The notes under the pieces: generated by a model | What the model was told of the DNA's origin: nothing | The model's input: only the letters and a program-made list of their open reading frames with translations | The model's database searches: none | In this document: positions 1-64,000 of the stretch, one piece after another | Position numbering within the stretch: the first letter of the stretch is position 1 | How the letters are laid out: the number at the start of each line of letters is the position of its first letter | Made by a program: the position numbers and the translations under genes | Assembly (NCBI RefSeq): GCF_009931435.1 | Contig: NZ_CP043414.1 | Direction: 5' to 3' (one strand) | Length of the DNA: 64,000 bases | DNA from: Escherichia coli | GTDB taxonomy: Bacteria > Pseudomonadota > Gammaproteobacteria > Enterobacterales > Enterobacteriaceae

Positions 1-245
1 TGCTGAAAGCAGGGAGGCAAAGCGGGGAAAGCGGAGTCGATCGTTACTTTGAGCAACAGGTTTCGCTGGCGGCATTTACCGATGCAACGGCAACCACACT
101 TGATGATATACCCGTTACCTGGGCCAGCACGCCAGCGCGGGAACTTGGTACCACACTTGCGGATCGCATGATGCAAAAAATCACCCATGAAGAGACGCAT
201 TCACGCAATCTTATTATTCCCGCCCGGCTCATTGCGGCGAAATAA
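1..245 (+). CDS. malI: LacI-family maltose-regulon repressor MalI, 3' portion (5' end outside window)
   Basis: Open frame 3..245 ending in TAA at 243-245, C-terminus ...LIIPARLIAAK; lies directly upstream of hdhA as in K-12 gene order. Confidence 0.55.
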   Translation, partial: LKAGRQSGESGVDRYFEQQVSLAAFTDATATTLDDIPVTWASTPARELGTTLADRMMQKITHEETHSRNLIIPARLIAAK

Positions 246-356
246 TCCTCTCTTTATCTGCTATACCTGGTAGTGTCCTTTCCTCAAGGTTAATGATAAA
301 AAATGTGGCACACAGGCGGTGCCTTTTATTTTTACTGAAGTTCACAGGAGGTTTAT

Positions 357-1124
357 GTGTTTAATTCTGACAACCTGAGACTCGACGGAAAATGCGCCAT
401 CATTACAGGTGCGGGTGCAGGTATTGGTAAAGAAATCGCCATTACATTCGCGACAGCTGGCGCATCTGTGGTGGTCAGTGATATTAACGCCGATGCAGCT
501 AATCATGTTGTAGATGAAATTCAACAACTGGGTGGTCAGGCATTTGCCTGCCGCTGCGATATTACTTCCGAACAGGAACTCTCTGCACTGGCAGACTTTG
601 CCGTCAGTAAGCTGGGTAAAGTTGATATCCTGGTTAACAACGCCGGTGGCGGTGGTCCTAAACCGTTTGATATGCCAATGGCAGATTTTCGCCGTGCTTA
701 TGAACTGAATGTATTTTCTTTTTTCCATCTGTCACAACTTGTTGCGCCAGAAATGGAAAAAAATGGCGGTGGCGTTATTCTGACCATTACTTCTATGGCG
801 GCAGAAAATAAAAATATAAACATGACCTCCTATGCATCATCTAAAGCTGCGGCCAGTCATCTGGTCAGAAATATGGCGTTTGACCTGGGTGAAAAAAATA
901 TTCGGGTGAATGGCATTGCGCCGGGGGCAATATTAACCGATGCCCTGAAATCCGTTATTACCCCAGAAATTGAACAGAAAATGTTGCAACACACACCAAT
1001 CAGACGTCTGGGCCAACCGCAAGATATTGCTAACGCGGCGCTGTTCCTTTGCTCGCCTGCAGCCAGCTGGGTAAGCGGACAAATCCTCACGGTCTCCGGT
1101 GGGGGGGTACAGGAGCTCAATTAA
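357..1124 (+). CDS. hdhA: 7-alpha-hydroxysteroid dehydrogenase (SDR family)
   Basis: 255-aa ORF, GTG start preceded by AGGAGG, TGAGAGIG Rossmann motif, recognised HdhA sequence. Confidence 0.9.
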   Translation: MFNSDNLRLDGKCAIITGAGAGIGKEIAITFATAGASVVVSDINADAANHVVDEIQQLGGQAFACRCDITSEQELSALADFAVSKLGKVDILVNNAGGGGPKPFDMPMADFRRAYELNVFSFFHLSQLVAPEMEKNGGGVILTITSMAAENKNINMTSYASSKAAASHLVRNMAFDLGEKNIRVNGIAPGAILTDALKSVITPEIEQKMLQHTPIRRLGQPQDIANAALFLCSPAASWVSGQILTVSGGGVQELN

Positions 1125-1344
1125 TACACTAACGGACCGGTAAACAACCGTCCGTGTTGTTTACCGGGATAAACTCATCAACGTCTCTGCTAAACAACTG
1201 GCAACCAAATCACGGCTATTGGTTAACCAATTTGCGAGTGAAAAGTATACGAATAGAGTGTGCCTTCGCACTATTCAACAGCAATGATAGGCGCTCACCT
1301 GACAACGCGGTAAACTAGTTATTCACGCTAACTATAATGGTTTA

Positions 1345-1935
1345 ATGATGGATAACATGCAGACTGAAGCACAACCGACACGGACCCGGATCCTCAATGC
1401 TGCCAGAGAGATTTTTTCAGAAAATGGATTTCACAGTGCCTCGATGAAAGCCATCTGTAAATCCTGCGCCATTAGTCCCGGGACGCTCTATCACCATTTC
1501 ATCTCCAAAGAAGCCTTGATTCAGGCGATTATCTTACAGGACCAGGAGAGGGCGCTGGCCCGTTTCCGGGAACCGATTGAAGGGATTCATTTCGTTGACT
1601 ATATGGTCGAGTCTATTGTCTCTCTCACCCATGAGGCCTTTGGGCAACGGGCGCTGGTGGTCGAAATTATGGCGGAAGGGATGCGTAACCCACAGGTCGC
1701 CGCCATGCTTAAAAATAAGCATATGACGATCACGGAATTTGTTGCCCAGCGGATGCGTGATGCCCAGCAAAAAGGCGAGATAAGCCCAGACATCAACACG
1801 GCAATGACTTCACGTTTACTGCTGGATCTGACCTACGGTGTACTGGCCGATATCGAAGCGGAAGATCTGGCGCGTGAAGCGTCGTTTGCTCAGGGATTAC
1901 GCGCGATGATTGGCGGTATCTTAACCGCATCCTGA
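1345..1935 (+). CDS. uidR: TetR-family repressor of the uid operon
   Basis: 196-aa ORF with N-terminal TetR HTH, directly upstream of uidA. Confidence 0.9.
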   Translation: MMDNMQTEAQPTRTRILNAAREIFSENGFHSASMKAICKSCAISPGTLYHHFISKEALIQAIILQDQERALARFREPIEGIHFVDYMVESIVSLTHEAFGQRALVVEIMAEGMRNPQVAAMLKNKHMTITEFVAQRMRDAQQKGEISPDINTAMTSRLLLDLTYGVLADIEAEDLAREASFAQGLRAMIGGILTAS

Positions 1936-2272
1936 TTCTCTCTCTTTCCGCGGGCTGGTGACAACTGAGCCCGCGTTTCATATCGTAATTTCTCTGTGCA
2001 AAAATTATCCTTCCCGGGTTCGGAGAATTCCCCCCAAAATATTCGTCGTAGCCATATGTCATGAGAGTTTATCGTTTTTAAGATACCCGAACGAACGTTC
2101 GATTGCTTATTTTATGGCTTCTGTCAACGCTGTTTTAAAGATTAATGCGATCTATATCACGCTGTGGGTATTGCAGTTTTTGGTTTTTTGATCGCGGTGT
2201 CAGTTCTTTTTATTTCCATTTCTCTTCCATGGGTTTCTCACAGATAACTGTGTGCAACACAGAATTGGTTAA

Positions 2273-5505
<3,233 letters not shown>

Positions 5506-5543
5506 TATTCAATAAAAATAATCAGAACATCAAAGGTGCAACT

Positions 5544-6809
5544 ATGAGAAAAATAGTGGCCATGGCCGTTATTTGCCTGACGGCTGCCTCTGGCCTTACC
5601 TCTGCTTACGCGGCGCAACTGGCTGACGATGAAGCGGGACTACGCATCAGACTGAAAAACGAATTGCGCAGGGCGGATAAGCCCAGTGCTGGCGCGGGAA
5701 GAGATATATACGCATGGGTACAGGGAGGATTGCTCGATTTCAATAGTGGTTATTATTCCAATATTATTGGCGTTGAAGGCGGGGCGTATTATGTTTATAA
5801 ATTAGGTGCTCGTGCTGATATGAGTACCCGGTGGTATCTTGATGGTGATAAAAGTTTTGGCTTTGCCCTGGGTGCAGTAAAAATAAAACCCAGTGAAAAT
5901 AGCCTGCTTAAATTAGGTCGCTTCGGGACGGATTATAGTTATGGTAGCTTACCTTATCGTATTCCGTTAATGGCTGGCAGTTCGCAACGTACATTACCGA
6001 CAGTTTCTGAAGGAGCATTAGGTTACTGGGCTTTAACGCCAAATATTGATCTGTGGGGAATGTGGCGGTCACGAGTATTTTTATGGACCGATTCAACAAC
6101 CGGTATTCGTGATGAAGGGGTTTATAACAGCCAGACGGGAAAATACGATAAACATCGCGCACGTTCTTTTTTAGCCGCCAGTTGGCATGATGATACCAGT
6201 CGCTATTCTCTGGGGGCATCGGTACAGAAAGATGTTTCCAATCAGATACAAAGTATTCTCGAGAAAAGCATACCGCTCGACCCGAATTATACGTTGAAAG
6301 GGGAGTTGCTCGGCTTTTACGCGCAACTCGAAGGTTTAAGTCGTAATACCAGCCAGCCCAATGAAACGGCGTTGGTTAGTGGACAATTGACCTGGAATGC
6401 GCCGTGGGGAAGCGTATTTGGCAGTGGTGGTTATTTGCGCCATGCAATGAATGGTGCCGTGGTGGACACCGACATTGGCTATCCCTTTTCATTAAGTCTT
6501 GATCGTAACCGTGAAGGAATGCAGTCCTGGCAATTGGGCGTCAATTATCGTTTAACTCCGCAATTTACGCTGACATTTGCACCGATTGTGACTCGCGGCT
6601 ATGAATCCAGTAAACGAGATGTGCGGATTGAAGGCGCGGTTATCTTAGGTGGTATGAACTATCGGGTCAGCGAAGGGCCGTTACAAGGGATGAATTTCTT
6701 TCTTGCTGCCGATAAAGGGCGGGAAAAGCGCGATGGCAGTACACTGGGCGATCGCCTGAATTACTGGGATGTGAAAATGAGTATTCAGTATGACTTTATG
6801 CTGAAGTAA
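5544..6809 (+). CDS. uidC: outer-membrane glucuronide porin
   Basis: 421-aa ORF with signal peptide, third gene of uid operon. Confidence 0.9.
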   Translation: MRKIVAMAVICLTAASGLTSAYAAQLADDEAGLRIRLKNELRRADKPSAGAGRDIYAWVQGGLLDFNSGYYSNIIGVEGGAYYVYKLGARADMSTRWYLDGDKSFGFALGAVKIKPSENSLLKLGRFGTDYSYGSLPYRIPLMAGSSQRTLPTVSEGALGYWALTPNIDLWGMWRSRVFLWTDSTTGIRDEGVYNSQTGKYDKHRARSFLAASWHDDTSRYSLGASVQKDVSNQIQSILEKSIPLDPNYTLKGELLGFYAQLEGLSRNTSQPNETALVSGQLTWNAPWGSVFGSGGYLRHAMNGAVVDTDIGYPFSLSLDRNREGMQSWQLGVNYRLTPQFTLTFAPIVTRGYESSKRDVRIEGAVILGGMNYRVSEGPLQGMNFFLAADKGREKRDGSTLGDRLNYWDVKMSIQYDFMLK

Positions 6810-6817
6810 GAAAAAAC

Positions 6818-6845
6818 GCCGGAGAGAAAAATCTCCGGCATTTTG
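6818..6845. terminator. bidirectional intrinsic terminator between convergent uidC and ydgA
   Basis: GCCGGAGA/TCTCCGGC stem with T-rich runs on both strands. Confidence 0.6.
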
Positions 6846-6853
6846 GCTGTGAA

Positions 6854-8362
6854 TTACTGCTGCGGAATAGCGGGTACAGCCGGAACGTTTAATGCCGGCA
6901 TCGCAAACATGCCAACAAAATCTTCCAGTGGCATTTTCTGGCCGTTTAACGTGATCTGACCGTTAGCATATTGCAGGCTGGTGGTGATGGTATTGTCCTG
7001 CAAGGTGGTCAGACGGAACATCTGCCCCATTGCTGATGCACCTTCAACTTGCTGTTTCGCCAGTTTTTTCGCTTGATCTTCCTGATAACCTTCCAGCTTC
7101 GCTACCTGAGTCATCAACTCAGTTGCCATATCCACCGGAATGGTCAGTTTCGCATCCAGAGATTTAACCGAGCGGTCTACTTCCTGTGCCAGCGTTTGCG
7201 GCGCTTCTTTTGTCGTTGCCGGATCTTTCAGGAACAGCGACAGATTCAACGCACTTTCACCCTGACTGTTTTTCCAGCTTAACGGCGCGATAGTGATCAC
7301 CGGATCGCCTTTCAACATCAGCGGCAGGGCGCTAAAGAAGGCTTCCGTCACTTTCTCCTGATAAAGTTCGGGATTGTTGGCAATCTCTGGCTGTGCCAGA
7401 AGCGCCTGAGTTTGCGCGTTATATTGCTGACTAAACTGATGCCAGGCTTCGCCATCAATCTGGCCGACTTTTAAAGTCAGCTTGCCGCTGCCCAGATCCT
7501 GATTCTGTACCTTAAGGCTATTTAGCGAGTAATCCAGTTGGCTATTGATCGTTTTACCGTCATTGACCAGATCCGATTTACCGCTGATCTCCATGCCTTC
7601 CAGCAGTGCCAGTTCTTTGCCTTCCACTGAAATGGTCATTTTCTCCAGCGACAGTTTTTGGTTTCCTACGCGCTCACCAAAACTTGCCAGCGTGCTGGAA
7701 CCGTCGGTTTTCAGATTATTAAAGGTCAACTGCACTTTCTGGTTGTATTCGTTAACCGCGTCTATCCGACCACTTTGCGCCTCCCCTGAAAGGGAGATAG
7801 TTTTACCGTCTCTGTCAGCATTTAACTGGAACTCGCCGCCGCTAAAGGCGACTTTTTCATCCTTTTGCTCGTAATTCAGTGGCTTGAGCGAAATATCGGA
7901 ACTGGAATCACCGCTATAACCAATGCGGGAGTTAATCTCAAAAGGCGTTTCACCCTTTGCCATATCAAACAGTGGCTTGCTTACTTCGTTATTGACCAGC
8001 GTGGTTTGAATTGATGCCATAGACGGGATCAGGTTCAGTTTTTTAAGCTGGGCAAAGGGGAAGGGGCCATGATCAACTGATTCGTTGAAGATGACGCTCT
8101 GACCACTTTTAATCCACGGATTTTCTTTTCCGGCAACGGGTTTCACCAACAGCTGCAACTGGCTGCTGAATACGCCGCGATGATAGTTTTGATAACTTAC
8201 TTCCAGGTTGGATTCAGGAGCTGTCAGTTTGAGTTGCGCGTTCGCCTGCGCGACCATGTCTTCGAGATGGGTTTCTATCTTCTTGCCTGTATACCATGCG
8301 CCGCCTGTCCAGACTACGCCTAGCGCAACAATGACGCCTACCGCTACCAGCGATTTATTCAT
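6854..8362 (-). CDS. ydgA: DUF945 family periplasmic protein YdgA
   Basis: 502-aa ORF with N-terminal signal anchor; K-12 synteny. Confidence 0.85.
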   Translation of the reverse strand: MNKSLVAVGVIVALGVVWTGGAWYTGKKIETHLEDMVAQANAQLKLTAPESNLEVSYQNYHRGVFSSQLQLLVKPVAGKENPWIKSGQSVIFNESVDHGPFPFAQLKKLNLIPSMASIQTTLVNNEVSKPLFDMAKGETPFEINSRIGYSGDSSSDISLKPLNYEQKDEKVAFSGGEFQLNADRDGKTISLSGEAQSGRIDAVNEYNQKVQLTFNNLKTDGSSTLASFGERVGNQKLSLEKMTISVEGKELALLEGMEISGKSDLVNDGKTINSQLDYSLNSLKVQNQDLGSGKLTLKVGQIDGEAWHQFSQQYNAQTQALLAQPEIANNPELYQEKVTEAFFSALPLMLKGDPVITIAPLSWKNSQGESALNLSLFLKDPATTKEAPQTLAQEVDRSVKSLDAKLTIPVDMATELMTQVAKLEGYQEDQAKKLAKQQVEGASAMGQMFRLTTLQDNTITTSLQYANGQITLNGQKMPLEDFVGMFAMPALNVPAVPAIPQQ

Positions 8363-8384
8363 AATGATTATCCATAAAATGAAA

Positions 8385-8405
8385 TCAGGCGGACTGGCCG
8401 CCTGA
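8385..8405 (-). terminator. intrinsic terminator downstream of manA
   Basis: TCAGGCGG/CCGCCTGA stem followed by T-rich tract on minus strand. Confidence 0.55.
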
Positions 8406-8462
8406 AGGTGTTATAAGCCTTTAATAAGCTTAGCAAGAGATGTTAATTTTTTCAGTAAGCTC

Positions 8463-9638
8463 TTACAGCTTGTTGTAAACACGCGCTAAACGGCCGTGGC
8501 CTTTGACAGTCACCGGTGATTCGTTGGCGGCAATAAACGCTGATTCACCCGGTTTAAGCTGTAACTGCTGAGAACCTTTACACAGCGTTGCATCGCCTTC
8601 GACGCAGAACAAAATGGCGGCACTCTGCTGGCTGATGGTGGTTTCTTTATCACTAAGGTCATGCAGCGAGAAGGCAAAATCATCCACCGGAATCGGGAAG
8701 TCCAGTTCTGCACCTTGTTTCACTGGCTGGGTCAACAACTGGTTAGCCGGTTTGGCTTCGAACTTCACGTTGGCAACCAGTTCCGGAATATCAATATATT
8801 TAGGCGTCAGACCCGCACGCAGCACGTTATCGGAGTTCGCCATCACTTCCAGCGCCACACCTTGCAGGTAAGCGTGCGGCGTTTCAGCGAACAGGAACAT
8901 CGCTTCGCCAGGATTCAATTTCACCACATTCAGCAACAGCGGGGAGAACAGACCGCTGTCATCCGGGTAAAATTCAGAAATTAAACGAATCGTTTGCCAC
9001 GGTTCACCCTGCTGACTGTCGAGCGCCGATTTTAAAATCGCCAGCGCGCGGGATTTTTCTTCCCCCTGCATATTCAGCAGGCTGGCGAACAGTTCGCTTA
9101 AACGTTCGGCATCAGGCTGTTGTAAAAAGTGAGCAATCGCCGGATGTGCACCTGCGACTGGCTGGAGTAGGGAGACAATCTCGGAAAACTCACGAAACGC
9201 GTTCATCGCAAGGAAAGGCGTCAGCGCAAAAACCAGCTCCGGCTTGTGGTTAGGATCTTTATAGTTACGCTCAGCGGCATCCATCGGAATACCTGCAGCA
9301 TTTTCTTTGGCAAAACCGATTTCAGAATTGCGTTTGTTTGGATGAACCTGAATGGAGAGCGGCTGTGCTGCGCACAATACTTTGAACAGGAAAGGTAGTT
9401 CGCCAAAGCGTTTGGCAACGGCCTCTCCGAGCAGAGTCGATTTATCACTCTCAATCACATCACGCAGTGAAACGATATCTCCGGCGGCATTCTTCACCTG
9501 TGAACTGCTTTTCGGATGTGCGCCCATCCACAGCTCGGCCATCGGCTGGCTGGACGGATTTTCCATACCATAAAGTTCAGTCAACGCCGTTTTGCTGCCC
9601 CAGGCATAGTTTTGCACTGAGTTAATGAGTTTTTGCAT
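8463..9638 (-). CDS. manA: mannose-6-phosphate isomerase
   Basis: ORF 8463..9716; start set at internal Met (MQKLINSVQNYAWGSK...) giving 391 aa. Confidence 0.9.
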   Translation of the reverse strand: MQKLINSVQNYAWGSKTALTELYGMENPSSQPMAELWMGAHPKSSSQVKNAAGDIVSLRDVIESDKSTLLGEAVAKRFGELPFLFKVLCAAQPLSIQVHPNKRNSEIGFAKENAAGIPMDAAERNYKDPNHKPELVFALTPFLAMNAFREFSEIVSLLQPVAGAHPAIAHFLQQPDAERLSELFASLLNMQGEEKSRALAILKSALDSQQGEPWQTIRLISEFYPDDSGLFSPLLLNVVKLNPGEAMFLFAETPHAYLQGVALEVMANSDNVLRAGLTPKYIDIPELVANVKFEAKPANQLLTQPVKQGAELDFPIPVDDFAFSLHDLSDKETTISQQSAAILFCVEGDATLCKGSQQLQLKPGESAFIAANESPVTVKGHGRLARVYNKL

Positions 9639-9836
9639 GATCAATCCCTGTTTAAATGTGGAAATTAATCCCGCTATTAAAGCAAGAATCCTACGGGAAG
9701 TAACCTGGAGCAGCAAAAAGTCGTACTAGTCTCAGTTTTTGTTAAAAAAGTGTGTAGGATATTGTTACTCGCTTTTAACAGGGCAACGGAACACCCGCCC
9801 AGAGCATAACCAAACCAGGCAGTAAGTGAGAGAACA

Positions 9837-11483
9837 ATGTCAAACAAACCCTTTCATTATCAGGCTCCTTTTCCACTCAAAAAAGATGATACTGAGTATT
9901 ACCTGCTAACCAGCGAACACGTTAGCGTATCTGAATTTGAAGGGCAGGAGATTTTGAAAGTCGCACCCGAAGCGTTAACTTTGTTGGCGCGTCAAGCGTT
10001 TCATGATGCGTCATTTATGCTGCGTCCGGCTCACCAACAACAGGTGGCCGACATTCTGCGTGACCCGGAAGCCAGCGAAAATGATAAATATGTGGCGCTG
10101 CAATTCCTGCGTAACTCCGACATCGCGGCAAAAGGCGTTCTGCCAACCTGTCAGGATACCGGCACCGCGATTATTGTTGGTAAAAAAGGGCAGCGTGTAT
10201 GGACCGGTGGCGGTGATGAAGCAGCGCTGGCGCGCGGTGTCTATAACACTTATATCGAGGATAATCTGCGCTACTCGCAAAACGCGCCGCTGGATATGTA
10301 TAAAGAGGTGAATACCGGCACTAACTTACCAGCGCAGATCGATCTTTATGCCGTTGATGGTGACGAGTACAAGTTCCTCTGTATCGCCAAAGGTGGCGGT
10401 TCGGCAAACAAGACGTATCTCTATCAGGAAACCAAAGCGTTACTGACGCCGGGGAAACTGAAAAATTACCTGGTTGAGAAGATGCGCACGCTGGGTACGG
10501 CGGCCTGTCCTCCGTATCATATTGCGTTCGTTATTGGTGGAACTTCTGCAGAAACGAATCTTAAAACGGTGAAACTGGCTTCCGCTAAATACTATGATGA
10601 ACTGCCAACGGAAGGAAATGAGCACGGTCAGGCGTTCCGCGATGTGGAACTTGAAAAAGAATTGCTGATCGAAGCGCAAAATCTTGGTCTGGGTGCGCAG
10701 TTTGGTGGTAAATACTTCGCTCACGACATCCGCGTGATTCGCCTGCCACGTCACGGCGCATCCTGCCCGGTCGGTATGGGCGTCTCCTGTTCTGCTGACC
10801 GTAATATCAAAGCGAAGATCAACCGTCAGGGGATCTGGATCGAAAAACTGGAACATAATCCAGGCAAATATATCCCGGAAGAGCTGCGCAAAGCGGGAGA
10901 AGGCGAAGCGGTGCGCGTTGACCTTAACCGTCCGATGAAAGAGATCCTCGCACAGTTGTCGCAGTATCCCGTTTCTACACGCTTATCGCTGAATGGCACG
11001 ATTATCGTCGGTCGTGATATTGCTCACGCCAAACTGAAAGAGCGGATGGATAACGGTGAAGGGCTGCCGCAGTACATCAAAGATCATCCGATTTACTATG
11101 CGGGTCCGGCCAAAACGCCGGAAGGTTATGCCTCCGGTTCTCTTGGCCCAACGACCGCCGGACGGATGGATTCTTATGTCGATCAACTGCAAGCGCAGGG
11201 CGGCAGTATGATCATGCTGGCGAAAGGCAACCGCAGCCAGCAGGTGACGGATGCCTGTAAAAAACACGGCGGTTTCTACCTCGGTAGTATCGGTGGTCCG
11301 GCAGCAGTATTGGCGCAGGGAAGTATTAAGAGCCTGGAATGTGTTGAATATCCGGAACTGGGAATGGAAGCCATCTGGAAAATTGAAGTAGAAGATTTCC
11401 CGGCGTTTATCCTTGTGGATGATAAAGGAAATGACTTCTTCCAGCAGATACAACTCACACAGTGCACCCGCTGTGTGAAATAA
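9837..11483 (+). CDS. fumA: class I fumarate hydratase (Fe-S, aerobic)
   Basis: 548-aa ORF, recognised class I fumarase. Confidence 0.9.
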
Positions 11484-11488
11484 ACAGA

Positions 11489-11512
11489 GCCGCCCTTCGG
11501 GGCGGTTTTTTT
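11489..11512 (+). terminator. intrinsic terminator after fumA
   Basis: GCCGCCC-TTCG-GGGCGG hairpin followed by T7 run. Confidence 0.75.
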
Positions 11513-11625
11513 ACATGGCACGAAAGACCAAACATTTGTTATCAAATAGTAAATAATGAGTGAGCTAAAAGTTGCTTAACGAAAGCAAAACAGAAAGAAA
11601 AAATTAATCAGGTGAGGAGCAGGCC

Positions 11626-15333
<3,708 letters not shown>

Positions 15334-15336
15334 CGC

Positions 15337-16056
15337 TTATTCCCATGCATGAGGCGCAAAAAGATAGCCTTTGTTACGCACAGTTTTAATGCGATAAGGT
15401 TCTGCGGCGTTATCGAGCAGTTTTTTTCTTAATCGCGAAATAGCCACATCCACGCTACGATCCAGACCATCATAACTGACGCCACGTAAGTTCTTCAGCA
15501 ATGCATCGCGGTCCATGATTTGCCCGGCATGAGTGGCTAATTCCCACAATAATTCGAAATCAGCCGTCGAGAGCGAGATTTCAGCATTAGCCAGAGTGAC
15601 TACGCGGTTGATGGGATCGATAGTCAACGTGCCGAAATGCATGGCTTTGTAGGGAGTCAGCGTCGTTTCCTGAAGACCTTTGCTCAGTGTGGCTTGCTCA
15701 TTCTGACGCAAATGCAAACGTAAACGCGCTAACAAAACAGCAGGGGGCGTCGTTTTGAGAATATAGTCGCAGGCACCCATTTCTAGTGCCAGGATGTGGT
15801 TCATATCGCTATCGAGAGAGGTTAGAAGAACAATCGGTCCGGACCACTTTGCGCGTAAATCACGACAAATGGTCATGCCGTCCTTGCCTGGTAGCATGAT
15901 ATCGAGTAACACCAAATCCGGATTTTCTCGCAGAATAGTTTCTTCGGCCTGGTCGCCGCGCGGCTCTACGGTAACCTGCATATCATGTTTTGCCAGGTAC
16001 GCGGCAATCAGTGAACCGACTTCCGCATCATCTTCCACAAATACGATAGTGTTCAT
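15337..16056 (-). CDS. rstA: OmpR-family response regulator RstA
   Basis: ORF 15337..16116; start set at MNTIVFVEDD giving 239 aa. Confidence 0.9.
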   Translation of the reverse strand: MNTIVFVEDDAEVGSLIAAYLAKHDMQVTVEPRGDQAEETILRENPDLVLLDIMLPGKDGMTICRDLRAKWSGPIVLLTSLDSDMNHILALEMGACDYILKTTPPAVLLARLRLHLRQNEQATLSKGLQETTLTPYKAMHFGTLTIDPINRVVTLANAEISLSTADFELLWELATHAGQIMDRDALLKNLRGVSYDGLDRSVDVAISRLRKKLLDNAAEPYRIKTVRNKGYLFAPHAWE

Positions 16057-16184
16057 ATTATTCACGGTAGATATAAAAACGTCACAATACACCGCGCTGT
16101 TTTTACTTACTATCAATCGTTTCTAAACAAGGTTTCATCAGGTATTCTACTGGTGACTTGTTATGGAAGTGTTAAGGTAAAAAG

Positions 16185-16520
16185 ATGGGGCTGGTAATCA
16201 AAGCCGCGCTCGGTGCGCTGGTAGTGCTGTTGATTGGTGTTTTAGCAAAAACGAAAAATTATTATATCGCCGGGCTGATTCCACTTTTCCCGACCTTTGC
16301 GCTCATCGCGCATTATATTGTTGCCAGCGAACGCGGCATTGAAGCCTTACGCGCAACCATCATTTTTAGCATGTGGTCGATTATTCCCTATTTTGTTTAC
16401 CTGGCGTCGCTGTGGTATTTCACCGGAATGATGCGCTTGCCCGCCGCTTTTGTTGGTTCTGTTGCATGCTGGGGGATAAGCGCATGGGTGTTGATTATAT
16501 GCTGGATTAAGCTGCATTAA
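16185..16520 (+). CDS. ydgC: GlpM-family inner membrane protein
   Basis: 111-aa hydrophobic ORF; K-12 synteny. Confidence 0.8.
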   Translation: MGLVIKAALGALVVLLIGVLAKTKNYYIAGLIPLFPTFALIAHYIVASERGIEALRATIIFSMWSIIPYFVYLASLWYFTGMMRLPAAFVGSVACWGISAWVLIICWIKLH

Positions 16521-17239
16521 CGCAGATGACGACCGCCATCAAGAGGGAAACTGCGTCCGGTGACAAAGCAGCTGGTAAGTAAGTAATCGACCAGGTCGAT
16601 CACTTCTTTCTCGCCAGGCGCGGTTTTCATCAGTGATTTATTCAGCGCCTGTTGTCGATATTCGGCATCATCATGCTCATTAAACAGGATCAGCGATGGC
16701 GCAATAGAATTCACTTTCACTTCCGGTGCCAGCTTGCGGGCAAACGAGCGGGTCATATTATCCAGTGCCGCTTTGCTTGCAGCATAGGCAATATGTTTGT
16801 CGCTACCGCGCTCCACCACATAATCGGTAAAGTGAATGATATCGCTGGCGGCGTGTCCGTGCCCACGCAGTAATCTTTCCAGCGCGTGGTTAAGTAGGTA
16901 TGGGACATTAACGTGGATCTGCATCATGCAGGCCAGTACGTCGGTGAGTGGCATACCTGGTTTTTCTGCCATCCACGCACTGGCATTGTGCAACACCGCA
17001 CGCAGGCCGTGGGTGCTTTTTAGCACTTCATCGGCAAACGCCATCACACCGTCGTTGGTCGAAAAATCAGCCTGAATACACAGCGCACCCGCATTCATCA
17101 GCCCATCAATGGCAGGATAGTGTGTCCGATAGCTGACTATCACCGGTTGCTTTTGATTAATGAAATGCCATGCGAGGGCGAGGCCGATGCGACGGCCGCC
17201 TCCAGTAATTAATATTGGCAAGGGCTGGGTTTTACCCAT
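16517..17239 (-). CDS. folM: dihydromonapterin reductase (SDR)
   Basis: 240-aa ORF with N-terminal GGGRRIG Rossmann motif. Confidence 0.9.
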   Translation of the reverse strand: MGKTQPLPILITGGGRRIGLALAWHFINQKQPVIVSYRTHYPAIDGLMNAGALCIQADFSTNDGVMAFADEVLKSTHGLRAVLHNASAWMAEKPGMPLTDVLACMMQIHVNVPYLLNHALERLLRGHGHAASDIIHFTDYVVERGSDKHIAYAASKAALDNMTRSFARKLAPEVKVNSIAPSLILFNEHDDAEYRQQALNKSLMKTAPGEKEVIDLVDYLLTSCFVTGRSFPLDGGRHLR

Positions 17240-17275
17240 CGTTATCTCCTTTGCTATCCAACGATGGGATGAACG

Positions 17276-18658
17276 TTATCCCACCAGCATCCAGGTCGCC
17301 GGAACTGAGGCAATTAACAGCATGCCAATCAGCACCATTTCCTGACGATTCAGTACATTATCATGTGTATGCGTTTTACGCGCGTACAGGAAGACCAGTA
17401 GCCCTGGCGCATACAGAACGACGGACAACAGCAGATGCATTGGACCAGAGGCGTACAATAACCATAAGCCATAAATGCAGGCACCGACACCTACCGCTTT
17501 ATGCAGTGGACGGGTTGCAATTTTCAGCAAGAACGCGCCGACCAGGAAATAAGGCACCAGAATCATTTCTGAGGCGATGGTCAGCAATGTGTTGTAATCG
17601 GAACCGGTCAGCCAGATCAGTACCAGACAAATTTGCACGCAGATATTGGTCAGCCACAGTGAGGCGGATGGCGCGGCTTGTGCGTTCTGGCGCGCGAAAA
17701 TGCGCGGGAATGCTTTATGGGTGGCTGCCAGGAACGGAACTTCTGCCGCCATGATGGTCCAGCTTAAGTACGCACCGCAAACGGAAACGATCAAACCGGC
17801 AGCGATGATGATTTCGCCCCACGGTCCCATCATTTCCACCATCAGACCGGCCATTGACGGGTTACGAATTTCAGCCAGTTCAGGACGTGCTACCACGCCC
17901 AGCGAAAGCAGCGTTACCAGCAAGTAAACGCCCAGAGCGGAGAGAACCGCCAGCAGTGTTGCTTTACCTACATCACGTTTATTACGCGCACGCGCCGAAA
18001 CGACCACAGCACCTTCCACACCAATGAAAACCCACAGGGTGATCAGCATGGTGTTTTTCACCTGTTCCCATACCGGTACGCCAAGTGCAAGGCCAGTAAA
18101 GTCGAGCTTGAAGGTGTCCAGTTTGAACATCATCATCGCCAGCACAATAAACAGGCCCAGCGGCAACAATTTTGCCAGTGTCGCCACCAGGTTAATGCTG
18201 GCAGCGGTTTGTACCCCGCGCAGGATCAAAAAGTGAACAATCCACAATAAAGCCGAGGCACCGACGATCGATTGCCAGGTATTGCCATCGCCAAACAGAC
18301 GCAATTCCGGCGTGTCCGTAAAAAAGCTTAACGCGGAAAAAACGATCACCAGATAGGAGACGTTGGCGATAACCGCGCACAGCCAGTACCCCCATGCGGA
18401 ACAAAAGCCGATTAACTCACCAAATCCTTCGCGGGCATAGGTAAAGATGCCGCCGTCAAGCTCGGGGCGAATGCGTGTGAGGATCAGCATGGCAAAGGCC
18501 AGCAATAAAATGCCAGCACCAGTAATGCTCCAGCCGATGAGCAGTGCTGCCGGGCTGGCAACTGCCGCCATATTTTGCGGCAGACTGAAAACACCCGCGC
18601 CCAGCATTGAGCTTAATACCAGCGCGGTGAGTGCGCTCAGTCCCAGTTTCTTTTCCAT
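17276..18658 (-). CDS. ydgI: putative arginine:ornithine antiporter (APC family)
   Basis: 460-aa polytopic membrane ORF; K-12 synteny. Confidence 0.85.
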   Translation of the reverse strand: MEKKLGLSALTALVLSSMLGAGVFSLPQNMAAVASPAALLIGWSITGAGILLLAFAMLILTRIRPELDGGIFTYAREGFGELIGFCSAWGYWLCAVIANVSYLVIVFSALSFFTDTPELRLFGDGNTWQSIVGASALLWIVHFLILRGVQTAASINLVATLAKLLPLGLFIVLAMMMFKLDTFKLDFTGLALGVPVWEQVKNTMLITLWVFIGVEGAVVVSARARNKRDVGKATLLAVLSALGVYLLVTLLSLGVVARPELAEIRNPSMAGLMVEMMGPWGEIIIAAGLIVSVCGAYLSWTIMAAEVPFLAATHKAFPRIFARQNAQAAPSASLWLTNICVQICLVLIWLTGSDYNTLLTIASEMILVPYFLVGAFLLKIATRPLHKAVGVGACIYGLWLLYASGPMHLLLSVVLYAPGLLVFLYARKTHTHDNVLNRQEMVLIGMLLIASVPATWMLVG

Positions 18659-18795
18659 CGATATCCAGTGGTTAAAACGTGATTAGAAGAATAAATATTA
18701 GGGCAAAACGCATAAAAATGGAGTTTGCCACTGAAGCGCGGGATTTTACGAAGAGATGTGTCTGCATGCAATGGTCGTGGGGAAATTTGTGACTA

Positions 18796-18825
18796 AAAAT
18801 GCGAAAGGCGGCATTAAGCCGCCTT
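18796..18825 (-). terminator. intrinsic terminator after ydgH
   Basis: AAGGCGGC/GCCGCCTT stem followed by T5 on minus strand. Confidence 0.65.
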
Positions 18826-18843
18826 ATAGTGGTAACTGAATAG

Positions 18844-19788
18844 TTATTTATACAGATCTGCGCTAACGGTGAGGTTATTACCACGTTCCTGCCACTGGCG
18901 GGTGATGTGGTAATACTTAGCGCCTTTCTTCGCGGCACGTTTCGCAACCTGATAGGAGACTTCGGTCATGTTGCCATAGTTGCCAGAGAATTTGATGCTG
19001 TCGAATGGAACCATCATCGCTGCTGTTGCTTTGTTCAGTTCTTCGACTTTAGTACCATCAGGAAGCGTGACAGTGTAACGCCCGCCTTTTGATGACTGGG
19101 TTTCAAAGAAGCGACCAACTTCAGAACTTGGTGATGCGGTTGTCGCAACCCCTGGGATCTCTACTTTCTTCGCTGCTTCGCCACCCGCAGCCAGAGCTGC
19201 ACGTCCCGCTTCGGAATCTGCCGGGATCACATCCGGGCTTTGTACGACGCGTTTCTTAGCATCTTTTTTATAGATGAACGCTGTAATGCGCTGGTTACCG
19301 CCCTGGTTAGCATCGATTTGACGAACAATGTAGAAAGCGTAAGCGCCTTTCGCTTTTGCCGCTTTGGTGATGGCGTCATTGACTTCAGGCTGGCTACGAT
19401 AGAAGCCCTGAACGGTAACCGTATCAAACGGTTCAATCAGAACGGCCTGATCTTTTGGCAGTTCGACAACACCGTTGATAACGCGATTACTTGTTTCTTC
19501 GGCTTTTTCAGCATCGGCTTTATAGAGGTCAGCGACCACACGCCAGTTACCGCTGTTACCAAAATCAGAAGTGTCGACAACATAAAAAGAGGCGGCACCT
19601 TCTTTATCAGCGCGACGAGAAACGGCTTTCACCGCTTCGCCAATAGCATTAAAACGACCGGTAACCACTACACGGTCAAAAGGTTTAACCGCTGCCGCTT
19701 GCTCCGGTGTCAGTTCTGTTGCTGCGTTAACGGAAAAGGCCGTAGCAGAAAGCAGTGCCGACGCCAGGAGGGTGTTCTTAAGCTTCAT
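18844..19788 (-). CDS. ydgH: DUF1471 periplasmic protein YdgH
   Basis: 314-aa ORF with signal peptide and three internal repeats. Confidence 0.85.
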   Translation of the reverse strand: MKLKNTLLASALLSATAFSVNAATELTPEQAAAVKPFDRVVVTGRFNAIGEAVKAVSRRADKEGAASFYVVDTSDFGNSGNWRVVADLYKADAEKAEETSNRVINGVVELPKDQAVLIEPFDTVTVQGFYRSQPEVNDAITKAAKAKGAYAFYIVRQIDANQGGNQRITAFIYKKDAKKRVVQSPDVIPADSEAGRAALAAGGEAAKKVEIPGVATTASPSSEVGRFFETQSSKGGRYTVTLPDGTKVEELNKATAAMMVPFDSIKFSGNYGNMTEVSYQVAKRAAKKGAKYYHITRQWQERGNNLTVSADLYK

Positions 19789-20248
19789 AAAAATAATCCT
19801 TCGCCTTGCGCAAACCAGGTACTGGTATTGTTATTAACGAGAAACGTGGCTGATTATTGCATTTAAACGGTGTAACTGTCTGCGTCATTTTTCATATCAC
19901 ATTCCTTAAGCCAATTTTAATCCTGTTCAAATGACGGTCTATGCTTAAAAAACAGCCGTATCAGCATCAATACTACTGAAGCAACTGAATTGTATAAGTT
20001 AATTTAATGTTAAGTAATGATTCGTGCCGGGGCGATATCACGTTTTACCTGTCCACCGAAGATAATTATCAGTCTTTATCTAGCGTTCTAAGGTGTTTAT
20101 CCCACTATCACGGCTGAATCGTTAATATTTTGCGAGTTCACGCCGAAATACTGATTTTTGGCGCTAGATCACAGGCATAATTTTCAGTACGTTATAGGGC
20201 GTTTGTTACTAATTTATTTTAACGGAGTAACATTTAGCTCGTACATGA

Positions 20249-21844
<1,596 letters not shown>

Positions 21845-21851
21845 GGGGTAA

Positions 21852-23243
<1,392 letters not shown>

Positions 23244-23247
23244 ACTT

Positions 23248-23280
23248 GACGGCCTCTGCGGAGGCCGTCACTCTTTATTG
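23248..23280 (+). terminator. intrinsic terminator after pntB
   Basis: GACGGCCTC-TGCG-GAGGCCGTC perfect 9-bp stem followed by T-rich tail. Confidence 0.7.
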
Positions 23281-24302
23281 AGATCGCTTAACAGAACGGC
23301 GATGCTTTGACCTCCCGCTGTTTGTTCAAGCGCAATTTTGACAATAATTGTCAACGGCACGGAAAGCAGCATACCCACCGGTCCTAACAACCATCCCCAA
23401 AAAATCAACGACAGAAATACCACCAATGTGGAAAGCCCCAGCCCACGCCCCATGATCCGCGGCTCCAGAATATTGCCGAAGACCAGATTAATCAGCAGAT
23501 ATCCCGCCAGCACCAGCAACGCTTCGTAGAAGCCATTAAACACCAGTACCTGAGCGATAGGGGGGATTGCCGCGAGGACTGAACCAATATTCGGGATGTA
23601 ATTAAGCGCAAAGGCCAGCAATCCCCAGACAAAAGCGAAGCGAACATCGAGTGCGGCGAGCATCGCCCAGGCGACCAGGCCGGTGATGATGCTGATGGCT
23701 GTTTTCAGCACCAGATAATGAGACACACTGTCAATCGCGCGCTGAATCGCCGCCATCCCTTCAACCGGACGCGCCATCATTTGCTGAAATTTTCCGGGCA
23801 ATTGTGGCACTTCGAGCAGCATAAACAACACCGTCAGCAGCAATAAAAATATTGATGACATGGCATTAGATAACTGCGTCAATAAGTTGGTGAGCAACGT
23901 CATCGCCGCGTTCGGATCAATGTAATGCGCCAGTTGGTCAACTGAGACGTCAATCCCTACGCGTTGCAACAACGGCTCAAGAGCTTGCAGCGGCGTCATA
24001 ATAGAGTTGCGATATTGCGGTAACGTCCGCGTCAACTCGTTGAGCGCGGAACCCAGATAAGCTAACAGCAACACCATAGCCATCACGATGATGGTCATCA
24101 AAATCGACACCGCCAGTACACGCGGCACTCGCCAGCGGACCATGTGTTGCACCAGCGGGTTAAGAATAACAGCAATAAATAATGCGAGAATAAACGGCAC
24201 GATGATCTCGGCGGCAAAACGGATACCGCAGAGAATAATGACCAGCATTCCCAACATAATGACGATTTTTAGACCATTGAGCGTGATGATCGGCTTTGCC
24301 AT
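23268..24302 (-). CDS. tqsA: autoinducer-2 exporter TqsA (AI-2E family)
   Basis: 344-aa polytopic membrane ORF; K-12 synteny. Confidence 0.85.
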
Positions 24303-24713
24303 GCTTGTCCCCGTTTTTTCTTTCTTTGCTAATAATAATGTCTTTTTCGTTCCGTCATCATAACGAAAATCAAACTGCTCAGGTAAAGAAGTGAAAATAT
24401 TTTGAGTTAATTCTTAAGCTATGATACAAATCAGGCGTGTTCAACTACCGAGGACAATTATCATCCGCGATGATGAGAAGCAACACTGCGGATAATTGTA
24501 ATATTATGGACAATTTGTTCAGGACGTTATTTTCTACATTTACCCATCTTCGTACCTCATCCACTATTTTGCTCGTAGGTGAGCAGCACTGGCGCAACGC
24601 GCTTTAGTCCTTTCTTCTGCCTAACCTTGCGCTATGCGCGGGGCTTGATCACTTTGCTCTGGTTTCGCTGAATTGAGCGAAAGATAAAATAATTCTCTTG
24701 CAGGAGAAGGACG

Positions 24714-25079
24714 ATGTATATTTATTGGATTTTATTAGGTCTGGCTATTGCTACGGAAATTACCGGCACGCTGTCAATGAAATGGGCGAGCGTCAGTGAG
24801 GGTAATGGCGGTTTTATTTTAATGCTGGTGATGATTTCTCTGTCGTATATATTTCTCTCCTTCGCCGTTAAAAAAATCGCCTTAGGCGTAGCTTATGCGC
24901 TGTGGGAAGGTATCGGTATTTTATTGATTACCTTGTTTAGCGTTTTGTTATTCGATGAAAGTTTATCGCTGATGAAAATTGCCGGGTTAACGACCCTGGT
25001 GGCTGGGATTGTATTAATCAAATCAGGTACCCGTAAAGCGTGTAAACCTGAGCCGGAGGTGAACCATGGCGCAGTTTGA
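24714..25079 (+). CDS. mdtJ: SMR-family spermidine exporter subunit MdtJ
   Basis: 121-aa four-helix SMR ORF. Confidence 0.9.
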
Positions 25080-25395
25080 ATGGGTACACGCCGTCTGGCT
25101 GGCATTGGCAATCGTGCTGGAAATCGTTGCTAATGTCTTTTTGAAATTTTCTGACGGCTTTCGTCGCAAAATCTATGGTTTGCTCTCCCTGGCGGCGGTG
25201 CTGGCTGCCTTTAGTGCGCTTTCTCAAGCCGTTAAAGGGATTGACTTGTCTGTAGCCTATGCATTGTGGGGCGGATTTGGTATTGCCGCCACGTTAGTCG
25301 CAGGTTGGGTTTTGTTTGGTCAACGTTTAAATCGCAAAGGCTGGATTGGCCTGGTCTTGCTGTTGGCTGGAATGATTATGGTGAAGTTTGCCTGA
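25066..25395 (+). CDS. mdtI: SMR-family spermidine exporter subunit MdtI
   Basis: 109-aa SMR ORF overlapping mdtJ by 14 nt. Confidence 0.9.
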
Positions 25396-25400
25396 TGAAC

Positions 25401-25430
25401 ACGCTGCCCGTGCTGTCGGGCAGCGTTTGA
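25401..25430. terminator. GC-rich hairpin between convergent mdtI and ydgD
   Basis: ACGCTGCCCG/CGGGCAGCGT perfect 10-bp inverted repeat; weak U-tracts. Confidence 0.45.
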
Positions 25431-25433
25431 ATG

Positions 25434-26255
25434 CTATTTTTGCAAAAGTTGGTCTAGCTTGTCGCGAAAACCAGTGACAGAAATGGCCCGGTTATCGGCA
25501 CGCCAGCGATCTTTCGCGGCAGGAGCCGAACTTTGCACGCCAATTAACTGCCAGCCGTCATCGGTATGCAACATCAGAGGCGAACCGCTGTCACCCGGCA
25601 AGGTATCGCACTGATGTGACATCACCGACGTTTGCGCCCAGCCAGTTACTTCACAGTTTTGATGACTGTACAACGTATCGAGATGATCTTCAGGGTATCC
25701 CGCTTGAGTCACTTTTCGACCTGCCGCTTTTAATGCGGCGGTAAGTGCGGCTTTATCTCCCGCAAATAACGGCAATGGTGTAATGCCAGAAGGGGGATTA
25801 CGTAGCACAATCAAACCGAAGTCCCACGGCGCAGCTGCGGGAGGAACAATCCAACCATCCCCATCTGCTTTTAACCGCTTTCCCAGTGTCGGGTCAACGC
25901 GGCCTTCTATGTCGTGGATCTCATAGCGCCAAAGACCTTTATTTGACACAAAACGCAGCGCCACCGCTTTATCGGCTTTACCCTTTGGCGGCGTCAATAA
26001 ACAGTGTCCTGCCGTTAATGCCAGATTGGGTGCAATTAGCGTCGCCGTACATAAATTGCCGCTGGCCGTTTCCAGTTGCCCAACCGCATCCCACGGTGAT
26101 TGGGTCGTGTCATTCACTGGCACACGATCATCATGACCAAAAAACAGGGTGCTGACCTCATCGTTTGCCGATTTGGCAACGTCTGGTTTATCTGCAAACA
26201 CAAAAGCAGACGTCAAACTAATTGCACCCAACACTACTGCAATGGTTGTACGCAT
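25434..26255 (-). CDS. ydgD: putative trypsin-like serine peptidase YdgD
   Basis: 273-aa ORF with signal peptide, TAGHC and GDSGSP motifs. Confidence 0.85.
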
Positions 26256-26530
26256 ATCACACTCTGGTGGGTAATTATGATTATTAAAAGCAAACCCTCA
26301 TAAATACTATAGACGGGACGGGATGAAAGTGGGAGCAAAATCAGATAACTACGATCAGGAAAGATAAAAACGGGTGGCAATCAGTGCGCATAAAATAAGG
26401 ATGATAAGAATGAACTCAAAGCGATAACGGCCCACCATACTACCCTCCGCTAAAGGCGGTGCCAAACGTTACCCGCTTAGCACCGTAATTTTCAGGCGCG
26501 AGGGGGCGCGCCAGCATTACTGTTGAAAAC

Positions 26531-26839
26531 TTACGCTGCGGGTTGTGCAGCAGGTTTTGCCGGTTGCTGATGGCTGTGTTTCTTGGCGTGTTTCTTCGCT
26601 GCCTGCGCTTTTTGTTCAGGGGCTTTCTGTTCAGCTTTCGCATTTTTATGATGCTTTTTAGCCGCCTGCGCTTTCTGGGCAGGTGCTGCTTTATGCTGTT
26701 TTTTATGATGTGTAGTTTTCGCCGGCGCTGCTTTGGTGGTCGTCGCAGTCGGAGCAGGTGTGGTCGCAGTCTCTGCAGCAAAGGCGGCAGAAGACAGACC
26801 CATAGCAGCGGCAACAACCAGAGCTAATACTTTTTTCAT
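26531..26839 (-). CDS. asr: acid shock protein Asr
   Basis: ORF 26531..26866; start set at MKKVLALVV (102 aa); Lys/Ala/His-rich repeats. Confidence 0.85.
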
Positions 26840-27261
26840 TGTCATACCCTCAATTTGTTTTTTCATTTAACCCCACTGCGGGGCCGTTGAAATAACTATA
26901 TCCCTGGGAATGGCAGACTTCCGTGAGTGGTTGGTTTCAGCGTGTAACGATATGTACAAACGTTAAATAAATTACAGCGTTGATAATAACGTATTGTGAC
27001 TTAAGGGAAATTTAGCTACCAATAATAGTAGTCTTGATCGGGTTAACTATTTTACTACTTACAAAGCGGTAGAATAACTGCGCATCAGTAATAAATGACA
27101 CACAGCAAAATGAATCCGTTTATTTGGGTACTTATAATCCTGATGACACTAGATGCGCTGCGGGAATTGGCTGGCGCTTCGTCTATTTTAGGATGGCTAT
27201 TAACGTTGGTTTGAGCAGGCAATAAGTCCGGATGGGTATTTACCGCAGTCCGGACTTATTT

Positions 27262-28515
27262 TTAGGCGTGCAGACGACGATGCAAACGCGTCCCGACCAG
27301 CAGAGCAATGACCAGCATCAGAGCAATAAATGCGCCGACGCCGTTCCAGCCATAGTTATGCCAGAAAACACCACCCAGCGTCCCGGCAATACTCGACCCC
27401 AGATAGTAACTGAACAGATACAGCGAGGAGGCCTGGCCTTTAGCGCGTTTTGCGCGGGGGCCGATCCAGCTGCTGGCAACTGAGTGGGCTGCGAAGAATC
27501 CGGCTGAGAAGAGTAACATTCCGGCAAAGATTAGCCACAGCGAGCTGAATAAGGTCATCAGTAAACCAAACAGCATAACCCCCGTCGAAAACAACATCAC
27601 CGGACCGCGCCCATAACGGGTGGTCATGGTTCCGGCTTTGGGTGAGCTCCATGTACCGGTCAAATAAGCCAGCGATAATAAGCCAACCACGGCCTGACTG
27701 ACATGCCAGGGGGAGAGCATCAACCGATAGCCGATGTAATTAAACAGCGTGACGAACGACCCCATCAGCAAAAAGCCTTCTGCGAACAATAACGGCAATC
27801 CCCGGTCACGCCAGTGCAGACGAAAGTTGATAAATAACGTCTTTGGTCGCAGGGAAGTCGGGCGAAAATGGCGTGATTCCGGGAGGATTTTCCAGAACAT
27901 CAACGCCGAGGTCAGCGCGAAACAGCCGATAGCCGCCAGAGCAATTCGCCAGTTGAAAAAGTCCGTGAAGACACCGCTAATTAAGCGTCCGCTCATGCCG
28001 CCAATTGAGTTGCCGCTGATATACAACCCCATCGAAAAGGCCACGAAACTGGGGTGGATTTCCTCGCTAAGATAAGTCATGCCAACAGCTGCAACGCCAC
28101 TTAACGAAAGCCCAATCAAGGCGCGCATAATCAAAATGCCGTGCCAGCTGGTCATCATTGTCGAAAGTAACGTACAAATGGAGGCCAACAGTAGCGCCGT
28201 GACCATCACTGGTTTGCGACCAATGGCATCGGATAGCGGGCCAGTAAACAGCAAACCGATAGCCAACATCGCCGTTGAAATGGACAGTGAAATACTACTG
28301 TTCGCAGGCGTTAAGCCAAACTCCTGCGAAAGCACCGGAAGGATAGGTTGCACACAATAGAGAAGTGCGAAGGTTGCCAGTCCGGCAGAGAAAAGCGCCA
28401 GGGTGACGCGCATAAATTGCGGCGTACCGCGTTTAATAAATTGATTTGGCTGAGAAATGCTTTGCTTGTCAGTGACGCTTGCCGGAGCGCCATCAACAGT
28501 TGTAGTACGGCTCAC
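27262..28515 (-). CDS. ynfM: MFS transporter YnfM
   Basis: 417-aa 12-TM ORF; K-12 synteny. Confidence 0.85.
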   Translation of the reverse strand: MSRTTTVDGAPASVTDKQSISQPNQFIKRGTPQFMRVTLALFSAGLATFALLYCVQPILPVLSQEFGLTPANSSISLSISTAMLAIGLLFTGPLSDAIGRKPVMVTALLLASICTLLSTMMTSWHGILIMRALIGLSLSGVAAVGMTYLSEEIHPSFVAFSMGLYISGNSIGGMSGRLISGVFTDFFNWRIALAAIGCFALTSALMFWKILPESRHFRPTSLRPKTLFINFRLHWRDRGLPLLFAEGFLLMGSFVTLFNYIGYRLMLSPWHVSQAVVGLLSLAYLTGTWSSPKAGTMTTRYGRGPVMLFSTGVMLFGLLMTLFSSLWLIFAGMLLFSAGFFAAHSVASSWIGPRAKRAKGQASSLYLFSYYLGSSIAGTLGGVFWHNYGWNGVGAFIALMLVIALLVGTRLHRRLHA

Positions 28516-28621
28516 TTGAAATCCTTGCTAAATATGCCTGTGGATCAGGCTTATGAATAGATTAGGAAAATCGAATTGTTCTGTCTAATATATTAATAAT
28601 CTCAAATAAGATGTTTTAAAT

Positions 28622-29515
28622 ATGAATATTGAACTTCGTCATCTGCGTTACTTTGTTGCTGTTGCGGAAGAGCTGCATTTCGGGCGCGCCGCTGCCCGCC
28701 TGAATATTTCGCAACCACCGCTAAGTCAGCAGATTCAGGCGCTGGAGCAACAAATTGGTGCCCGACTGCTGGCACGGACCAATCGCAGTGTATTGCTGAC
28801 GGAAGCAGGAAAACAGTTTCTTGCAGATAGTCGGCAAATCCTGTCTATGGTGGATGACGCTGCCGCTCGCGCTGAAAGGCTGCATCAGGGCGAAGCGGGG
28901 GAGTTGCGCATTGGTTTTACTTCGTCCGCTCCTTTTATTCGGGCGGTGTCCGATACGTTATCGCTGTTTCGTCGTGATTATCCCGATGTCCATTTACAAA
29001 CCCGCGAAATGAACACTCGCGAGCAAATCGCTCCGCTCATTGAAGGAACGCTGGATATGGGATTGCTGCGTAACACAGCGTTACCGGAGACGCTTGAACA
29101 CGCAGTCATCGTCCATGAACCGCTTATGGCGATGATCCCGCACGATCATCCCCTGGCAAATAACCCGAGTGTAACGCTGGCTGAACTGGCGAAAGAACCC
29201 TTTGTCTTTTTTGATCCGCACGTAGGGACAGGGCTGTATGACGATATTCTCGGGCTGATGAGACGTTACAATTTGACGCCCGTCATCACTCAGGAGGTGG
29301 GTGAGGCAATGACCATCATCGGTCTGGTTTCCGCTGGTCTGGGTGTTTCAATTTTGCCTGCGTCATTTAAACGTGTTCAGCTCAACGAAATGCGCTGGGT
29401 GCCGATTGCTGAAGAGGATGCGGTTTCTGAAATGTGGTTGGTCTGGCCGAAACACCATGAACAAAGTCCGGCTGCGCGTAACTTTCGTATTCATCTGCTG
29501 AATGCTCTCAGGTGA
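28622..29515 (+). CDS. ynfL: LysR-family transcriptional regulator YnfL
   Basis: 297-aa ORF with N-terminal LysR HTH, divergent from ynfM. Confidence 0.85.
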   Translation: MNIELRHLRYFVAVAEELHFGRAAARLNISQPPLSQQIQALEQQIGARLLARTNRSVLLTEAGKQFLADSRQILSMVDDAAARAERLHQGEAGELRIGFTSSAPFIRAVSDTLSLFRRDYPDVHLQTREMNTREQIAPLIEGTLDMGLLRNTALPETLEHAVIVHEPLMAMIPHDHPLANNPSVTLAELAKEPFVFFDPHVGTGLYDDILGLMRRYNLTPVITQEVGEAMTIIGLVSAGLGVSILPASFKRVQLNEMRWVPIAEEDAVSEMWLVWPKHHEQSPAARNFRIHLLNALR

Positions 29516-29649
29516 GGGAAATTTCAGCGAAAAAGCCCGAAAAATGTGCTGTTAATCACATGCCTAAGTAAAAATTTGACGACACGTATTGAAGTGCTTC
29601 ACCATAGCCTACAGATTATTTCGGAGCGCGAAAATATAGGGAGTATGCG

Positions 29650-30870
29650 GTGGTTGCTGAAAACCAGCCTGGGCACATTGATCAAATAAAGCAGACCAAC
29701 GCGGGCGCGGTTTATCGCCTGATTGATCAGCTTGGTCCAGTCTCGCGTATCGATCTTTCCCGTCTGGCGCAACTGGCTCCTGCCAGTATCACCAAAATTG
29801 TCCGTGAGATGCTCGAAGCACACCTGGTGCAAGAGCTGGAAATCAAAGAAGCGGGGAACCGTGGCCGTCCGGCGGTGGGGCTGGTGGTTGAAACTGAAGC
29901 CTGGCACTATCTTTCTCTGCGCATTAGTCGCGGGGAGATTTTCCTTGCTTTGCGCGATCTGAGCAGCAAACTGGTGGTGGAGGAGTCGCAGGAACTGGCG
30001 TTAAAAGATGACTCGCCATTGTTGGATCGTATCATTTCCCATATCGATCAGTTTTTTATCCGCCATCAGAAAAAACTTGAGCGTCTGACTTCTATTGCCA
30101 TTACCTTGCCGGGAATTATTGATACGGAAAATGGTATTGTACATCGCATGCCGTTCTACGAGGATGTAAAAGAGATGCCGCTCGGCGAGGCGCTGGAGCA
30201 GCATACCGGCGTACCGGTTTATATTCAGCATGATATCAGCGCATGGACGATGGCTGAGGCCTTGTTTGGTGCCTCACGCGGGGCGCGCGATGTGATTCAG
30301 GTGGTTATCGATCACAACGTGGGGGCGGGCGTCATTACCGATGGTCATCTGCTACACGCAGGCAGCAGTAGCCTCGTGGAGATTGGTCACACGCAGGTCG
30401 ACCCATATGGGAAACGCTGTTATTGCGGGAATCACGGCTGCCTCGAAACCATTGCCAGTGTGGACAGTATTCTTGAGTTGGCACAGCTGCGTCTCAATCA
30501 ATCCATGAGCTCGATGTTACACGGACAGCCGTTAACCGTTGACTCATTGTGTCAGGCGGCATTGCACGGCGATCTGCTGGCAAAAGACATCATTACCGGG
30601 GTAGGCGCACATGTTGGGCGCATTCTTGCCATCATGGTGAATTTATTTAACCCACAAAAAATACTGATTGGCTCACCGTTAAGTAAAGCAGCAGATATCC
30701 TCTTCCCGGTCATCTCGGATAGCATCCGTCAGCAGGCCCTTCCTGCGTATAGTAAGCACATTAGCGTTGAGAGTACCCAGTTTTCTAACCAGGGTACGAT
30801 GGCGGGCGCTGCGCTGGTAAAAGACGCGATGTATAACGGTTCTTTGTTGATTCGTCTGTTGCAGGGTTAA
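29650..30870 (+). CDS. mlc: ROK-family global repressor Mlc (DgsA)
   Basis: 406-aa ORF, GTG start, Cys/His zinc motif (CYCGNHGC). Confidence 0.9.
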   Translation: MVAENQPGHIDQIKQTNAGAVYRLIDQLGPVSRIDLSRLAQLAPASITKIVREMLEAHLVQELEIKEAGNRGRPAVGLVVETEAWHYLSLRISRGEIFLALRDLSSKLVVEESQELALKDDSPLLDRIISHIDQFFIRHQKKLERLTSIAITLPGIIDTENGIVHRMPFYEDVKEMPLGEALEQHTGVPVYIQHDISAWTMAEALFGASRGARDVIQVVIDHNVGAGVITDGHLLHAGSSSLVEIGHTQVDPYGKRCYCGNHGCLETIASVDSILELAQLRLNQSMSSMLHGQPLTVDSLCQAALHGDLLAKDIITGVGAHVGRILAIMVNLFNPQKILIGSPLSKAADILFPVISDSIRQQALPAYSKHISVESTQFSNQGTMAGAALVKDAMYNGSLLIRLLQG

Positions 30871-30994
30871 CATTTTTTAACTGTTCTACCAAAATTTGCG
30901 CTATCTCAATTTGGGCCAGGAAAGCATAACTTAGACTTTCAAGGTTAATTATTTTCCTGGTTTATATTTGTGAAGCATAACGGTGGAGTTAGTG

Positions 30995-31690
30995 ATGCTG
31001 AAGCGTTTCTTTATTACCGGTACAGACACTTCTGTAGGGAAAACGGTGGTTTCCCGCGCATTGCTACAAGCGTTAGCCTCCCAGGGAAAAACGGTTGCGG
31101 GATATAAACCCGTAGCGAAGGGGAGCAAAGAGACACCCGAAGGGCTGCGTAATAAAGATGCCCTGGTGTTGCAGAGTGTTTCAACCATCGAACTGCCTTA
31201 TGAAGCAGTTAATCCTATCGCGTTAAGCGAAGAAGAAAGTAGCGTGGCGCACAGTTGCCCAATCAATTACACCCTCATTTCAAACGGCCTGGCAAACCTG
31301 ACCGATAAAGTCGATCATGTGGTGGTCGAAGGTACTGGCGGTTGGCGCAGTCTGATGAATGATTTGCGTCCGCTCTCTGAATGGGTGGTGCAGGAACAAC
31401 TGCCGGTGTTGATGGTTGTCGGTATTCAGGAAGGTTGCATTAACCATGCACTGCTGACAGCTCAGGCGATTGCCAACGACGGGCTGCCGCTCATTGGCTG
31501 GGTGGCTAACCGAATCAACCCAGGACTGGCGCATTATGCGGAAATCATTGATGTGCTGGGTAAAAAACTTCCAGCACCGCTCATTGGTGAACTGCCTTAT
31601 TTACCGCGCGCCGAACAGCGTGAACTGGGGCAATACATCCGCTTAGCTATGCTGCGCAGTGTGCTGGCGGTAGATAGAGTCACGGTGTAA
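30995..31690 (+). CDS. ynfK: dethiobiotin synthetase paralog YnfK
   Basis: ORF 30983..31690; start at [17 protein letters not shown] (P-loop), 231 aa. Confidence 0.85.
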
Positions 31691-32899
31691 CGTCCGCGAG
31701 ATTACCGACGCAATTACGCAGGCTATCAATAAACCGGGGAGTAGCTGATACTCCCCGGTCATTTCACATATCATCAACGTCGACATAATCGGCGCGTGCG
31801 TGGTTGCCGCCAACAGTGTCGCCATCCCGGTCAATCCGAGTAAAAGCGTAATTTCTTCGCCATCAGGGAACCATAATCCCAGGCTACGACCATACAACAT
31901 GCCAATGGCAAGACCGATAAATAGCGTCGGTGTAAAGACACCACCGGGTGCGCCGGAACCGCTACTCGCCAGCACGGCACACAGTTTACAAAGGAAGATC
32001 CCGCCAATGATCATTAACAGTGGTGGGGCGGTTAAAAAGGATTGTACGGTGCTATAGCCGTTGCCCCACACTGCAGGTGTGAACAGGGAAAGCAGACCCA
32101 CGATCAACCCGCCTAGTGCCAGTTGCCAGGGCGGCGCAAGTTTGAGACTCACAAATCCACGATGACAGGCGTTCATTAACGTTAACAACAGTGGTCCGCA
32201 CAGACCTGCCAGCACACCTGTACTGATAATCAGCGCATAGTCACGAGCCTGAACCGTCACTGAGAGTTGTACGCTGTAGAGTAACGCGTCGCTATGATTA
32301 ATCAGATTGCTAACCAGCAATGCCACGACGGCGGAAATAATCACCGGGCCGAGAGAGGCCAACATCATAGTGCCAAACAGCACTTCGGCTATAAATAAAC
32401 TGCCAGCAAGCGGGGCACGATAGGCCGCAGCCATTCCCGCCGCGGCCCCACAGGCGATCCATAATTTCCACTCCTGGCGTGGCGTAAAACGTTGGGCAAA
32501 ACAGGAGGCGGCAAGGGCAGCTAAAAGAATCATCGCACCTTCGCGACCAATTGCACTGCCGCTGGTTACTACCAGCAGCGAGGCAAGCGATTTAACCAGG
32601 CTTGCTGCGTAATCGAACTGTCCATCGGTTTGCAACGCTTCTATGTAATCGGTCGGCGCATGAGGGCGTTGTTGGGTAAATTTCTGCCAGCCCATCAGCA
32701 ACAAACCCGCCGCCAGTCCGCCGAGCGCCGGAGTTAGCAGCCGTCGCCAGGGGGAAAGGTTTGTCGCTGCATTGACCAGACTGCCGGAGTCATTATTGAG
32801 GAACAACCACTCCAGTAGCAGCATCGCGTGACGAAACGCGGCAACGGCAAAGGCCGCAAGAATACCGACTATTGTTGCGATAAGCAGACGGCGGAACAT
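31643..32899 (-). CDS. clcB: CLC-family voltage-gated chloride channel ClcB
   Basis: ORF 31643..32959; start set at [11 protein letters not shown] giving 418 aa. Confidence 0.85.
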
Positions 32900-33092
32900 A
32901 GTGCGCAGATCCGGATAGCTGTGTAGATGGTGCATGAGCAGAAATGGACAATGAAACACGAGCGACTATTTTGCGGCAAAACAGGTTATCGGCAAAAGCA
33001 GTGCGTGCTTAAAGCGATAAAATACGTGACGTTGTAACGTATTATTGCCGAATAACGCGTGATTGTCGCCATCCGGCAATATTGCGGCAACT

Positions 33093-33707
33093 TTATCGAA
33101 ACAGTGGTTTAACCGCGACAGGAATCAACAGTTGTGATTGCCATTGCGCCAGCGTTAAGCGAGCCAGTTCACCCAGCGCACGGTAGAAAGGGTGTTCTGC
33201 TTTTTCGATAAAAACGTCGAGAAAACGTGTTGACCACGGAAAAAGATGCCATGCCAGCAATTCTTCGCATTCTGTCTGGCGACCATTCTCCGCCAACCAT
33301 GCAACCATCAACAGCAGTGAGCCAAAATGATCTTCCGGTTCATTTTGCTTCATTTCAAACTGAATGCCTTTCTCGCGCATCCACTGACGAAGTGCCAATG
33401 TTGAATCGCCAAACATCACAGATTCGCGATCCAGCCAGACAGATCCCCATGGAGGAGACGGCAGAGCCCACGGGCCGACAAATAGACGCTGCCAGGCCTG
33501 GGTTCGAGTCTCTTCACTCTGTGTTTGAAACGCCGTCACCAGCGGCGCTAATGACGCTTCTGGTAGAGGCCACTGAGTTTCCCAGCCGTCACTGGTGAGT
33601 ACCGCAACCAGAGGTGCGGCTTCTGCACTCTCTGGAGCGTAATAAAACAGCGCGCCCAACACGCGCGCCGCGACAGAAAAATTATCTTGCTGTGAAAAAT
33701 GGGTCAT
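33093..33707 (-). CDS. dmsD: Tat proofreading chaperone DmsD
   Basis: ORF 33093..33716; start at MTHFSQQDNF giving 204 aa. Confidence 0.9.
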   Translation of the reverse strand: MTHFSQQDNFSVAARVLGALFYYAPESAEAAPLVAVLTSDGWETQWPLPEASLAPLVTAFQTQSEETRTQAWQRLFVGPWALPSPPWGSVWLDRESVMFGDSTLALRQWMREKGIQFEMKQNEPEDHFGSLLLMVAWLAENGRQTECEELLAWHLFPWSTRFLDVFIEKAEHPFYRALGELARLTLAQWQSQLLIPVAVKPLFR

Positions 33708-33749
33708 TCCTAACATCCTGAAATGTGCGGGTTGCCCCGCACCAATTTG

Positions 33750-34604
33750 TTAACCTGCAATAGCCATTCCTACCGTCATGTGCAGGCCATAAAAGAGCAC
33801 ACGCCCGATCATCTCACCGCCAAGTATGAGGATTAGCCCCAGAATAAGTCCGGCAACGTGAGGTTCACGGCGACGAATGAGCGGACAAAGCCAGCATCCT
33901 AGACCTGCGCATAACAATACCACACGCCAGACCTGTAAGGAGGCGTAATCTGGTACCAGTGCGCTGGCTTGTTGTACGGATGAGTGAATAGACGCCAGAG
34001 ACAAACCTTGCAGCACAATCACCCCGGCACAAGCGATCAGCGCCAGAACGCTAATGATGGCAAATGGTGTGGTATTAAATGTAACGCGGGCTGCCCGCAG
34101 AATTGCGGCAGCAAGTATTGGACCGCTCAATAAAACTGTCAGGAAGAAAGCCAGCGTAGTGTAACCGTTATGCCAGGTTGGCACAGTGTCGATTTGATAC
34201 ACGCAGGTCATCATCCAGACGAAAATGACGCCGAGCGCCATGCTGACAAGTAACCAGAGTTTCCCCAGCGCTTGCGGCATTTTACCAATGACCGCCACCA
34301 GCCACCATAATCCGCCAACGGCAAAAAATATTGAACCGGCAGCAATCTCGTTACTCAGGCCGGAAGCTCCGATTCGATTCAGCGAGTTAAACGCCCGCAG
34401 TGGCGATCCCAGGTGCATGACAGAGGCAATAAACCCGATGCCCATCAGCAGCCAGAGGAAAAACATGCCACGGACAATACGCTGACGGTCTGCGTCATTT
34501 TTGCTGGCGAACCAGCCGATTCCGCTAATAATCAGCGCGCCTACGACGCATTGGCCCAATACGGTAAAGATAACCAGTGGCCATTCGTGCCATCCATTTC
34601 CCAT
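33750..34604 (-). CDS. ynfH: DMSO reductase-like membrane anchor subunit YnfH
   Basis: 284-aa polytopic ORF, DmsC paralog. Confidence 0.85.
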   Translation of the reverse strand: MGNGWHEWPLVIFTVLGQCVVGALIISGIGWFASKNDADRQRIVRGMFFLWLLMGIGFIASVMHLGSPLRAFNSLNRIGASGLSNEIAAGSIFFAVGGLWWLVAVIGKMPQALGKLWLLVSMALGVIFVWMMTCVYQIDTVPTWHNGYTTLAFFLTVLLSGPILAAAILRAARVTFNTTPFAIISVLALIACAGVIVLQGLSLASIHSSVQQASALVPDYASLQVWRVVLLCAGLGCWLCPLIRRREPHVAGLILGLILILGGEMIGRVLFYGLHMTVGMAIAG

Positions 34605-34605
34605 T

Positions 34606-35223
34606 TTAAACTTCCTCCGGATTAGCCAGGTAACCAGTGGTATCGCCGGTCGGGCGGCTGTTGGCGTTAGGTTTGATTACGATATTAGGTTTTGTAAAAT
34701 GCGCGCGCGGCAGTGGCGCGACGGCAGCCAGAGTACCGTGTTTCTGGCGCAGTTCTTCAATTGGACCGAATTCAAGTGCACGCAGCGGGCAGGATTCGAC
34801 ACATATGGGTTGTTTCCCCTCGGCGACGCGCGAATAACAACCATCGCACTTCGTCATGTGTCCTTTTTCAGCATTGTACTGTGGCGCGCCGTACGGACAG
34901 GCCATGTGGCAGTAGCGGCAGCCGATACAAACGTCTTCATCAACCACCACAAAGCCATCTTCACGCTTATGCATTGCGCCGCTGGGGCAGACTTTTGTAC
35001 ATGCGGGGTCATCGCAATGGTTACAGGAGATGGAGAGATAATAAGCGAACACGTTCTGGTGCCAGACGCCATTATCTTCCTGCCAGTCGCCGCCAGCGTA
35101 TTCATAAATACGGCGGAAACTGACTTCCGGGCCAAGATCTTTAAAATCTTTGCACGCCAGTTCGCAGGTTTTACAGCCAGTACAGCGGCTGGAATCGATA
35201 AAAAATCCATATTGTGTGGTCAT
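34606..35223 (-). CDS. ynfG: 4Fe-4S ferredoxin subunit YnfG (DmsB paralog)
   Basis: 205-aa ORF with four CxxCxxCxxxCP clusters. Confidence 0.9.
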   Translation of the reverse strand: MTTQYGFFIDSSRCTGCKTCELACKDFKDLGPEVSFRRIYEYAGGDWQEDNGVWHQNVFAYYLSISCNHCDDPACTKVCPSGAMHKREDGFVVVDEDVCIGCRYCHMACPYGAPQYNAEKGHMTKCDGCYSRVAEGKQPICVESCPLRALEFGPIEELRQKHGTLAAVAPLPRAHFTKPNIVIKPNANSRPTGDTTGYLANPEEV

Positions 35224-35233
35224 GGGCTACTCC

Positions 35234-37660
35234 TTAAACCTTTTCGATCTGGACGAGATTGCTGTGCGACGGGTTTCCCTTTGCCAGCGGTGAAGGGCGG
35301 TGAGAGGTCAGAATATTGATACTGCCGCCGTGATCGACCCGGTCACCAAACATATCCGCTTTAAGCCACGCACCTTGCCCGATGGCGGTAACGCCAGGCA
35401 GAATACGCGGAGTCACTTTTGCGGCAATCAGCATTTCTCCATTATTGTTAAATACCCGCACTGTATCGCCATGACGGATACCGCGTGCCTGAGCATCAAT
35501 GGGGTTGATCCACACCTCTTGTGGGCAGGCCTGCTGTAACACATCAATATTGCCGTAACTGGAGTGGGTACGCGCTTTGTAGTGGAAGCCCGTTAGCTGC
35601 AGTGGATAGGTTTTGCGCAGGGGATCGTCCCAGCCATCAAAACCTGGGGTATACGCAGGAAGGGGATGAATTATTTCATCTTTTTTCAATTCCCATGTGT
35701 CAGCAATCGTCGCCAGCCGTTCAGAATAAATTTCGATTTTCCCCGAAGGTGTTTTCAACGGGTTTGCCTGTGGATCTTCACGGAATGCGCGGAAAGCGAC
35801 GTAATGTTCTTCCGGGCATTTTTTCTTAAAGATCCCGGTCGTTTTCATCTCCTCGTAGTCCGGCATCTCAGGGTTACGTTCCTTCGTTTTCGCATGGAGA
35901 TATTTGATCCATTCATGCTGACTGCGACCTTCAGTAAAGGTTTGATAAACGTCTGGTCCTAAGCGTTTGGCGACTTCACTCAGCATCCAGTAGATGGGTT
36001 TGCGTTCAAATTTTGCTGAGGTTGCGGGTTGGGCGAGGATCACATAGCCCATATTCCCTGCAGATTCATGAGAGATAAGGTCTTCTTGCTCTGTTGGCAT
36101 CAGGTCGGGCAACAGGATATCGCAATACTTAGCCGAGGCCGTCATGAAGTGGTCAATGCCAACAATCATCTCGCACTTGCTGTCATCCTGAAGCACCTCA
36201 TGGGTGTGATTGATGTCGCCATGTTGATTGATCAATGTGTTACTGGCGTAGCACCATAAAAACTTGATTGGCACATCCAGTTTTTCTTTTCCACGAATAC
36301 CATCACGGGTCGCGGTCATTTCCGTACCGTGGTCGATGGCATCTGTCCATGTAAAGACGGAAATCTGCGTTTTAACAGGATTATCAAGCATCGGGAACCA
36401 TTCGACCCCCAGATCCCAGCTACCTTCGCGTACACCTGAGTTGCCGCCGTTTATGCCGACGTTACCGGTGAGAACGGAAAGCATGGCAATAGCGCGGGAC
36501 GTTTGCTCACCGTTGGAGTGTCGTTGTGGCCCCCAACCCTGACAAATATAAGCAGGTTTTGCGGAACCGATCTCTCGTGCCAACTGGATAATTTTTTCTT
36601 CCGGGATGCTGGTGATTTTTGCTGCCCATTCCGGCGTTTTAGCTATGCCGTCAGGCCCTTCGCCCAGAATATAGGCTTTATAATGCGCGTTACGTGGTGC
36701 GTTGGCGGGCAGCGTTTTTTCATCGTAACCAACACAATATTTGTCGAGAAATGGCTGATCGACCATGTTTTCCGTAATCAGTACCCAGGCAATCGCACAG
36801 GCCAGTGCGCCATCGGTGCCGGGGCGAATGGGCAGCCATTCATCTTCACGCCCGGCAGCTGTGTCGTTATAACGTGGATCAATGACGATCATGCGTGCGT
36901 TTGAACGTTCGCGGGCTTGCTCGACGTAGTAAGTGACACCACCGCCGCTCATCCGGGTTTCTGCCGGGTTATTTCCGAACATAACGACCAGCTTCGTATT
37001 GGCGATATCATCCGGACTGTTGCCATCATTGGCACCGAACATATAACTCATTGCGGCACTGATCTGTGCGGTACTGTAGCTGCCATAGCGACTGAGAAAA
37101 CCACCACAAGAGTTCATCAGACGGTACGGGACGTTTGAGTTGGTGATGTTTCCGCCATCTACGCCTGTTCCGTACAGGACATGTACAGCCTCATTGCCGT
37201 AATCTTTTAGGATCCGCCGAAGATTATCACTGATGGTATCCAGGGCTTCGTTCCAACTTATCCGTTCAAATTTACCTTCACCGCGCTTGCCGACGCGCTT
37301 CATGGGATATTTCAGCCGATCAGGATGATTCATCCGTCGGCGGATAGAGCGCCCGCGTAAACAGGCCCGAACCTGATGATTGCCGTAAACGTCGTCACCT
37401 GTCGTATCAGACTCCACCCAGTACACAGTGTCATCTTTCACATGCAAACGTAACAGACAGCGGCTCCCGCAGTTAACGGTGCAGGAACTCCAGACCGCTT
37501 TCTCTTCTACCGGAGCCTCTGCCGCTCGGACCATTTGGGAAAATGGCAGAGTGAAAGCACTGCTTGCCAGCGCGAGACTGCCAAGTGCGGAGGTTTTCAT
37601 CAGACTTCTACGGCTGATTTCAGCCTTCATGAGCGCCTCTGTGGTATGGATTTTCATCAT
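35234..37660 (-). CDS. ynfF: Tat-exported molybdoenzyme catalytic subunit YnfF (DmsA paralog)
   Basis: 807/808-aa ORF (two adjacent Met codons), twin-arginine motif SRRSLMK. Confidence 0.9.
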   Translation of the reverse strand: MMKIHTTEALMKAEISRRSLMKTSALGSLALASSAFTLPFSQMVRAAEAPVEEKAVWSSCTVNCGSRCLLRLHVKDDTVYWVESDTTGDDVYGNHQVRACLRGRSIRRRMNHPDRLKYPMKRVGKRGEGKFERISWNEALDTISDNLRRILKDYGNEAVHVLYGTGVDGGNITNSNVPYRLMNSCGGFLSRYGSYSTAQISAAMSYMFGANDGNSPDDIANTKLVVMFGNNPAETRMSGGGVTYYVEQARERSNARMIVIDPRYNDTAAGREDEWLPIRPGTDGALACAIAWVLITENMVDQPFLDKYCVGYDEKTLPANAPRNAHYKAYILGEGPDGIAKTPEWAAKITSIPEEKIIQLAREIGSAKPAYICQGWGPQRHSNGEQTSRAIAMLSVLTGNVGINGGNSGVREGSWDLGVEWFPMLDNPVKTQISVFTWTDAIDHGTEMTATRDGIRGKEKLDVPIKFLWCYASNTLINQHGDINHTHEVLQDDSKCEMIVGIDHFMTASAKYCDILLPDLMPTEQEDLISHESAGNMGYVILAQPATSAKFERKPIYWMLSEVAKRLGPDVYQTFTEGRSQHEWIKYLHAKTKERNPEMPDYEEMKTTGIFKKKCPEEHYVAFRAFREDPQANPLKTPSGKIEIYSERLATIADTWELKKDEIIHPLPAYTPGFDGWDDPLRKTYPLQLTGFHYKARTHSSYGNIDVLQQACPQEVWINPIDAQARGIRHGDTVRVFNNNGEMLIAAKVTPRILPGVTAIGQGAWLKADMFGDRVDHGGSINILTSHRPSPLAKGNPSHSNLVQIEKV

Positions 37661-37717
37661 TACTCACTTATTGCTTTTCAAACAAAATGTCATGCCAGAA
37701 TTTATGGTTGTAGTGGG

Positions 37718-40144
37718 TTATATTTTTTCGATCTCGACCAGATTAGTGTGCTGCGGGTTTCCCTTCGCCAGTGGTGAAGGGCGCAGAGTGGTTAGCGTAT
37801 TTACACAGCCGCCGTGGTCGATTTTATCGCCAGACATATTGGCCTCGTGCCAGGCTCCCTGGCCCATAGCGCTAACTCCAGGGAGAATGCGTGGTGTCAC
37901 TTTGGCTGGTAGCCGAACTTCGCCACGATGGTTAAACACCCGCACCATATCGCCGTTGGCAATCCCACGTTTCTGTGCATCTATAGGGTTGATCCACACT
38001 TCCTGACGGCAGGCTGCCTTCAGGACATCAATGTTGCCGTAGGTCGAGTGAGTACGGGATTTGTAATGGAAACCAAACAGTTGCAGTGGGAAGGTACTAC
38101 GTTCAGGGGAGTCCCAGCCTTCAAAGGTTGAGGCATAAACCGGCAGTGGGCTTATCACTTCATCTTTTTCCAGTTCCCAGGTACGGGCAATTTCCGCCAG
38201 CTTGCTGGAATAAATTTCAATCTTACCGGAAGGCGTTTTAAGTGGATTTGCCTCGGGGTCGTCACGAAATGCTTTGTAGGCGACAAAATGACCATTGGGA
38301 TCTTTACGCTTATAGATACCCATTTTTTTCAGTTCGTCGTAAGACGGTAACGCCGGATCTTTGGCAAGCATTTTGGCGTACAGATGTTGTAACCATTGTT
38401 CCTGGGTGCGACCTTCAGTGAACTTTTGATAGACGTCAGGTCCAAGACGATTCGCGACTTCACTCAGGATCCAGTAAATCGGTTTGCGTTCGAATTTTTC
38501 GCTGGTGACTGGCTGGAGGAAAATGAGATATCCCATGTTACCGGCGTAATCGTTAGGAATAATATCTTCCTGCTCAACGGTCATCAGGTCTGGCAGCAGA
38601 ATGTCGGCATATTTTGCCGATGAGGTCATAAAGTTTTCGATGACCACAATCATTTCGCATTTCGATTCGTCCTGCAGAATTTCATGCGTTTTGTTAATGT
38701 CAGAATGCTGATTAACCAAGGTATTTCCCGCGTAGTTCCAGATGAACTTAATGGGCACATCCAGTTTATCTTTGCCGCGGACGCCGTCGCGGATTGCCGT
38801 CATTTGCGGGCCATGATCGATAGCATCCGTCCAGCTGAAGCAGGAGATTGATGTTTTGACCGGATTATCCAGCACCGGCAGGCGTTCTATGGTAATGGTA
38901 TAGGTGGATTCACGCGCGCCACTATTTCCGCCGCTGATGCCGACATTGCCCGTCAGAATAGGCAACATCGCAATAGCGCGTGCGGTCAGCTCACCGTTTG
39001 CCTGGCGTTGCGGTCCCCAACCCTGGCAGATATAAGCGGGTTTTGCTGTGCCGATTTCACGCGCCAGTTTGATGATACGGTCCACCGGGATACCGGTAAT
39101 TTGCGAAGCCCACTGCGGCGTTTTCGCTGTGTTATCATCACCTTCACCAAGAATATAGGCTTTATAGTGACCATTTTTTGGTGCATCTGCGGGTAAGGTT
39201 TTTTCGTCATAGCCGACGCAGTATTTATCGAGAAAAGGTTGATCAACGAGATTTTCGTTAATCAATACCCAGGCAATACCCGCAACCAGCGCGGCATCGG
39301 TGCCCGGGCGAATAGGAAGCCATTCGTCTTCACGACCGGCAGCCGTATCGGTATATCGCGGATCGATAACAATCATTTTTGCGTTCGATTTCTCGCGCGC
39401 TTTTTCAAGAAGATAAGTGATGCCACCGCCGCTCATGCGGGTTTCTGCCGGGTTGTTACCAAACATCACGACCAGCTTGCTGTTTTCAATATCCGTGGTG
39501 CTGTTGCCATCATTACTGCCGTAGGTGTAGGGCATGGCACAGGAAATTTGCGCGGTGCTGTAGGAGCCATACTGATTGAGTGAACCGCCGTAGCAGTTCA
39601 TCAGGCGTTTGACCGCCGAGGCTGATGGTGAAGAGCGGGTCATATTGCCGCCAACAATCCCCGAAGAGTACTGAATATATACAGCCTCATTGCCATATTG
39701 TTCGACGGTTTTTTTCAGGCTACTGGCGATAGTATCCAGGGCTTCATCCCAGCTAATCCGTTCGAATTTGCCTTCGCCGCGTTTGCCCACGCGTTTCATT
39801 GGGTAATTCAAGCGATCGGGATGATTAATACGCCGACGGATGGACCGACCGCGCAAACAGGCGCGTACTTGATGATTGCCATACTCGTCGCTGCCGGTGT
39901 TGTCAGTTTCCACCCAGGTGACTTCATTATCTTTAACATGTAGACGAAGTGCACAGCGGCTACCACAGTTGACGGAACAGGCACCCCAGACCACTTTTTC
40001 GCTGGCCTGTTGTACCGCTGCCGCTGCACTGCGCAGGGTGAACGGTAAAGAAAAACCGCCTGCAGCCAGCGCCAGAGAACCTATCGCGGTAGATTTAACG
40101 AGTGTTCTGCGGCTGATGCCCACCATTTGTTCATTTTTGGACAT
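37718..40144 (-). CDS. ynfE: Tat-exported selenate/DMSO reductase catalytic subunit YnfE
   Basis: 808-aa ORF, twin-arginine motif SRRTLVK, paralog of ynfF. Confidence 0.9.
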   Translation of the reverse strand: MSKNEQMVGISRRTLVKSTAIGSLALAAGGFSLPFTLRSAAAAVQQASEKVVWGACSVNCGSRCALRLHVKDNEVTWVETDNTGSDEYGNHQVRACLRGRSIRRRINHPDRLNYPMKRVGKRGEGKFERISWDEALDTIASSLKKTVEQYGNEAVYIQYSSGIVGGNMTRSSPSASAVKRLMNCYGGSLNQYGSYSTAQISCAMPYTYGSNDGNSTTDIENSKLVVMFGNNPAETRMSGGGITYLLEKAREKSNAKMIVIDPRYTDTAAGREDEWLPIRPGTDAALVAGIAWVLINENLVDQPFLDKYCVGYDEKTLPADAPKNGHYKAYILGEGDDNTAKTPQWASQITGIPVDRIIKLAREIGTAKPAYICQGWGPQRQANGELTARAIAMLPILTGNVGISGGNSGARESTYTITIERLPVLDNPVKTSISCFSWTDAIDHGPQMTAIRDGVRGKDKLDVPIKFIWNYAGNTLVNQHSDINKTHEILQDESKCEMIVVIENFMTSSAKYADILLPDLMTVEQEDIIPNDYAGNMGYLIFLQPVTSEKFERKPIYWILSEVANRLGPDVYQKFTEGRTQEQWLQHLYAKMLAKDPALPSYDELKKMGIYKRKDPNGHFVAYKAFRDDPEANPLKTPSGKIEIYSSKLAEIARTWELEKDEVISPLPVYASTFEGWDSPERSTFPLQLFGFHYKSRTHSTYGNIDVLKAACRQEVWINPIDAQKRGIANGDMVRVFNHRGEVRLPAKVTPRILPGVSAMGQGAWHEANMSGDKIDHGGCVNTLTTLRPSPLAKGNPQHTNLVEIEKI

Positions 40145-40243
40145 AACTCACTCCCTGTTCTTTATCGTTATATAAAAGTTTATATATTGAATATTTAGCG
40201 CGCTAACAATAGAGGGAGTCTACCCATTTTGGGTTAAGAATTA

Positions 40244-40257
40244 TTAATGCATATCAA
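40244..40257 (-). promoter_or_regulatory. FNR-like binding site upstream of ynfE
   Basis: TTAAT-GCAT-ATCAA, one mismatch to TTGAT-N4-ATCAA, about 100 bp upstream of ynfE start. Confidence 0.35.
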
Positions 40258-40342
40258 TAGAAGGGTATGAGTAATAAGGCGGGATTATGTTGTATGTTCA
40301 TATCGCCGGACCTGTTGAATCCGGCGTTTAGTCAATAATGTG

Positions 40343-40648
40343 TTACTGCGGTTCGGCAGGCGCGCCATCCTGAGTAGACTGCGCGGGGGCAGAGACATTA
40401 CCGCTGGTGGTGCGGGTGTAAAGAATTTTATGCGTATCATTGGCGCAATGCCCGACGACCTGGGAATCAGGCTGATCAACCTGGTCATTGGGTACAATAC
40501 TTAACGTGAAGCTGCTTTCGGGTACGCCATTATTGATAATGCGCTGTGATATATCGCTCTGTATGCGCTCACAGGAAACCGGCACGGCGAGTACCGCGGG
40601 TGAGGTGAGTGCGAGCAGAAGCGCGGCACAGCAAGTTGAGAGTTTCAT
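40343..40648 (-). CDS. ynfD: DUF1161 secreted protein YnfD
   Basis: ORF 40343..40690; start at MKLSTCCAALLLA (101 aa) with signal peptide. Confidence 0.8.
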   Translation of the reverse strand: MKLSTCCAALLLALTSPAVLAVPVSCERIQSDISQRIINNGVPESSFTLSIVPNDQVDQPDSQVVGHCANDTHKILYTRTTSGNVSAPAQSTQDGAPAEPQ

Positions 40649-40755
40649 CATAAGCTCCTTACGCGAATATAACTTCTTTAAGCATAGCATTTAACGTGTA
40701 AAGTACTGTATTTGCTACTATGATTGAGAATCATCTCTACTGTCTGGTGACTGTT

Positions 40756-41466
40756 GTGAAATACAAATTACTACCATGCTTACTCGCGATATTACTCACA
40801 GGATGTGACCGCACAGAGGTAACACTTTCATTTACCCCTGAGATGGCCAGTTTCTCTAATGAATTCGATTTTGATCCGCTGCGTGGTCCGGTAAAAGATT
40901 TCACTCAGACATTAATGGATGAGCAAGGGGAAGTAACGAAGCGTGTTTCGGGGACTTTGTCGGAAGAAGGCTGTTTTGATTCACTCGAATTACTGGATCT
41001 GGAAAATAATACCGTGGTTGCCCTGGTATTGGACGCCAATTATTACCGTGATGCCCAGACGCTGGAGAAAAGAGTTCGTTTGCAGGGAAAATGCCAGCTA
41101 GCAGAATTACCTTCTGCCGGGGTGAGTTGGGAAACCGATGATAATGGCTTCGTGATTAAAGCCAGCAGCAAACAGATGCAGATGGAATATCGCTATGATG
41201 ATCAGGGTTATCCGCTGGGTAAAACCACGAAAAGTAACGACAAAACATTATCTGTTAGCGCTACGCCATCAACGGATCCGATCAAAAAATTAGATTACAC
41301 AGCGGTTACTTTACTGAATAATCAACGGGTAGGTAATGTAAAACAGAGCTGTGAATATGACAGTCACGCCAATCCGGTGGACTGTCAGCTAATCATTGTT
41401 GATGAAGGAGTAAAACCCGCCGTCGAACGGGTTTATACCATCAAAAATACAATAGATTATTATTAA
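40756..41466 (+). CDS. ynfC: UPF0257 lipoprotein YnfC
   Basis: ORF 40720..41466; GTG start giving MKYKLLPCLLAILLTGC lipobox, 236 aa. Confidence 0.8.
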   Translation: MKYKLLPCLLAILLTGCDRTEVTLSFTPEMASFSNEFDFDPLRGPVKDFTQTLMDEQGEVTKRVSGTLSEEGCFDSLELLDLENNTVVALVLDANYYRDAQTLEKRVRLQGKCQLAELPSAGVSWETDDNGFVIKASSKQMQMEYRYDDQGYPLGKTTKSNDKTLSVSATPSTDPIKKLDYTAVTLLNNQRVGNVKQSCEYDSHANPVDCQLIIVDEGVKPAVERVYTIKNTIDYY

Positions 41467-41468
41467 TG

Positions 41469-42029
41469 CTATTGTGCGGTCGGCTTCAGGAGAGTCTGCC
41501 CCGGTGTTTTGTGCTCTGCCAGATACTGATGCTGGAATATGCACATACGAATGGCATTACGATATTGACCATTAATAAAGAACTCATGCATCAATTCACC
41601 TTCAACCGTAAAGCCAAGCTTACGGTAAATGTGAATTGCTTTTTCGTTCTCTTTATCGACGATCAGATACAGCTTATAAAGATTGAGAACGGTGAAGCCA
41701 TAGTCCATTGCTAATTTTGCGGCGCGGGTAGCCAGACCTTTCCCCTGATATTCCGGGGAGATAATTATCTGAAATTCTGCGCGGCGATGGACATGGTTAA
41801 TTTCCACCAGCTCCACCAGACCGGCTTTTTCGCCGTCACATTCCACCACAAAGCGCCGTTCGCTCTGATCGTGAATATGCTTATCGTACAGATCAGAGAG
41901 TTCAACAAAGGCTTCGTAGGGTTCCTCAAACCAGTAACGCATCACACTGGCGTTATTGTCGAGTTGATGTACATAGCGTAAATCTTCACGCTCCAGCGGG
42001 CGTAGCTTAACACTGTGGGCGCTTGGCAT
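41469..42029 (-). CDS. speG: spermidine N1-acetyltransferase
   Basis: 186-aa GNAT ORF, recognised SpeG. Confidence 0.9.
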
Positions 42030-42063
42030 AACGTGTCCTTACATTCCTTAAATCAATAACAGG

Positions 42064-42405
42064 TTAGGGGGTAATAACGCGGCCAGTTCGACGGTCCAGG
42101 CAGCGCAATGTATTTGGCTCCCAGTAGGCATTGATATTGGCGCTTTGCTCACATTTATCGCGGTTATCAAAAGCGGCGTCGGCTTTATCCCACTCTTTTT
42201 CAGTGCGTTTATTCACTTTCTGGCGCAGATTGCGCGTGTCATTCCATTGCTCTTTTTCCATAGCGGCGTGCTGGCGGCTTTGTGCACTGTCGCCAGACTC
42301 AATCACCAGTTTGTTAGTTTCGGCATGAACAGTTGTGCTCAATGCCAGTGTGCAAGGCAGCAGAAAAGCGAGCAGGCCAATTCGTTTGCTGAGAGTAGTT
42401 TTCAT
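42064..42405 (-). CDS. ynfB: UPF0482 secreted protein YnfB
   Basis: 113-aa ORF with signal peptide. Confidence 0.8.
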
Positions 42406-42539
42406 AATTCATTCCCTGTATGAATGATTAAAGGTGATTCTACACCATCCACTGCGAACGCAAAACGTACCAGGAGGATGTTTATATTGATGATATTATG
42501 TCGTCCTATAACTATACATGATGTCAATAAGTGACAAAG

Positions 42540-42866
42540 ATGATTAAAACAACGTTACTGTTTTTTGCTACTGCGCTGTGTGAAATTATTGGATGCTTTC
42601 TGCCCTGGTTGTGGTTAAAACGAAACGCCAGTATCTGGCTGTTGCTTCCGGCGGGGATTTCTCTGGCACTGTTTGTCTGGTTGTTAACGTTGCATCCTGC
42701 GGCGAGTGGGCGTGTTTACGCGGCTTATGGTGGCGTTTATGTCTGCACGGCGTTGATTTGGCTGCGCGTTGTGGATGGCGTAAAACTGAGTCTTTATGAC
42801 TGGACGGGGGCGTTGATTGCGCTTTGCGGCATGTTGATCATTGTTGCGGGCTGGGGGCGCGCGTAA
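42540..42866 (+). CDS. ynfA: UPF0060 inner membrane protein YnfA
   Basis: ORF 42531..42866; start at MIKTTLLFF giving 108 aa. Confidence 0.8.
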
Positions 42867-43071
42867 GGACATAAATCCATTTTATCAATAAGATACAAGG
42901 AAGTGTCAGCTGACAAAAGGTATTCTATTTCATCTTTTGTCAACCATTCACGGCGCAAATATACGCCTTTTTTTGTGATCACTCCGGCTTTTTTCGATCC
43001 TCATACTTGTATGGTAGTAGCTCAGTTGCGTAGATTTCATGCATCACGACAAGCGATGCAAGGAATCGAAC

Positions 43072-44286
43072 ATGAAGATCGTAAAGGCTGAAGTTTTTGT
43101 TACCTGTCCGGGGCGTAATTTCGTCACATTAAAAATCACCACTGAGGACGGTATTACGGGCCTTGGGGATGCCACCCTCAATGGACGTGAGCTTTCCGTG
43201 GCCTCTTATTTGCAGGATCACCTTTGTCCGCAGCTTATTGGTCGCGATGCACAGCGTATCGAAGATATCTGGCAGTTTTTCTATAAAGGTGCTTACTGGC
43301 GTCGCGGTCCGGTGACGATGTCGGCCATTTCAGCGGTTGATATGGCGCTGTGGGATATTAAAGCCAAAGCTGCCAACATGCCGCTTTACCAGTTACTCGG
43401 CGGCGCGTCTCGTGAAGGGGTGATGGTTTATTGCCATACCACCGGTCACAGTATTGATGAAGCTCTGGATGATTATGCCCGTCATCAGGAGCTGGGATTC
43501 AAAGCCATCCGCGTGCAGTGCGGAATCCCTGGTATGAAAACCACCTACGGCATGTCGAAAGGCAAAGGTCTGGCTTATGAACCCGCAACCAAAGGACAGT
43601 GGCCGGAAGAGCAGCTGTGGTCGACGGAGAAATACCTCGATTTCATGCCGAAATTGTTTGACGCGGTACGTAACAAGTTTGGTTTTAATGAACATTTGCT
43701 GCATGACATGCACCATCGCTTAACGCCTATTGAAGCGGCGCGCTTTGGTAAAAGCATTGAAGATTATCGCATGTTCTGGATGGAAGACCCGACGCCTGCG
43801 GAAAACCAGGAATGCTTCCGCCTGATTCGCCAACACACCGTCACGCCAATTGCAGTGGGTGAAGTCTTCAACAGCATCTGGGACTGCAAACAGCTGATTG
43901 AAGAACAACTTATCGACTATATCCGCACCACGCTGACTCACGCGGGGGGGATTACCGGTATGCGCCGGATTGCCGATTTTGCTTCGTTGTATCAGGTACG
44001 TACTGGCTCACACGGTCCTTCCGATTTGTCACCAGTCTGCATGGCTGCGGCGCTGCACTTTGATCTGTGGGTCCCCAATTTCGGTGTCCAGGAATACATG
44101 GGCTATTCCGAACAAATGCTCGAAGTCTTCCCGCACAACTGGACTTTCGATAACGGCTATATGCATCCGGGAGACAAACCGGGTCTTGGCATCGAATTCG
44201 ATGAAAAGCTGGCGGCGAAATATCCCTATGAACCTGCTTATCTGCCAGTCGCACGTCTGGAAGATGGCACGCTGTGGAACTGGTAA
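43072..44286 (+). CDS. rspA: starvation-sensing protein RspA (enolase superfamily, mannonate dehydratase-like)
   Basis: ORF 43039..44286; start at [10 protein letters not shown] giving 404 aa. Confidence 0.9.
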
Positions 44287-44297
44287 GGAGTAAGATA

Positions 44298-45317
44298 ATG
44301 AAAAGCATTTTAATTGAAAAACCGAATCAACTGGCAATTATCGAACGCGAAATACCCACCCCGTCAGCGGGTGAAGTTCGAGTAAAAGTGAAACTTGCCG
44401 GAATTTGTGGTTCAGATAGCCATATTTATCGTGGGCATAATCCTTTTGCGAAATATCCGCGCGTCATTGGACATGAATTCTTTGGCGTCATTGATGCAGT
44501 GGGTGAAGGCGTGGAAAGCGACAGAGTCGGTGAACGCGTTGCTGTCGATCCGGTGGTCAGCTGTGGGCATTGCTATCCGTGCTCTATAGGTAAGCCGAAC
44601 GTTTGTACGACACTGGCTGTATTAGGTGTGCACGCTGACGGTGGTTTCAGTGAATATGCCGTGGTGCCGGCAAAAAATGCGTGGAAAATTCCTGAAGCAG
44701 TGGCCGATCAATATGCGGTGATGATCGAACCTTTTACCATTGCGGCTAACGTTACCGGTCATGGTCAACCGACTGAAAATGATACCGTTCTGGTTTACGG
44801 TGCAGGTCCAATCGGCCTGACGATCGTTCAGGTATTAAAAGGCGTCTATAACGTTAAGAATGTGATTGTTGCCGATCGCATTGATGAACGACTGGAAAAA
44901 GCGAAAGAGAGCGGGGCAGACTGGGCGATTAATAACAGCCAGACACCGCTTGGCGAGATTTTCGCTGAAAAAGGCATAAAGCCGACATTAATTATCGATG
45001 CGGCTTGTCATCCTTCAATCCTGAAAGAAGCCGTAACGCTGGCTTCTCCAGCGGCACGTATTGTATTGATGGGCTTCTCCAGTGAACCGTCTGAAGTGAT
45101 TCAGCAAGGAATTACCGGAAAAGAACTCTCTATTTTCTCTTCACGCTTAAATGCAAATAAATTCCCGGTCGTTATCGACTGGTTAAGTAAAGGGTTAATT
45201 AAACCAGAAAAACTAATTACCCATACGTTTGATTTCCAGCATGTTGCTGATGCCATTAGTTTATTTGAACAGGATCAAAAGCATTGCTGCAAAGTCTTAC
45301 TCACTTTTTCTGAATAA
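44298..45317 (+). CDS. rspB: starvation-sensing protein RspB (Zn-dependent alcohol dehydrogenase family)
   Basis: ORF 44274..45317; start at MKSILIEKPN giving 339 aa; GHEFFG and CGxCxxC zinc motifs. Confidence 0.9.
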   Translation: MKSILIEKPNQLAIIEREIPTPSAGEVRVKVKLAGICGSDSHIYRGHNPFAKYPRVIGHEFFGVIDAVGEGVESDRVGERVAVDPVVSCGHCYPCSIGKPNVCTTLAVLGVHADGGFSEYAVVPAKNAWKIPEAVADQYAVMIEPFTIAANVTGHGQPTENDTVLVYGAGPIGLTIVQVLKGVYNVKNVIVADRIDERLEKAKESGADWAINNSQTPLGEIFAEKGIKPTLIIDAACHPSILKEAVTLASPAARIVLMGFSSEPSEVIQQGITGKELSIFSSRLNANKFPVVIDWLSKGLIKPEKLITHTFDFQHVADAISLFEQDQKHCCKVLLTFSE

Positions 45318-45374
45318 TACCAATAACGGCGAGTAAGTAGTACGCATCTTACCTCTTTTTTAGAGATAACCATT

Positions 45375-45467
45375 ATGACAATAGAAAAACACGAAAGAAG
45401 CACTAAGGATTTGGTGAAAGCAGCAGTATCGGGATGGCTGGGCACTGCGCTTGAATTTATGGATTTC
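45375..45467 (+). pseudogene. ydfJ: 5' fragment (31 codons) of ydfJ-like MFS metabolite:H+ symporter gene, truncated by prophage insertion
   Basis: ATG at 45375 gives MTIEKHERSTKDLVKAAVSGWLGTALEFMDF (the G-x-x-LEW/F-DF motif preceding TM1 of MHS transporters), then diverges and stops after 11 codons beside the integrase gene. Confidence 0.5.
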
Positions 45468-45504
45468 AAGAGTCATACGTGTCAACTATTTGATAAATAT
45501 TAAA

Positions 45505-46800
45505 TTAATTTTTCATTGCTTCGTTATGGGGCATGGTTGGGGCAAACTCGCTTAACTGTGTATTTAACAAAGCTACCTGTGCATTATTGTTTTCAGACAT
45601 CCATTTTCCGTATACCTGAAATACCATTTGCGCATCTGCATGGCCCATCTGGTTTGCTATAAATGCTGGGTTAGCACCAGCTGTCAGCGACCAGCAGGCA
45701 TAAGTATGTCTCGACTGATATGATTTTCGATGGCGGAGTCCGGCACGTTTTATCGCTGCGTCCCACATCTGCCTTATTGAGTCAACGGTAAAATGGTCAC
45801 CATAATTTTTTACTCTCGCTGACACTTCAGGTTGAAAAACAAAGGTGCATTTATGTTTTTCTGTTCTGCCATACTCTCTGAGGTGAACATCAATGATATG
45901 CTCTTTGCTCAGTCTCGTTAATGTCATCTGACTCCGGAGAGCGTCGATTGCTGGCTTAATAAGATGAATGACCCGATTGGTTCCCGCCTGTGTTTTTGGT
46001 ACCGTGAAACGGTCTTTTGCTAAATTTCTCCTGATCATCATTGTTCCATTTTTCAGATCTATGTCCTCCCATCCAAGTGCACACAGCTCACCAGGGCGAA
46101 CGCCAGTATAAACAGAAACACACCATAAATTTTTGGCTTGCTGATTTCTGCACGCATCGATAAGACGGATGAATTCCTCCCGCGAAAGAGGATCCGGAAT
46201 GGTTCTTGATTCCTTTAATGGCGAGATCCCCTTAAACGGGTTATCTGCCAGGTAACCGTTATCAACACCAAACTGGAACACGGCGTTAAGATTTGTCATG
46301 TAATTATTTACAGTTACAGCCGATCTCCCTGGTTGTGTAACAATATAGTTACTTTTGGGGATCTGGTATCCAGTCAGTAGCTCTTTACGAACCTCCAGTA
46401 ATTTTTCTTTATTAATCGATGAGGCAAGATTTTTTTCACCGATTATGCTCAGGATATTTTTGATGACGGCACGGTATGTGTTGAGTGATGTTTTTGCGAC
46501 TTCAGTTTCTTTCAGTGCCAGAAATTTTTCAGCCAGTTCTTTTATGGTTAAATCTTGTCGGGCCTCACCAAATTTTTCCAGATTGCGTGAGGAGGGAAAC
46601 TGTTTTGCATAGTCGAAAACACCAGTTTTTATTGCGTAACAAACAGAGGCGCGTAGCTCACCTGCAACGCGCCTGTTTTTTGCTGTGTCAGGAACCCCCA
46701 GGTTTTCCCTGACTCTTACGCCTTTATAAACAAACCAGATACGTAATTTCCCTCCATGGTTTTCCACGCCTGTCGGATATTTCATTTCAACTTCTCTCAT
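45505..46800 (-). CDS. int: tyrosine site-specific integrase
   Basis: 431-aa ORF (start possibly at second Met, 46785); C-terminal RHRKSYQSRHTYAC...VYGKW tyrosine recombinase motifs. Confidence 0.9.
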   Translation of the reverse strand: MREVEMKYPTGVENHGGKLRIWFVYKGVRVRENLGVPDTAKNRRVAGELRASVCYAIKTGVFDYAKQFPSSRNLEKFGEARQDLTIKELAEKFLALKETEVAKTSLNTYRAVIKNILSIIGEKNLASSINKEKLLEVRKELLTGYQIPKSNYIVTQPGRSAVTVNNYMTNLNAVFQFGVDNGYLADNPFKGISPLKESRTIPDPLSREEFIRLIDACRNQQAKNLWCVSVYTGVRPGELCALGWEDIDLKNGTMMIRRNLAKDRFTVPKTQAGTNRVIHLIKPAIDALRSQMTLTRLSKEHIIDVHLREYGRTEKHKCTFVFQPEVSARVKNYGDHFTVDSIRQMWDAAIKRAGLRHRKSYQSRHTYACWSLTAGANPAFIANQMGHADAQMVFQVYGKWMSENNNAQVALLNTQLSEFAPTMPHNEAMKN

Positions 46801-46819
46801 TAGTTAGTGTGGCTTTTAG

Positions 46820-47071
46820 TCAAGTAAGATGACGTCTTGGTCTTGCTGATGCCTGGCGCTCAATCCAGCGATCAATTTCTTCCAGGTTGTAAAAGCATGG
46901 ACTGTTATCCCATGGCATACCGTCATGAGCGACATGCTTATATTCCCTTCCTTCCATAAACGATTTTTCCCGGGCCTTTTTTAACGTACCTTTTTTTATT
47001 CCTTTCAGCGCAATTAACTGCTCTTCGGATACCCATTTGCCGGGAGAGACAATCATGATTACTTCGCTCAT
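46820..47071 (-). CDS. xis: lambda Xis-like excisionase
   Basis: 83-aa ORF directly upstream of int; shares the GREY core with lambda Xis. Confidence 0.65.
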   Translation of the reverse strand: MSEVIMIVSPGKWVSEEQLIALKGIKKGTLKKAREKSFMEGREYKHVAHDGMPWDNSPCFYNLEEIDRWIERQASARPRRHLT

Positions 47072-47143
47072 CGATTTCTTTATCTCTTACATCAGACGAG
47101 CGCCGGTTGCAGAATACCAGTCACAACCGGCGACAGTTGAACA

Positions 47144-49615
47144 TTAAGAATCAGCCTGACTCGGGATCAGTTTTTGCCAGATAGCTGAAACGCATTTTGC
47201 CTGGTAACGGGCGTCATCAAGTGCATTATGGCGCTCACCTTCGAATGGAATAGCCGTTCTGGCATCGAAGTCTATGGCTTTCCCCAGCTCAACGATTGTG
47301 CGTACATCGCGATCGTTGTAGTAACGCCACGGGCAGGGGATCCCCTGCCGTTCGTATGAACGGCGCAAAATCGTGTTGTCGAAGTTGGCTCCATTTCCCC
47401 AGACCTGAACAAAAAATTCACCGGAGTTTTCGTCGATAAATTCCCGCAATTGTAACAGTGCATCATCTAACGGGATTTCATCGGTCATAATGGCAGATTG
47501 CGCTTCGCGTGATTGTTTAAGCCACCATTTAATGGTGTCCCGATCAATGACTCCGCCAGCAGTTTCCAGATCGATAGTCTTACTAAATTCCGGTCCCATA
47601 TCTCCGGTTTGCGGATCGAAAAATATTGCACCTATTGAGATAATCGGGGCATCGGGATTTTTTCCCATGGTTTCAAGGTCGATCATCAGATGAATCCCCG
47701 CTCTGCTGGTGGATGTGAGATTATGATGACCGTTCGCCTTAATTAAGGGATCTGACGCCTCGCCAGTTTCACTATCGCTGGCATGATGCTGATTGCCGCC
47801 AGTGTTCTCCTTGTGCTGATGCGCAGTGCCTTCCATTTCCTCCGGATCATTTTCCTGAACTTCAGGCTGATTCTCTCCATCGAATATTTCCTGGTATGTT
47901 GCGTCACCCATCACCGCACCACAATCAGGGCAGTTGCCGCCACCGCTATGACCGCAGGCGGTGCAGATCTTTTCCGGTTCCTGTTGCACTACTGGTTCAG
48001 GTTGTTTCGTTTCTGGCTCGTTTTGTTGCGTATTTGGGCTGTTTTGTTCCGCTTTCTGGTCGTTCTGTTCCGTTTCTTGCTGGTTCTGGTTCACAGAATC
48101 GCGGGTCTGGATCCCCTTAACCCATTTCGGATCATTCGGGTCGCTAATCCCTTCAACAAATTCACCACGTGATACTGCAAGCAGTTCATCGGCGTCAGGC
48201 TGGCTGATATTGGCTGCCTGCATAATTTTGTTTACTTCGTCAGCGGTAACTTTTACTGACCCTGGTTGTGCGGTCGTGTCAGATGCACCAGTATTTTGTT
48301 GTGAACCTGAGTATGTACCGTTTTTGCGGGCGAAATATTCTTCTTTCGTGATTTCAGTAGCCCCAGCAGACAGCGCCTTATCCAGACCAGAAAGTTTGTT
48401 TGCGCGACCGTATTTTTCGCCATCCTTGTCGGTGAAGAGGAAGTAGAACGGCCCCTCACGTTCTACAGATGGTTCGACTTCCACTTTGCATTCGGTTTTT
48501 TCGTTGTCTGGAATTGCCGTTTCCACTGCATCAGTTTCTGGTACTGGCGACGAGAGAGTATCAGTTGCGCTCTGATTTGTTCCTTCATCTTCAAACACGC
48601 CCTTTGTAGTCAGGTATTCAGTAATGTATTTGTTCAGTGCCACAGGGTCTTTGTGAATGTCGATCGGACGTTCACGGACAAGGCCAAAAATAGTCTGGCG
48701 GTCGTAGCGAAGGGCATCAGGCTGTTTGCGCATTGATGCCGAGATACGCTTCCAGTCTTCGCGGTCGTTGTCGATAACTTCATTTTTTGCCCAGCGATGG
48801 ATGCTGCCGTCAATGTTTCCGGCATCTACATCACCAGGCCAGAGAGCGTAGGCCAGTTCGTCATCCAGTGTTTTCCATGTCTGCTTGTATTCGCGATGAA
48901 TGGCAGCAATGACCGGGTTGATTTTTCCTGTTGAATTTTCAGTGTGCTGTTGATTGGCTCTGGCGCGGGCGAGATCAACAACAGACGTGTATTTTCCGGC
49001 TTCCTTGCGTTCACCTTCGCGACGTTTTTTCCAGATGCGCATCTCTGCCTGAATTTCGGGCCATTTGGCACCAGGCTTACATTTATGCTTAACCCACCCG
49101 ATGGCATGCAGCTTAAGCTCCGGATACATAGCGTTAACTTCTGGCATTTTCATCAACGCTTCAACGATATGGCCGTCGAATGTTGCCATGTCTTCCTGCA
49201 ACAATTCCTGTGCGCTAATCACCATATCAACAGTGATGTTTTCACATGTGTGGAACTTAACCATGACAGCGTTCTGTACTTCAGGGGCTAGGTTGTCAAA
49301 AGTGACGTTCATCGGATCGGATTCAGTCTCGACCGGGACAAAGGAAGCAGACGCCTCATCCCAGCGGTTTTCCTGCATATATTCAGCATCCCAGGAATCG
49401 AGGGCAGGGCGGGGTATACCGGGTTTATCCTCGCAAACAAGAAATTTATAAGCGCAGTCCTGAGCAGCCGGATAATGTTCCAGGAATTGCCAGTGAAATT
49501 TTGCGCGGGCGCGACGTTCATCACCGGCTTCAATGGCAGTGGCTACAGCGACGGCACCTTCTTCCTTTATTGCCTGTTCGTCCGGAATGGCGGCGCAAAT
49601 AAAGACTTTACTCAT
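47144..49615 (-). CDS. prophage exonuclease with C-terminal DEDDh 3'-5' exonuclease domain
   Basis: 823-aa ORF; MIDLETMG (Exo I), WGNGANFD (Exo II), H-x4-D (Exo III); CTACG...CPDCG zinc knuckle; Q/E/N-rich linker. Confidence 0.8.
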   Translation of the reverse strand: MSKVFICAAIPDEQAIKEEGAVAVATAIEAGDERRARAKFHWQFLEHYPAAQDCAYKFLVCEDKPGIPRPALDSWDAEYMQENRWDEASASFVPVETESDPMNVTFDNLAPEVQNAVMVKFHTCENITVDMVISAQELLQEDMATFDGHIVEALMKMPEVNAMYPELKLHAIGWVKHKCKPGAKWPEIQAEMRIWKKRREGERKEAGKYTSVVDLARARANQQHTENSTGKINPVIAAIHREYKQTWKTLDDELAYALWPGDVDAGNIDGSIHRWAKNEVIDNDREDWKRISASMRKQPDALRYDRQTIFGLVRERPIDIHKDPVALNKYITEYLTTKGVFEDEGTNQSATDTLSSPVPETDAVETAIPDNEKTECKVEVEPSVEREGPFYFLFTDKDGEKYGRANKLSGLDKALSAGATEITKEEYFARKNGTYSGSQQNTGASDTTAQPGSVKVTADEVNKIMQAANISQPDADELLAVSRGEFVEGISDPNDPKWVKGIQTRDSVNQNQQETEQNDQKAEQNSPNTQQNEPETKQPEPVVQQEPEKICTACGHSGGGNCPDCGAVMGDATYQEIFDGENQPEVQENDPEEMEGTAHQHKENTGGNQHHASDSETGEASDPLIKANGHHNLTSTSRAGIHLMIDLETMGKNPDAPIISIGAIFFDPQTGDMGPEFSKTIDLETAGGVIDRDTIKWWLKQSREAQSAIMTDEIPLDDALLQLREFIDENSGEFFVQVWGNGANFDNTILRRSYERQGIPCPWRYYNDRDVRTIVELGKAIDFDARTAIPFEGERHNALDDARYQAKCVSAIWQKLIPSQADS

Positions 49616-49707
49616 TTTGTTTTACCTCATTACAGATTTAAGGGTGAACAAATCCCTGCCATTGCTGGCATATAAGAATGAAATCGGATGTTTATTACGG
49701 AACTGTT

Positions 49708-49899
49708 TTAAAGACCTGCCGGGATTTCGTTATTATCCTGGTGAATAACTTTATCGACCGGGTAACAGTTACCGGGAATTTTCTGTTCGGTTGCTGCAGT
49801 CACACACTCCTGCATTGTCCTGTGAACACTGACTGCAATATCAACTGGCTCTCCGGAAACAAGAAAAACTGTCAGAACAAGTGCAAATGCTGTATTCAT
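49708..49899 (-). CDS. ydfD: small lysis-inducing protein YdfD-like
   Basis: 63-aa ORF from MNTAFALVLTVFL (hydrophobic N-terminus); start overlaps dicB stop in ATGA. Confidence 0.6.
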   Translation of the reverse strand: MNTAFALVLTVFLVSGEPVDIAVSVHRTMQECVTAATEQKIPGNCYPVDKVIHQDNNEIPAGL

Positions 49900-50084
49900 T
49901 GCCAGCATCCTTTTTGTATCGGACGTAAACGGGCCAACATTGAAAGAATGCATATTTTATTTAATAGCTCCCGTTCGTGTTTTCTCTTGTTAATGGCATC
50001 TTCAGTAAATACAGGGTTACTGATAGTGACACCAATTTCAAAACAACCTTCAGACGTATTAACGTTTGGTAATAACGTTTCCAT
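49896..50084 (-). CDS. dicB: cell-division inhibitor DicB
   Basis: 62-aa ORF METLLPNVNTSEGCFEIGVTISNPVFTEDAINKRK..., recognised DicB. Confidence 0.85.
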   Translation of the reverse strand: METLLPNVNTSEGCFEIGVTISNPVFTEDAINKRKHERELLNKICILSMLARLRPIQKGCWQ

Positions 50085-50255
50085 TATCGCGTCCTCAACA
50101 ATGAATTTTGTGATGCGGTGCCTGGTGCTTCCAGGTGACGTTAACCAGTTAACAATTAACGCCGGATACAGAGAATCCACCCATAACACTGTTTTTGGTT
50201 TTAACTGTTCCGCGTGCGCTCAGCCGCATTCACCGCATCACAAAATTCACTTTAA

Positions 50256-50311
50256 AAAGGGCGGCAGAGCAGTCACGGAGTAAAACTGATACCGCCAAAC
50301 GTCACCAGAAA
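50256..50311 (-). ncRNA. dicF: DicF small regulatory RNA
   Basis: Minus strand reads TTTCTGGTGACGTTTGGCGGTATCAGTTTTACTCCGTGACTGCTCTGCCGCCC plus T-run, matching DicF as recalled; about 170 nt upstream of dicB. Confidence 0.75.
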
Positions 50312-50652
50312 ATTGATAACAGAGGGCGTTGCAGCGGGGTTGTCACTTAAGCGTATGGTCAACCTGACAACCCGGTGTCCTCAACGGGGGAAGGAATAAC
50401 CCCGCCATACTTACCGCCGCGCCATTTCGCGGATTGCCACAACCGGAAGCGCACGGTCGACGAAAATTTAACGACAGGCTATCTATGAACCAGCTACCTC
50501 GCCGTGCGCTTTCGCGTTATGGTCTGACTTTTCAGGGAAATATCCTTTCAGTAAACTGTCAGTGCCGGATGCTCACCCGTGTCCGGCGCAAGCACTCCAC
50601 CTTACCCGTGGAGAACTCCTTAATTACCAACCTTAGCTTCGTTGGTTAGCTA

Positions 50653-50871
50653 TTAACGCGGGTATGTAATCATTCTGGCAATGGTTAATGCCGCTGCTTT
50701 TTCCAGATTGGTGATATCCTGCTCCAGAGAGGACAGATTTTCAGCCTGCTTAGCCCTGACTTCATTAGCCCATTTCAGATCCTGCGCTGCATTAATTTTC
50801 TGGTGCATCCACTCATAAAGTTCATCATTGGTATAGTCTGGCGCGATGATGACGGGTTCTCGTTTCTGCAT
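50653..50871 (-). CDS. ydfC: YdfC-like prophage protein
   Basis: 72-aa ORF in the dicB operon position. Confidence 0.6.
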   Translation of the reverse strand: MQKREPVIIAPDYTNDELYEWMHQKINAAQDLKWANEVRAKQAENLSSLEQDITNLEKAAALTIARMITYPR

Positions 50872-50900
50872 ACTGATTCCTCGCGGTGCTGTTTCGCTTA

Positions 50901-51029
50901 TCAGCCATTAGATTTTGCCGAACTGGAAAGCGCCTGTTTAAATTCGTTGAAGCTGTGAGCTTCTTCGCCTTCGGCAAGGCCTTCGAAGTATTCTTCGTAA
51001 GCCTTTTCCATGATTGTGTCGAAATCCAT
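50901..51029 (-). CDS. ydfB: YdfB-like small acidic protein
   Basis: 42-codon ORF (MDFDTIMEKAYEEYFEGLAEG...) found by manual translation; below ORF-track cutoff. Confidence 0.5.
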   Translation of the reverse strand: MDFDTIMEKAYEEYFEGLAEGEEAHSFNEFKQALSSSAKSNG

Positions 51030-51030
51030 A

Positions 51031-51186
51031 TCACCCACCTGAATTTCTTTCCAGCCAGCGACGCGCTCCAGATTCGGTTTTAAACGTTTTGCTTTTGGTA
51101 TACGTCATTGCGGTGAACGTACCGTCCTGGTTGGGGAACACGCCACATACCAGAGATTCGCTGTTGCCAAGATTGATAGTATCCAT
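51031..51186 (-). CDS. ydfA: YdfA-like prophage protein
   Basis: 51-aa ORF from MDTINLGNSESLVCGVF; first gene downstream of the repressor. Confidence 0.6.
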   Translation of the reverse strand: MDTINLGNSESLVCGVFPNQDGTFTAMTYTKSKTFKTESGARRWLERNSGG

Positions 51187-51451
51187 GCTGACCTCATTTC
51201 CCCTTAACGCCGGGGTAGCGGAACAAAAACCTGCTGCATAGTTATTAAAGTTGTACCCTGCCGTCATGTTCTTACGCCTCGGGCTGGCTACTTAACCCCT
51301 GACCACTGCCTGGTAACTCGAAGTATTGCCCTGCATTCTGTGGAGCGGGGTGAGTTGGTATGAAAAGAAGGATACCCATAGGTATTTAAAAAGTAAATAC
51401 CCATGGGTGACTTTTTGCAGTGTCTTAACTGGTGACTAGTTGTTTGGTGAG

Positions 51452-51871
51452 CTATGATGCGTTTTGTGCTTTCTTTTTACGGATTTCTTCGTAGATCATA
51501 TTGTAATACTGTTTTTTCTCTTCAAGAGTTTTTAATAAGTTATCCGCTTCACTTTCTGGCAGTTCGTCTAAGAGATCTAAAAAAATACGTTGTCGTGGCG
51601 TTAGAACCCTTGTTTCATAACTGGAGGCTGTGTTCGTTGATGATGAAACGATACCATCCATCCATCCCCGGGGTAACCCAAAGGACTCTTCGATAATCTC
51701 CACCATATCATCAGCGATCCGTTTTTTTCCCTTTTTCCCCTCTGGGTACAACATTCTTGATACATAAGAAGGCTCGCGCCCGATCTTTCTGGCCACGTTA
51801 ACCGCTTTACCATCGCATTTCTCATCACGAATTTTGATGAGTTGCTGTCGTCTAAATTCATATTTGTCCAT
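51452..51871 (-). CDS. prophage repressor, DicA-like C-terminal domain with distinct N-terminal HTH
   Basis: 139-aa ORF; HTH-like VARKIGREPSYVSRM; C-terminal LDLLDELPESEADNLL resembles DicA; no SD before ATG. Confidence 0.7.
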   Translation of the reverse strand: MDKYEFRRQQLIKIRDEKCDGKAVNVARKIGREPSYVSRMLYPEGKKGKKRIADDMVEIIEESFGLPRGWMDGIVSSSTNTASSYETRVLTPRQRIFLDLLDELPESEADNLLKTLEEKKQYYNMIYEEIRKKKAQNAS

Positions 51872-51971
51872 AGGTAAATAATAGATGCGATTACTGCAAG
51901 GTAAACAACCTGTGGGTATTGACTTTTGTTTACCTGTAGGTATTCTTTGCTGTGTTTACTAAGGAGTAGCT
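51872..51971. promoter_or_regulatory. divergent promoter/operator region of the immunity switch
   Basis: AGGTAAATAA (51873), AGGTAAACAA (51899) and inverted TTGTTTACCT (51927) repeats around TTGACT; AAGGAG RBS for cro-like gene. Confidence 0.5.
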
Positions 51972-52253
51972 ATGGAAGAATTAAGAATATTTCTCAATTC
52001 TCTTTCGTCAGATGAACAGCGTATGTTTGCATGCGAGTGTGGTACCAGCATCGGTTATCTAAGAAAGGCATTGAGTAAAGGTCAAGTGTTAGGGGCATCG
52101 TTATGTGTCCTTATTGAGCGAGCCAGTAATGGTGAAGTTACACGTCAGCAACTAAGGCCTTTTGATTGGATGAATATTTGGCCCGAGCTGGAAGATACCA
52201 AAACGTTAACACAACCACTTTCTAGGAGCTTGATTCATGAAAATCAAGCATGA
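51972..52253 (+). CDS. Cro/YdaS-like HTH regulator
   Basis: 93-aa ORF divergent from repressor with AAGGAG RBS. Confidence 0.65.
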   Translation: MEELRIFLNSLSSDEQRMFACECGTSIGYLRKALSKGQVLGASLCVLIERASNGEVTRQQLRPFDWMNIWPELEDTKTLTQPLSRSLIHENQA

Positions 52254-52662
52254 ACACATCCGCATGGCGATGAATGCCTGGGCGCATCCGGACGGTGAAA
52301 AAGTTCCGGCAGCTGAAATAACCAGGGCTTATTTTGAACTGGGTATGACGTTCCCAGAACTGCATGACGACAGCCATCCGGAAGCCCTGGCTCGCAATAC
52401 CCAGAAAATTTTCCGCTGGGTAGAGAAAGACACCCCTGATGCAGTTGAAAAAATTCAGGCGTTGTTACCAGCGATCGAAAAGGCAATGCCACCTTTGCTG
52501 GTGGCCAGAATGCGCAGCCACAGTTCAGCTTATTTTCGGGAGCTGGTGGAGACGCGGGAGCGACTGGTGAGAGACGCTGATGATTTTGTCGCAGTGGCAA
52601 TCGCCGGTTTCAATCAGATGAACCGTGGTGGCCCGGCAGGAAATGCTGTGGCAGTGCATTGA
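52237..52662 (+). CDS. YdaT-like (CII-like) regulator
   Basis: 141-aa ORF starting MKIKHEHI as in Rac YdaT (recalled); 17-nt overlap with preceding gene. Confidence 0.55.
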   Translation: MKIKHEHIRMAMNAWAHPDGEKVPAAEITRAYFELGMTFPELHDDSHPEALARNTQKIFRWVEKDTPDAVEKIQALLPAIEKAMPPLLVARMRSHSSAYFRELVETRERLVRDADDFVAVAIAGFNQMNRGGPAGNAVAVH

Positions 52663-52733
52663 GTGATAATAGCCATATCGAATCGCTTCCGGCAACTCGT
52701 GAGTAAAAAGATTCGGTATCAGAAGAGGTGAGT

Positions 52734-53804
52734 ATGGCTAACGCCTGGCTCAGATTATGGCATGACATGCCAAATGACCCTAAGTGGCGAACAATTGCCA
52801 GGGTGTCAGGGCAGCCAATTGCAACAGTGATGGCAGTGTATATCCACCTCCTGGTGAGCGCGTCACGAAATGTCACGCGAGGTCACATTGATGTCACGAC
52901 AGAAGATTTGGCAAGTGCGCTCGACGTGACAGAAGAGGTAATTGATTCAATTTTGCAGACGATGCAGGGGCGGGTACTTGATGGTGATTTAATCACTGGA
53001 TGGGAAAAACGCCAGGTGCTTAAAGAGGACAACGGCAATATTTCGCAAACCGCAAAATCTCCTGCAGAGCGCAAGAGGGCGCAGCGAGAGAGGGAAAGAA
53101 AGCGGGAACAAAATGGCGATTGTCACGGCGCATCACGAAATGTCACGCACATGTCACGACGAGTCACGACAGATAAAGATACAGATAAAGATACAGATCA
53201 AGAAGATCAAAACACTATGGTCCATGGCGTAAAAAACGCTACGAACCAGGCAGGGGATGTTCAGACCGTCAATCCTGGTCAGCCAGCAGGCACGACACCG
53301 GAAGCCGATTCAGCGTATGCGCTGAAACCCGATTCGGGCGCTGTGCAGCAGGTGATGACCCAAAGGCCGGAACAATCACACCAACTGCAGCAGCCTGAAG
53401 CCGATTCCGCCATTCAGCGGGAAGCCGATCGGGTAGTCCCGGAAAACACCGGGCTGTCTGTGGGACGAGTGGATTATCCGGATGTGTTCGAACAGGTCTG
53501 GCGGGAGTACCCGTTGCGTGCCGGAGCAAACCCGAAGAAATCCGCTTTCAGTGCCTGGAAGGCCAGATTACGCGAGGGGGTGCCACCAGAGGCCATGCTG
53601 GATGGCGTGAGGCGTTACGCAAGATACTTGGCGGCTACCGGGAAAACGGGAACGGAATTTGTTCAGCGAGCGACGACGTTTTTTGGACCGGACCGGAATT
53701 TTGAGAACCCCTGGTTGCTCCCGGTAAGCGGCACGAACAACCAGCGTTGTGTGAATCATATTTCTGAACCGGATAACGAAATTCCGCCGGGCTTCAGGGG
53801 GTAA
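52734..53804 (+). CDS. replication-module protein (YdaU-like, putative initiator)
   Basis: ORF 52728..53804, ATG at 52734 after AGAGGTGAG; N-terminal WLRLWHDMPNDPKW; contains iteron clusters and an acidic DKDTDKDTD linker. Confidence 0.6.
   Translation: MANAWLRLWHDMPNDPKWRTIARVSGQPIATVMAVYIHLLVSASRNVTRGHIDVTTEDLASALDVTEEVIDSILQTMQGRVLDGDLITGWEKRQVLKEDNGNISQTAKSPAERKRAQRERERKREQNGDCHGASRNVTHMSRRVTTDKDTDKDTDQEDQNTMVHGVKNATNQAGDVQTVNPGQPAGTTPEADSAYALKPDSGAVQQVMTQRPEQSHQLQQPEADSAIQREADRVVPENTGLSVGRVDYPDVFEQVWREYPLRAGANPKKSAFSAWKARLREGVPPEAMLDGVRRYARYLAATGKTGTEFVQRATTFFGPDRNFENPWLLPVSGTNNQRCVNHISEPDNEIPPGFRG
52861..53169 (+). repeat. iteron-like repeats (putative prophage origin) inside the replication gene
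   Basis: GTCACG-type motifs at about 52862, 52872, 52882, 52893 (inverted at 52925) and 53122, 53132, 53142, 53153, 53163; TCACGAAATGTCACGC occurs twice. Confidence 0.55.
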
Positions 53805-53844
53805 GTGTTAATTTCTGGTCATGAGGTAATTTTCAGGAGGGCTT

Positions 53845-54270
53845 GTGGCAAAAGTTTTTACACAAGAAGAGCGGGAAAAAATTAAAGGGCAGGTTGTTGA
53901 ACTCGTACGCCAGAGTGGGCGCGAGACGTTACGACAACTGGAAACTAAAACTGGGGCAACAAGATATCTGATGAGCGTTCTGGCCAGAGAGCTGGTTGCC
54001 AGTGGCGATGTATACAACTCTGGTTACGGGTTATTCCCGTCTGAACAGGAGCGTAAGGACTGGCAAAATGCCCGTAAAAAGCTCTCAAGGGCAAAGCTGA
54101 AGAAACCATCTGCGGTTGATCCGGACCTTATCTGGTCATTACCTGACGGAGAAATACGTCGCTACGATAGTTGTCTAAACATAATCTGTCGCGAGTGCCG
54201 GAAGAGCGAAGTTATGCAGCGCATTATGGCATTTTATCAGGGAAATGTTAGGTATTTTAGACGTTACTAG
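53845..54270 (+). CDS. hypothetical basic protein (141 aa), replication-module associated
   Basis: GTG start 7 nt after CAGGAGG; GC similar to prophage backbone; no family recognised. Confidence 0.55.
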   Translation: MAKVFTQEEREKIKGQVVELVRQSGRETLRQLETKTGATRYLMSVLARELVASGDVYNSGYGLFPSEQERKDWQNARKKLSRAKLKKPSAVDPDLIWSLPDGEIRRYDSCLNIICRECRKSEVMQRIMAFYQGNVRYFRRY

Positions 54271-54497
54271 ATTAAAGGGCATTAGTTCAGATATGCATTG
54301 ACATTTTCATGGCACAAGGTAGAGCTAGCGTGGTTGTTCGCTTTGTGCCAAGAGTGGTCATTGATAATATTTTGGTGGGTTACATCTGTCAATGTTTCAG
54401 GTGATATGATATACAAATAGCCAGACTTAGACTGGCATGCTGTTTATTTTTATATTATGGGTGTGCCACATGGATTTAAAACTTATTGAGATATGAC

Positions 54498-55523
54498 ATG
54501 GATACTTTTCATAATATTTTGCTTGAGCACATAGACAGCCTTTTAAAAGAGAGACTTGATTTATCTGGTGACGCTGATATCGAAAAAGAAATTAATAACC
54601 TAATTCCCAAAATAGTCATTGTCGTTAAAAAATCTCTTATTGGCTCGGCCAATGCAATGCTTAGAGAACATCGTTCTCTTTGTGATGAATTTGTTGAGAG
54701 AAATATTTCAAGATGGGCAGAGGCTTTTGATTTGCTCGAAACACTTATAGTGATATGCACGGAGTCCGGTGAAGAGTTCAATCGTTCTTATAGACCACAA
54801 GCTGCCTCTGAAGAGGATGTGGTTTTTGATTTAGTCGTTCGGCATCACGCAAGAGCTTGCCACATCGCCAACGAAATTTTGTGTCTCTTAAAGAATGGAT
54901 TTGCAGATGCTGCCCAAGCGAGATGGCGAGCACTTCATGAGGTAGCAGCCACAGCTATGTTTATAGCAAAGCATGGAAAAGAGTGTGCTGAGCGCTTTTA
55001 CTACCATGAAGTGGTTGATTCATATACTGGAATGTTGGAACACAAAAAGTACGAGCACCGGTTAGAAGCAAAAGGTCCAACTATTGAAGAAATAGCTGAG
55101 TGCAAAGTTCAATTTGATCTATTAATAAAAAAATACGGCAAAAAATATGCAGATAATTATGGGTGGGCATCTTATATTTTCCCTAACCATAATAAAGTGG
55201 GGTTTGGAGCTATTGAGAAAGATGTTCAGTTAGAACACATGCGCCCTTATTATAAGTGGGCGAGTCAGAATGTACACACCGGTTCCAAGGCAATGAGAAA
55301 TAGGCTTGGTCTCTGTGAAACTGGTGATGATATATTATTGGTCGGGCAAAGTGATTCAGGAATGGCTGATCCAGCCCATGCTACTGCTATTAGTTTGATG
55401 CAGATTACTGTGACACTTTTATTCTTAAAACCAACCATTGATCATGCCGTCATTTCAAAAATAATACAGGATTATTCTGATGAGATTGGAAATGTATTTC
55501 TTAAAATTGATAAGGGTAATTAA
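54498..55523 (+). CDS. orphan AT-rich hypothetical protein (341 aa from ATG; 345 aa from TTG at 54486), function unknown
   Basis: Uninterrupted 1-kb ORF; visibly AT-rich versus flanks (about 38-40% GC by eye); no TM segments, no P-loop; no recognised homologue. Confidence 0.7.
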   Translation: MDTFHNILLEHIDSLLKERLDLSGDADIEKEINNLIPKIVIVVKKSLIGSANAMLREHRSLCDEFVERNISRWAEAFDLLETLIVICTESGEEFNRSYRPQAASEEDVVFDLVVRHHARACHIANEILCLLKNGFADAAQARWRALHEVAATAMFIAKHGKECAERFYYHEVVDSYTGMLEHKKYEHRLEAKGPTIEEIAECKVQFDLLIKKYGKKYADNYGWASYIFPNHNKVGFGAIEKDVQLEHMRPYYKWASQNVHTGSKAMRNRLGLCETGDDILLVGQSDSGMADPAHATAISLMQITVTLLFLKPTIDHAVISKIIQDYSDEIGNVFLKIDKGN

Positions 55524-55905
55524 AAATTGGAAAAGTGATAGTATATTCTTGTTTTTTTACTGGTAATTAAATGTTTTTAAAGTTACTAGTTCACACCTAT
55601 CGAACGTCCGGTCTTCGCCCAAAGCGGACTAGAAGGTTAGCTTGCGTCGGATTTGGCGTATTTAAAGAATCGCTGGTGGTTACTGGTTGTTGTGTTCCAT
55701 TTCTACAGAACAAAATCACAGAAACTATACCCAATAGTTGTATCTCATCAATGATGAGAGAGCCTCATATTTATCAGGACTGGTGTACGTCCAATACAGG
55801 AGGTTGTCGTGCTGGTTCTCAAATGTGCGCTGGCTATTGCAGCTGTAATGGCAATTTATTGTCTTGCTGTTGTTCTTATGGATCGCCTTTCTGATTGATT
55901 TTATA

Positions 55906-56109
55906 TTGGCCAGGTGACGGGAGTTAAGTAGAATGGCTGCGGGTGCTTGAGGCTATCTGTCTCAGGCATGAACACCAAAGGCAGATAGAGAAAAGCCCCA
56001 GTTAACATTACGCGTCCTGCAAGACGCTTAACATTAATCTGAGGCTCAATCTATGAACGGCAAATCTAGGTTAGCCTCTTACGTGCCGAAAGGCAAGGAG
56101 AAGCAGGCT
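55906..56109 (+). promoter_or_regulatory. hok promoter and 5' leader
   Basis: TTGGCC-17 bp-TAGAAT; leader GCGGGTGCTTGAGG (55939-55952) complementary to 3' CCTCAATGCACCCGC (56315-56329), consistent with hok fold-back pairing. Confidence 0.5.
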
Positions 56110-56265
56110 ATGAAGCAGCAAAAGGCGATGTTAATCGCCCTGATCGTCATCTGTTTAACCGTCATAGTGACGGCACTGGTAACGAGGAAAGACCTCTGCG
56201 AGGTACGAATCCGAACCGGCCAGACGGAGGTCGCTGTCTTCACAGTCTACGAACCTGAGGAGTAA
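56110..56265 (+). CDS. hokD: Hok/Gef-family type I toxin
   Basis: 51-aa MKQQKAMLIALIVICLTVIVTALVTRKDLCEVRIRTGQTEVAVFTVYEPEE, near-identical to K-12 HokD/RelF as recalled. Confidence 0.9.
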   Translation: MKQQKAMLIALIVICLTVIVTALVTRKDLCEVRIRTGQTEVAVFTVYEPEE

Positions 56266-56333
56266 GAGACTTGGCGAGGGAGAAATCCCTCGCCACCTCT
56301 GATGTGTCAGGCATCCTCAATGCACCCGCACTT

Positions 56334-56358
56334 AACCCGCTTCGGCGGGTTTATTTTA
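56334..56358 (+). terminator. intrinsic terminator of hok mRNA
   Basis: AACCCGC-TTCG-GCGGGTT hairpin followed by TATTTTAT. Confidence 0.7.
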
Positions 56359-56723
56359 TCTGTAAATATTTTTATAAAAATAATGCCCACACACAGCATA
56401 AAACAAAAAGTATCACAGATAAAAAAGGAGCGTAATGTGCAGATTTGTTGTTTTCCATATTTACTCACTTTAACATAATCAATATTGATATGGTTGTTGT
56501 TTCGGTGGTTTCAAACGAGATGTTATGGTGATCTGGTAAAATTGCATAACATTAAAATTTAATTTATCTAATCGCTTTTAATAATAAGCGTTGTGTTTAT
56601 CCCAATAATCTGTTGTTTGACTTTTATTCCATTAATGTAGGGGCTTTACACTGGAACCAGTTTATTTATACTTTATACGCCAGCCTGAACAACTGGCACC
56701 TGCTGCGCCAGCAGAGACAACCG

Positions 56724-57002
56724 ATGGCGCACGATACCAAATTACACAATTCTGATGATTCTGCCGTCTTTGCCAGCAGGTGCGGACGGCGTTTTCATGC
56801 ATTCAAATCGGACTGGTTCCAGCATCCACCATGCACTGAAGAGCAGGCTGAATGGATAATTCAGTGTTACCGCAGGCGCGGATACGAGGTTAAAAAAGCC
56901 CTTAGCCTCGACTACCGTCACTGGATAATCTCAGTCAGATTGCCTTACTCCGAACGCCCACCGCGTCCGTCCCACACATTCCAGCAACGCATCTGGAGGT
57001 AA
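56724..57002 (+). CDS. rem: Rem-like prophage protein (start uncertain; ORF opens at 56613)
   Basis: ORF upstream of ydfU in the K-12 Qin rem position; start chosen at first ATG. Confidence 0.45.
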   Translation: MAHDTKLHNSDDSAVFASRCGRRFHAFKSDWFQHPPCTEEQAEWIIQCYRRRGYEVKKALSLDYRHWIISVRLPYSERPPRPSHTFQQRIWR

Positions 57003-57003
57003 C

Positions 57004-58053
57004 GTGCGGGTATTACTTCGACCTGTTCTGGTACCGGAACTCGGGCTGGTGATCGTTAAGCCGGGCCGTGAATCCATGCCGGTATTCCACAATACCCGGT
57101 TACTGGTGGAGCCGGAACCGAAAAGCATGCGTAATCTGCCGTCCGGGGTCGTTCCTGCCGTTGGCCAGCCGCTGGCGGAAGACAAAACATTGCTGCCGTT
57201 TTTTAGTAACGAACGGGTGATTCGTGCTGCTGGCGGCGTTGGCTCATTGTCTGACTGGCTATTACGTCATGTTACATCCTGCCAGTGGCCTAATGGCGAT
57301 TACCATCACACTGAAACAGTCATTCACCGTTATGGTACCGGCGCAATGGTGTTGTGTTGGCACTGCGACAACCAACTGCGTGACCAGACATCGGAATCAC
57401 TGGAGCTGCTTGCTCAACAAAATCTGACAGCATGGGTGATTGACGTCATCCGTCACGCAATAAGCGGTACGCAGGAGCGGGAATTATCTTTGGCTGAATT
57501 ATCCTGGTGGGCGGTCTGCAATCAGGTGGTGGATGCACTACCTGAGGCTGTATCGCGTCGTTCGCTGGGATTACCAGCGGAAAAAATCTGCTCGGTGTAC
57601 CGCGAAAGCGACATCGTACCGGGAGAGCAGACCGCCACCAGCATATTGAAACAACGCACAAAAAATCTTGCACCGTTGCCTTACGCCCACCAGCAACAAA
57701 AACTACCACAGGAAAAGACGGTGGTAAGCATCACCGTTGATCCAGAGTCTCCGGAATCTTTCATGAAGCTGCCTAAACGTCGCCGCTGGGTTAAGGAGAA
57801 ATACACACGTTGGGTTAAGACACAGCCGTGTGCTTGCTGCGGTATGCCAGCCGACGATCCGCATCATCTGATTGGTCACGGGCAGGGCGGAATGGGAACA
57901 AAAGCACATGATCTCTTTGTGTTGCCTTTGTGCAGAAAGCATCACAACGAGCTGCATACGGATACAGTGGCATTTGAAGAGAAGTATGGCTCCCAACTGG
58001 AGCTGATATTTCGTTTTATCGATCGCGCGCTGGCAATTGGCGTACTGGCGTAA
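57004..58053 (+). CDS. ydfU: YdfU-like protein (DUF968) with C-terminal HNH-like Cys/His motif
   Basis: 349-aa ORF, GTG start; CACCG...DDPHHLIGHG...CRKHHNELH. Confidence 0.8.
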   Translation: MRVLLRPVLVPELGLVIVKPGRESMPVFHNTRLLVEPEPKSMRNLPSGVVPAVGQPLAEDKTLLPFFSNERVIRAAGGVGSLSDWLLRHVTSCQWPNGDYHHTETVIHRYGTGAMVLCWHCDNQLRDQTSESLELLAQQNLTAWVIDVIRHAISGTQERELSLAELSWWAVCNQVVDALPEAVSRRSLGLPAEKICSVYRESDIVPGEQTATSILKQRTKNLAPLPYAHQQQKLPQEKTVVSITVDPESPESFMKLPKRRRWVKEKYTRWVKTQPCACCGMPADDPHHLIGHGQGGMGTKAHDLFVLPLCRKHHNELHTDTVAFEEKYGSQLELIFRFIDRALAIGVLA

Positions 58054-58066
58054 GTGGAGAACGAGC

Positions 58067-58819
58067 ATGAACCTTGAAGCCTTACCAAAATATTACTCCC
58101 CAAAATCTCCAAAATTGAGCGATGACGCTCCAGCGACAGGCACCGGTTGTTTAACAATTACGGATGTAATGGCAGCGCAGGGGATGGTGCAGTCGAAAGC
58201 ACCACTTGGGTTGGCCTTATTTCTGGCAAAAGTTGGTGTTCAGGACCCTCAGTTTGCGATTGAAGGCCTGCTAAATTACGCGATGGCACTGGATAACCCG
58301 ACATTGAACAAATTGAGTGAAGAAATCCGGTTACAGATTATTCCTTACCTCGTGAGTTTTGCCTTTGCTGATTACTCCAGGTCTGCGGCAAGTAAGGCTC
58401 GCTGTGAGCATTGTTCAGGTACGGGATTTTATAATGTATTGCGCGAAGTGGTGAAACACTACAGACGCGGGGAATCTGTAATCAAGGAAGAATGGGTGAA
58501 GGAACTATGTCAGCATTGCCATGGTAAGGGCGAAGCCAGCACAGCGTGCAGAGGGTGTAAGGGTAAAGGGATTGTTCTGGATGAAAAAAGAACCCGGTTT
58601 CATGGCGTACCGGTATATAAGATTTGTGGGCGTTGTAATGGAAACCGGTTTAGTCGTTTACCGACCACGCTGGCACGACGTCATGTCCAGAAGCTGGTAC
58701 CAGACCTGACCGATTATCAGTGGTATAAGGGGTATGCGGACGTCATTGGTAAACTGGTAACAAAGTGCTGGCAGGAAGAAGCATACGCGGAAGCGCAATT
58801 GAGGAAGGTGACGAGATAA
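58067..58819 (+). CDS. quuQ: late-gene antiterminator Q-like protein
   Basis: ORF 58037..58819; start at MNLEALPKYY (250 aa); four CxxC zinc-finger repeats. Confidence 0.85.
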   Translation: MNLEALPKYYSPKSPKLSDDAPATGTGCLTITDVMAAQGMVQSKAPLGLALFLAKVGVQDPQFAIEGLLNYAMALDNPTLNKLSEEIRLQIIPYLVSFAFADYSRSAASKARCEHCSGTGFYNVLREVVKHYRRGESVIKEEWVKELCQHCHGKGEASTACRGCKGKGIVLDEKRTRFHGVPVYKICGRCNGNRFSRLPTTLARRHVQKLVPDLTDYQWYKGYADVIGKLVTKCWQEEAYAEAQLRKVTR

Positions 58820-58850
58820 ATGATTTTTGCTGAAGATGGCGACATGATGT

Positions 58851-58879
58851 TTGCATTTTTCAAAAAATATGGATAAAAT
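58851..58879 (+). promoter_or_regulatory. candidate late promoter (pR'-like)
   Basis: TTGCAT-17 bp-TAAAAT, about 30 bp after Q stop and 50 bp before a strong terminator. Confidence 0.35.
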
Positions 58880-58926
58880 TTTTTCAACGATGGGCTTTGT
58901 ATACCCGACGTTAAGAAAAAGTAGAA

Positions 58927-58955
58927 AACCCGCTGATGAGCGGGTTTTGTGCTTT
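58927..58955 (+). terminator. intrinsic terminator after Q (tR'-like)
   Basis: AACCCGCT-GATG-AGCGGGTT stem followed by TTGTGCTTT. Confidence 0.7.
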
Positions 58956-59240
58956 AAATGGGGCAATGGTAATGTTGAATCTCATCCCGGGACTCATGTC
59001 TGTTAACTTATTATTTAGCTGGTGACTTGGTTATTTGCCTGATGTTTAAAATGTTTTCTTCCAGTACAATGCCCCTAAACACAATGAGTCTGCTTATTAT
59101 ATTATTAGCAGAGCTATTACGGCCAAAGTACAGCATAAGCTTTTAAAGCCAATCAACCAGTCATCAAGACAGACGGGGTTATTCATAAAAACTCTCCATG
59201 TGTGATCCGATGGGGCCTGAAATTAAAGCTTTAATATAGC

Positions 59241-59453
59241 TCATGAAAGGTAAACATTGGCAGCTGAAGGGCCACGCAGACCATTTATCCGGCAAAATTC
59301 CACGCGTAATCCGGTGGTAATTTCTTCTGCATCGCGGAGATTGAGCGCTGAAACATGAAGCTGGACATCGATACGACCATCGGATGGGGTGATAAGACCC
59401 TTGCCGCTTTTGCCGTCAAAGGTTTTGACAATTCCTGTCATTTTACGGGACAA
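59241..59453 (-). CDS. cspF: cold-shock-domain protein CspF-like
   Basis: 70-aa CSD ORF divergent from cspB. Confidence 0.85.
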
Positions 59454-59753
59454 AAAAATTCCTTAATACTGATAACTTGGCGCACTATACACACGTTCCT
59501 GAAGAAAGCTATAGTTTTTTGATGGGGTTGAAGATGGCTGGATGTCTAAAATAAACATTGCTTCATATGTTCAACTATGCGTTAATGATTGCGTCGGTTT
59601 GAAGAACAGACGATATACGAAGTAGTTTACTAAAGCAGTTCTCATTTCAGGTGTTATTCACTTATTCCTTCTTTGAGTCTCTCCAATTAAGTACGAAGTC
59701 GTTTCTGTTATGCAAACCATTTATGCCGAAAGGCTCAAGTTAAGGAATGTAGA

Positions 59754-59969
59754 ATGTCAAATAAAATGACTGGTTTAGTAAAATGGTTTAACGCTGATAA
59801 AGGTTTCGGCTTTATTTCTCCTGTTGATGGTAGTAAAGATGTGTTTGTGCATTTTTCTGCGATTCAGAATGATAATTATCGAACCTTATTTGAAGGTCAA
59901 AAGGTTACCTTCTCTATAGAGAGTGGTGCTAAAGGTCCTGCAGCAGCAAATGTCATCATTACTGATTAA
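59754..59969 (+). CDS. cspB: cold-shock protein CspB
   Basis: 71-aa ORF with RNP1-like KGFGFI motif; about 300-nt upstream leader typical of cold-shock genes. Confidence 0.9.
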
Positions 59970-60250
59970 AATTCATCGCTCGTCTGTATACGATAACGAA
60001 GAAGGCTGATGCCTGAGTAGAGATACGGACAGAGTAGTGAATATTGGATTTCTTTAATAAAAATTAAGGAGGTCCAATACATGAAACAATGGCCAGCATA
60101 TTTGGCAAAATCTTAATCAGGAAAAGTATGCTAACCATTGTGGTGAAGTGCAGGTTTGCTGCATGAATAGTTTTACAGCAGAAGCTAACTGCTGGCATGG
60201 CAAAACAAAGTGCGTAAGTGGATGACTCCCACAAAAAGCACCACAATCTC

Positions 60251-60275
60251 AAACCCGCTCAGGCGGGTTTTTTAT
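60251..60275 (+). terminator. intrinsic terminator
   Basis: AAACCCGC-TCAG-GCGGGTTT hairpin followed by T4. Confidence 0.7.
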
Positions 60276-60332
60276 TATCTGCTTTAAATATATTATTAAA
60301 ATATAAAAAATACTTGTTACTAATAAAATCAA

Positions 60333-60503
60333 TCAGGCTACAGCTTTAAGATTTGTCTGGAATACTTTGTTGCAATGAGGGCAGATCAAAAGGGCACCTT
60401 TTTGTACTCTTGAAAAACTGTGTTCTGACTCTTGGGTGCAGTTTGGGCAGGAACATTTAACGAGATAATTACGGCGTGATTTTGAGTCTTTACGTTCTGA
60501 CAT
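60333..60503 (-). CDS. ydfK: YdfK/YnaE-like zinc-ribbon protein
   Basis: ORF 60333..60554; start at MSERKDSKSRRNY (56 aa) with AGGAAA RBS; CSCPNC...CPHC. Confidence 0.6.
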   Translation of the reverse strand: MSERKDSKSRRNYLVKCSCPNCTQESEHSFSRVQKGALLICPHCNKVFQTNLKAVA

Positions 60504-60722
60504 AGGCTTTTCCTGTATAAATGGCCGTATACAGTACACTAAATATGAAAACATTTCTCGTATTATTATTTTATATATGACTTTCTTTCAAAATAATTAC
60601 TCACATTTTTAATGTGTATGTTTCTTTAGCGCCGTTGAGAACAGCGTGTGCTGTCAAAACTACCCCGTAGACTCCGATCTTTTCAAACATATTGCACCAT
60701 CCGTGTACATCGGGGTGAGGAT

Positions 60723-60938
60723 ATGAAATCAATGGATAAGTTAACAACAGGTGTTGCCTATGGCACATCGGCGGGTAATGCTGGTTTCTGGGCATTGCAG
60801 TTACTCGATAAAGTAACTCCGTCACAGTGGGCTGCAATCGGTGTGCTGGGTAGCCTGGTTTTTGGCCTGCTGACGTATCTGACAAATCTTTATTTCAAGA
60901 TTAAAGAAGACAGGCGTAAGGCTGCGAGAGGAGAGTAA
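60723..60938 (+). CDS. essQ: phage 21 S-type pinholin (dual-start)
   Basis: ORF 60648..60938; start at MKSMDKL (Met1/Met4) after GGGGTGAGG RBS; 71 aa resembling S21 as recalled. Confidence 0.85.
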
Positions 60939-60942
60939 TCCA

Positions 60943-61250
60943 ATGACTCAAGACTATGAACTGGTCGTGAAAGGAGTCCGTAATTTTGAGAATAAAGTTA
61001 CGGTAACTGTAGCCTTACAGGACAAAGAACGCTTTGACGGTGAAATTTTTGACCTGGATGTCGCCATGGACCGTGTTGAAGGAGCTGCGCTGGAGTTTTA
61101 TGAGGCAGCAGCCAGAAGGAGCGTCCGGCAAGTCTTCCTGGAAGTAGCAGAAAAATTGTCAGAAAAAGTTGAGTCTTATCTGCAGCATCAGTACTCCTTT
61201 AAGATTGAAAATCCTGCCAATAAGCACGAGCGTCCTCATCATAAATATAT

Positions 61251-61254
<4 letters not shown>
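60943..61254 (+). CDS. ydfR: YdfR-like protein (DUF1327)
   Basis: 103-aa ORF between holin and endolysin. Confidence 0.7.
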
Positions 61255-62278
<1,024 letters not shown>

Positions 62279-62641
62279 GGTAATATTAAATCGGAACATT
62301 TACATCGCGGAATGTAAAATTTAAATAAAAAGGACTCTTCCATGAGCCAAAATTCCTGAAATCTTAAGGGTAAGATAAAAGGTCTTAATCAGAATGACAC
62401 GTTATTATTAATAAATAAAGCTATTCTTTCATTGCTGTGTTTTTCTTTACAAAAGTAATCCTTGCTATGGGTGGTTAATCATGCGTTAATGGTGTTCTGG
62501 TTTGTTACAAATTTATCTGAAGCAGTCATTGTTATAATTTTATTATTTGTACCTCTTGAGATTTCCTTGTTGGTTTTTCTCTCTGATATTTTTTTTCGGA
62601 CCATTCTGCCCAAGGGCTAATTTCTTCAAAAGGTAATAATT

Positions 62642-62854
62642 ATGTCTAACAAAATGACTGGTTTAGTGAAATGGTTTAACCCTGAAAAAGGTTTTGGTTT
62701 CATCACGCCGAAAGATGGCAGCAAAGATGTGTTTGTCCATTTCTCAGCAATTCAGAGCAACGATTTCAAAACATTAACTGAGAATCAGGAAGTTGAATTT
62801 GGTATTGAGAACGGACCTAAAGGCCCTGCCGCTGTTCATGTAGTGGCGCTTTGA
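62642..62854 (+). CDS. cspI: cold-shock protein CspI
   Basis: 70-aa CSD ORF with KGFGFI motif and AT-rich leader. Confidence 0.9.
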
Positions 62855-63058
62855 GGTAGACAATATTACAAACCATATTCACTTTAGATGCCCGTGTTGT
62901 CATGGTTCCCAGTATAGAACATCATCTTTTGATGTTTCTGACATGAATCCTTTCGGGGCAAAATGTATCTTTTGTAAATCAATGATGATTACATTTGATA
63001 ATATTTCACAATACTTAAATGCCAGCCGTCTGTCGTTGGATTTAAAAAAGTGAAAATG

Positions 63059-63081
63059 AAGGCTCCTTCGGGAGCTTTTTT
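63059..63081 (+). terminator. intrinsic terminator after cspI
   Basis: AAGGCTCC-TTCG-GGAGCTTTTTT. Confidence 0.7.
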
Positions 63082-63125
63082 GCTTGGTATCTATTCGATG
63101 GATACTCACATACTACGGTAACATC

Positions 63126-63356
63126 ATGAAAAAAATCATAGTTTTTTTTAACTCTGAACCAGCAGTGGTAGTGCCAGCGATGACTGGAGTTAACACCATC
63201 ATGCGTGAATATCCAAATGGCGAAAAAACACACCTTACTGTAATGGCCGCAGGGTTTCCATCTCTGACCGGAGATCATAAAGTCATTTATGTAGCCGCGG
63301 ATCGACATGTTACTTCAGAAGAAATTCTGGAAGCAGCAATAAGGCTCTTGAGTTGA
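63126..63356 (+). CDS. hypothetical protein (YnfN-like position)
   Basis: ORF 63084..63356 (TTG); first ATG at 63126 gives 76 aa; identity not recognised with confidence. Confidence 0.4.
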   Translation: MKKIIVFFNSEPAVVVPAMTGVNTIMREYPNGEKTHLTVMAAGFPSLTGDHKVIYVAADRHVTSEEILEAAIRLLS

Positions 63357-63527
63357 TTTGATGCTATTGTATTGATAATTCAGGAAAATTCTCTTTGTCT
63401 GTTTGTGTAAAATTTAGACTATCGTATGTTGATTATTGCGATGTTTCATCTTATCTTTTACACGTTTGCACCATATAATCGACTTACTGTGTAACTGGAA
63501 AGTCATAACAGACTAAAAGAGGAAATG

Positions 63528-63701
63528 ATGAATATTGAAAACTTAAAAACAAAAGCAGAAGCAGATATTTCTGAATATATAACAAAAAAAATTATTGAAC
63601 TTAAGAAAAAGACCGGGAAAGAAGTTACCAGTATTCAGTTTACCGCACGGGAAAAAATGACGGGTCTTGAAAGCTATGATGTCAAGATTAATTTAATCTG
63701 A
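63528..63701 (+). CDS. gnsB: GnsA/GnsB-family protein
   Basis: 57-codon ORF by manual translation (MNIENLKTKAEADISEYITKKIIELKKKTGKEV...), AAGAGGAAA RBS; below ORF-track cutoff. Confidence 0.75.
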   Translation: MNIENLKTKAEADISEYITKKIIELKKKTGKEVTSIQFTAREKMTGLESYDVKINLI

Positions 63702-64000
63702 TGTATTCAATAATAAAATTTATCCATAAACCTCGTTTTTACGGGGTTTTGTTATATTTGAATGGTTCCGAATATCTAAATCACAATTGTTGATGGTTTT
63801 TATTAAACCAATGCAGTCCGGCTCAGGAGTGAGAGAAGCCGGACGTTATGGTTTAGCGTGGTAAGATCTGTGTAGTTTTCTGGATGCTTTCAGTAAATAG
63901 TAATGAGTTATCAAAGGCATAGTAATATCTTTGGTGTTCCTGGATATTTGTAACCCATCGGAAAACTCCTGCTTTAGCAAGATTTTCCCTGTATTGTTGA

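Follow-up and report, generated by a model that had tools for sequence, protein, structure and literature searches.

The region analysed here, part of a window of 64,000 nucleotides of Escherichia coli DNA, almost certainly represents ynfEFGH-dmsD, the much-studied selenate reductase operon of E. coli, lying on the minus strand and served by a single FNR-dependent class II promoter. The identities of the genes, the paralogy of the two catalytic genes, the protein motifs, and the sequence, conservation and orthology of the FNR site were all obtained directly from the window and from its comparison with other genomes, and they are described below together with earlier findings in E. coli K-12 and Salmonella.

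The list of open reading frames contains two minus-strand ORFs of 808 codons each, at 37718–40144 and 35234–37660, arranged head-to-tail and 57 nt apart, with three further minus-strand ORFs next in line (34606–35223, 33750–34604 and 33093–33716). The first of the two long ORFs is ynfE (37718–40144), encoding a Tat-exported molybdopterin catalytic subunit of 808 aa, which scored 1796.2 bits against the NCBIfam model NF041885, above the cut-off of 1675. The second is ynfF (35234–37660), encoding the paralogous catalytic subunit, which scored 1771.2 bits against NF041884 (cut-off 1650), an assignment shared by Pfam domains, motifs and RefSeq synteny; its product has 808 aa when read from the first ATG, and in RefSeq it is annotated with 807 aa, the start being the second ATG at 37657. 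The intergenic spacer between them (37661–37717, minus strand) holds the ynfF ribosome-binding region AGTGAGTAATG, the corresponding region before ynfE being AGTGAGTTATG.

Downstream of this pair lie ynfG (34606–35223), encoding the iron-sulfur electron-transfer subunit of 205 aa (TIGR02951, 264.8 bits; Fer4_11 and cysteine groups), ynfH (33750–34604), encoding the membrane anchor and quinol-oxidising subunit of 284 aa (PF04976 DmsC, 427 bits over the full length; RefSeq annotation), and dmsD, also called ynfI (33093–33707), encoding the Tat-signal-binding proofreading chaperone of 204 aa (NF008632, 342 bits; PF02613; RefSeq annotation), all on the minus strand. The gene order is therefore of the A-A-B-C-chaperone kind, B being a four-cluster Fe-S subunit, C a DmsC-type anchor and the chaperone DmsD. 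An earlier note on this DNA had described two paralogous 2.4-kb ORFs lying head-to-tail, named them ynfE and ynfF, and placed ynfG, ynfH and dmsD after them; these statements agree with the ORF list, with the two catalytic models whose cut-offs are passed, with the NCBIfam and Pfam matches, and with the way in which syntenic loci of other E. coli genomes are annotated in RefSeq. The note gave no strand for the operon, which is the minus strand, and its two coordinates coincide with the ynfF stop codon (35234) and with the outer end of the FNR-like site (40257).

A megablast of positions 33000–40750 against 5426 complete E. coli genomes detected the locus in 5418 of them, where its genes are annotated as ynfE, ynfF, ynfG, ynfH and dmsD. 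Its neighbours follow the order mlc, a bioD paralogue and clcB on one side of dmsD-ynfHGFE, and ynfD, ynfC, speG, ynfB, ynfA and rspA on the other, which is also the order in K-12 b1581-b1594. A search of the whole 64-kb window against Rfam returned no RNA family within or near the operon.

The proteins carry the features expected from these assignments. Both catalytic subunits had been described in the earlier note as having twin-arginine signals, and such motifs were located: YnfE has SRRTLVK at residue 11 and YnfF has SRRSLMK at residue 16, with a hydrophobic h-region after each. Both contain the cysteine group of the FS0 [4Fe-4S] cluster (C-x3-C-x3-C...C, here CxVNCGSRC...C) as well as the Fe4S4, molybdopterin and dinucleotide-binding domains (PF04879, PF00384 and PF01568), and YnfG has 16 cysteines arranged as four ferredoxin-type groups. 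A search of the PDB yielded no structure for any DmsA/YnfE-type subunit, the nearest being the soluble Rhodobacter DMSO reductases and the TMAO reductases.

Aligned along their full length, YnfE and YnfF are 71% identical (566/801, BLASTP E = 0), and in a codon alignment the two genes share 70% of their DNA positions and 47% of third positions, so that the low identity named in advance as grounds for rejecting their paralogy was not observed. The longest identical run between them is 17 nt, no 90-nt window is more than 81% identical, and a search for conversion tracts between the two genes found none and gave no sign of recent gene conversion. This is the pattern of an old duplication whose synonymous sites are saturated. 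The YnfE/YnfF pair of Salmonella is 71% identical as well, which makes the duplication older than the split between Escherichia and Salmonella. Compared with K-12, ynfE differs by 10 amino acids (dN/dS 0.059) and ynfF by 5 (dN/dS 0.033), the YnfG protein is identical, and dN/dS lies between 0.03 and 0.08 across all five operon genes; both catalytic copies are thus under strong purifying selection.

Three other readings of the genes themselves have to be weighed against these data. A case for the DMSO reductase operon dmsABC in place of ynf could be made from the high scores of the two catalytic proteins against the DmsA model NF011566 (1343 and 1315 bits) and against the shared subfamily model TIGR02166, but both NF011566 scores fall short of the DmsA cut-off of 1600, whereas the cut-offs of the YnfE and YnfF models are exceeded. 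Each of the two proteins also lies under the cut-off of the other and passes only its own model, and they are therefore to be regarded as two distinct paralogues, neither of which is dmsA. With two A subunits and a linked dmsD at the locus, and with ynfD, ynfC, speG and clcB as neighbours just as around K-12 b1587-b1591, we give the dmsABC assignment practically no credence. Equally little credence is due to the idea that the tandem pair arose by a recent duplication, or that its similarity is upheld by ongoing gene conversion: the same-strand tandem arrangement, the equal ORF lengths and the similar ribosome-binding regions would suit it, but the low nucleotide and third-position identity, the short identical runs and the lack of any highly similar window do not, and neither does the equal divergence of the Salmonella pair. 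That one of the paralogues is a redundant copy on its way to becoming a pseudogene is very slightly more plausible but still extremely improbable; the literature reports that Salmonella YnfF adds little to selenate reduction, but in the window both ORFs are intact and of full length, pass their own NCBIfam cut-offs and keep all motifs, and their low dN/dS values against K-12 speak against decay in either gene. The reading of the locus as ynfEFGH-dmsD, with two anciently duplicated and maintained catalytic genes, is the one followed here.

Upstream of ynfE, the earlier note had reported a TTAAT-N4-ATCAA string at a distance of about 100 bp, and this string is indeed present on the plus strand at 40244–40257 as TTAATGCATATCAA, its centre being 106 bp upstream of the ynfE ATG (40144). 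On the coding (minus) strand it is TTGATatgcATTAA, which in the direction of transcription is TTGAT-atgc-ATTAA, a 9/10 match to TTGAT-N4-ATCAA with one perfect half-site and one mismatch to ATCAA in the other. With up to one mismatch allowed, the bare FNR pattern occurs 8 times in the 64-kb window against 3.5 expected, which is not significant alone, and the consensus count was replaced by a symmetric position weight matrix (PWM) built from Table S6 of Myers et al. 2013, using the 62 ChIP-bound FNR sites other than this one. With this matrix the ynfE site scores 12.1–12.3 bits, within the lowest 5% of the 62 bound sites, whose minimum is 11.5, and it ranks fifth in the 64 kb, where about 1.5 equally good sites are expected by chance. 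Four sites in the window score equally well or better, and two of these, inside uidA and pntA, are listed as unbound in Table S6. By score alone the site is marginal; its significance is owed to where it lies and to the fact that its orthologue is a proven site.

The orthologous K-12 site, found by alignment to that of the window, is TTGATatggATTAA, equivalent to TTGATATGGATTAA. In the latter form it is listed by Myers et al. 2013 (Table S6, position 1655980), under an FNR ChIP-seq peak, with a PatSer score of 13.01 bits and a ln p of -11.5 that passes the threshold of -10.75; the motif scoring proposed in the earlier note has thus a clear outcome for the K-12 orthologue, above the published threshold, and a marginal one for the window itself. 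In the same study ynfEFGH-dmsD is placed in Category 1, the operons under direct activation by FNR, and its site at -40.5, and the supplementary tables give fnr-/WT expression ratios of 0.026–0.027 for ynfE, ynfF and ynfG (approximately 37-fold fnr-dependent) and an anaerobic increase in sigma-70 occupancy from 27 to 709. Work with ynfE promoter reporters has reproduced anaerobic activation and nitrate repression, Xu et al. 2009 being cited for FNR and NarL. K-12, TUM2826, ST95-32 and 2020CK-00188 show no variation in either FNR half-site, in the -10 region or in the leader, while the intergenic DNA further upstream varies. The window site is the orthologue of the ChIP-bound K-12 site, and binding of FNR to it in this strain is predicted.

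The remaining promoter elements, all on the minus strand, were read from the sequence and are correspondingly provisional. A probable -10 hexamer, TAGACT, matching TATAAT at 4 of 6 positions, lies at 40217–40222, and from it and the published location of the FNR site at -40.5 we infer a transcription start at an A at 40210, leaving a 66-nt leader up to the ynfE ATG; with the start placed there, the centre of the FNR site falls at -40.5, in agreement with the K-12 value. A scan for consensus sigma-70 promoters detected none at the ynfE promoter, and no -35 match was seen there, which is not counted against the promoter because class II activator-dependent promoters are expected to lack a -35 element. 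Two candidate NarL heptamers are conserved in the aligned strains: TACTCAT (40267–40273), a perfect TACYYMT match lying directly upstream of the FNR site, and the inverted ATGGGTA (40221–40227), whose reverse complement TACCCAT is a perfect match to TACYYMT and which overlaps the -10 hexamer, where it may play a regulatory role. Papers that cite Xu et al. 2009 report repression of the ynfE promoter by nitrate and NarL.

Could the TTAAT-N4-ATCAA string nevertheless be a chance match with no regulatory role? The excess of pattern matches in the window is small (8 against 3.5), the fifth rank in the PWM scan compares with 1.5 expected, and sites of equal or better score in uidA and pntA are unbound in K-12, all of which would fit such an explanation. 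Against it stand the FNR ChIP-seq peak over the K-12 orthologue and the strong fnr dependence of the operon there, the intergenic position of the site at class II distance from a -10-like hexamer, and the invariance of both half-sites across divergent E. coli lineages in which nearby intergenic bases vary. We consider a chance match highly unlikely, if somewhat less so than the alternatives concerning the genes, and retain the interpretation of the string as the FNR site of the operon.

Against the K-12 operon (b1587-b1591, a putative selenate/tellurate reductase operon), gene order, gene lengths and neighbours are the same, the DNA is 97.3% identical over 14 kb, and there are 0–10 protein differences per gene with a synonymous divergence (dS) of 0.08–0.15 and no functional difference evident. 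Over the stretch that runs from the FNR site to the ATG, the promoter differs by a single spacer base within the FNR site, at 40249, which is C in the window and G in K-12 and all four other strains aligned. None of the 5293 complete E. coli genomes with a match there carries an exact copy of the 58-nt stretch that includes this C. Since the change costs only about 0.6 bits in the PWM, it is probably neutral. The best identity of the operon segment to other genomes (98.5%) is lower than that of the flanking segments (99.1% and 99.7%), which suggests a locally divergent ynf allele; that this allele and the private G-to-C change in the spacer alter the level of expression is a smaller possibility.

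With the E. coli DmsABC enzyme the ynf products share a Tat-exported Mo-bisPGD subunit with FS0, a four-cluster Fe-S subunit, a DmsC-type anchor, the chaperone DmsD and, by prediction, class II activation by FNR (Myers 2013), and the ynf locus is a paralogue of dmsABC. It differs from the latter in having a tandem catalytic pair and in carrying dmsD, in the scores of YnfE and YnfF below the DmsA-specific cut-off, and in its reported activity, which is the reduction of selenate and tellurate whereas that of DmsABC is respiratory growth on DMSO. The selenate reductase of Salmonella enterica is encoded by the same ynfEFGH-dmsD operon in another genus, with the 71% identical YnfE/YnfF pair noted above and signal peptides that are bound by DmsD.

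Taken together with published work, these features would allow the following mechanism. Under anoxia, [4Fe-4S]-FNR dimers would bind TTGATatgcATTAA (40257–40244), centred at about -40.5, and bring RNA polymerase to a promoter with a weak -10 (TAGACT) and no -35, and in the presence of nitrate phospho-NarL would shut this promoter off. The leftward transcript of the minus strand would encode YnfE and YnfF, two Tat-exported catalytic subunits carrying a molybdo-bis(pyranopterin guanine dinucleotide) cofactor, along with the shared four-cluster Fe-S subunit YnfG, the shared menaquinol-oxidising anchor YnfH and the chaperone DmsD. Until the cofactor has been fully loaded, DmsD would keep hold of the twin-arginine signal peptides of YnfE, YnfF and DmsA; the YnfE and YnfF precursors would then be exported together with YnfG and dock on YnfH, the assembled enzyme facing the periplasm. 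The YnfG clusters would relay electrons from quinol to the molybdenum centre, where selenate, tellurate and some S- and N-oxides may be reduced. The two catalytic genes arose by tandem duplication before the Escherichia-Salmonella split, and purifying selection has kept both since.

Several of these steps are carried over from other strains. That DmsD binds the signal peptides of YnfE and YnfF is described in the Salmonella literature, as is selenate reduction; the selenate/tellurate reductase activity comes from genetics in K-12 and Salmonella and is attributed to the proteins of the window by analogy, and the naming of the genes as a selenate/tellurate reductase is backed by that literature. 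FNR occupancy, fnr dependence and NarL repression are likewise predicted for this strain from work on K-12 and Salmonella.

The operon, the paralogy of its catalytic genes, Tat/DmsD-dependent maturation and control of the promoter by FNR and NarL have all been published already for K-12 and Salmonella. The window shows the K-12 operon in a different E. coli background, with all of its sequence-testable defining features present; it adds nothing new and carries little weight as a discovery, and the question of what YnfF is for is no more testable through this window than before. One tentative idea, which we regard as possible but less likely to be right than wrong, is that YnfE and YnfF are non-redundant and act as alternative catalytic heads that compete for a common YnfGH electron-transfer module, with YnfF serving a distinct physiological substrate. 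If true, this would explain why both genes have been under strong purifying selection since before the split of Escherichia and Salmonella, despite the small role of YnfF in the reduction of selenate.

The selenate reductase operon ynfEFGH-dmsD lies on the minus strand in a segment (33000-40750) that is at most 98.5% identical to any complete E. coli genome, while the flanking segments compared with it (1-25000 and 44000-64000) reach 99.1% and 99.7%. By these figures this genome seems to carry a locally divergent ynf allele, which may have come in by recombination. A lambdoid, Qin-like prophage occupies 44000-64000 and matches prophages of STEC strains at 99.7% identity; it carries DicF RNA (50259-50310, minus strand) and, on the plus strand, a sok antitoxin RNA (55941-56115) together with two cspA-type 5' leaders (59593-59985 and 62496-62881).

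Within the ynfE promoter, the FNR site (40244-40257, minus strand) has C on the coding strand at spacer position 40249, where K-12 and all four other aligned strains have G, and none of the 5293 matching complete E. coli genomes contains the surrounding 58 nt unchanged (best match 98.3%). The change is probably neutral, because it costs about 0.6 bits on the FNR matrix. In E. coli 2022S01-140-18 (L005:1-2604, NZ_CM125663.1), an ISEcp1 transposase and blaCTX-M-15 sit directly within the ynfE promoter; similarity to the window begins there at about 40248, which means that the TTGAT upstream half of the FNR site has been replaced by the ISEcp1 end, and the ynf operon of this strain is probably ISEcp1-driven or uncoupled from FNR. 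Between ynfD and the ynfE promoter, just past the ynfD stop codon, a hairpin (CGCCGGA-loop-TCCGGCG, 40304-40326, minus strand) keeps its stem and has a different loop in each aligned strain, and most of the 5-7% divergence seen across the ynfD-ynfE intergenic region is due to this loop. A canonical intrinsic terminator was rejected, as no T run follows the hairpin.

At the start of ynfF there are two adjacent ATG codons (37657-37660). The ribosome-binding region AGTGAGTAATG resembles AGTGAGTTATG ahead of ynfE, a parallel by which the ynfE start aligns with the first of the two ATGs (808 aa); the RefSeq start is the second (807 aa). A PDB search with YnfE (37718-40144, minus strand) found no membrane-bound DmsA/YnfE-type subunit among solved structures; the nearest chains were those of the soluble DMSO reductase from Rhodobacter (1eu1, E = 4e-76) and of TMAO reductases.

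A weak FNR-like site (TTGCGCTATCTCAA, 30896-30909, 9.9 bits on the FNR matrix) was located about 90 bp upstream of ynfK/bidA, a bioD paralogue (30995-31690, plus strand). Since K-12 ynfK has an fnr-/WT expression ratio of 0.06 and a listed ChIP peak whose best site has ln p -9.37 (Myers et al. 2013), the window may hold a second FNR-activated promoter at this point. Expression of dmsD (ynfI) in K-12, with a ratio of 0.19, is far less fnr-dependent than that of ynfEFG (0.027). These ratios are compatible with an internal, FNR-independent promoter, for which a promoter-like match within ynfH, upstream of dmsD (CTGACA-17-AATACT, 34114-34142, minus strand), would fit, and which would feed DmsD for DmsA maturation.

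Follow-up and report, generated by a model that had tools for sequence, protein, structure and literature searches.

Where does the host chromosome end and the prophage begin downstream of rspB in this Escherichia coli genome, and at which bases did the integrase join the two? The window considered here (the whole 64,000-nucleotide stretch analysed, from contig NZ_CP043414.1 of assembly GCF_009931435.1) had been read, from its letters and open reading frames, as carrying a prophage junction 93 bp into a ydfJ-like transporter gene, followed by an attachment (att) core confined to 45468-45504. We conclude with little reservation that the segment from 45452 to about 45545 is the attL of a Qin-type lambdoid prophage inserted in ydfJ, with strand exchange within an 11-bp core. 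The junction thus holds, while the position assigned to its core does not.

A transporter gene interrupted after 31 codons

The genes speG, ynfB, ynfA, rspA and rspB follow one another in the window from about 41.4 kb, and from malI to rspB the window shares gene order and every gene coordinate with the annotated chromosome of STEC308. The interval 13026-13955 (minus strand), placed by collinearity with L008, is ordinary context. The host side of the junction comprises two features:

44298..45317, plus strand: rspB, last intact host gene before the junction, from the list of open reading frames and from identical annotated coordinates in the collinear STEC308
45375..45467, plus strand: 5' remnant of ydfJ, 31 codons (MTIEKHERSTKDLVKAAVSGWLGTALEFMDF) making up the B arm and the core, base for base those of the intact E22 gene

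In E22, ydfJ is uninterrupted over 456 codons, is annotated as 'MHS family MFS transporter YdfJ', and encodes a protein matching PF07690 and PF00083 in Pfam. Not a single base differs between the window and the rspB-ydfJ region of E22 from 45300 to 45467, a stretch including the 57-bp intergenic region and the 31 codons opened by the ATG at 45375. This bears out the 31-codon transporter match noticed from the sequence, as well as the position of the junction, since identity to ydfJ ends after 93 nt (45467). Divergence starts at 45468, where the window reads AAGAGTCATACG and ydfJ reads CAGTTATATTCG, and the two sequences are unrelated from there on. When a 1-kb query starting at window position 45000 is compared with genomes carrying an intact ydfJ, the match ends at query 468-471, corresponding to window 45467-45470. 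Rather than a full-length 12-TM MFS transporter, the window side therefore retains 31 of 456 codons, a disrupted remnant.

Could such a short match be a coincidence, or could the frame be an independent small gene unrelated to the disrupted ydfJ? The equivalent frame is annotated in K-12 as a separate gene, ynfP, and YnfP is among the small proteins detected experimentally, its tagged product being seen by immunoblot (PMC6001520, Table 1). This expression is nevertheless the expected output of a retained ydfJ promoter and ribosome binding site (RBS), and the tail of the frame past codon 31 is phage DNA, with a stop position that depends on the strain (36 or 42 aa). Taken together, about 150 identical bases, upstream region included, and the conserved position of the gene in the order speG-ynfB-ynfA-rspA-rspB-ydfJ imply that the match cannot be due to chance, and the rest of ydfJ picks up at attR in related genomes, so that a reading of the frame as anything other than the start of ydfJ is barely credible. 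A scan of 45150-45750 for consensus promoters and terminators returned no sites, a result that speaks neither for nor against a ydfJ promoter or an int terminator.

The core lies within the host-identical stretch

An att core is by definition common to attB and attL. Being shared by both, it has to occupy the last bases identical to ydfJ, and not those beyond them. Its limits were mapped by a four-way alignment of attL (window), attB (E22), attR (STEC308 and K-12) and attP (the free phages mEp460 and Tritos). As the attR of the present genome lies outside the window, that of the 99.7%-identical STEC308 (L003, around position 26795) was used together with that of K-12; among the best 15 records listed, none matches the window exactly, the closest being 99.7% identical over 20 kb. 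The alignment delimits the following segments (no strand assigned):

45457..45467: exact common core, 11 bp (TTATGGATTTC), sole block identical in attP, attB, attL and attR
45452..45467: extended core, 16 bp (TGAATTTATGGATTTC) in its attB/attL form, 15/16 bp with a 1-nt indel
45468..45504: first 37 bp of the P' arm, matching mEp460/Tritos attP base for base beyond the right edge of the core, with no relation to attB/attR

The 11-mer is unique within the 64-kb window, is also present at attL and attR of K-12, and is the longest exact string common to the attL and attR neighbourhoods of STEC308. The extended core of attP and attR is TGAATT-ATGGATTTC, one T shorter, giving the general form TGAATT(T)ATGGATTTC; the attB form can be written GCTTGAATT(T)ATGGATTTCCAGTT, and the attP core is TGAATTATGGATTTC, the aligned contexts being aaaaacacctgtgaaTTATGGATTTCaagagtcatacgtgtc for attP and cactgcgcttgaatTTATGGATTTCcagttatattcgctc for attB. 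Matches to the free-phage attP begin at window 45452, and in genomes where ydfJ is split, the two parts of the gene aligned to attB have query 286-301 in common, the same 16 bp.

On either side of this core, attL consists of attB to the left and attP to the right, and attR of attP to the left and attB to the right. More precisely, attL combines the host-type TTT with the phage-type A at 45468, and attR the phage-type TT with the host-type C; this segregation places both strand exchanges within the 11-mer. The one-base indel lies at the left core edge (45452-45458, GAATTT, versus GAATT in attP, L005:1501-1506), and the TTT at attL and TT at attR are kept in the window, STEC308 and K-12. Located outside the crossover segment, such a heterology would persist through every cycle of integration and excision. 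The annotated ends of the K-12 'cryptic prophage Qin' match these limits to the base: on the attL side the first base of P', on the attR side the final base of the core. At attR of both STEC308 and K-12, the direct repeat of the core (TGAATTATGGATTTC) is followed by ydfJ from codon 32 onward; the repeat anticipated at the other prophage end was accordingly found in relatives, the window itself stopping short of attR.

What then of the 37 bp between the end of the ydfJ identity and the integrase stop? In favour of a core in this interval (45468-45504), it carries no int coding sequence, is AT-rich and abuts the junction, and att is found just downstream of int in many phages. It matches the P' flank of attP at every base, however, and bears no relation to attB or attR; in STEC308, the neighbourhood of attR contains no 12-mer from it, and sequence common to all four att sites is restricted to 45452/45457-45467. 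That the core lies there is extremely improbable: the interval is P' arm, which attP contains and attB and attR lack. For prophage boundary calls in general, the core belongs in the stretch that is still identical to the host gene, and not beyond it.

A 7-bp overlap region deduced from dyad symmetry (TGAA...TTCA) was considered and dropped, the spacing differing between attP and attB, and the bound stays at 11 bp. A core-like sequence, ACCTGTGCATTATTGTTTTCA, stands inside int at 45575-45595 (L005:1623-1643), at a distance of 127 bp from the true core on its right side. Its similarity to the 21 bp covering the end of the P arm and the core of attP is 86%, and it may be a chance resemblance or a secondary site. 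Other repeats of the attP region (D5, D3 and inverted repeats) led to no interpretation.

Proposed formation of the junction

The insertion lies in ydfJ between rspB and ydfI and leaves the 5' end of the gene beside int, an order shared with K-12 and STEC308. A phage of the mEp460 type would have brought an attP with core TGAATTATGGATTTC, and a heterobivalent tyrosine integrase would have recombined it with the near-identical TGAATTTATGGATTTC, which forms codons 26-31 of the host ydfJ, the strands being exchanged inside TTATGGATTTC (45457-45467). On the window side, integration would have left the ydfJ promoter, its RBS and 31 codons fused to the P' arm, creating a 42-codon open reading frame that faces int. 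On the attR side, the rest of ydfJ would run from an in-frame ATG (Met29) within the core, deprived of the host promoter and of half of the first transmembrane helix; the attR of the present genome would read ...CACCTGTGAATTATGGATTTCCAGTTATATTCG..., followed by ydfJ codons 32-456.

It may be asked whether such a junction was produced by the integrase at all, or whether it is secondary, resulting from homologous recombination between tandem or different prophages, or from a deletion. Clusters and inversions of ydfJ prophages are documented (PMC8112680), O157:H7 FRIK804 displays an attP-like P-core-P' junction beside a truncated integrase, and the prophage of the window is mosaic relative to mEp460 past its first 5 kb. 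However, the attL of the window is an exact B-core-P' hybrid, with no base added or missing compared with attB and attP, and mosaicism acquired later within the prophage would leave the junction unaffected. A secondary origin is thus given very little credence, and integrase-mediated insertion is retained.

This agrees with earlier descriptions of the locus. According to PMC6379469, 48% of strains carry Qin, inserted at the 5' end of ydfJ, which deprives the gene of its promoter and of 28 codons. For ydfJ prophages, the S7 Fig legend of PMC8112680 mentions an att of 18 or 19 bp derived from attP, attL, attR and attB, and, as far as this legend goes, the sequence TGAATT(T)ATGGATTTC[A/C]AG, equivalent to window 45452-45470, would fit it. 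The junction, the disruption of ydfJ, the prophage boundaries and the definition of att are already in the K-12 record and the literature, and nothing in them is new.

Integrase, excisionase and candidate arm sites

Two recombination genes adjoin the P' arm:

45505..46785, minus strand: int, intact tyrosine integrase of 426 aa, its open reading frame reaching an ATG at 46800 (426-431 aa)
46820..47071, minus strand: xis, excisionase of 83 aa, PF06806 (DUF1233 family, E = 1.6e-31), annotated as such in relatives

The gene next to the junction had been called an integrase, and Pfam matches agree: PF12167 (Arm-DNA-bind_2, E = 5.6e-24) covers residues 4-67 and points to an N-terminal arm-binding domain, and PF00589 corresponds to the catalytic domain (E = 3.8e-18). 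An alignment with the structure of the Tn1549 Int (6emy) spans the catalytic domain, including TGVRPGEL, PKTQ, SRHT and GH..Y, residues that were located by eye. The protein is identical to the mEp460 integrase at 425 of 426 residues.

Two candidate protein-binding sites are found in the P' arm:

45483-45495, minus strand: candidate IHF site, perfect match to WATCAANNNNTTR (L005 1531-1543)
45527..45544, plus strand: paired candidate arm-type sites for Int, TGGGGCA-N4-TGGGGCA, within the 3' end of int

The motif TGGGRCA-N4-TGGGRCA has only two copies in the whole 45.9-kb mEp460 genome (at 24624 and 24831); these flank the attP core, at ~135 bp on its left and at about 60-75 bp on its right. It occurs once in the 64-kb window (45527) and at both attL and attR in STEC308, and is invariant in the 91%-identical O157 relative. 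This pattern of position and conservation suggests that Int would bind the TGGGRCA repeats. As the candidate P' pair falls within the last int codons, the P' arm probably runs on into the 3' end of int, and the functional att would not be bounded by the int stop. The perfect match at 45483-45495 is no more than suggestive of IHF binding, as a scan of the attP region with the IHF consensus gave a total number of matches below the shuffled mean, without enrichment.

Phage lambda has its arm-type sites P1/P2 on one side of the core and P'1-3 on the other, and the paired direct repeats at ~-135 and about +60 to +75 of the core described here occupy similar positions. The likeness extends to the tyrosine integrase, which is heterobivalent and has its arm-binding domain at the N-terminus, to the shortness of the common core, and to the placement of xis beside int. 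Lambda differs in its core sequence and host site, the Qin-type site being within a coding region, and the 1-nt indel at the left edge of the Qin-type attP and attB cores has no counterpart there. Unlike in lambda, the int stop is 37 bp from the core and the P' arm sites overlap the int coding sequence, and Xis belongs to the DUF1233 family (PF06806) and not to the lambda Xis family.

Relatives and state of the prophage

Four free phages with complete genomes of 45-48 kb and full head and tail modules, mEp460_ev081 (LR597641), Tritos (OV696610), HannyBb (PP925841) and PhiR42_1 (PV340562), are 98.8-99.8% identical to the window over int, xis and the P' arm, and the attP of mEp460-type phages supplies both the P arm seen at attR and the P' arm seen at attL. 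Over about 5 kb encompassing int, xis, the recE-like exonuclease and the dicB region, window 45452-50518 is 99.3% identical to mEp460 24757-29818; the boundary is sharp, and beyond about 50.5 kb the prophage becomes a mosaic whose segments are 83-97% identical to mEp460 or absent from it.

To the right of the junction come a recE-like exonuclease gene, dicB, DicF, ydfC, hokD/sok, ydfU, an antiterminator gene and cspB/cspF, then the lysis genes essD and rrrQ, followed by cspI and gnsB. These names were taken from the annotation of STEC308, which is 99.7% identical to the window and collinear with it over 44000-64000; with the matches in Rfam, they indicate that the content of the Qin early region is present:

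50259-50310, minus strand: DicF RNA (RF00039, 76.7 bits), part of the early leftward operon and located upstream of dicB, an arrangement shared with K-12 Qin
55941-56115, plus strand: sok antitoxin RNA (RF01794, 110 bits), adjoining a hokD-type toxin gene
59593-59985, plus strand: cspA-type thermoregulator leader (RF01766, 158.8 bits), matching cspB
62496-62881, plus strand: cspA-type thermoregulator leader (RF01766, 113.8 bits), matching cspI

The best known inhabitant of this site is Qin of K-12 MG1655 (NC_000913.3, 1632277..1652745; ydfJ b1543, intQ b1579, ynfP b4534). Its B arm and 11-bp core are identical to those of the window, the first 40 bp of its P' arm contain two SNPs, and it has the same neighbours as the window, rspB and the dicB/DicF early region, on the two sides of the junction. 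In the K-12 record, Qin is flanked on one side by the 5'-truncated ydfJ and on the other by the pseudogene intQ, ynfP and rspB. The differences are as follows: intQ lies beside an IS2 fragment and the recE-like ydfE is also a pseudogene, whereas int of the window is intact (426 aa), and the immunity/replication region is distinct from that of K-12 Qin, the closest relative, STEC308, listing no relBE beside hokD.

In STEC308, the distance from core to core is 26,178 bp, and this 26-kb remnant has lost most morphogenesis genes, carries truncated terminase and tail fibre genes, and harbours an IS2. Since the closest relative is in such a state, the element of the window is almost certainly defective as a phage, despite its intact int and xis. 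Both genes are near-identical to those of the living phage mEp460 (a preprint presents mEp460_ev081 as temperate and functional; bioRxiv 10.1101/2023.04.14.536235), and, judging from their sequences, this copy may still be excisable, unlike K-12 Qin.

The chimeric reading frame

The fusion of ydfJ to the P' arm creates a frame of its own:

45375..45503, plus strand: chimeric open reading frame of 42 codons, 31 from YdfJ and 11 phage-derived, homologue of K-12 ynfP (b4534, 36 aa)

As had been read from the window, the frame degenerates after codon 31 and stops just ahead of the integrase stop, 2 nt before it: its TAA occupies 45501-45503 and the minus-strand int stop 45505-45507, so that the two genes converge with a single base (45504) between them. 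The K-12 ynfP translation is MTIEKHERSTKDLVKAAVSGWLGTALEFMDFKSHAC. At 45481-45485, the window has GTGTCAAC and K-12 GTGTTAAC, and this C-to-T change creates an earlier TAA, which explains why ynfP has 36 codons in K-12 against 42 in the window. The phage-derived tail of the frame is evidently not conserved.

Does the retained ydfJ start serve any purpose? Because the chimeric frame ends one base from the int stop, transcription driven from the host side would run antisense into int. One could imagine that the ydfJ promoter and RBS thereby direct host transcription antisense into int and the P' arm, restraining int expression or the assembly of the excision complex specifically in lysogens, or else that a YnfP-like peptide carrying half of TM1 has a membrane function of its own. 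We regard this proposal as a long shot; if true, the antisense brake would be a functional analogue of the sib retroregulation of lambda, made from a host promoter.

Distribution and clustered ydfJ prophages

How common is this arrangement? The 1-kb query across the junction finds matches in 5154 of the 5426 complete E. coli genomes; the same attL with the same type of integrase is present in 2662 of the 5426, and an uninterrupted attB in 2011. The attL counts agree with the 48% prevalence published for Qin (PMC6379469). About half of complete E. coli genomes carry the junction and ~37% an empty site, which makes ydfJ a major and polymorphic hotspot of prophage insertion. Beyond correct annotation, the importance of the present case is slight.

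The PPydfJ prophages of STEC/EPEC (Nakamura et al. 2021, PMC8112680) occupy the same integration locus as the element of the window; they carry T3SS effector loci and are often in tandem clusters, and their integrase is ~91% identical to that of the window at the DNA level. In O157:H7 FRIK804 (NZ_CP034384.1, L004, ~2990-3060), the attP-like P-core-P' junction stands beside a 5'-truncated integrase that is ~91% identical, with IS66/IS256 and dinI on the left side. This junction is probably a seam in a cluster of ydfJ prophages, tandem or rearranged, and the arrangement is consistent with the tandem ydfJ prophages of PMC8112680.

Follow-up and report, generated by a model that had tools for sequence, protein, structure and literature searches.

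RecE, of the E. coli K-12 Rac prophage, is a mainstay of recombineering, but no function is known for 560–600 residues at its N-terminus. The characterized founder of the Pfam family PF16473, Rv2179c, is a mycobacterial poly(A) RNase. The region of RecE ahead of the nuclease head has been described as being of unknown function, and the N-terminal part of the full-length protein is required for linear-linear recombination (PMC11611040). Among DEDDh nucleases, the plasmid-borne EcD, a stand-alone E. coli homologue of T4 DexA, was shown to degrade the DNA of T4 and to confer protection against this phage (Kang et al. 2025, PMC12153337). According to the available parts of a further article (Genome Res 2025, PMC12315714), DnaQ-like nucleases occur in lambdoid Rec modules (the epsilon34 nuclease is cited), and a 'Tritos' class is listed as having a nuclease, no SAP, no anti-RecBCD function and many Chi sites; the same parts do not describe a chimera of a RecE scaffold with a DnaQ head, nor a head-swap rule. 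In the literature on Rv2179c, PF16473, ydfE and phage DEDDh anti-defence functions, we could not find anything about the 823-aa protein treated here.

Position and distribution of the 823-aa gene

The window (the whole 64-kb stretch of E. coli DNA that was analysed) contains the following genes and sites around the nuclease.

45505–46800, minus strand: integrase (int), downstream, next to xis
46820–47071, minus strand: excisionase (xis), directly downstream of the exonuclease gene
47144–49615, minus strand: the whole exonuclease gene, intact, ATG start, 823 aa
47705–47712, plus strand: Chi octamer GCTGGTGG inside the gene (gene nt 1904, 30 nt beyond the head-swap junction described below)
49708–49899, minus strand: ydfD, upstream in the same leftward operon
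49896–50084, minus strand: dicB, upstream in the same leftward operon
50259–50310, minus strand: DicF sRNA, upstream in the same leftward operon

An earlier note on this DNA had described an 823-aa early-left gene, and its position bears this out: it follows dicB-ydfD, precedes xis-int and is the final large gene in the early-left operon of dicB. The prophage, located at rspB, is lambdoid and Tritos/Qin-like. In phage Tritos the layout is the same (int-xis-823-aa gene-ydfD-dicB-DicF), with a protein 87% identical to that of the window over aa 1–638. No annealase gene was found between the exonuclease gene and xis/int, and the interval from the nuclease to the repressor holds only ydfD, dicB, DicF, ydfC and ydfA, with no annealase, SSB or anti-RecBCD gene. 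Phage Tritos likewise has no gene of these three kinds and is rich in Chi (nine on the top strand and two on the bottom strand). In the window, seven Chi sites (five on the plus and two on the minus strand) are found in the 18.5 kb of prophage that it covers (the prophage continues beyond the window) versus seven in 45.5 kb of host DNA, and the Chi inside the gene occupies the identical position in 7/7 alleles. A promoter and terminator scan of 46.7–52.1 kb gave counts at the level of shuffled sequence.

The gene is already known and ordinary: it is named in RefSeq (as 'exonuclease' or '3'-5' exoribonuclease domain-containing protein'), PHROGs (PHROG 2082 matches the full length) and Pfam, and is among the commonest E. 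coli prophage genes. It is the intact version of ydfE, a pseudogene in the Qin prophage of K-12, which corresponds to the initial 767 nt (94.8% identical) before being interrupted by IS2 and, unlike the gene of the window, lacks the linker and the head. Matches were recognized in 4787 of the 5426 complete E. coli genomes (88%), with a median of two matching places per genome, and at least 80% of the gene is kept in 3533 of them. Fragments and truncated alleles are numerous; the gene is still intact in degraded prophages such as YD786, and viable phages also have it.

A mosaic protein related to RecE

The 823-aa protein is composed of three mosaic pieces: a YdfE-type scaffold (aa 1–452), a largely disordered acidic linker common to Rac RecE (aa 453–625) and a nuclease head (aa 626–823). 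The parts are listed in protein order.

49316–49615, minus strand: domain 1, alpha/beta, YdfE_N module (aa 1–100)
48998–49315, minus strand: domain 2, helical, YdfE_N module (aa 101–206; AF2 pLDDT 94–98, dN/dS 0.12)
48596–48883, minus strand: domain 3, five-helix, 'mid'/YdfE_C region (aa 245–340; dN/dS 0.08)
48311–48460, minus strand: domain 4, small beta-beta-alpha-beta-alpha domain (aa 386–435; dN/dS 0.03)
48122–48181, minus strand: short linear motif LLAVSRGEFVEGISDPNDPKW (aa 479–498), inside the low-confidence linker
47966–48091, minus strand: Q/E/N/P-rich heptad array of 21-nt repeats, variable in copy number (aa 509–550)
47918–47965, minus strand: CxxC-x7-CxxC knuckle CTACGHSGGGNCPDCG, a putative zinc site (aa 551–566)
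47741–47917, minus strand: acidic linker (aa 567–625), its DNA about 82% identical to K-12 recE
47177–47692, minus strand: DEDDh (DnaQ-like, Rv2179c-like/DexA-like) head, predicted 3'-5' exonuclease (aa 642–813)

The N-terminal 500 residues had been described as having no obvious motifs, which is true by eye, but they contain a RecE-homologous stretch and four domains that are predicted by AF2 to be folded. These four probably correspond to the Pfam families YdfE_N (PF27430) and YdfE_C (PF27432), for which precomputed matches are listed for homologues 90–95% identical to the 823-aa protein. A diverse alignment of 31 sequences gave a full-protein model with a pLDDT of 86.2. Modelling from 13 near-identical alleles was discarded (pLDDT 36.7; useless outside aa 386–435). 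Domain 3 is common to RecE-family proteins of every head type, whereas domain 4 (signature GPFYF...GRANK...EITKEEY; pLDDT 80–84 with a shallow and 95–97 with a deep alignment) is absent from K-12 RecE in the phmmer module map. All of the folded domains are under purifying selection: dN/dS is 0.03–0.13 in the scaffold domains and 0.18–0.27 in the head, versus 0.4–0.6 in the linkers.

The remaining claims of the earlier note about the linker were confirmed, with some precision added. Quasi-repetitive TTCTGG/TTCTGT DNA had been noticed at about 47980–48110; this interval holds three TTCTGG and one TTCTGT, and thus four of the eight TTCTG of the gene, where 0.42 would be expected from the gene's own density. 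The linker spans aa 510–548 (nt 47972–48088). Tandem Repeats Finder reports a 21-nt period with 4.0 copies at 48002–48085, and in protein register the repeats read as the heptads NQNQQET/EQNDQKA/EQNSPNT/QQNEPET/KQPEPVV/QQEPEKI. Length variation, which had been proposed for the repetitive DNA, does occur among 118 cluster representatives (35 aa in 21, 42 aa in 93 and 49 aa in three), and the alleles differ by whole heptads only, the indels being at several different positions. The knuckle upstream of the DEDDh motifs is a conserved Cys4 site (C551, C562 and C565 invariant and C554 nearly so in 13 alleles) that is present also in K-12 RecE, as CNACGQTGGDNCPDCG, and in just six of the 49 long family representatives. 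The linear motif has the form LAxxRGEFVxGISDPxDPKW, with L, A, R, G, S, D, P, D, P, K and W invariant in the motif alignment; 24 of the 49 long representatives, every head type included, have its core, G[IV]SDPxDPxW. A search for related loci with the motif alignment returned mostly close E. coli relatives.

Kinship with Rac RecE is evident over the middle of the protein. Residues 262–625 match K-12 RecE (BLASTP E-value = 2e-60), and only positions 270–603 of the NCBIfam RecE model match, to aa 245–626 (E-value = 4.7e-81), although the score against the RecE equivalog model NF007259 (273.1 bits) is below the curated cut-off of 1269. At the DNA level, recE is 82–90% identical over query aa 475–516 and 524–624 (blastn), and the homology stops at gene nt 1874 (window 47742), the head-swap junction. 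The two proteins share the early-left operon position adjoining xis-int, the homologous helical middle domain, the GISDPNDPKW motif, the QPEPVVQQEPE linker, the Cys4 knuckle and the acidic tail. They differ at both ends: the N-terminal module is YdfE_N in the 823-aa protein and PF06630 in RecE, and the head is a DEDDh domain (predicted 3'-5') in the former and a PD-(D/E)XK 5'-3' nuclease in the latter. Neither PF06630 nor PF12684 (the PD-(D/E)XK head) matches the 823-aa protein, whereas both match K-12 RecE. A further difference is that recT lies downstream of Rac recE, but none follows the 823-aa gene.

In the phmmer module map, all four combinations of N-terminal module and nuclease head exist, together with a third head. 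This third head is a Rad52-like annealase as judged from its stand-alone relatives, which are 45–47% identical and exceed the Pfam Rad52_Rad22 cut-off; searches of PDB with one sequence of it and with a profile gave no significant match. The PD-(D/E)XK head is accompanied by a recT-family gene in 6/6 loci (Rac, L008 and 4/4 viral loci). In contrast, the DEDDh head has a RecT- or Rad52-like ORF beside it in 0/77 loci (0/70 viral, with the same strand scanned, and the window, APEC O78, 813R8, mEp460, L009, L010 and L011), a count that does not amount to 77 independent events because the surveyed loci are closely related E. coli prophages. The DEDDh head takes the place of the PD-(D/E)XK head plus recT cassette of RecE, and therefore the 823-aa protein is not one half of a RecET-type exonuclease/annealase pair.

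The DEDDh head and its possible role

The assignment of the C-terminal residues to the DEDDh class, made earlier by eye, stands after the domain search, which gave no sign that the motifs belong to a different fold. PF16473 matches aa 642–813 over profile positions 2–177 of 177 (E-value = 6.6e-67; 225.1 bits against a gathering cut-off of 27). The motifs are D646/E648 (MIDLET), D746 (GANFD) and H796/D801 (HNALDD); none of these five residues varies among 13 alleles, and in the alignment with T4 DexA they fall on its catalytic D7/E9/D119/H186/D191. The head is thus predicted to be catalytically intact, with all five catalytic residues present. The word 'exonuclease' is a domain-based prediction that would accommodate either DNA or RNA as substrate. 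In a phmmer search of PDB, T4 DexA (8KEL/8KEN, E-value = 1.3e-6) was the sole sequence match, and no Rv2179c chain appeared at E<=1. DexA belongs to the same DnaQ-like DEDDh fold family, but is only 26% identical to the head and has extra loops that the head lacks. Unlike DexA and EcD, the DEDDh domain here is fused behind a 640-aa scaffold; the stand-alone relatives of the head begin at MID(L/T)ET, as does EcD (MIDTET). As a separate observation, an internal start at M644 could give a head-only isoform, with just a weak SD-like GGGGA upstream.

The best explanation, which we hold tentatively and at slightly less than even confidence, is that of a modular early-left protein whose head trims the 3' ends of phage DNA for host RecBCD-Chi-RecA recombination. 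In a reaction dependent on Mg2+, the head would shorten DNA from its 3' ends in the 3'-to-5' direction, like T4 DexA and other DnaQ-like enzymes, while the scaffold and linker motif would tether it to a partner or DNA structure common to RecE and the Rad52-headed relatives. During lytic growth, 3'-tailed phage DNA ends would be trimmed, so that host RecBCD-Chi-RecA recombination could act on them. RecBCD requires near-blunt ends, and single-strand exonucleases are able to prepare them. The trimming role is favoured because the phages in question have no annealase and no RecBCD inhibitor but many Chi sites. As a counterpoint, 3'-5' exonucleases of the ExoI type usually inhibit recombination by destroying 3' tails, an effect also raised in the available text of PMC12315714. 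That PF16473 is named after an RNase is a counterpoint to any role on DNA.

A broader reading, which we consider rather unlikely, is that the N-terminal two thirds of RecE and their YdfE-type equivalent form a general delivery scaffold for DNA-end enzymes that can replace one another, all of them being brought to a single target of the host or the phage. The folded domains would be combined with the conserved GISDPxDPKW as a docking motif, set in a tether that is acidic and variable in length, and the cargo would be a 5'-3' exonuclease with RecT, a 3'-5' DEDDh exonuclease or a Rad52-type annealase, swapped at a fixed junction bearing the conserved Chi site. The DEDDh version may then adapt those lambdoid phages that lack an annealase and are rich in Chi to the RecBCD of the host or, alternatively, may double as an EcD/HREX-like nuclease against phages with modified DNA.

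Defence as the main function is distinctly less probable. Here the head, like EcD (PMC12153337), would be an HREX-type nuclease that selectively degrades the hydroxymethylcytosine DNA of T-even phages and shields the host from superinfection. DexA as the closest solved relative and the conserved catalytic residues are consistent with this, and the presence of the gene in 88% of genomes, its integrity in degraded prophages and the purifying selection would fit a benefit to the host. However, the residues proposed for 5hmC recognition in DexA, W152 and D169, align to Y766 and A785 and are not clearly conserved, in an alignment whose register is uncertain because identity is just 26%. The position of the DexA tetramer residue D90, read from the same uncertain alignment, is D718 as computed, and a shift of one residue would place A719 there, like A78 in EcD. 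EcD, moreover, is a stand-alone protein, and its cloning primer is absent from the 64-kb window; a 17-mer of that primer gave 44 matches in genome contigs, all in unrelated taxa, with about 35 expected by chance by our own estimate. Location in a repressor-controlled early operon with dicB is not a typical moron or defence position, and PADLOC gave just a weak, generic Cas-associated DEDDh match for the head.

It is improbable that the head is instead an RNA exonuclease, trimming RNA 3' ends like RNase AS (Rv2179c) and altering the stability of early host or phage transcripts. The '3'-5' exoribonuclease' name in RefSeq implies such an activity, the Pfam family named for Rv2179c matches the head strongly and over its full length, and the operon also encodes the regulatory sRNA DicF. 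Against this, the search of PDB returned the DNA exonuclease DexA but no Rv2179c chain at E<=1, and the context of the 823-aa protein, unlike that of the RNase AS family, is DNA recombination. The other heads that the scaffold can carry are an exonuclease and an annealase, both of them for DNA, and in phage epsilon34 a stand-alone homologue of the head, 56% identical, is embedded in a DNA recombination module with the order Rad52-SSB-DEDDh-Abc2.

We give equally little credence to a split, two-component recombinase, in which the protein would process ends in trans, as RecE does, for an annealase encoded elsewhere, such as a co-resident Rac RecT. The scaffold, linker motif and zinc knuckle common to RecE, the N-terminal requirement for linear-linear recombination (PMC11611040) and the many prophages of E. 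coli genomes, with their median of two matching places, would be in keeping with it, but the predicted 3'-5' polarity would destroy, and not create, the very 3' tails on which an annealase depends, recT strictly keeps to the PD-(D/E)XK head as its partner, and in free-living phages such as Tritos and mEp460_ev081 the gene is present while the regions covered have no annotated annealase. Least of all is the gene likely to be a functionless relic that hitch-hikes in defective prophages and slowly decays, as the IS2-disrupted K-12 ydfE and the abundant fragments and truncated alleles might suggest, since at least 80% of it is retained in 3533/5426 genomes, every folded domain has a dN/dS of 0.03–0.27, the catalytic residues are invariant and the gene occurs in viable phages.

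Implications for RecE and lambdoid phages

The interest of this gene, in itself ordinary and annotated, lies in the head-swapping scaffold. A predicted 3'-5' exonuclease is the only recombination-type gene of a widespread class of lambdoid phages rich in Chi, and defence against T4 has been reported for a related enzyme of E. coli. For RecE, the 823-aa gene also amounts to a natural experiment. Exchange of the head for one of opposite predicted polarity, or for a predicted annealase, leaves the scaffold and the linker motif in place, which argues for an autonomous targeting role of the scaffold, and the conserved linker motif gives a defined bait peptide, LLAVSRGEFVEGISDPNDPKWV.

The mosaic gene and its relation to RecE

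The gene at 47144–49615 (minus strand) is one unbroken ORF with an ATG start, encoding 823 aa, and every feature listed in the earlier note was found in its sequence:

Q/E/N-rich stretch: aa 510–548, nt 47972–48088, minus strand
Knuckle motif CTACGHSGGGNCPDCG, a putative zinc site: aa 551–566, nt 47918–47965, minus strand
DEDDh motif MIDLET: aa 644–649, minus strand
DEDDh motif WGNGANFD: aa 739–746, minus strand
DEDDh motif HNALDDA: aa 796–802, minus strand

The feature is genuine and was read correctly in the earlier note; the domain search placed the C-terminus in Pfam PF16473 (Rv2179c-like 3'-5' exoribonuclease domain; aa 642–813, E = 6.6e-67), with a weak match to RNase_T. In PHROGs, the full-length family is phrog_2082 'exonuclease' (profile positions 1–822 of 823 matched), and further separate families cover the N-terminal 257 aa and C-terminal parts. 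An unexpected match was that to the NCBIfam RecE model, whose positions 270–603 align with aa 245–626 (E = 4.7e-81) at 273 bits, far under the family cut-off of 1269.

Compared directly, K-12 RecE is homologous to the protein over aa 262–625 (E = 2e-60), with aa 472–625 the highly conserved part. The two have in common LLAxSRGEFVxGISDPNDPKWVKGIQTRD, QPEPVVQQEPE, the knuckle (CNACGQTGGDNCPDCG in RecE) and an acidic tail, whereas the N-terminal domain (PF06630) and PD-(D/E)XK head (PF12684) of RecE are both missing here. DNA identity to recE is 90% over aa 475–516 and 82% over aa 524–624, and ends at gene nt 1874 (window 47742). From aa 453 onwards, our gene and its counterpart in phage vB_EcoS-813R8 are 94% identical, but the latter has a PF06630-type N-terminus. 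These alignments make the gene a three-piece mosaic of a YdfE-type N-module (aa 1–452), a shared linker (aa 453–625) and a DEDDh head (aa 626–823).

Scaffold domains and the heptad array

The N-terminal 500 aa had been described as having no obvious motifs; instead, besides the RecE homology, four folded domains are predicted in the scaffold (N-module plus middle region):

Domain 1: aa 1–100, alpha/beta
Domain 2: aa 105–206, helical
Domain 3: aa 245–340, five-helix
Domain 4: aa 386–435, small beta-beta-alpha-beta-alpha

The structure model, built from an alignment of 31 relatives of 21–60% identity, was confident (mean pLDDT 86.2), with low confidence in the linkers between the domains; a model from 13 near-identical alleles (pLDDT 36.7) was discarded. 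Between alleles, dN/dS is 0.03–0.13 in the four domains, 0.18–0.27 in the head and 0.39–0.60 in the linkers, heptad array and acidic tail, which independently supports the modelled boundaries. With aa 1–640 as query, only 249 relatives were found among 1.84 billion representative proteins, and the family is therefore narrow; close homologues carry the recent Pfam families PF27430 (YdfE_N) and PF27432 (YdfE_C).

The quasi-repetitive linker DNA proved to have a 21-nt unit repeated 4.0 times at 48002–48085 (Tandem Repeats Finder); a second, independent repeat search gave three copies of 23 nt at spacings of 21 and 42 nt. TTCTG occurs eight times in the gene, and four of these pentamers lie within this segment of 131 nt, where the overall density in the gene would predict 0.42. 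Translated, the heptads of the array are NQNQQET/EQNDQKA/EQNSPNT/QQNEPET/KQPEPVV/QQEPEKI. Relative to the 823-aa form, alleles of 816, 817, 830 and 831 aa show indels of exactly 7 aa within the array, at differing positions (QPEPVxQ or KAEQNSP lost, EQNGQKA or QNSQNAL gained). Among 118 cluster representatives the array was 35 (n = 21), 42 (n = 93) or 49 aa long (n = 3) and had no other length; that of K-12 RecE is two heptads shorter than ours. The suggestion that the repeats drive length variation by slippage is supported, since array alleles differ by whole heptads only.

Within the low-confidence linker, LAxxRGE[FY]VxG[IV]SDPxDPKW (48122–48181, minus strand; aa 479–498) is kept in relatives of every head type, K-12 RecE among them, and looks like a docking motif for a partner. 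Of 49 long representatives, 24 contain its core, G[IV]SDPxDPxW, and they cover every head type.

Exchangeable heads and their partner genes

All four combinations of a YdfE_N or PF06630 N-module with a DEDDh or PD-(D/E)XK head occur among the long representatives. About a dozen representatives (P0139, P0167, P0129, P0133, P0186, P0217, P0151, P0184, P0238, P0250, P0189 and P0256; also locus L007) end instead in a third kind of domain, whose signature is KKSLTDAxKKALSxLGFSADV and for which the full-length proteins gave no Pfam match. Its stand-alone homologues are 45–47% identical and some are named Rad52/Rad22 family proteins; because both of those tested pass the Pfam Rad52_Rad22 cut-off, the third head is, by homology, a Rad52-type annealase. 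PHROGs names these scaffold proteins 'exonuclease' (phrog_2489, phrog_7838), a label that was probably transferred in error from the scaffold. The gene following in L007 encodes a Sipho_Gp157 homologue. A fourth tail (phrog_26058, '...QQLTIAALxGxCANPA...'; P0125, P0259, P0264 and P0134) showed no recognisable domain, and its carriers may correspond to what PMC12315714 calls 'RecE-2 proteins lacking a nuclease domain'. In P0197 (703 aa), a RecE N-terminus and linker are fused in-frame to RecT, with the break inside the knuckle, reminiscent of the deletions that activate recET.

Each PD-(D/E)XK-headed gene that was examined, in Rac, locus L008 (PF03837, E = 2e-36) and four viral loci, is overlapped at its end by a RecT-family gene. 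No RecT- or Rad52-like ORF was found on the same strand in any of 70 DEDDh-headed viral loci, nor in the window and six other DEDDh-headed loci, these loci being related and the counts not independent events. The pattern says that the unit of exchange is the head plus its partner.

Gene neighbourhood and predicted role of the DEDDh head

The gene is common in E. coli and was annotated beforehand, and present knowledge of it consists of domain names. Of 5426 complete E. coli genomes, 4787 have a match (median two places per genome) and 3533 keep at least 80% of the gene. The 'exonuclease' gene of APEC O78 is 99.8% identical and lies in the order ydfA-ydfB-ydfC-dicB-ydfD-exonuclease-xis-int, adjoining rspB, the site occupied by Qin in K-12, where the ydfE pseudogene equals the first 767 nt of the gene, cut by IS2. 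Pfam confirmed DicB, DUF1482 (YdfD), DUF1391 (YdfA) and the excisionase, and the DicF sRNA (50259–50310, minus strand; Rfam RF00039, 76.7 bits) is found upstream of dicB, an arrangement shared with Qin and phage Tritos. Viable phages with the gene are mEp460_ev081, Evi, Tritos (gene order identical to the window's), HannyBb, the PPompW phages and PhiR42_1. In a prophage of E. coli YD786 (locus L058) the immunity region is gone and dicB borders directly on a truncated replication-side gene (locus 2205–2719), yet the exonuclease-xis-int block is intact. In the late region of our prophage, the intervals 55941–56115, 59593–59985 and 62496–62881 (plus strand) comprise a sok antitoxin RNA (hok/sok-type locus, hokD region) and two cspA-type thermoregulator 5' UTRs.

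The only solved relative by sequence is T4 DexA (8KEL/8KEN; E = 1.3e-6), with which all five catalytic residues of the head align; Rv2179c chains were not found at E ≤ 1 in the search of solved structures. Salmonella phage epsilon34 (L140) has a stand-alone homologue, 56% identical, in a tightly packed Rad52-SSB-DEDDh-Abc2 module (1272–3352), directly after the annealase gene and between the SSB gene and abc2; it bears the annotation 'exodeoxyribonuclease VIII' despite lacking a RecE-type domain. Other stand-alone copies adjoin xis-int, without recombination genes. A 2025 lambdoid-phage survey (PMC12315714) places DnaQ-like 3'-5' nucleases within Rec modules and describes a 'Tritos' class with a nuclease, many Chi sites and no annealase, SSB or anti-RecBCD gene, proposed to exploit RecBCD-Chi. 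The part of the prophage in the window (45500–64000, 18.5 kb) has 7 Chi sites (5 plus, 2 minus) and the 45.5 kb of host DNA (1–45500) also 7, so that the prophage density is about 2.5-fold that of the host DNA; Tritos has 9 on the top and 2 on the bottom strand. These counts agree with that class as described there, as does a conserved Chi site inside the gene itself. From the DexA relation, the epsilon34 module, the Tritos class and the Chi counts, we infer a putative DNA 3'-end exonuclease, which would process the ends of phage DNA in a lifestyle that depends on RecBCD. The Chi octamer inside the gene (47705–47712, plus strand) lies 30 nt past the end of recE homology. All 7 alleles compared, among them those of phage Tritos and the RecE-N chimera of 813R8, have it at an identical position, and it might mark the junction of the head swap or promote the swap there.

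Defence is a live alternative by analogy: Kang et al. (2025, PMC12153337) report 5hmC-DNA degradation and protection against T4 for EcD, a DexA homologue of E. coli. However, EcD stands alone, beginning with MIDTET, and the residues put forward for 5hmC recognition have no clear alignment here. For the 3'-5' exoribonuclease of the RefSeq name, the Pfam family name is the sole basis. A RecE-like role in trans runs contrary to the predicted polarity and the partner rule, and the dN/dS values speak against decay of the gene.

The most useful result of this analysis is the RecE/YdfE scaffold with its conserved linker motif and exchangeable heads, a picture that opens the unexplained N-terminus of RecE to experiment.

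Follow-up and report, generated by a model that had tools for sequence, protein, structure and literature searches.

An intact dicF-dicB-ydfD cassette in a Qin-type Escherichia coli prophage that appears to be controlled by a repressor other than DicA

Judged by its sequence, the interval 49708-50311 of the E. coli DNA analysed here (64,000 nt of contig NZ_CP043414.1, referred to below as the window) is the known dicF-dicB-ydfD cassette of a Qin-type E. coli prophage, intact and ordinary in its make-up. The sole departure from the textbook cassette is that a repressor other than the K-12 DicA appears to be in control. Very probably, the cassette acts by the mechanism set out below and represents the distal portion of the PL-type operon ydfA-ydfB-ydfC-dicF-dicB-ydfD(-exo), the early-left operon of a Qin-type lambdoid prophage located beside rspB. 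The dicF-dicB-ydfD locus is already known, since the cassette is widespread in genomes and phages and the dicBF locus of strain APEC O78 has been described in the literature (PMC5069750). The added value is therefore modest and consists of the description of a chimeric alternative repressor and its operators.

The cassette and its leftward operon

Read directly on the minus strand, the interval 49708-50311 extends exactly from the ydfD stop codon to the DicF 5' end, and Rfam, Pfam/NCBIfam and alignment with K-12 place DicF, DicB and YdfD in their canonical order and spacing. The original prediction had recognized DicF on the minus strand and proposed an Rfam covariance search as a check. In a scan of all Rfam families, DicF (53 nt; 50259-50311, minus strand) was recovered as a match to RF00039 at 50310-50259 on the minus strand, with a score of 76.7 bits against a gathering score of 48 (E=3.6e-15); the match covers model positions 1-52 of 52 and every modelled pair is standard. 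Base-by-base alignment with the annotated Qin locus of K-12 MG1655 showed no mismatch between the 53-nt K-12 dicF and 50311-50259 (53 of 53 positions identical), and this identity includes the 5' region that pairs with xylR and the 3' region that pairs with ftsZ and pykA. By comparison, DicF of phage Tritos differs at one base. DicF also carries its own 3' hairpin, as had been predicted; a stem-loop of 7+5 bp at approximately 50296-50260 (-15.9 kcal/mol) is directly followed by a run of TTTTT at 50258-50254. Because the fold energy of DicF taken alone is unexceptional (z=-1.38), weight was placed on the covariance-model match and on the identity with K-12.

In K-12, the 3' part of DicF has been shown to pair with the ribosome-binding region of ftsZ and also with pykA, while the 5' part pairs with xylR (PMC5069750). 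When the whole length of DicF was hybridized in silico with the ftsZ leader (RNAduplex), an energy of -38.5 kcal/mol was obtained, and 48 of 500 shuffled DicF sequences performed as well. Since the duplex energy does not rise above that of the shuffles, the assignment of target pairing rests on the identity with K-12 DicF and on the conservation of the ftsZ leader, which 5389 of 5424 E. coli genomes share at an identity of 99% or more.

The spacer between ydfC and dicF (50312-50652, minus strand) is 341 nt long, non-coding and 97.1% identical to K-12, and corresponds to the DicF precursor region. In K-12, the 53-nt DicF is cut by RNase E from a 190-nt RNase III intermediate (PMC10448788); by analogy, the RNase III 5' end of this 190-nt precursor would be located near 50448. 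The 190-nt precursor is separated from its K-12 counterpart by a single substitution plus an indel of 1 nt, with no change in the predicted fold downstream. In strains of this type, as in the records of APEC O78 and STEC308, RefSeq/PGAP leaves dicF without annotation and instead calls an antisense ORF in the precursor, encoding a 54-aa 'hypothetical protein' (WP_001700701.1; approximately 50485-50649, plus strand, within the ydfC-dicF spacer). This ORF, overlapping with the structured precursor of DicF, is probably spurious.

DicF is separated from dicB by a spacer of 174 nt (50085-50258, minus strand; 98.3% identical to K-12), in agreement with the approximately 170 nt that had been predicted, and a GAGGA Shine-Dalgarno sequence precedes the dicB ATG. 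The dicB gene (49896-50084, minus strand) encodes a 62-aa division inhibitor, which is MinC-dependent in K-12; its product matches Pfam PF05358 (127.4 bits, cut-off 27) as well as the NCBIfam model NF049927, CellDivInhibDicB (132.7 bits, cut-off 100), the latter over residues 1-62 of 62. This DicB differs from the allele found in K-12 and Tritos at seven amino acid residues (K2E, Q36H, V47L, L55P, M56I, P57Q and A61W), four of which fall within the last eight residues, and the N-terminal 13-14 residues are as in K-12 except for K2E. Taking into consideration that the last eight residues of DicB are dispensable and that the K2A, K2G and K2R variants are active (Yang et al. 2016, PMC4967827), the DicB allele found here is likely to be active.

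The overlap of the dicB stop with the ydfD start, another element of the original prediction, is seen at 49899-49896, where ATGA contains both the dicB TGA and the ydfD ATG. The ydfD gene (49708-49899, minus strand) encodes a 63-aa lysis protein with a DUF1482 domain (Pfam PF07358; 88 bits, cut-off 25). Its product is identical to K-12 YdfD at 59 of 63 residues (94%, with four amino acids differing), and Cys32, Cys45 and both termini are conserved. The three products had been described as toxic when derepressed in K-12. This agrees with the literature on DicF and DicB, whose production from derepressed dicBp is toxic and makes cells filamentous (PMC10448788, PMC5069750), and also on YdfD expressed alone, which lyses cells and binds IspG (PMC8835842). 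A nuance concerns YdfD in the presence of DicB; lysis by YdfD is reported to be prevented by co-expressed DicB or SulA (PMC8835842, with reference to Masuda 2016). Because the native operon co-expresses DicB, which prevents lysis by YdfD, its derepression should lead to filamentation and not to lysis. Filamentation was seen by Ragunathan et al. when Rem was produced.

Upstream of DicF, the operon continues with ydfC (50653-50871, minus strand; 72 aa; phrog_1744), ydfB (50901-51029, minus strand; 42 aa; phrog_2061) and ydfA (51031-51186, minus strand; 51 aa; Pfam DUF1391, 96.6 bits), which are 97.3%, 96.1% and 91% identical to K-12 at the nucleotide level, respectively. An upstream, in-frame ATG would lengthen the ydfA ORF to 51267 and its product to 78 aa. 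Since this longer form is annotated in phage Tritos and phrog_751 covers residues 10-77 of the 78-aa form, the true start of ydfA is uncertain. Downstream of the cassette lies an intact gene (47144-49615, minus strand) for an 823-aa exonuclease, which matches phrog_2082 over its full length and contains a Pfam Rv2179c-like 3'-5' exonuclease domain. This gene is the counterpart of the K-12 ydfE pseudogene, and the same gene is found in phage Tritos. It is followed by xis (46820-47071), located between the exonuclease gene and int. The exonuclease, xis and integrase genes are all intact within 45214-49615 (minus strand); in K-12, IS2 disrupts ydfE and intQ, both of which are pseudogenes.

Prophage context and distribution

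The cassette region (49650-50700) matches E. coli APEC O78 at 100% identity, and positions 45000-64000 of the window match STEC308 and relatives at 99.8%. In the APEC O78 and STEC308 records, the prophage adjoins rspB, which is the Qin site. APEC O78 has been included among the strains with a Qin-like prophage, with ydfA, ydfB and ydfC upstream of dicF/dicB and ydfD downstream (Balasubramanian et al. 2016, PMC5069750). Of 5426 complete E. coli genomes, 4744 contain DNA of the cassette (median 2 copies, maximum 10), and the greater part of the cassette is present in 3803 genomes. This DNA also occurs in 58 phage records, among them that of the isolated phage Tritos. The junction between the immunity module described below and ydfA was found in 821 of 5426 complete E. 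coli genomes (approximately 15%), and the dicA-ydfA junction of K-12 was found in a similar number, 848 of 5426; the junction seen here is a common allele, by no means a rare one. A segment of 247 bp that is 98% identical to the region of DicF and the DicF-dicB spacer was also found in the record of Aeromonas phage AP1 (MT713136.1, 249906-250152). This segment is located near the end of a 254-kb jumbo-phage record and has the appearance of contamination with E. coli DNA or of an artefact of assembly.

Several other elements of a Qin-type prophage are present in the window. A hokD/sok type I toxin-antitoxin locus was found at 55941-56265 on the plus strand, with 110 bits for sok in Rfam and a HokD that is 98% identical to that of K-12; its neighbours in K-12 Qin, relB, relE, rem, ydfV and flxA, are missing here. 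The interval of these missing genes contains a gene encoding a 345-aa protein (DUF5677/phrog_27456; 54486-55523, plus strand). In addition, two matches to the cspA-type 5'-UTR thermoregulator, at 59593-59985 and 62496-62881 on the plus strand (158.8 and 113.8 bits, respectively), mark the positions of cspB and cspI, two cold-shock genes in the Qin-type late region of the prophage.

It is very unlikely that the cassette is left over from a decayed prophage, inert and neither expressed nor active any more. Signs of decay can be found in related prophages, as the terminase and tail-fibre genes are truncated in STEC308, the closest match without IS2, and the replication region of APEC O78 is interrupted by an IS2 that the window does not have; moreover, strong repression of the operon is expected. 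However, all ORFs of the operon, DicF, the repressor and the operators are intact, and the cassette has been kept at an identity of at least 95% in thousands of genomes and in viable phages. In K-12, where the prophage is more decayed, the cassette nevertheless shows stationary-phase expression and is spontaneously switched on (PMC10448788).

The immunity module and its operators

The original prediction had placed the cassette downstream of an apparently functional repressor. A repressor gene is present upstream of the operon and is intact (51452-51871, minus strand; 139 aa), but its product is not DicA. The identification as DicA was rejected with a score of 23.9 bits against the cut-off of 101 for the NCBIfam DicA model, NF007257, to which residues 86-136 alone could be aligned. 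The protein matches phrog_5736, annotated as 'transcriptional regulator', end to end and at full length (E=4e-70). The repressor shares 65% identity with the cI protein of lambdoid phage mEp043 over residues 1-86, 39.5% with the 139-aa CI of phage Tritos over residues 21-139, where the likeness is concentrated in the C-terminal 50 residues, and 33% with DicA over the last 46 amino acids (BLASTP). No Pfam match was found for the repressor, including no Pfam HTH and no Peptidase_S24 domain. The AlphaFold (AF2) model (pLDDT 77) has four helices in its N-terminal domain, which a disordered linker connects to two helices at the C-terminus. Its best fold match in the PDB, although weak (E=2.4e-3), is Rep of Salmonella phage SPC32H, a protein that is controlled by an antirepressor; further fold matches included many XRE-type HTH proteins with E values weaker than 2.4e-3. 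A search of the PDB with the repressor sequence yielded insignificant winged-helix matches only (E of 0.076 or higher). On these comparisons, the repressor is an intact chimera that joins an mEp043 cI-like, putatively DNA-binding N-terminal domain to a short DicA/Tritos CI-like C-terminus, and it can be classified as a repressor of the short, non-cleavable type, like DicA (PMC10448788).

Divergent from the repressor gene is a gene encoding a 93-aa cro-like regulator (51972-52253, plus strand; phrog_35), which matches Pfam YdaS weakly and below the cut-off, followed by a cII/YdaT-like gene (52237-52662, plus strand; CII-like phrog_163), which matches Pfam YdaT above the cut-off. These families correspond to the YdaS/YdaT 'toxin' families of the Rac prophage. 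Because the cro-like and cII-like genes match YdaS and YdaT, the rightward half of the immunity module can be assigned, by sequence likeness, to the Rac/CP-933P YdaS-YdaT type; the N-terminal domain of the repressor and the operators are of the mEp043 type.

The palindrome ATACC-N4-GGTAT was found at three sites at OR and at two sites upstream of ydfA. The OR-like control region, between the divergent repressor and cro-like genes (51891-51943), contains operators at 51891-51904, 51906-51919 and 51930-51943, and the OL-like control region (51369-51410, minus strand) contains two palindromic operators, at 51397-51410 and 51372-51385, that are 25 bp apart. A motif search allowing up to two mismatches located four of five matches in the 64-kb window within these two intergenic control regions, with approximately 1.5 matches expected window-wide, and the best matches in the control regions form pairs 24-25 bp apart. 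Phage mEp043 shows the same motif both at OL, where two copies with a spacing of 25 bp precede N, and at OR, where cro and cI flank three copies; none of 200 shuffles attained this count. Furthermore, the control regions of the window and of mEp043 align operator for operator and in register, while their flanks diverge. The motif was not found in Tritos, in which the N-terminal domain of CI differs. The fact that DNA-binding domain and operator co-vary among the window, mEp043 and Tritos provides good indirect evidence that the 139-aa protein is the immunity repressor and would control ydfA-dicF-dicB-ydfD through the OL-like site.

A candidate PL-type promoter, with the hexamers TTTACT (51397-51392) and TATCCT (51374-51369) separated by 17 nt, would overlap both OL operators; read by eye, the two hexamers match the consensus at 8 of 12 positions. 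An automatic promoter and terminator scan of 49500-52400 found nothing above chance and did not report this candidate. The scan also proposed a terminator hairpin of 15 bp, which was rejected; the repeats and the alignment with mEp043 indicate that it represents the two tandem OL operators, mislabelled.

Control of the cassette as in K-12, where DicA represses, DicC acts as Cro and Rem as antirepressor, is considered extremely unlikely. The body of the operon is 95.6% identical to K-12 Qin over the stretch from 51224 to 48849 (BLAST), i.e., into the exonuclease gene, the end of the repressor resembles DicA, and DicA could be supplied by another prophage in the same cell, given the DicA-type junctions in 848 genomes. 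However, homology with K-12 starts only at 51224, approximately 38 nt upstream of the ydfA ATG, and the K-12 dicBp promoter, its operators and dicA are therefore not present here. Moreover, searches of the window did not find homologues of DicC, of Rem (the DicA antirepressor) or of RelBE, the repressor falls far below the cut-off for DicA, and its N-terminal domain and operators are of the mEp043 type.

In the interval between hokD and ydfU, no Rem homologue was found. A 92-aa ORF in the window (56724-57002), looked at in this search for a Rem-like antirepressor, matched PHROGs of unknown function only, and its DNA is also present in K-12. Since the repressor has no S24 autocleavage domain, induction probably occurs through an antirepressor or through spontaneous or stochastic switching, and not through RecA-dependent cleavage.

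Proposed regulation and comparison with known systems

The proposed mechanism draws on PMC10448788, PMC5069750, PMC8835842, PMC6832061 and PMC4967827, and on K-12 sequences that are identical or near-identical to those in the window. In a lysogen, the 139-aa repressor would bind the paired ATACC-N4-GGTAT operators. These operators would overlap the leftward promoter upstream of ydfA as well as the divergent promoters of the repressor and cro-like genes, and the operon would be kept nearly silent. Once repression is lifted, a single polycistronic RNA would be made, as in K-12, where the operon has one promoter, upstream of ydfA. The alternative that DicF is an independent gene, transcribed separately from a promoter within the ydfC-dicF spacer instead of being processed from the operon RNA, is just as improbable as K-12-type control; it would fit the terminator hairpin of DicF, the approximately 340 nt of non-coding spacer and the extra promoter upstream of dicB suggested by an older study (as cited in PMC10448788), but the scan detected no sigma-70-like site on the minus strand of 50312-50652, and primer extension and RNase mutants in K-12 show that DicF is processed from the dicBp transcript, with no internal promoter found experimentally (PMC10448788).

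Under the operon reading, RNase III and then RNase E would release the 53-nt DicF from the polycistronic RNA, with the 3' end set by the terminator hairpin of DicF itself, as established for K-12. Together with Hfq, DicF would pair with the ftsZ mRNA, and also with those of xylR, pykA and manX, and would block translation, as established for the identical K-12 RNA. RNA that reads through the hairpin would give rise to DicB and then, by translational coupling at the ATGA overlap, to YdfD. DicB would act with MinC to block Z-ring function and would also block ManYZ-dependent phage entry. YdfD would bind IspG and lyse dividing cells, with the division block imposed by DicB masking this lysis. The net phenotype of derepression would be filamentation together with growth arrest. 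Nothing in the sequence contradicts this reading of the operon and its repressor.

It may tentatively be proposed that this allele has been rewired, from control by DicA, DicC and Rem to control by a chimeric, non-cleavable repressor that reads mEp043-type operators, although this possibility and the consequences that follow are regarded as rather unlikely. If true, the host-toxic cassette would answer to a different antirepressor than Rem. Superinfecting mEp043-like phages could then silence the cassette through their cI, or induce it through their Cro or antirepressor, and E. coli lineages would differ in the sensory inputs that drive one and the same division and anti-phage module. Few prophage-encoded host modulators have been studied as closely as DicF, DicB and YdfD, and the cassette described here matters little beyond its correct annotation. 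Nevertheless, the regulation of dicBF as known from K-12 (DicA, DicC and Rem) is not transferable to the approximately 15% of genomes (821 of 5426) that carry the alternative immunity module.

The closest known system is the dicBF operon of K-12 Qin (ydfABC-dicF-dicB-ydfDE, repressed by DicA), which shares with the window the site beside rspB, the gene order and the spacers. At the protein level, YdfA, YdfB, YdfC, DicB and YdfD are 89-95% identical between the two, and DicF is 100% identical. The immunity functions differ; DicA, DicC and Rem are absent from the window, which carries the 139-aa chimeric repressor and other operators instead. Phage Tritos (OV696610) shows the same early-left layout, with int, xis, the 823-aa exo, ydfD, dicB, DicF, ydfC/B/A, a 139-aa CI, cro, a cII-like gene and the replisome organiser. 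The Tritos cassette, in which DicF is annotated, is 97.3% identical to that of the window, and related isolated lambdoid phages include PhiR42_1, mEp460 and vB_EcoS-813R8. The C-terminal domain of Tritos CI is highly similar to that of the repressor found here, whereas the N-terminal DNA-binding domain is different; in addition, the Tritos DicB is the K-12 allele, unlike that of the window.

The cI protein of mEp043, by comparison, has 228 aa and a long C-terminal part that is typical of cleavable repressors, whereas the repressor in the window has a short, DicA-like helical end. The PL operon of mEp043 starts with N and carries no dicBF cassette. Finally, the kil gene in the PL operon of lambda likewise represents a division inhibitor encoded in an early-left operon under CI/OL control (PMC3961180; the analogy is made in PMC10448788). 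Lambda Kil has no sequence relationship to DicB or DicF, and the cassette in the window provides two inhibitors, an RNA and a protein, that act on FtsZ by different routes.

Follow-up and report, generated by a model that had tools for sequence, protein, structure and literature searches.

The region from 51187 to 51971 of the analysed window, a stretch of 64,000 nucleotides of E. coli DNA to which all coordinates refer, is most likely the immunity module of a Rac/Qin-like lambdoid prophage, in which five predicted operators of the form TTACC-N4-GGTAA are laid out in a manner resembling the OR and OL of bacteriophage lambda. A CI/Cro-type immunity region had been proposed in a sequence-only reading of this DNA, and this proposal is borne out by a divergent pair of repressor and cro-like genes, by dyads overlapping both PR and PRM and by a further OL/PL set on the other side of the repressor gene. 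No new kind of mechanism is involved, the arrangement being that of an ordinary lambda-style prophage on/off switch.

The repressor ORF (51452-51871, minus strand, 139 aa; PHROG 5736, RefSeq 'hypothetical protein' WP_000362155.1) and the cro-like ORF (51972-52253, plus strand, 93 aa) diverge across 100 bp. Facing the cro-like gene, the predicted PR (51919-51946, plus strand) comprises TTGACT at 51919-24, a 16-nt spacer and TATTCT at 51941-46, scores 9/12 in the promoter scan and would start transcripts near 51953, upstream of a Shine-Dalgarno (SD) sequence AAGGAG at 51961-66. The same scan places PRM on the minus strand (51878-51905), with TTTACC at 51905-51900, a 16-nt spacer and TATTAT at 51883-51878. 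Beyond the repressor gene a putative PL (51369-51397, minus strand; TTTACT at 51397-51392, 17-nt spacer, TATCCT at 51374-51369) would serve the ydfA-ydfB-ydfC-dicF-dicB operon from a start near 51362. PL was read from the sequence as a paralogue of PR; its hexamers are weak, at 8/12 of the consensus, which is below the threshold of the promoter scan. The first gene of this operon is ydfA (51031-51186, minus strand; Pfam DUF1391 and the RefSeq annotation of an identical locus), followed by ydfB (50901-51038), ydfC (50653-50871) and the small RNA DicF (50259-50310; Rfam DicF, 76.7 bits). The block from 51187 to 51362, which ends at the inferred PL start, is kept in 4163/5426 E. coli genomes, and the PL leader (51187-51365), when folded in search of a riboregulator, has no excess structure (z = +0.86).

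The element common to both regulatory regions is TACC-N4-GGTA, which with at most one mismatch occurs five times within 570 bp, at 51373, 51398, 51892, 51907 and 51931. In the whole window there are 24 matches of this kind, where 12.55 would be expected, and the density in shuffled sequence corresponds to about 0.11 dyads per 570 bp, giving a Poisson probability of about 1e-7 for at least five. Three of the dyads overlap both PR and PRM. The predicted O_R1 (O1, 51931-51942, TACCTGTAGGTA) overlaps the PR -10, and the predicted O_R2 (O2, 51907-51918, AACCTGTGGGTA) abuts the PR -35. The predicted O_R3 (O3, 51892-51903, TACTGCAAGGTA) carries one mismatch, a T at 51895, and its GGTAAA arm coincides with the PRM -35 (TTTACC on the minus strand). 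The remaining two overlap PL in the same fashion, the predicted O_L2 (OL2, 51398-51409, TACCCATGGGTG) abutting its -35 and the predicted O_L1 (OL1, 51373-51384, TACCCATAGGTA) overlapping its -10. The spacing is 24 bp between O1 and O2, 15 bp between O2 and O3 and 25 bp between OL1 and OL2. The repressor ATG, at which PRM is inferred to start, is 41.5 bp downstream of the centre of O2. A 20-nt segment at O_L2 is 85% complementary to the segment comprising O_R2 and the PR -35. The palindromes that had been reported downstream of the repressor are present, with ATACCCATAGGTAT at 51372-85 and GTAAATA at 51393-99, and can now be read as regulatory sites of OL/PL. The sequence-only reading had missed the dyad shared by the two regions and had left ATACC...GGTAT at 51372-51409 unlinked to the intergenic sites.

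How far this arrangement is kept was assessed on a comparative set of 29 distinct upstream sequences, drawn from a genome scan in which each species was represented once and from phage and viral-contig loci, with sources including Edwardsiella, Pantoea, Brenneria, Yersinia, Aeromonas, Arsenophonus, Ferrovum, Paraburkholderia, Neisseria, Xanthomonas and the phages mEp043 and CharmingMan, so that the 29 loci range from Enterobacterales to Neisseria, Burkholderiales and Xanthomonas. It was the species-level genome scan that supplied the sequence diversity; two viral-contig scans with an alignment of the repressor N-domain yielded little besides identical E. coli-type loci and were used for the allele survey alone. 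Measured from the repressor ATG, the dyad centres in the 29 loci fall at -26.5 to -29.5, -41.5 to -44.5 and -65.5 to -69.5, the O2-O1 distance being 24-25 bp and the O3-O2 distance 15 bp in all loci. The half-sites are invariant at O1 (TACC and GTA in 29/29, the first G of GGTA in 27/29) and nearly so at O2 and O3, and the central N4 is variable. O2 is recognisable in 28/29 loci, with an invariant TACC arm and a weaker second arm (GGTT/GGGA); four Klebsiella loci have no recognisable O2. In 18 other loci, 40-1900 bp past the repressor gene, there is an OL-type pair with a spacing of 25-26 bp; TTGAC follows it, a GGTAT..T -10 overlaps with it, and the PR-like GGTA-TTGAC...GGTAT arrangement is thus repeated. 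Among the 31 alleles at the 87 loci of the E. coli type, polymorphism is concentrated in the N4 centres of O1 and O2, and a perfect dyad is the majority allele at O3, where the window carries a minority allele. A gene homologous to the cro-like partner was found in 20 of the 22 other loci checked. The conservation of the O1, O2 and O3 half-sites is partly confounded with that of promoter elements, as TTTACC is the PRM -35, GGTA-TTGAC forms the PR -35 and GGTAT begins the PR -10.

A different operator unit had been suggested at first, namely a half-site GGTAAAYAA. The three AGGTAAAYAA elements on which this rested, two direct (51872-81 and 51899-908, plus strand) and one inverted (51926-35, minus strand), were found by motif search exactly where they had been placed around the TTGACT hexamer, and the motif is statistically non-random, with four copies in the whole window against 0.29 expected and none of 100 shuffles reaching four. 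Two of the copies moreover pair as an inverted repeat, perfect over 10 bp and spaced by 17 bp, and the sequence following O1 shows moderate conservation (A at position 13 in 25/29, A at position 16 in 17/29). It is nevertheless highly improbable that the repressor reads a 9-10 bp (A)GGTAAAYAA unit in three copies. Any copy of GGTAAAYAA occurs in only 15/29 upstream regions, and three copies in the window type only. The motif is absent from OL/PL, which must answer to the same repressor and where TACC-N4-GGTA is found twice, and arms set 27 bp apart from centre to centre would be implausible as the single site of an HTH dimer. What is conserved is the GGTAA/TTACC core alone, that is, the arms of the TTACC-N4-GGTAA dyads: the copy at 51899 consists of the O2-O3 spacer and the promoter-proximal arm of O3, that at 51926 of the promoter-distal arm of O1 and its flank. 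For the same reason the inverted repeat 51899/51926 was rejected as one operator, its arms belonging to different dyads. The copy at 51872, which abuts the ATG, is found in a single one of the 29 sequences, that of the window's own type; as a candidate fourth operator (51872-81, TACCTATGGACA, 6/8 arm bases) it was discarded, being absent from all other upstream sequences. A subtler alternative is that the element recognised by the Cro-like protein, or by both proteins, is longer or set in another register, the dyads being only a part of it; candidates are the O2-O3 junction GGTT-ATT-TACC and the direct repeat ACCTGTRGGTATT. The junction is almost invariant (A 26/28, T 28/28, T 27/28, T 28/28), and the study of CP-933P described direct as well as inverted repeats without settling precisely which sequences are recognised (PMC8630535). 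We consider this quite unlikely, as the junction includes the PRM -35 context, which alone could explain its conservation, and as nothing but the dyad arms is common to all five sites.

Two further alternatives concern the function of the sites. The palindromes at 51373-51409 could be mainly an intrinsic terminator of the repressor transcript and not operators. A terminator ends the cI-rex transcript of lambda, and here the minus strand would form a 15-bp hairpin followed by AUCCUUCUUUUCAU, with a fold of -22.7 kcal/mol (z = -3.2), 43 nt past the repressor stop codon, where read-through into dicB would be harmful. However, any two neighbouring palindromes resemble a hairpin and the U-tract is interrupted, and the same pair, with its spacing and its -35 and -10 hexamers, recurs in other loci up to 1.9 kb past the repressor with other genes between. 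A role as terminator in place of operators thus seems rather unlikely, and the two roles would in any case be compatible. We likewise give little credence to the notion that the switch is a decayed, non-functional remnant in a cryptic prophage. The mismatch of the window O3 relative to the majority allele, the frameshifted repressor alleles present in databases and the weakness of PL could be taken as signs of decay, but the ORF of the repressor is unbroken and shares 99% identity with a cluster comprising 543 member sequences, and the region, which is matched over at least 80% of the query in 821/5426 complete E. coli genomes (about 15%), is 97.9-99.8% identical among the matches listed. Since the switch would control dicB/DicF, derepression of which is toxic in Qin, there may be selection to keep it.

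The start of the repressor gene, described earlier as lacking an SD sequence and apparently leaderless, conforms to this description. The 20 nt 5' of the ATG (...CGCATCTATTATTTACCT-ATG) contain no SD, and the PRM -10 TATTAT ends 6 nt before the ATG (A at 51871), which would make the A of the start codon the first nucleotide of the repressor mRNA. The same geometry recurs across the family, a TANNNT lying 6-7 nt before the repressor ATG in 18/29 loci and at gaps of 0-5 or 8-12 in none; counted as a -10-like hexamer ending 6-7 nt before the ATG, the number is 18-21/29. SD-like 4-mers are found in 8/29 repressor upstreams as against 19/24 cro upstreams. Judged by this comparison, the repressor mRNA is very probably leaderless, starting at its own ATG. 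By analogy with CP-933P, where a YdaT-activated PRE-type promoter gives a leadered repressor transcript, a promoter of this kind could also yield a leadered transcript here.

The repressor itself is by its sequence a hybrid, combining an HTH N-domain foreign to Pfam and otherwise carried by CI proteins of the S24/LexA type with a DicA-like C-terminus devoid of a cleavage domain. It is composed of a five-helix HTH N-domain (aa 1-72), a disordered linker (76-87) and a DicA-like helical hairpin (92-138). The AF2 model (pLDDT 82) shows the five helices of the HTH, as well as the hairpin in the place where S24/LexA CI repressors carry a Peptidase_S24 C-terminus, and the closest PDB folds are, with weak E-values, XRE-type HTH domains and the non-cleavable Rep of the Salmonella phage SPC32H. 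A DicA-like C-terminus joined to a different N-terminal HTH had been noted before, and both halves of this observation hold. The C-terminus is homologous to residues 82-133 of K-12 DicA (BLASTP E 1e-7; hhalign 96.4%, E 1.2e-9), and a search of the N-terminus yielded no Pfam HTH match even at E<=10, the corresponding match of DicA to HTH_3 having an E-value of 1.3e-16. Neither Pfam at E<=10 nor NCBIfam nor a PDB sequence search assigned the N-domain to a family, and matches to Z-alpha/ADAR (E 0.08) were weak and treated as chance. The match to the NCBIfam DicA family NF007257 extends over residues 86-136 only and scores 23.9 bits, the cut-off being 101. The Pfam search found no Peptidase_S24 domain in the repressor, where relatives sharing its N-domain carry PF00717. 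Across the family there is hardly any variation in REPSYVSRMLY, the segment predicted to form the recognition helix. An N-domain of this type is found in the cI of mEp043 and CharmingMan and in S24/LexA-family CI proteins of about 220-242 aa from many Proteobacteria, which differ from the window repressor in having a Peptidase_S24 autocleavage C-terminus and should therefore be RecA-induced. A search of the literature on WP_000362155 and on the operators of mEp043 returned nothing relevant.

The genes to the right complete the picture. The cro-like protein, a putative lytic repressor, is probably related to the YdaS family (PHROG 35; PDB 8c7k/8co2 'Cro', E 1e-10), its match to Pfam YdaS_toxin (E 9.2e-6) reaching 25.8 bits, under the curated cut-off of 30. 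It is followed by YdaT, a CII-like regulator (52237-52662, plus strand; Pfam YdaT_toxin, PDB 3c4r E 1e-90, 8bt1 E 5e-80). The predicted YdaT site TTGATTCATGAAAATCAA (52230-52247), at the end of the cro-like gene and spanning the ydaT ATG, is the only match without mismatch in the window and is identical in sequence and position to the OM site footprinted with YdaT in CP-933P, TTGATT-N6-AATCAA (PMC9986795). The PaaR2/YdaS/YdaT system of that prophage, with its 97-bp intergenic region, its repressor leaderless by 5' RACE and its PL operator set (PMC8630535), resembles the window in the divergent repressor and YdaS or YdaS-like genes about 100 bp apart and in the second operator set at PL; its repressor and Cro-like footprints overlap, and YdaT is its CII equivalent. 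However, the N-terminus of PaaR2 begins with MQKKE and differs from that of the window repressor, the YdaS relatives are only distantly similar (E 1e-10), and CP-933P has four 18-bp palindromes with the half-site GTTTAGTAA instead of three TTACC-N4-GGTAA dyads of 12-14 bp. The toxin-antitoxin pair paaA2-parE2 that follows PaaR2 is absent from the window.

To the left the likeness is to Qin of K-12, which has the same arm ydfA-ydfB-ydfC-dicF-dicB with a promoter beside a short non-cleavable repressor, DicA, sharing the homologous helical C-terminus. Unlike that of the window repressor, the N-domain of DicA belongs to Pfam HTH_3; its Cro partner is DicC and not a YdaS-like protein, and the Qin operators, read from sequence, are of the type TTAG...CTAA. 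An altered immunity specificity, as had been surmised, is consistent with the different N-domain and with operators unlike those of Qin or of phage Tritos. In lambda, OR1-3 and OL similarly overlap divergent and leftward promoters, with a promoter-proximal pair 24 bp apart and a middle operator about 42 bp upstream of the leaderless PRM transcript. The lambda operators are 17 bp long, whereas the window dyads measure 12-14 bp with O2 and O3 only 15 bp apart; lambda has three OL sites, against two recognisable here, and differs further in its Cro and CII proteins, which are unrelated to those of the window, and in that the window repressor has no S24 domain. In size (about 136-139 aa for the Gifsy proteins) and architecture, an HTH N-domain with a helical C-domain free of a cleavage motif, the window repressor approaches the Gifsy repressors GfoR, GtgR and GfhR, which are not cleaved (PMC3121763), and its best, albeit weak, structural match is SPC32H Rep (PDB 5d50, E 3.8e-3). 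This likeness is one of size, architecture and fold. The Gifsy and SPC32H repressors are inactivated by antirepressors; none was found for the window repressor within the window's prophage part.

The operation of the switch may be envisaged as follows. The 139-aa repressor, presumably as a dimer, would bind the five dyads of 12-14 bp through its XRE-type HTH N-domain. Since O1 covers the PR -10 and O2 abuts the PR -35, occupation of both would shut off the rightward cro-like/ydaT operon. Lambda CI activates PRM from an operator at a position matching O2, and the placement of O2 41.5 bp upstream of the ATG could similarly allow the repressor to activate its own promoter, with a transcript beginning at the A of the start codon. 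The filling of O3, whether at high repressor levels or by the Cro-like protein, should turn PRM off, because O3 contains the PRM -35. In parallel, OL1 and OL2, if occupied, would keep PL and with it the toxic ydfABC-dicF-dicB operon silent. Given the weak arm of O2 and the mismatch in the window O3, the order in which the operators are occupied is unreadable from the sequence.

Induction by an antirepressor, or by spontaneous switching driven by the Cro-like protein, appears more likely than RecA-stimulated cleavage, because the repressor is without the S24 autocleavage domain and has a DicA-like helical C-terminus. Qin, for which bistable CI/Cro-like behaviour, relief of DicA by the antirepressor Rem, RecA-independent switching and toxic derepression of dicB/DicF have been described (bioRxiv 10.1101/2023.04.14.536235), offers a precedent. 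In the prophage part within the window there is no credible Rem homologue (best E 1.8), a 36-aa match at 21299-21406 (E 0.003) lying outside the prophage part; the PHROG annotation of the downstream genes includes no antirepressor, and the prophage continues past the window end, with the late region beyond it. LexA boxes are absent from the prophage part of the window, the single match, at chance level, being outside the prophage.

The question arises whether a single immunity specificity, made up of the non-Pfam HTH N-domain, a YdaS-like Cro and TTACC-N4-GGTAA operators and shared by Enterobacterales, Neisseria, Burkholderiales and Xanthomonas, is combined with two interchangeable induction modules, one an autocleaving S24 C-terminus and the other a DicA-like and presumably antirepressor-responsive C-terminus, a view for and against which we find the balance about even. 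If it holds, the hybrid repressor should confer cross-immunity to mEp043-type phages, and the host-active dicB/DicF operon would be gated independently of RecA cleavage. More generally, the family-wide comparison makes a case for leaderless repressor genes that complements the experimental example of CP-933P. A common but unannotated E. coli prophage gene (WP_000362155.1) gains a predicted role as repressor and, with the operators and promoters now mapped, a candidate is at hand for what silences the toxic dicB/DicF in these strains.

The locus is the control region of a lambdoid prophage, in which a 139-aa repressor ORF (51452-51871, minus strand; WP_000362155.1, a 'hypothetical protein' in RefSeq) diverges from a YdaS-like (Cro-like) gene (51972-52253, plus) that is followed by the gene for the CII-like YdaT (52237-52662, plus). 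Leftwards, all on the minus strand, lie ydfA (51031-51186), ydfB (50901-51038), ydfC (50653-50871) and the DicF sRNA (50259-50310; 76.7 bits, above the gathering score), and the left arm of an almost identical RefSeq locus carries dicB, an exonuclease, an excisionase and an integrase adjoining ompW. Among 5426 complete E. coli genomes, 821 match the region at ≥80% coverage. Adjoining DicF, 50052-50261 (minus) matches STnc100 below threshold (38.7 vs 47 bits).

One question then is what constitutes the operator. Every element listed by the sequence-only reading is found in the sequence, namely AGGTAAAYAA at 51872, 51899 and 51926 (the last on the minus strand), TTGACT at 51919, the palindrome ATACCCATAGGTAT at 51372-51385 and a repressor ATG without an SD upstream; AGGTAAAYAA occurs four times in the whole window against 0.29 expected. 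A repeat search showed that what both regulatory regions have in common is a TACC-N4-GGTA dyad, which forms three putative right operators, O1 (51931-51942, TACCTGTAGGTA), O2 (51907-51918, AACCTGTGGGTA) and O3 (51892-51903, TACTGCAAGGTA), and the left pair beyond the repressor gene, OL1 (51373-51384, TACCCATAGGTA) and OL2 (51398-51409, TACCCATGGGTG). With at most one mismatch the dyad has 24 matches in the window, five of them inside 570 bp, a stretch for which the shuffle density predicts ~0.11 (Poisson estimate ~1e-7).

Relatives of the repressor N-domain (aa 1-72) number in the hundreds, mostly proteins of 220-242 aa with a Peptidase_S24 domain, and a minority that are short with a DicA-like C-terminus (in E. 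coli, Salmonella, Serratia, Yersinia, Arsenophonus and others). In a scan of a single genome for each species 34 loci were found, and together with phage and viral-contig loci they make up 29 distinct upstream sequences. The sequence-only reading had made conservation of its repeats in related prophages its own test: the dyads are kept, the threefold GGTAAAYAA is not. Three dyads stand at fixed places in nearly all 29, with centres at -26.5 to -29.5, -41.5 to -44.5 and -65.5 to -69.5 from the ATG; in O1 the arms TACC and GTA are invariant (29/29), the first G of GGTA is kept in 27/29 and the central four positions vary freely. Polymorphism of the E. coli type likewise falls mostly in the central N4 of O1 and O2, and the mismatch in the window's O3 belongs to a minority allele, the dyad being perfect otherwise. 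Downstream of the repressor gene, 18 loci carry a second pair of dyads spaced 25-26 bp, which is followed by TTGAC and overlaps a GGTAT..T -10, and the Cro partner is homologous in 20/22 loci. Since the threefold 9-mer is confined to the window type, and its copy adjoining the ATG occurs in no other of the 29 sequences, GGTAAAYAA does not hold as the operator unit; two of the three elements each consist of one arm of an operator together with flanking bases, and the remaining one probably arose by chance.

Four loci from Klebsiella spp. (L101, L103, L104, L106), called with an N-terminal extension MVNDVKIAPMDKYE..., represent a variant operator layout, because O1 and usually O3 are kept and no O2 is recognisable. 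A contig labelled MAG: Collinsella sp. (L098) has an E. coli-type immunity region, with 100% identity in the repressor N-domain, and probably reflects mis-binning of a prophage contig from an enterobacterium.

The dyads are interlocked with the promoters. The cro-like gene promoter PR (51919-51946, plus; TTGACT-16-TATTCT) has its -10 covered by O1 and its -35 adjoined by O2, and the -35 of the repressor promoter PRM (51905..51878, minus; TTTACC-16-TATTAT) is one arm of O3. The minus-strand sequence of the OL region, ACCCATGGGTATTTACTTTTTAAATACCTATGGGTATCCT, is paralogous to that of PR, ACCTGTGGGTATTGACTTTTGTTTACCTGTAGGTATTCT, and on this ground the leftward promoter PL, serving ydfABC-dicF-dicB, is assigned as TTTACT-17-TATCCT with a putative start near 51362. 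Folded together, the OL dyads and flanks (51374-51408, minus) also give a hairpin of 15 bp (-22.7 kcal/mol, z = -3.2) with a U-rich stretch after it; the hairpin lies 43 nt downstream of the repressor stop codon and could double as a terminator keeping PRM transcripts from the dicB operon. From the putative PL start to ydfA runs an untranslated leader (51187-51362), kept in 4163/5426 complete E. coli genomes, among them prophages whose immunity type differs (Rac in K-12, Tritos); its homology block ends almost exactly at that start, which marks where the immunity module has its left mosaic boundary. Folding found no excess RNA structure in the leader (z = +0.86).

The proposal of a leaderless repressor is supported by the family pattern. 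The PRM -10 ends six nt from the repressor ATG, a TANNNT lies 6-7 nt before the ATG in 18/29 upstream sequences and at gaps of 0-5 or 8-12 in none, and if ≥4/6 consensus matches are required instead, the count at 6-7 nt is 21/29; SD-like 4-mers occur in 8/29 repressor upstreams vs 19/24 cro upstreams. This resembles CP-933P, where paaR2, in a 97-bp YdaS-divergent region, is leaderless by 5' RACE and N-terminal sequencing (PMC8630535). The repressor transcript here would start at the ATG itself. In five loci (L117, L119, L122, L125, L130; Paraburkholderia, a Xanthobacteraceae MAG, Herbaspirillum, Alcaligenaceae) only 82-84 bp separate the two genes and no SD precedes the cro-like gene either, with GGTAAA ~10 nt before its ATG; both divergent genes might be leaderless there. 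Tritos CI (L002 3715-3800) has TATCAT ending 7 nt before its ATG and no SD, and leaderless repressor genes may therefore be common in that phage group.

The hybrid nature suggested for the repressor is likewise apparent. Its C-terminus is homologous to K-12 DicA residues 82-133 (BLASTP 1e-7; hhalign 96.4%), and no Pfam HTH model matches its N-terminus even at E≤10, whereas DicA, as well as phage Tritos CI, matches HTH_3. Tritos CI shares the DicA-like C-terminus but differs in this HTH_3 N-domain and in GTAC-containing repeats at both OL and OR. In an AF2 model (15-sequence alignment, pLDDT 82) residues 3-63 form an HTH of five helices and residues 92-138 a helical hairpin, with a disordered linker (76-87) between them; its structural neighbours, all with weak E-values, comprise HTH domains of the XRE type and Rep of Salmonella phage SPC32H, which is non-cleavable. 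Pfam found no S24 domain in the repressor. The codons EGKKGKKR (51716-51740) contain A5 and A7 homopolymer runs. It is precisely at these runs that the 135-136 aa variants in databases, which start MNLDDSNSS..., change frame, so the variants are single-indel frameshift alleles of this gene or sequencing errors in it.

Because neither a Rem homologue nor a LexA box was found in the prophage part inside the window, we infer the induction route by analogy. For DicA, with the same C-terminal domain, repression is lifted by the antirepressor Rem, and switching does not depend on RecA (bioRxiv 10.1101/2023.04.14.536235), and the Gifsy short repressors are likewise uncleaved (PMC3121763). A 92-aa ORF (56726-57002, plus; PHROG 1212), between a hok/mok-like and a YdfU-like gene, stands where Qin has rem; with no similarity to Rem detectable, it is an antirepressor candidate by position only.

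PDB entries 3c4r and 8bt1 are near-identical to the YdaT of the right arm. The window's sole 0-mismatch match to TTGATT-N6-AATCAA (TTGATTCATGAAAATCAA, 52230-52247) is an inverted repeat that spans the 3' end of the cro-like gene together with the start codon of ydaT; the OM site footprinted for YdaT in CP-933P has the same form and lies at the same place (PMC9986795). The sequence-only reading holds for the switch, for a repressor without a leader and for the hybrid make-up of that protein; the identity of the operator is replaced. In the literature searched, neither these operators nor the N-domain family appear to have been characterised. The region is an immunity switch of the lambda/CP-933P/Qin type with its own specificity; its logic is fully conventional, so that it represents a known kind of switch.

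What the first reader, a model, noticed from the sequence alone, without database searches (positions are those of the whole stretch)
51972..52662. YdaS/YdaT-like pair overlapping by 17 nt
A cro-like HTH gene overlaps a gene starting MKIKHEHI, as Rac YdaT does (from memory). This pair has been discussed as toxin-antitoxin-like or CII-like; here it sits in a Qin-type backbone.
Basis: partly seen in the sequence, partly recalled or inferred. Interest (0 to 1): 0.3.

Follow-up and report, generated by a model that had tools for sequence, protein, structure and literature searches.

The report
Prophage Cro and CII-like YdaT genes
These two overlapping genes are the well-known Cro-like and CII-like (YdaT) regulators of an E. 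coli lambdoid prophage's lysis-lysogeny switch, not a toxin-antitoxin pair, and they are ordinary and already annotated.

Summary
A 93-aa HTH gene (51972-52253) and a 141-aa gene starting MKIKHEHI (52237-52662) overlap by 17 nt. Both proteins are identical to RefSeq entries, annotated "YdaS family helix-turn-helix protein" and "toxin YdaT family protein".

The second protein differs at 3 of 141 residues from the CFT073 YdaT (PDB 3C4R matches at E 1e-90). It is 84% identical to CP-933P YdaT (PDB 8BT1) and 33-35% identical to Rac YdaT.

The experimentally defined YdaT-box, TTGATT-N6-AATCAA, occurs once in the 64 kb, at 52230-52247. It spans the ydaT start codon inside the overlap.

The pair lies between a divergent leaderless-looking repressor gene, which has paired OR/OL-type operators, and a replication-initiator gene. 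This is the cro/cII position of a lambdoid immunity region, in a prophage at the Qin (rspB) site.

The ydaT body occurs in 3029 of 5426 complete E. coli genomes. This repressor-plus-cro type occurs in only 823. ydaT sits behind at least five unrelated cro types in the loci fetched, so it is a modular CII cassette rather than half of an obligate toxin-antitoxin pair.

The 17-nt overlap follows from reading frame. The conserved box carries a TGA in each of the three frames, and incoming cro genes here ended with either a 4-nt or a 17-nt overlap.

Already known; low interest.

The parts
51452..51871 (-). Divergent 139-aa repressor gene in the CI / PaaR2 / DicA position. It has no S24 peptidase domain.
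   Evidence: phrog_5736 transcriptional regulator, 4.4e-70. Weak homology to PaaR2 (E 9e-9) and to the DicA C-terminus (E 1e-7; NCBIfam DicA 2.8e-5, below cut-off). Identical to WP_000362155.1, annotated 'hypothetical protein'.
51372..51408 (.). OL-type operator pair: two inverted copies of ACCYRTRGGTAT. The same sequence also forms a terminator-like hairpin just downstream of the repressor gene on the minus strand.
   Evidence: Exact motif matches at 51372-51385 and 51397-51408. 15-nt inverted repeat, 93% complementary. Terminator-like hit.
51369..51397 (-). Putative PL (TTTACT-17-TATCCT), a paralogue of PR, pointing into ydfA-ydfB-ydfC-DicF-dicB.
   Evidence: Local alignment of PR and PL regions. 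20-nt repeat I2, 85%. Inferred, not tested.
51878..51905 (-). Putative PRM (TTTACC-16-TATTAT). The -10 hexamer ends 7 nt from the A of the repressor ATG and there is no Shine-Dalgarno sequence, so a leaderless mRNA is likely.
   Evidence: Promoter scan and sequence. Analogy to the leaderless paaR2 and lambda cI transcripts (PMC8630535). Inferred.
51908..51943 (+). OR-type operators: ACCTGTGGGTAT (51908-51919) and ACCTGTAGGTAT (51932-51943), flanking or overlapping the PR -35 and -10. A weaker third copy, CCATAGGTAAATAA, lies at 51868-51881 over the repressor start.
   Evidence: All five exact hits (four sites, one palindromic and counted on both strands) lie in OR or OL. 7 matches with up to 1 mismatch; 0 of 100 shuffles reached 7. 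Repeat families D2, D3, D5.
51919..51946 (+). Putative PR (TTGACT-16-TATTCT) driving ydaS-ydaT and the replication genes.
   Evidence: Promoter scan, 9 of 12.
51972..52253 (+). Cro-like HTH gene (YdaS-type, 93 aa).
   Evidence: phrog_35, 4.8e-23. PDB 8C7K/8CO2 'Cro' of CP-933P, E 1e-10. Pfam YdaS 25.8 bits, below GA 30. Identical to WP_000391950.1.
52230..52247 (.). YdaT-box TTGATTcatgaaAATCAA with the ydaT ATG in its spacer. This is the binding site of the YdaT tetramer.
   Evidence: Only match with up to 1 mismatch in 64 kb. Same sequence as the footprinted CP-933P OM site (PMC9986795) and 1 nt from the Rac YdaT-box (PMC11879457). It marks the left edge of the DNA block conserved across immunity types.
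52237..52662 (+). ydaT: CII-like transcriptional activator, 141 aa, with a POU-like HTH domain and a C-terminal tetramerisation helix.
   Evidence: Pfam PF06254 39.6 bits, above GA 21. phrog_163 'CII-like transcriptional activator', 6.3e-46. PDB 3C4R E 1e-90 and 8BT1 E 5e-80. R60/W61 invariant.
52173..52201 (-). Candidate core of a PRE-like leftward promoter (TTGGTA-17-AATATT) about 30 bp downstream of the box. Low confidence.
   Evidence: Lenient scan, 8 of 12 matches. Candidates in the other cro types lie at inconsistent distances, so this is not supported by conservation.
52728..53804 (+). Replication initiator / replisome organiser in the lambda O position. It fixes the pair as the cro-cII slot.
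   Evidence: phrog_3729, 1e-255. PGAP 'phage replisome organizer protein'.

Best explanation
The two genes are the rightward early regulators of the immunity region of a lambdoid prophage integrated at the Qin (rspB) site of E. coli.

The 93-aa protein is the Cro analogue. It is made from PR and, together with the divergent 139-aa repressor, acts on the ACCYRTRGGTAT operators in OR (51868-51943) and OL (51372-51408).

The 141-aa protein is YdaT, the functional analogue of lambda CII. It should form a tetramer through its C-terminal helix and bind the TTGATT-N6-AATCAA box that spans its own start codon (52230-52247). From there it should activate a leftward, PRE-like promoter that reads antisense through cro into the repressor gene, favouring establishment or maintenance of repression.

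The 17-nt overlap is a by-product of mosaic assembly. The conserved block starts at the box, and the sequence TTGATTCATGAAAATCAAGCATGA has a TGA in every frame. A non-homologous cro gene joined to it therefore ends 3 nt before the ATG, or with a 4-nt or a 17-nt overlap, depending on frame. In this window the frame gives 17 nt and the tail ...IHENQA*.

Shown here: homology, the box, the operators, gene order and the modular distribution. Inferred from CP-933P and Rac experiments: tetramer formation, box binding and promoter activation. Not located: the PRE core promoter.
For: - **YdaT identity.** Pfam above threshold. phrog_163 CII-like activator. PDB 3C4R at E 1e-90 and CP-933P YdaT 8BT1 at E 5e-80. 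84% identity to CP-933P YdaT and 35% to Rac YdaT, with R60/W61 invariant. 3 differences in 141 residues from the CFT073 protein.
- **The box.** Exact TTGATTN6AATCAA at 52230-52247, unique in the window. It is identical to the DNase-footprinted OM site of CP-933P (PMC9986795). It is 1 nt from the Rac YdaT-box, whose mutation abolishes a 29-fold YdaT-dependent activation of the reverse promoter (PMC11879457).
- **Cro identity.** phrog_35. E 1e-10 to the CP-933P Cro/YdaS structures.
- **Context.** Divergent repressor related to PaaR2 and DicA. Operator motif found only in OR and OL. PR and PL are paralogous. The replication initiator lies immediately downstream.
- **Modularity.** The ydaT body is in 3029 genomes at 5393 places, against 823 genomes for this repressor-plus-cro type. 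Five cro types of 38% identity or less sit upstream of a near-invariant ydaT 5' end, with only 4-nt or 17-nt overlaps.
- **Toxicity.** CP-933P YdaT showed no toxicity and activated PRE933P in vivo (PMC8630535).
Against: - No experiment exists on this exact allele or on this immunity type.
- The PRE-like core promoter is not identified. The best candidate matches only 8 of 12 positions, and its position is not conserved across cro types.
- In CP-933P the published effect of YdaT on repressor levels is modest. The NAR 2025 authors note that CP-933P YdaT does not seem to affect PaaR2.
- Binding of the cro-like protein and the repressor to the ACCYRTRGGTAT sites is inferred from position alone.
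- An exact box would occur by chance in a 64-kb window fairly often: at one mismatch or fewer, 39 of 100 shuffles gave at least one hit. Its significance rests on its position and conservation, not on its rarity.
Confidence: 0.88

Rival explanations
1. The pair is a type II toxin-antitoxin module: YdaT (or YdaS) is a toxin and the partner neutralises it, as the Pfam and PGAP names ('YdaT_toxin', 'YdaS_toxin', 'toxin YdaT family protein') imply.
For: Database names. A small overlapping two-gene operon with an HTH first gene. Rac YdaT is toxic when induced, causing filamentation and death (PMC11879457). Prolonged overexpression of CP-933P YdaS causes growth defects (PMC8630535).
Against: The two genes are not a conserved pair. 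Near-identical ydaT follows at least five unrelated cro types, and ydaT is in 3029 genomes against 823 for this cro. YdaT is a DNA-binding tetramer with a defined operator (PMC9986795). CP-933P YdaT, 84% identical to this one, showed no toxicity (PMC8630535). The abstract of PMC11879457 reports YdaT binding upstream of rcsA, raising RcsA with broad effects on cell division, motility and capsule synthesis, so toxicity by misregulation is the likelier route. The gene position is that of cro/cII, between the repressor and the replication genes.
Confidence: 0.04
2. YdaT is an inert remnant in a decaying prophage, with conserved sequence but no current regulatory role, so the overlap and box are fossils.
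For: Many Qin-site prophages are defective. K-12 Qin carries only a 96-aa YdaT-like N-terminal domain, YdfX, and YdaT(1-96) neither tetramerises nor binds DNA (PMC9986795). One E. coli hit shows a deleted ydaT (H32).
Against: Here the ORF is full length, with an intact tetramerisation helix and the invariant R60/W61. The box is perfect. The repressor, cro, operators and replication gene are all intact. The gene is kept at 84% nucleotide identity or more in 56% of complete E. coli genomes. The equally 'cryptic' CP-933P and Rac copies are functional in experiments.
Confidence: 0.06
3. YdaT acts mainly as an autorepressor or translational roadblock. By sitting on the box that covers its own SD-ATG region and the end of cro, it shuts down rightward transcription into ydaT and the replication genes rather than activating a leftward promoter.
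For: The box spans the ydaT start codon. The Acta D paper repeatedly calls YdaT a 'repressor' and places OM over a transcription start.
Against: In Rac, ydaT expression changed little when YdaT bound the box, while racR expression rose steeply (PMC11879457). In CP-933P, YdaT turned on PRE933P (PMC8630535).
Confidence: 0.1

Closest known systems
YdaT of E. coli CFT073 (PDB 3C4R) and YdaT of prophage CP-933P / Sp12 of E. coli O157:H7 (PDB 8BT1; PMC9986795, PMC8630535)
   Same: 141 aa. 3 substitutions against the CFT073 protein and 84% identity to CP-933P YdaT. Same recognition-helix region (ALARNTQKIFRW). The same exact TTGATTN6AATCAA box spans the ATG. Same position between a cro-like gene and the replication genes. 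CFT073 carries the same repressor and an almost identical cro with the same 17-nt overlap.
   Different: Compared with CP-933P, the cro is only 32-33% identical and overlaps by 17 nt instead of 4. The repressor is only distantly related to PaaR2. The operators are ACCYRTRGGTAT rather than GTTTAGTAA-type. There is no paaA2-parE2 toxin-antitoxin cassette behind the repressor; ydfA-ydfB-ydfC-DicF-dicB follow instead.
RacR-YdaS-YdaT of the Rac prophage of E. coli K-12 (PMC11879457)
   Same: Same three-gene architecture. YdaT is homologous over its full length (33-35%), with the same MKIKHEHI start encoded by a near-identical box (ATGATTCATGAAAATCAA). YdaT activates a reverse promoter feeding the repressor.
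   Different: RacR is unrelated to the repressor here. YdaS similarity is limited to about 28 residues. The Rac genes are 22 nt apart and do not overlap. Rac YdaT also binds the racR-ydaS intergenic region and host rcsA and is toxic, and none of this is known for the CP-933P/CFT073 type.
DicA-DicC-YdfX of K-12 Qin
   Same: Same chromosomal site and backbone (rspB, ydfA-D, DicF, dicB, hokD). The cro-like gene and the YdaT-like gene overlap by 17 nt in the same frame. The repressor C-terminus resembles that of DicA.
   Different: DicC and DicA are a different immunity type. YdfX is only the N-terminal domain (96 aa, 37-42% identity) and its box is degenerate (TTGAACaatgaaAATCAC).
Lambda Cro / CII / PRE
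   Same: Gene order cI - OR - cro - cII - O. The activator site overlaps the 5' end of the activator's own gene. A leftward establishment promoter is antisense to cro. The regulator is tetrameric.
   Different: No sequence match to the Pfam CII family. YdaT has a POU-like domain and 222 symmetry and recognises an inverted repeat, whereas CII recognises the direct repeat TTGC-N6-TTGC (PMC9986795).

Membership tests
YdaT family (Pfam PF06254; CII-like activators of lambdoid prophages) | Sequence match above the curated Pfam threshold | tested here: met
   39.6 bits against a gathering score of 21. phrog_163, 6.3e-46.
YdaT family (Pfam PF06254; CII-like activators of lambdoid prophages) | Full-length homology to experimentally characterised members (CP-933P, Rac) | tested here: met
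   84% identity to CP-933P YdaT and 35% to Rac YdaT. PDB 8BT1 E 5e-80 and 3C4R E 1e-90.
YdaT family (Pfam PF06254; CII-like activators of lambdoid prophages) | Conserved Arg60 in recognition helix alpha-3, the only fully conserved residue of that helix per PMC9986795 | tested here: met
   R60 and W61 are invariant in the 4-sequence alignment.
YdaT family (Pfam PF06254; CII-like activators of lambdoid prophages) | C-terminal helix alpha-6 with a hydrophobic core (I103, L110, V111, V114, F117, V118, A121 in CP-933P) that forms the tetramer | tested here: met
   The window protein has L103, L110, V111, A114, F117, V118, A121. The oligomeric state itself cannot be tested here.
YdaT family (Pfam PF06254; CII-like activators of lambdoid prophages) | Cognate YdaT-box TTGATT-N6-AATCAA at the cro/ydaT junction with the ATG in the spacer | tested here: met
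   Exact match at 52230-52247, unique in the window. Conserved across loci.
YdaT family (Pfam PF06254; CII-like activators of lambdoid prophages) | Activates a leftward PRE-type promoter | not testable with these tools
   Only a weak candidate promoter was found. Activity is shown for CP-933P and Rac in the literature.
YdaS family (Pfam PF15943) / Cro-like HTH | Sequence match above the curated Pfam threshold | tested here: not met
   25.8 bits against a gathering score of 30, and only residues 35-66 match. PGAP names the identical protein 'YdaS family helix-turn-helix protein' in one genome and 'transcriptional regulator' in most.
YdaS family (Pfam PF15943) / Cro-like HTH | Homology to characterised YdaS/Cro of CP-933P and Rac | tested here: met
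   CP-933P YdaS (PDB 8C7K/8CO2) E 1e-10 over 72 residues, 32-33% identity. Rac YdaS matches over only a 28-residue stretch, E 1e-6.
YdaS family (Pfam PF15943) / Cro-like HTH | First gene of the rightward operon, divergent from the repressor across an operator-bearing spacer | tested here: met
   100-bp spacer with back-to-back promoter-like sites and repeated operators.
Type II toxin-antitoxin module | The two genes are an obligate, co-inherited pair | tested here: not met
   ydaT is in 3029 genomes (5393 places) against 823 genomes for this cro and repressor. Five cro types of 38% identity or less lie upstream of the same ydaT.
Type II toxin-antitoxin module | One product is toxic and is neutralised by direct binding of the other | not testable with these tools
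   Literature: no toxicity for CP-933P YdaT (PMC8630535). Rac YdaT is toxic when induced, and its paper reports YdaT binding upstream of rcsA and raising RcsA (PMC11879457 abstract).
Lambda CII family (sequence family) | Sequence homology to lambda CII | tested here: not met
   No Pfam CII-family hit at E 0.01 or better. YdaT is a functional analogue only (PMC9986795).

The most novel reading that the evidence does not exclude
The most novel reading the evidence allows has two parts. First, this immunity type is an uncharacterised lambdoid specificity: a 139-aa repressor without a peptidase domain that PGAP calls 'hypothetical protein', a 93-aa cro, and ACCYRTRGGTAT operators at OR and OL. Second, its YdaT, like Rac YdaT, might also bind host promoters and rewire host regulation or become toxic when the prophage is derepressed. 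A minor further possibility is that the YdaT-box, with stop codons in all three frames and the ydaT ATG in its spacer, serves as a preferred recombination joint. That would let any cro/immunity cassette be exchanged while keeping cII expression intact.
Probability: 0.15. Interest if true: 0.35.

Novelty: already known. Interest (0 to 1): 0.1.

Why it matters
It matters little beyond correct annotation. The locus illustrates that the database label 'toxin YdaT family protein' is misleading. The explanation of the 4-nt and 17-nt overlaps may help people annotating lambdoid prophages: a conserved box with a stop codon in every frame sits at the mosaic boundary. The observation that one ydaT cassette serves many immunity types may help in the same way.

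Tried and rejected
- **PRE-like promoter.** The standard scan found nothing leftward between 51972 and 52300. A lenient scan gave one 8-of-12 candidate. The same scan on five other loci gave candidates at inconsistent distances, or none. The promoter is therefore left unassigned.
- **Secondary YdaT sites.** Allowing 3 mismatches gave 39 hits in the window against 45 expected, none close to the box. There is no evidence for OL/OR-type flanking sites or a looping partner.
- **OOP-like antisense RNA.** I considered one built from the promoter-like site at 52695-52666 and the hairpin at 52488-52505. Both are at chance frequency. The stem has a mismatch in CP-933P and the ydaT-O spacer is not homologous. 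Rfam found nothing there. Not adopted.
- **Repressor homologues.** The repressor was compared with RacR and showed no similarity. A PDB sequence search gave only insignificant winged-helix hits.
- **Structure prediction.** Not run, because a crystal structure of an almost identical protein (3 substitutions in the CFT073 sequence) already exists.

Full report
**1. The observation**

The window has an ATG-initiated ORF at 51972-52253 (+, 93 aa), preceded by AAGGAG. A second ORF lies at 52237-52662 (+, 141 aa, MKIKHEHIRMAMNAW...), preceded by AGGAG.

Both are real genes. The region is 99.9% identical to many E. coli chromosomes. The three proteins of the module are identical to RefSeq WP_000391950.1 ("YdaS family helix-turn-helix protein" or "transcriptional regulator"), WP_000693832.1 ("toxin YdaT family protein") and WP_000362155.1 ("hypothetical protein").

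**2. What the genes are**

ORF 2 passes the Pfam YdaT threshold (39.6 bits, cut-off 21) and hits phrog_163 "CII-like transcriptional activator" at 6e-46.
- It matches PDB 3C4R end to end at E 1e-90 and PDB 8BT1, the YdaT of prophage CP-933P, at E 5e-80.
- It differs at three residues from the YdaT of strain CFT073. PMC9986795 gives E. coli O6:H1 as the source of 3C4R.
- Identity is 84% to CP-933P YdaT and 33-35% to Rac YdaT of K-12, which does begin MKIKHEHI.
- R60/W61 of the recognition helix are invariant, and the hydrophobic positions of the tetramerisation helix are conserved (features from PMC9986795).

ORF 1 is a Cro-type HTH protein.
- It hits phrog_35 at 4.8e-23.
- It matches the CP-933P YdaS/Cro structures 8C7K and 8CO2 at E 1e-10, with 32-33% identity.
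- It is below the Pfam YdaS gathering score (25.8 against 30) and matches Rac YdaS over only 28 residues.

**3. Surroundings**

Upstream and divergent lies a 139-aa gene (51452-51871, -). It hits phrog_5736 "transcriptional regulator" at 4e-70. It is distantly related to PaaR2 of CP-933P (E 9e-9) and to the C-terminus of DicA (E 1e-7). It is unrelated to RacR.

The 100-bp spacer holds two back-to-back promoter-like sites:
- PR: TTGACT-16-TATTCT, 51919-51946.
- PRM: TTTACC-16-TATTAT, 51905-51878.

The PRM -10 hexamer ends 7 nt from the A of the repressor ATG, with no Shine-Dalgarno sequence between them. A leaderless transcript is therefore likely, as shown for paaR2 and lambda cI (PMC8630535). 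This is an inference.

The motif ACCYRTRGGTAT gives exact hits at only four sites in the 64 kb. Two are in the spacer (51908, 51932). Two form an inverted pair just beyond the repressor gene (51372-51385, 51397-51408). None of 100 shuffles reached the observed count. The second cluster carries a paralogue of PR on the minus strand, TTTACT-17-TATCCT. That makes an OL/PL pointing into ydfA-ydfB-ydfC-DicF-dicB.

Downstream of ORF 2 comes a replication initiator (phrog_3729, 1e-255). The gene order is therefore cI - OR - cro - cII - O.

The prophage sits next to rspB. It carries dicB, DicF (Rfam 76.7 bits), ydfA-D, hokD/sok and csp leaders, so the "Qin-type backbone" is correct.

**4. Mechanism**

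CP-933P YdaT is a tetramer whose high-affinity site is the inverted repeat TTGATT-N6-AATCAA at the ydaS/ydaT junction (PMC9986795). It switches on the otherwise silent leftward promoter PRE933P and showed no toxicity (PMC8630535).

Rac YdaT binds ATGATTCATGAAAATCAA, with the ydaT ATG in the spacer. It activates the reverse promoter PracR4 up to 29-fold in a box-dependent way and raises racR expression (PMC11879457).

The window contains TTGATTCATGAAAATCAA at 52230-52247. This is the only match with one mismatch or fewer in 64 kb. It lies exactly across the ydaT start codon and inside the 17-nt overlap.

I therefore conclude that ORF 2 works as the CII analogue of this prophage and ORF 1 as its Cro. 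The core of the leftward promoter could not be located. The best candidate (52201-52173) matches only 8 of 12 consensus positions, and comparable scans in other cro types give inconsistent positions.

**5. Why 17 nt**

I aligned the junction from the window, CP-933P, a P22-Cro-type locus and Rac. All similarity begins at ...GATTCATGAAAATCAAGCATGA(A/G)CACATC, and upstream of that the sequences are unrelated.

In eleven loci, five cro types of 38% identity or less precede an almost invariant ydaT 5' end. The conserved string TTGATTCATGAAAATCAAGCATGA contains a TGA in each of the three frames. An incoming cro gene therefore ends 3 nt before the ATG, at ATGA (4-nt overlap), or at GCATGA (17-nt overlap).

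The sampled loci show only 4-nt and 17-nt overlaps, apart from Rac, whose ydaS stops 22 nt earlier. Two otherwise unrelated cro proteins (24% identity) share the tail IHENQA* because the box encodes it.

The same logic explains why MKIKHEHI is conserved between proteins that are only 33% identical: those codons are also the operator.

**6. Not a toxin-antitoxin pair**

The ydaT body occurs in 3029 of 5426 complete E. coli genomes, at 5393 places. This repressor-plus-cro type occurs in 823 genomes. ydaT is thus a cassette shared by many immunity types, like cII in lambda/434 hybrids (the hybrid comparison is from my own knowledge of established work).

Together with the published lack of toxicity of the 84%-identical CP-933P protein, this leaves the toxin-antitoxin reading very unlikely. 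The names "YdaT_toxin" and "toxin YdaT family protein" are historical.

**7. Comparison and novelty**

The closest known systems are the identical arrangement in CFT073 and the CP-933P immunity region. Relative to CP-933P, this locus differs in four ways:
- its cro (32-33% identity, and a 17-nt rather than 4-nt overlap);
- its repressor;
- its operators;
- the absence of the paaA2-parE2 cassette.

K-12 Qin has the homologous slot occupied by dicC/ydfX with the same 17-nt overlap. YdfX is a 96-aa YdaT-type N-terminal domain, so a YdaT-type gene in a Qin backbone is the rule, not an oddity.

Everything about the finding is already annotated or published. What remains uncharacterised is the specificity of this particular repressor/cro/operator set.

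**Verdict**

The finding is already known and of low interest.

Noticed in passing
L006 17347-17851 (K-12 Qin dicC/ydfX): K-12 Qin's dicC and ydfX overlap by the same 17 nt in the same frame, over a degenerate box (TTGAACaatgaaAATCAC). YdfX (96 aa) aligns to the N-terminal DNA-binding domain of YdaT (37-42% identity) and lacks the tetramerisation helix, so it is probably a truncated CII-type remnant.
   Followed up: partly
window 52488-52505 and 52666-52695 (minus strand): A terminator-like hairpin lies inside ydaT, and a promoter-like site (TTGCCG-18-TATTAT) lies in the ydaT/replication-gene spacer. Their positions recall lambda's OOP antisense RNA. Both are at chance frequency, the stem has a mismatch in CP-933P, and the spacer is not conserved.
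   Followed up: partly
window 51372-51408: The OL-type operator pair is also a 15-bp-stem hairpin followed by a T-run, immediately after the repressor gene on the minus strand. The same sequence could serve as both terminator and operators.
   Followed up: partly
window 50259-50310 (-) and 50052-50261 (-): DicF sRNA (76.7 bits, above gathering score) lies upstream of dicB. There is an adjacent sub-threshold STnc100 match (38.7 against 47 bits).
   Followed up: no
window 55941-56115 (+): sok antitoxin RNA (110 bits), which from the matching gene order in L001 belongs to the hokD type I toxin-antitoxin locus, lies downstream of the replication genes.
   Followed up: no
window 59593-59985 and 62496-62881 (+): Two cspA-type thermoregulator leaders (159 and 114 bits), presumably upstream of cold-shock genes as in K-12 Qin (cspB, cspF, cspI).
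   Followed up: no
window 54486-55523 (+): A 345-aa DUF5677 protein is encoded between the DUF977 gene and hokD. It has no counterpart at this position in CP-933P or K-12 Qin, so it may be cargo.
   Followed up: no
window 51840-51860 / 52133-52153: A 21-nt inverted repeat (86% complementary) links the 5' coding region of the repressor gene to the middle of the cro-like gene. Unexplained, possibly chance.
   Followed up: no
window 47144-49615 (-): A full-length 823-aa exonuclease (YdfE_N/YdfE_C/Rv2179c-like domains in the homologous CP-933P gene). K-12 Qin has only the ydfE pseudogene interrupted by IS2.
   Followed up: no
L005, L010, L012 (E. coli chromosomes): The same ydaT sits behind a P22-Cro-type gene and a 238-aa LexA-family (S24 peptidase) repressor. 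YdaT therefore serves both SOS-cleavable repressor types and ones without a peptidase domain.
   Followed up: partly
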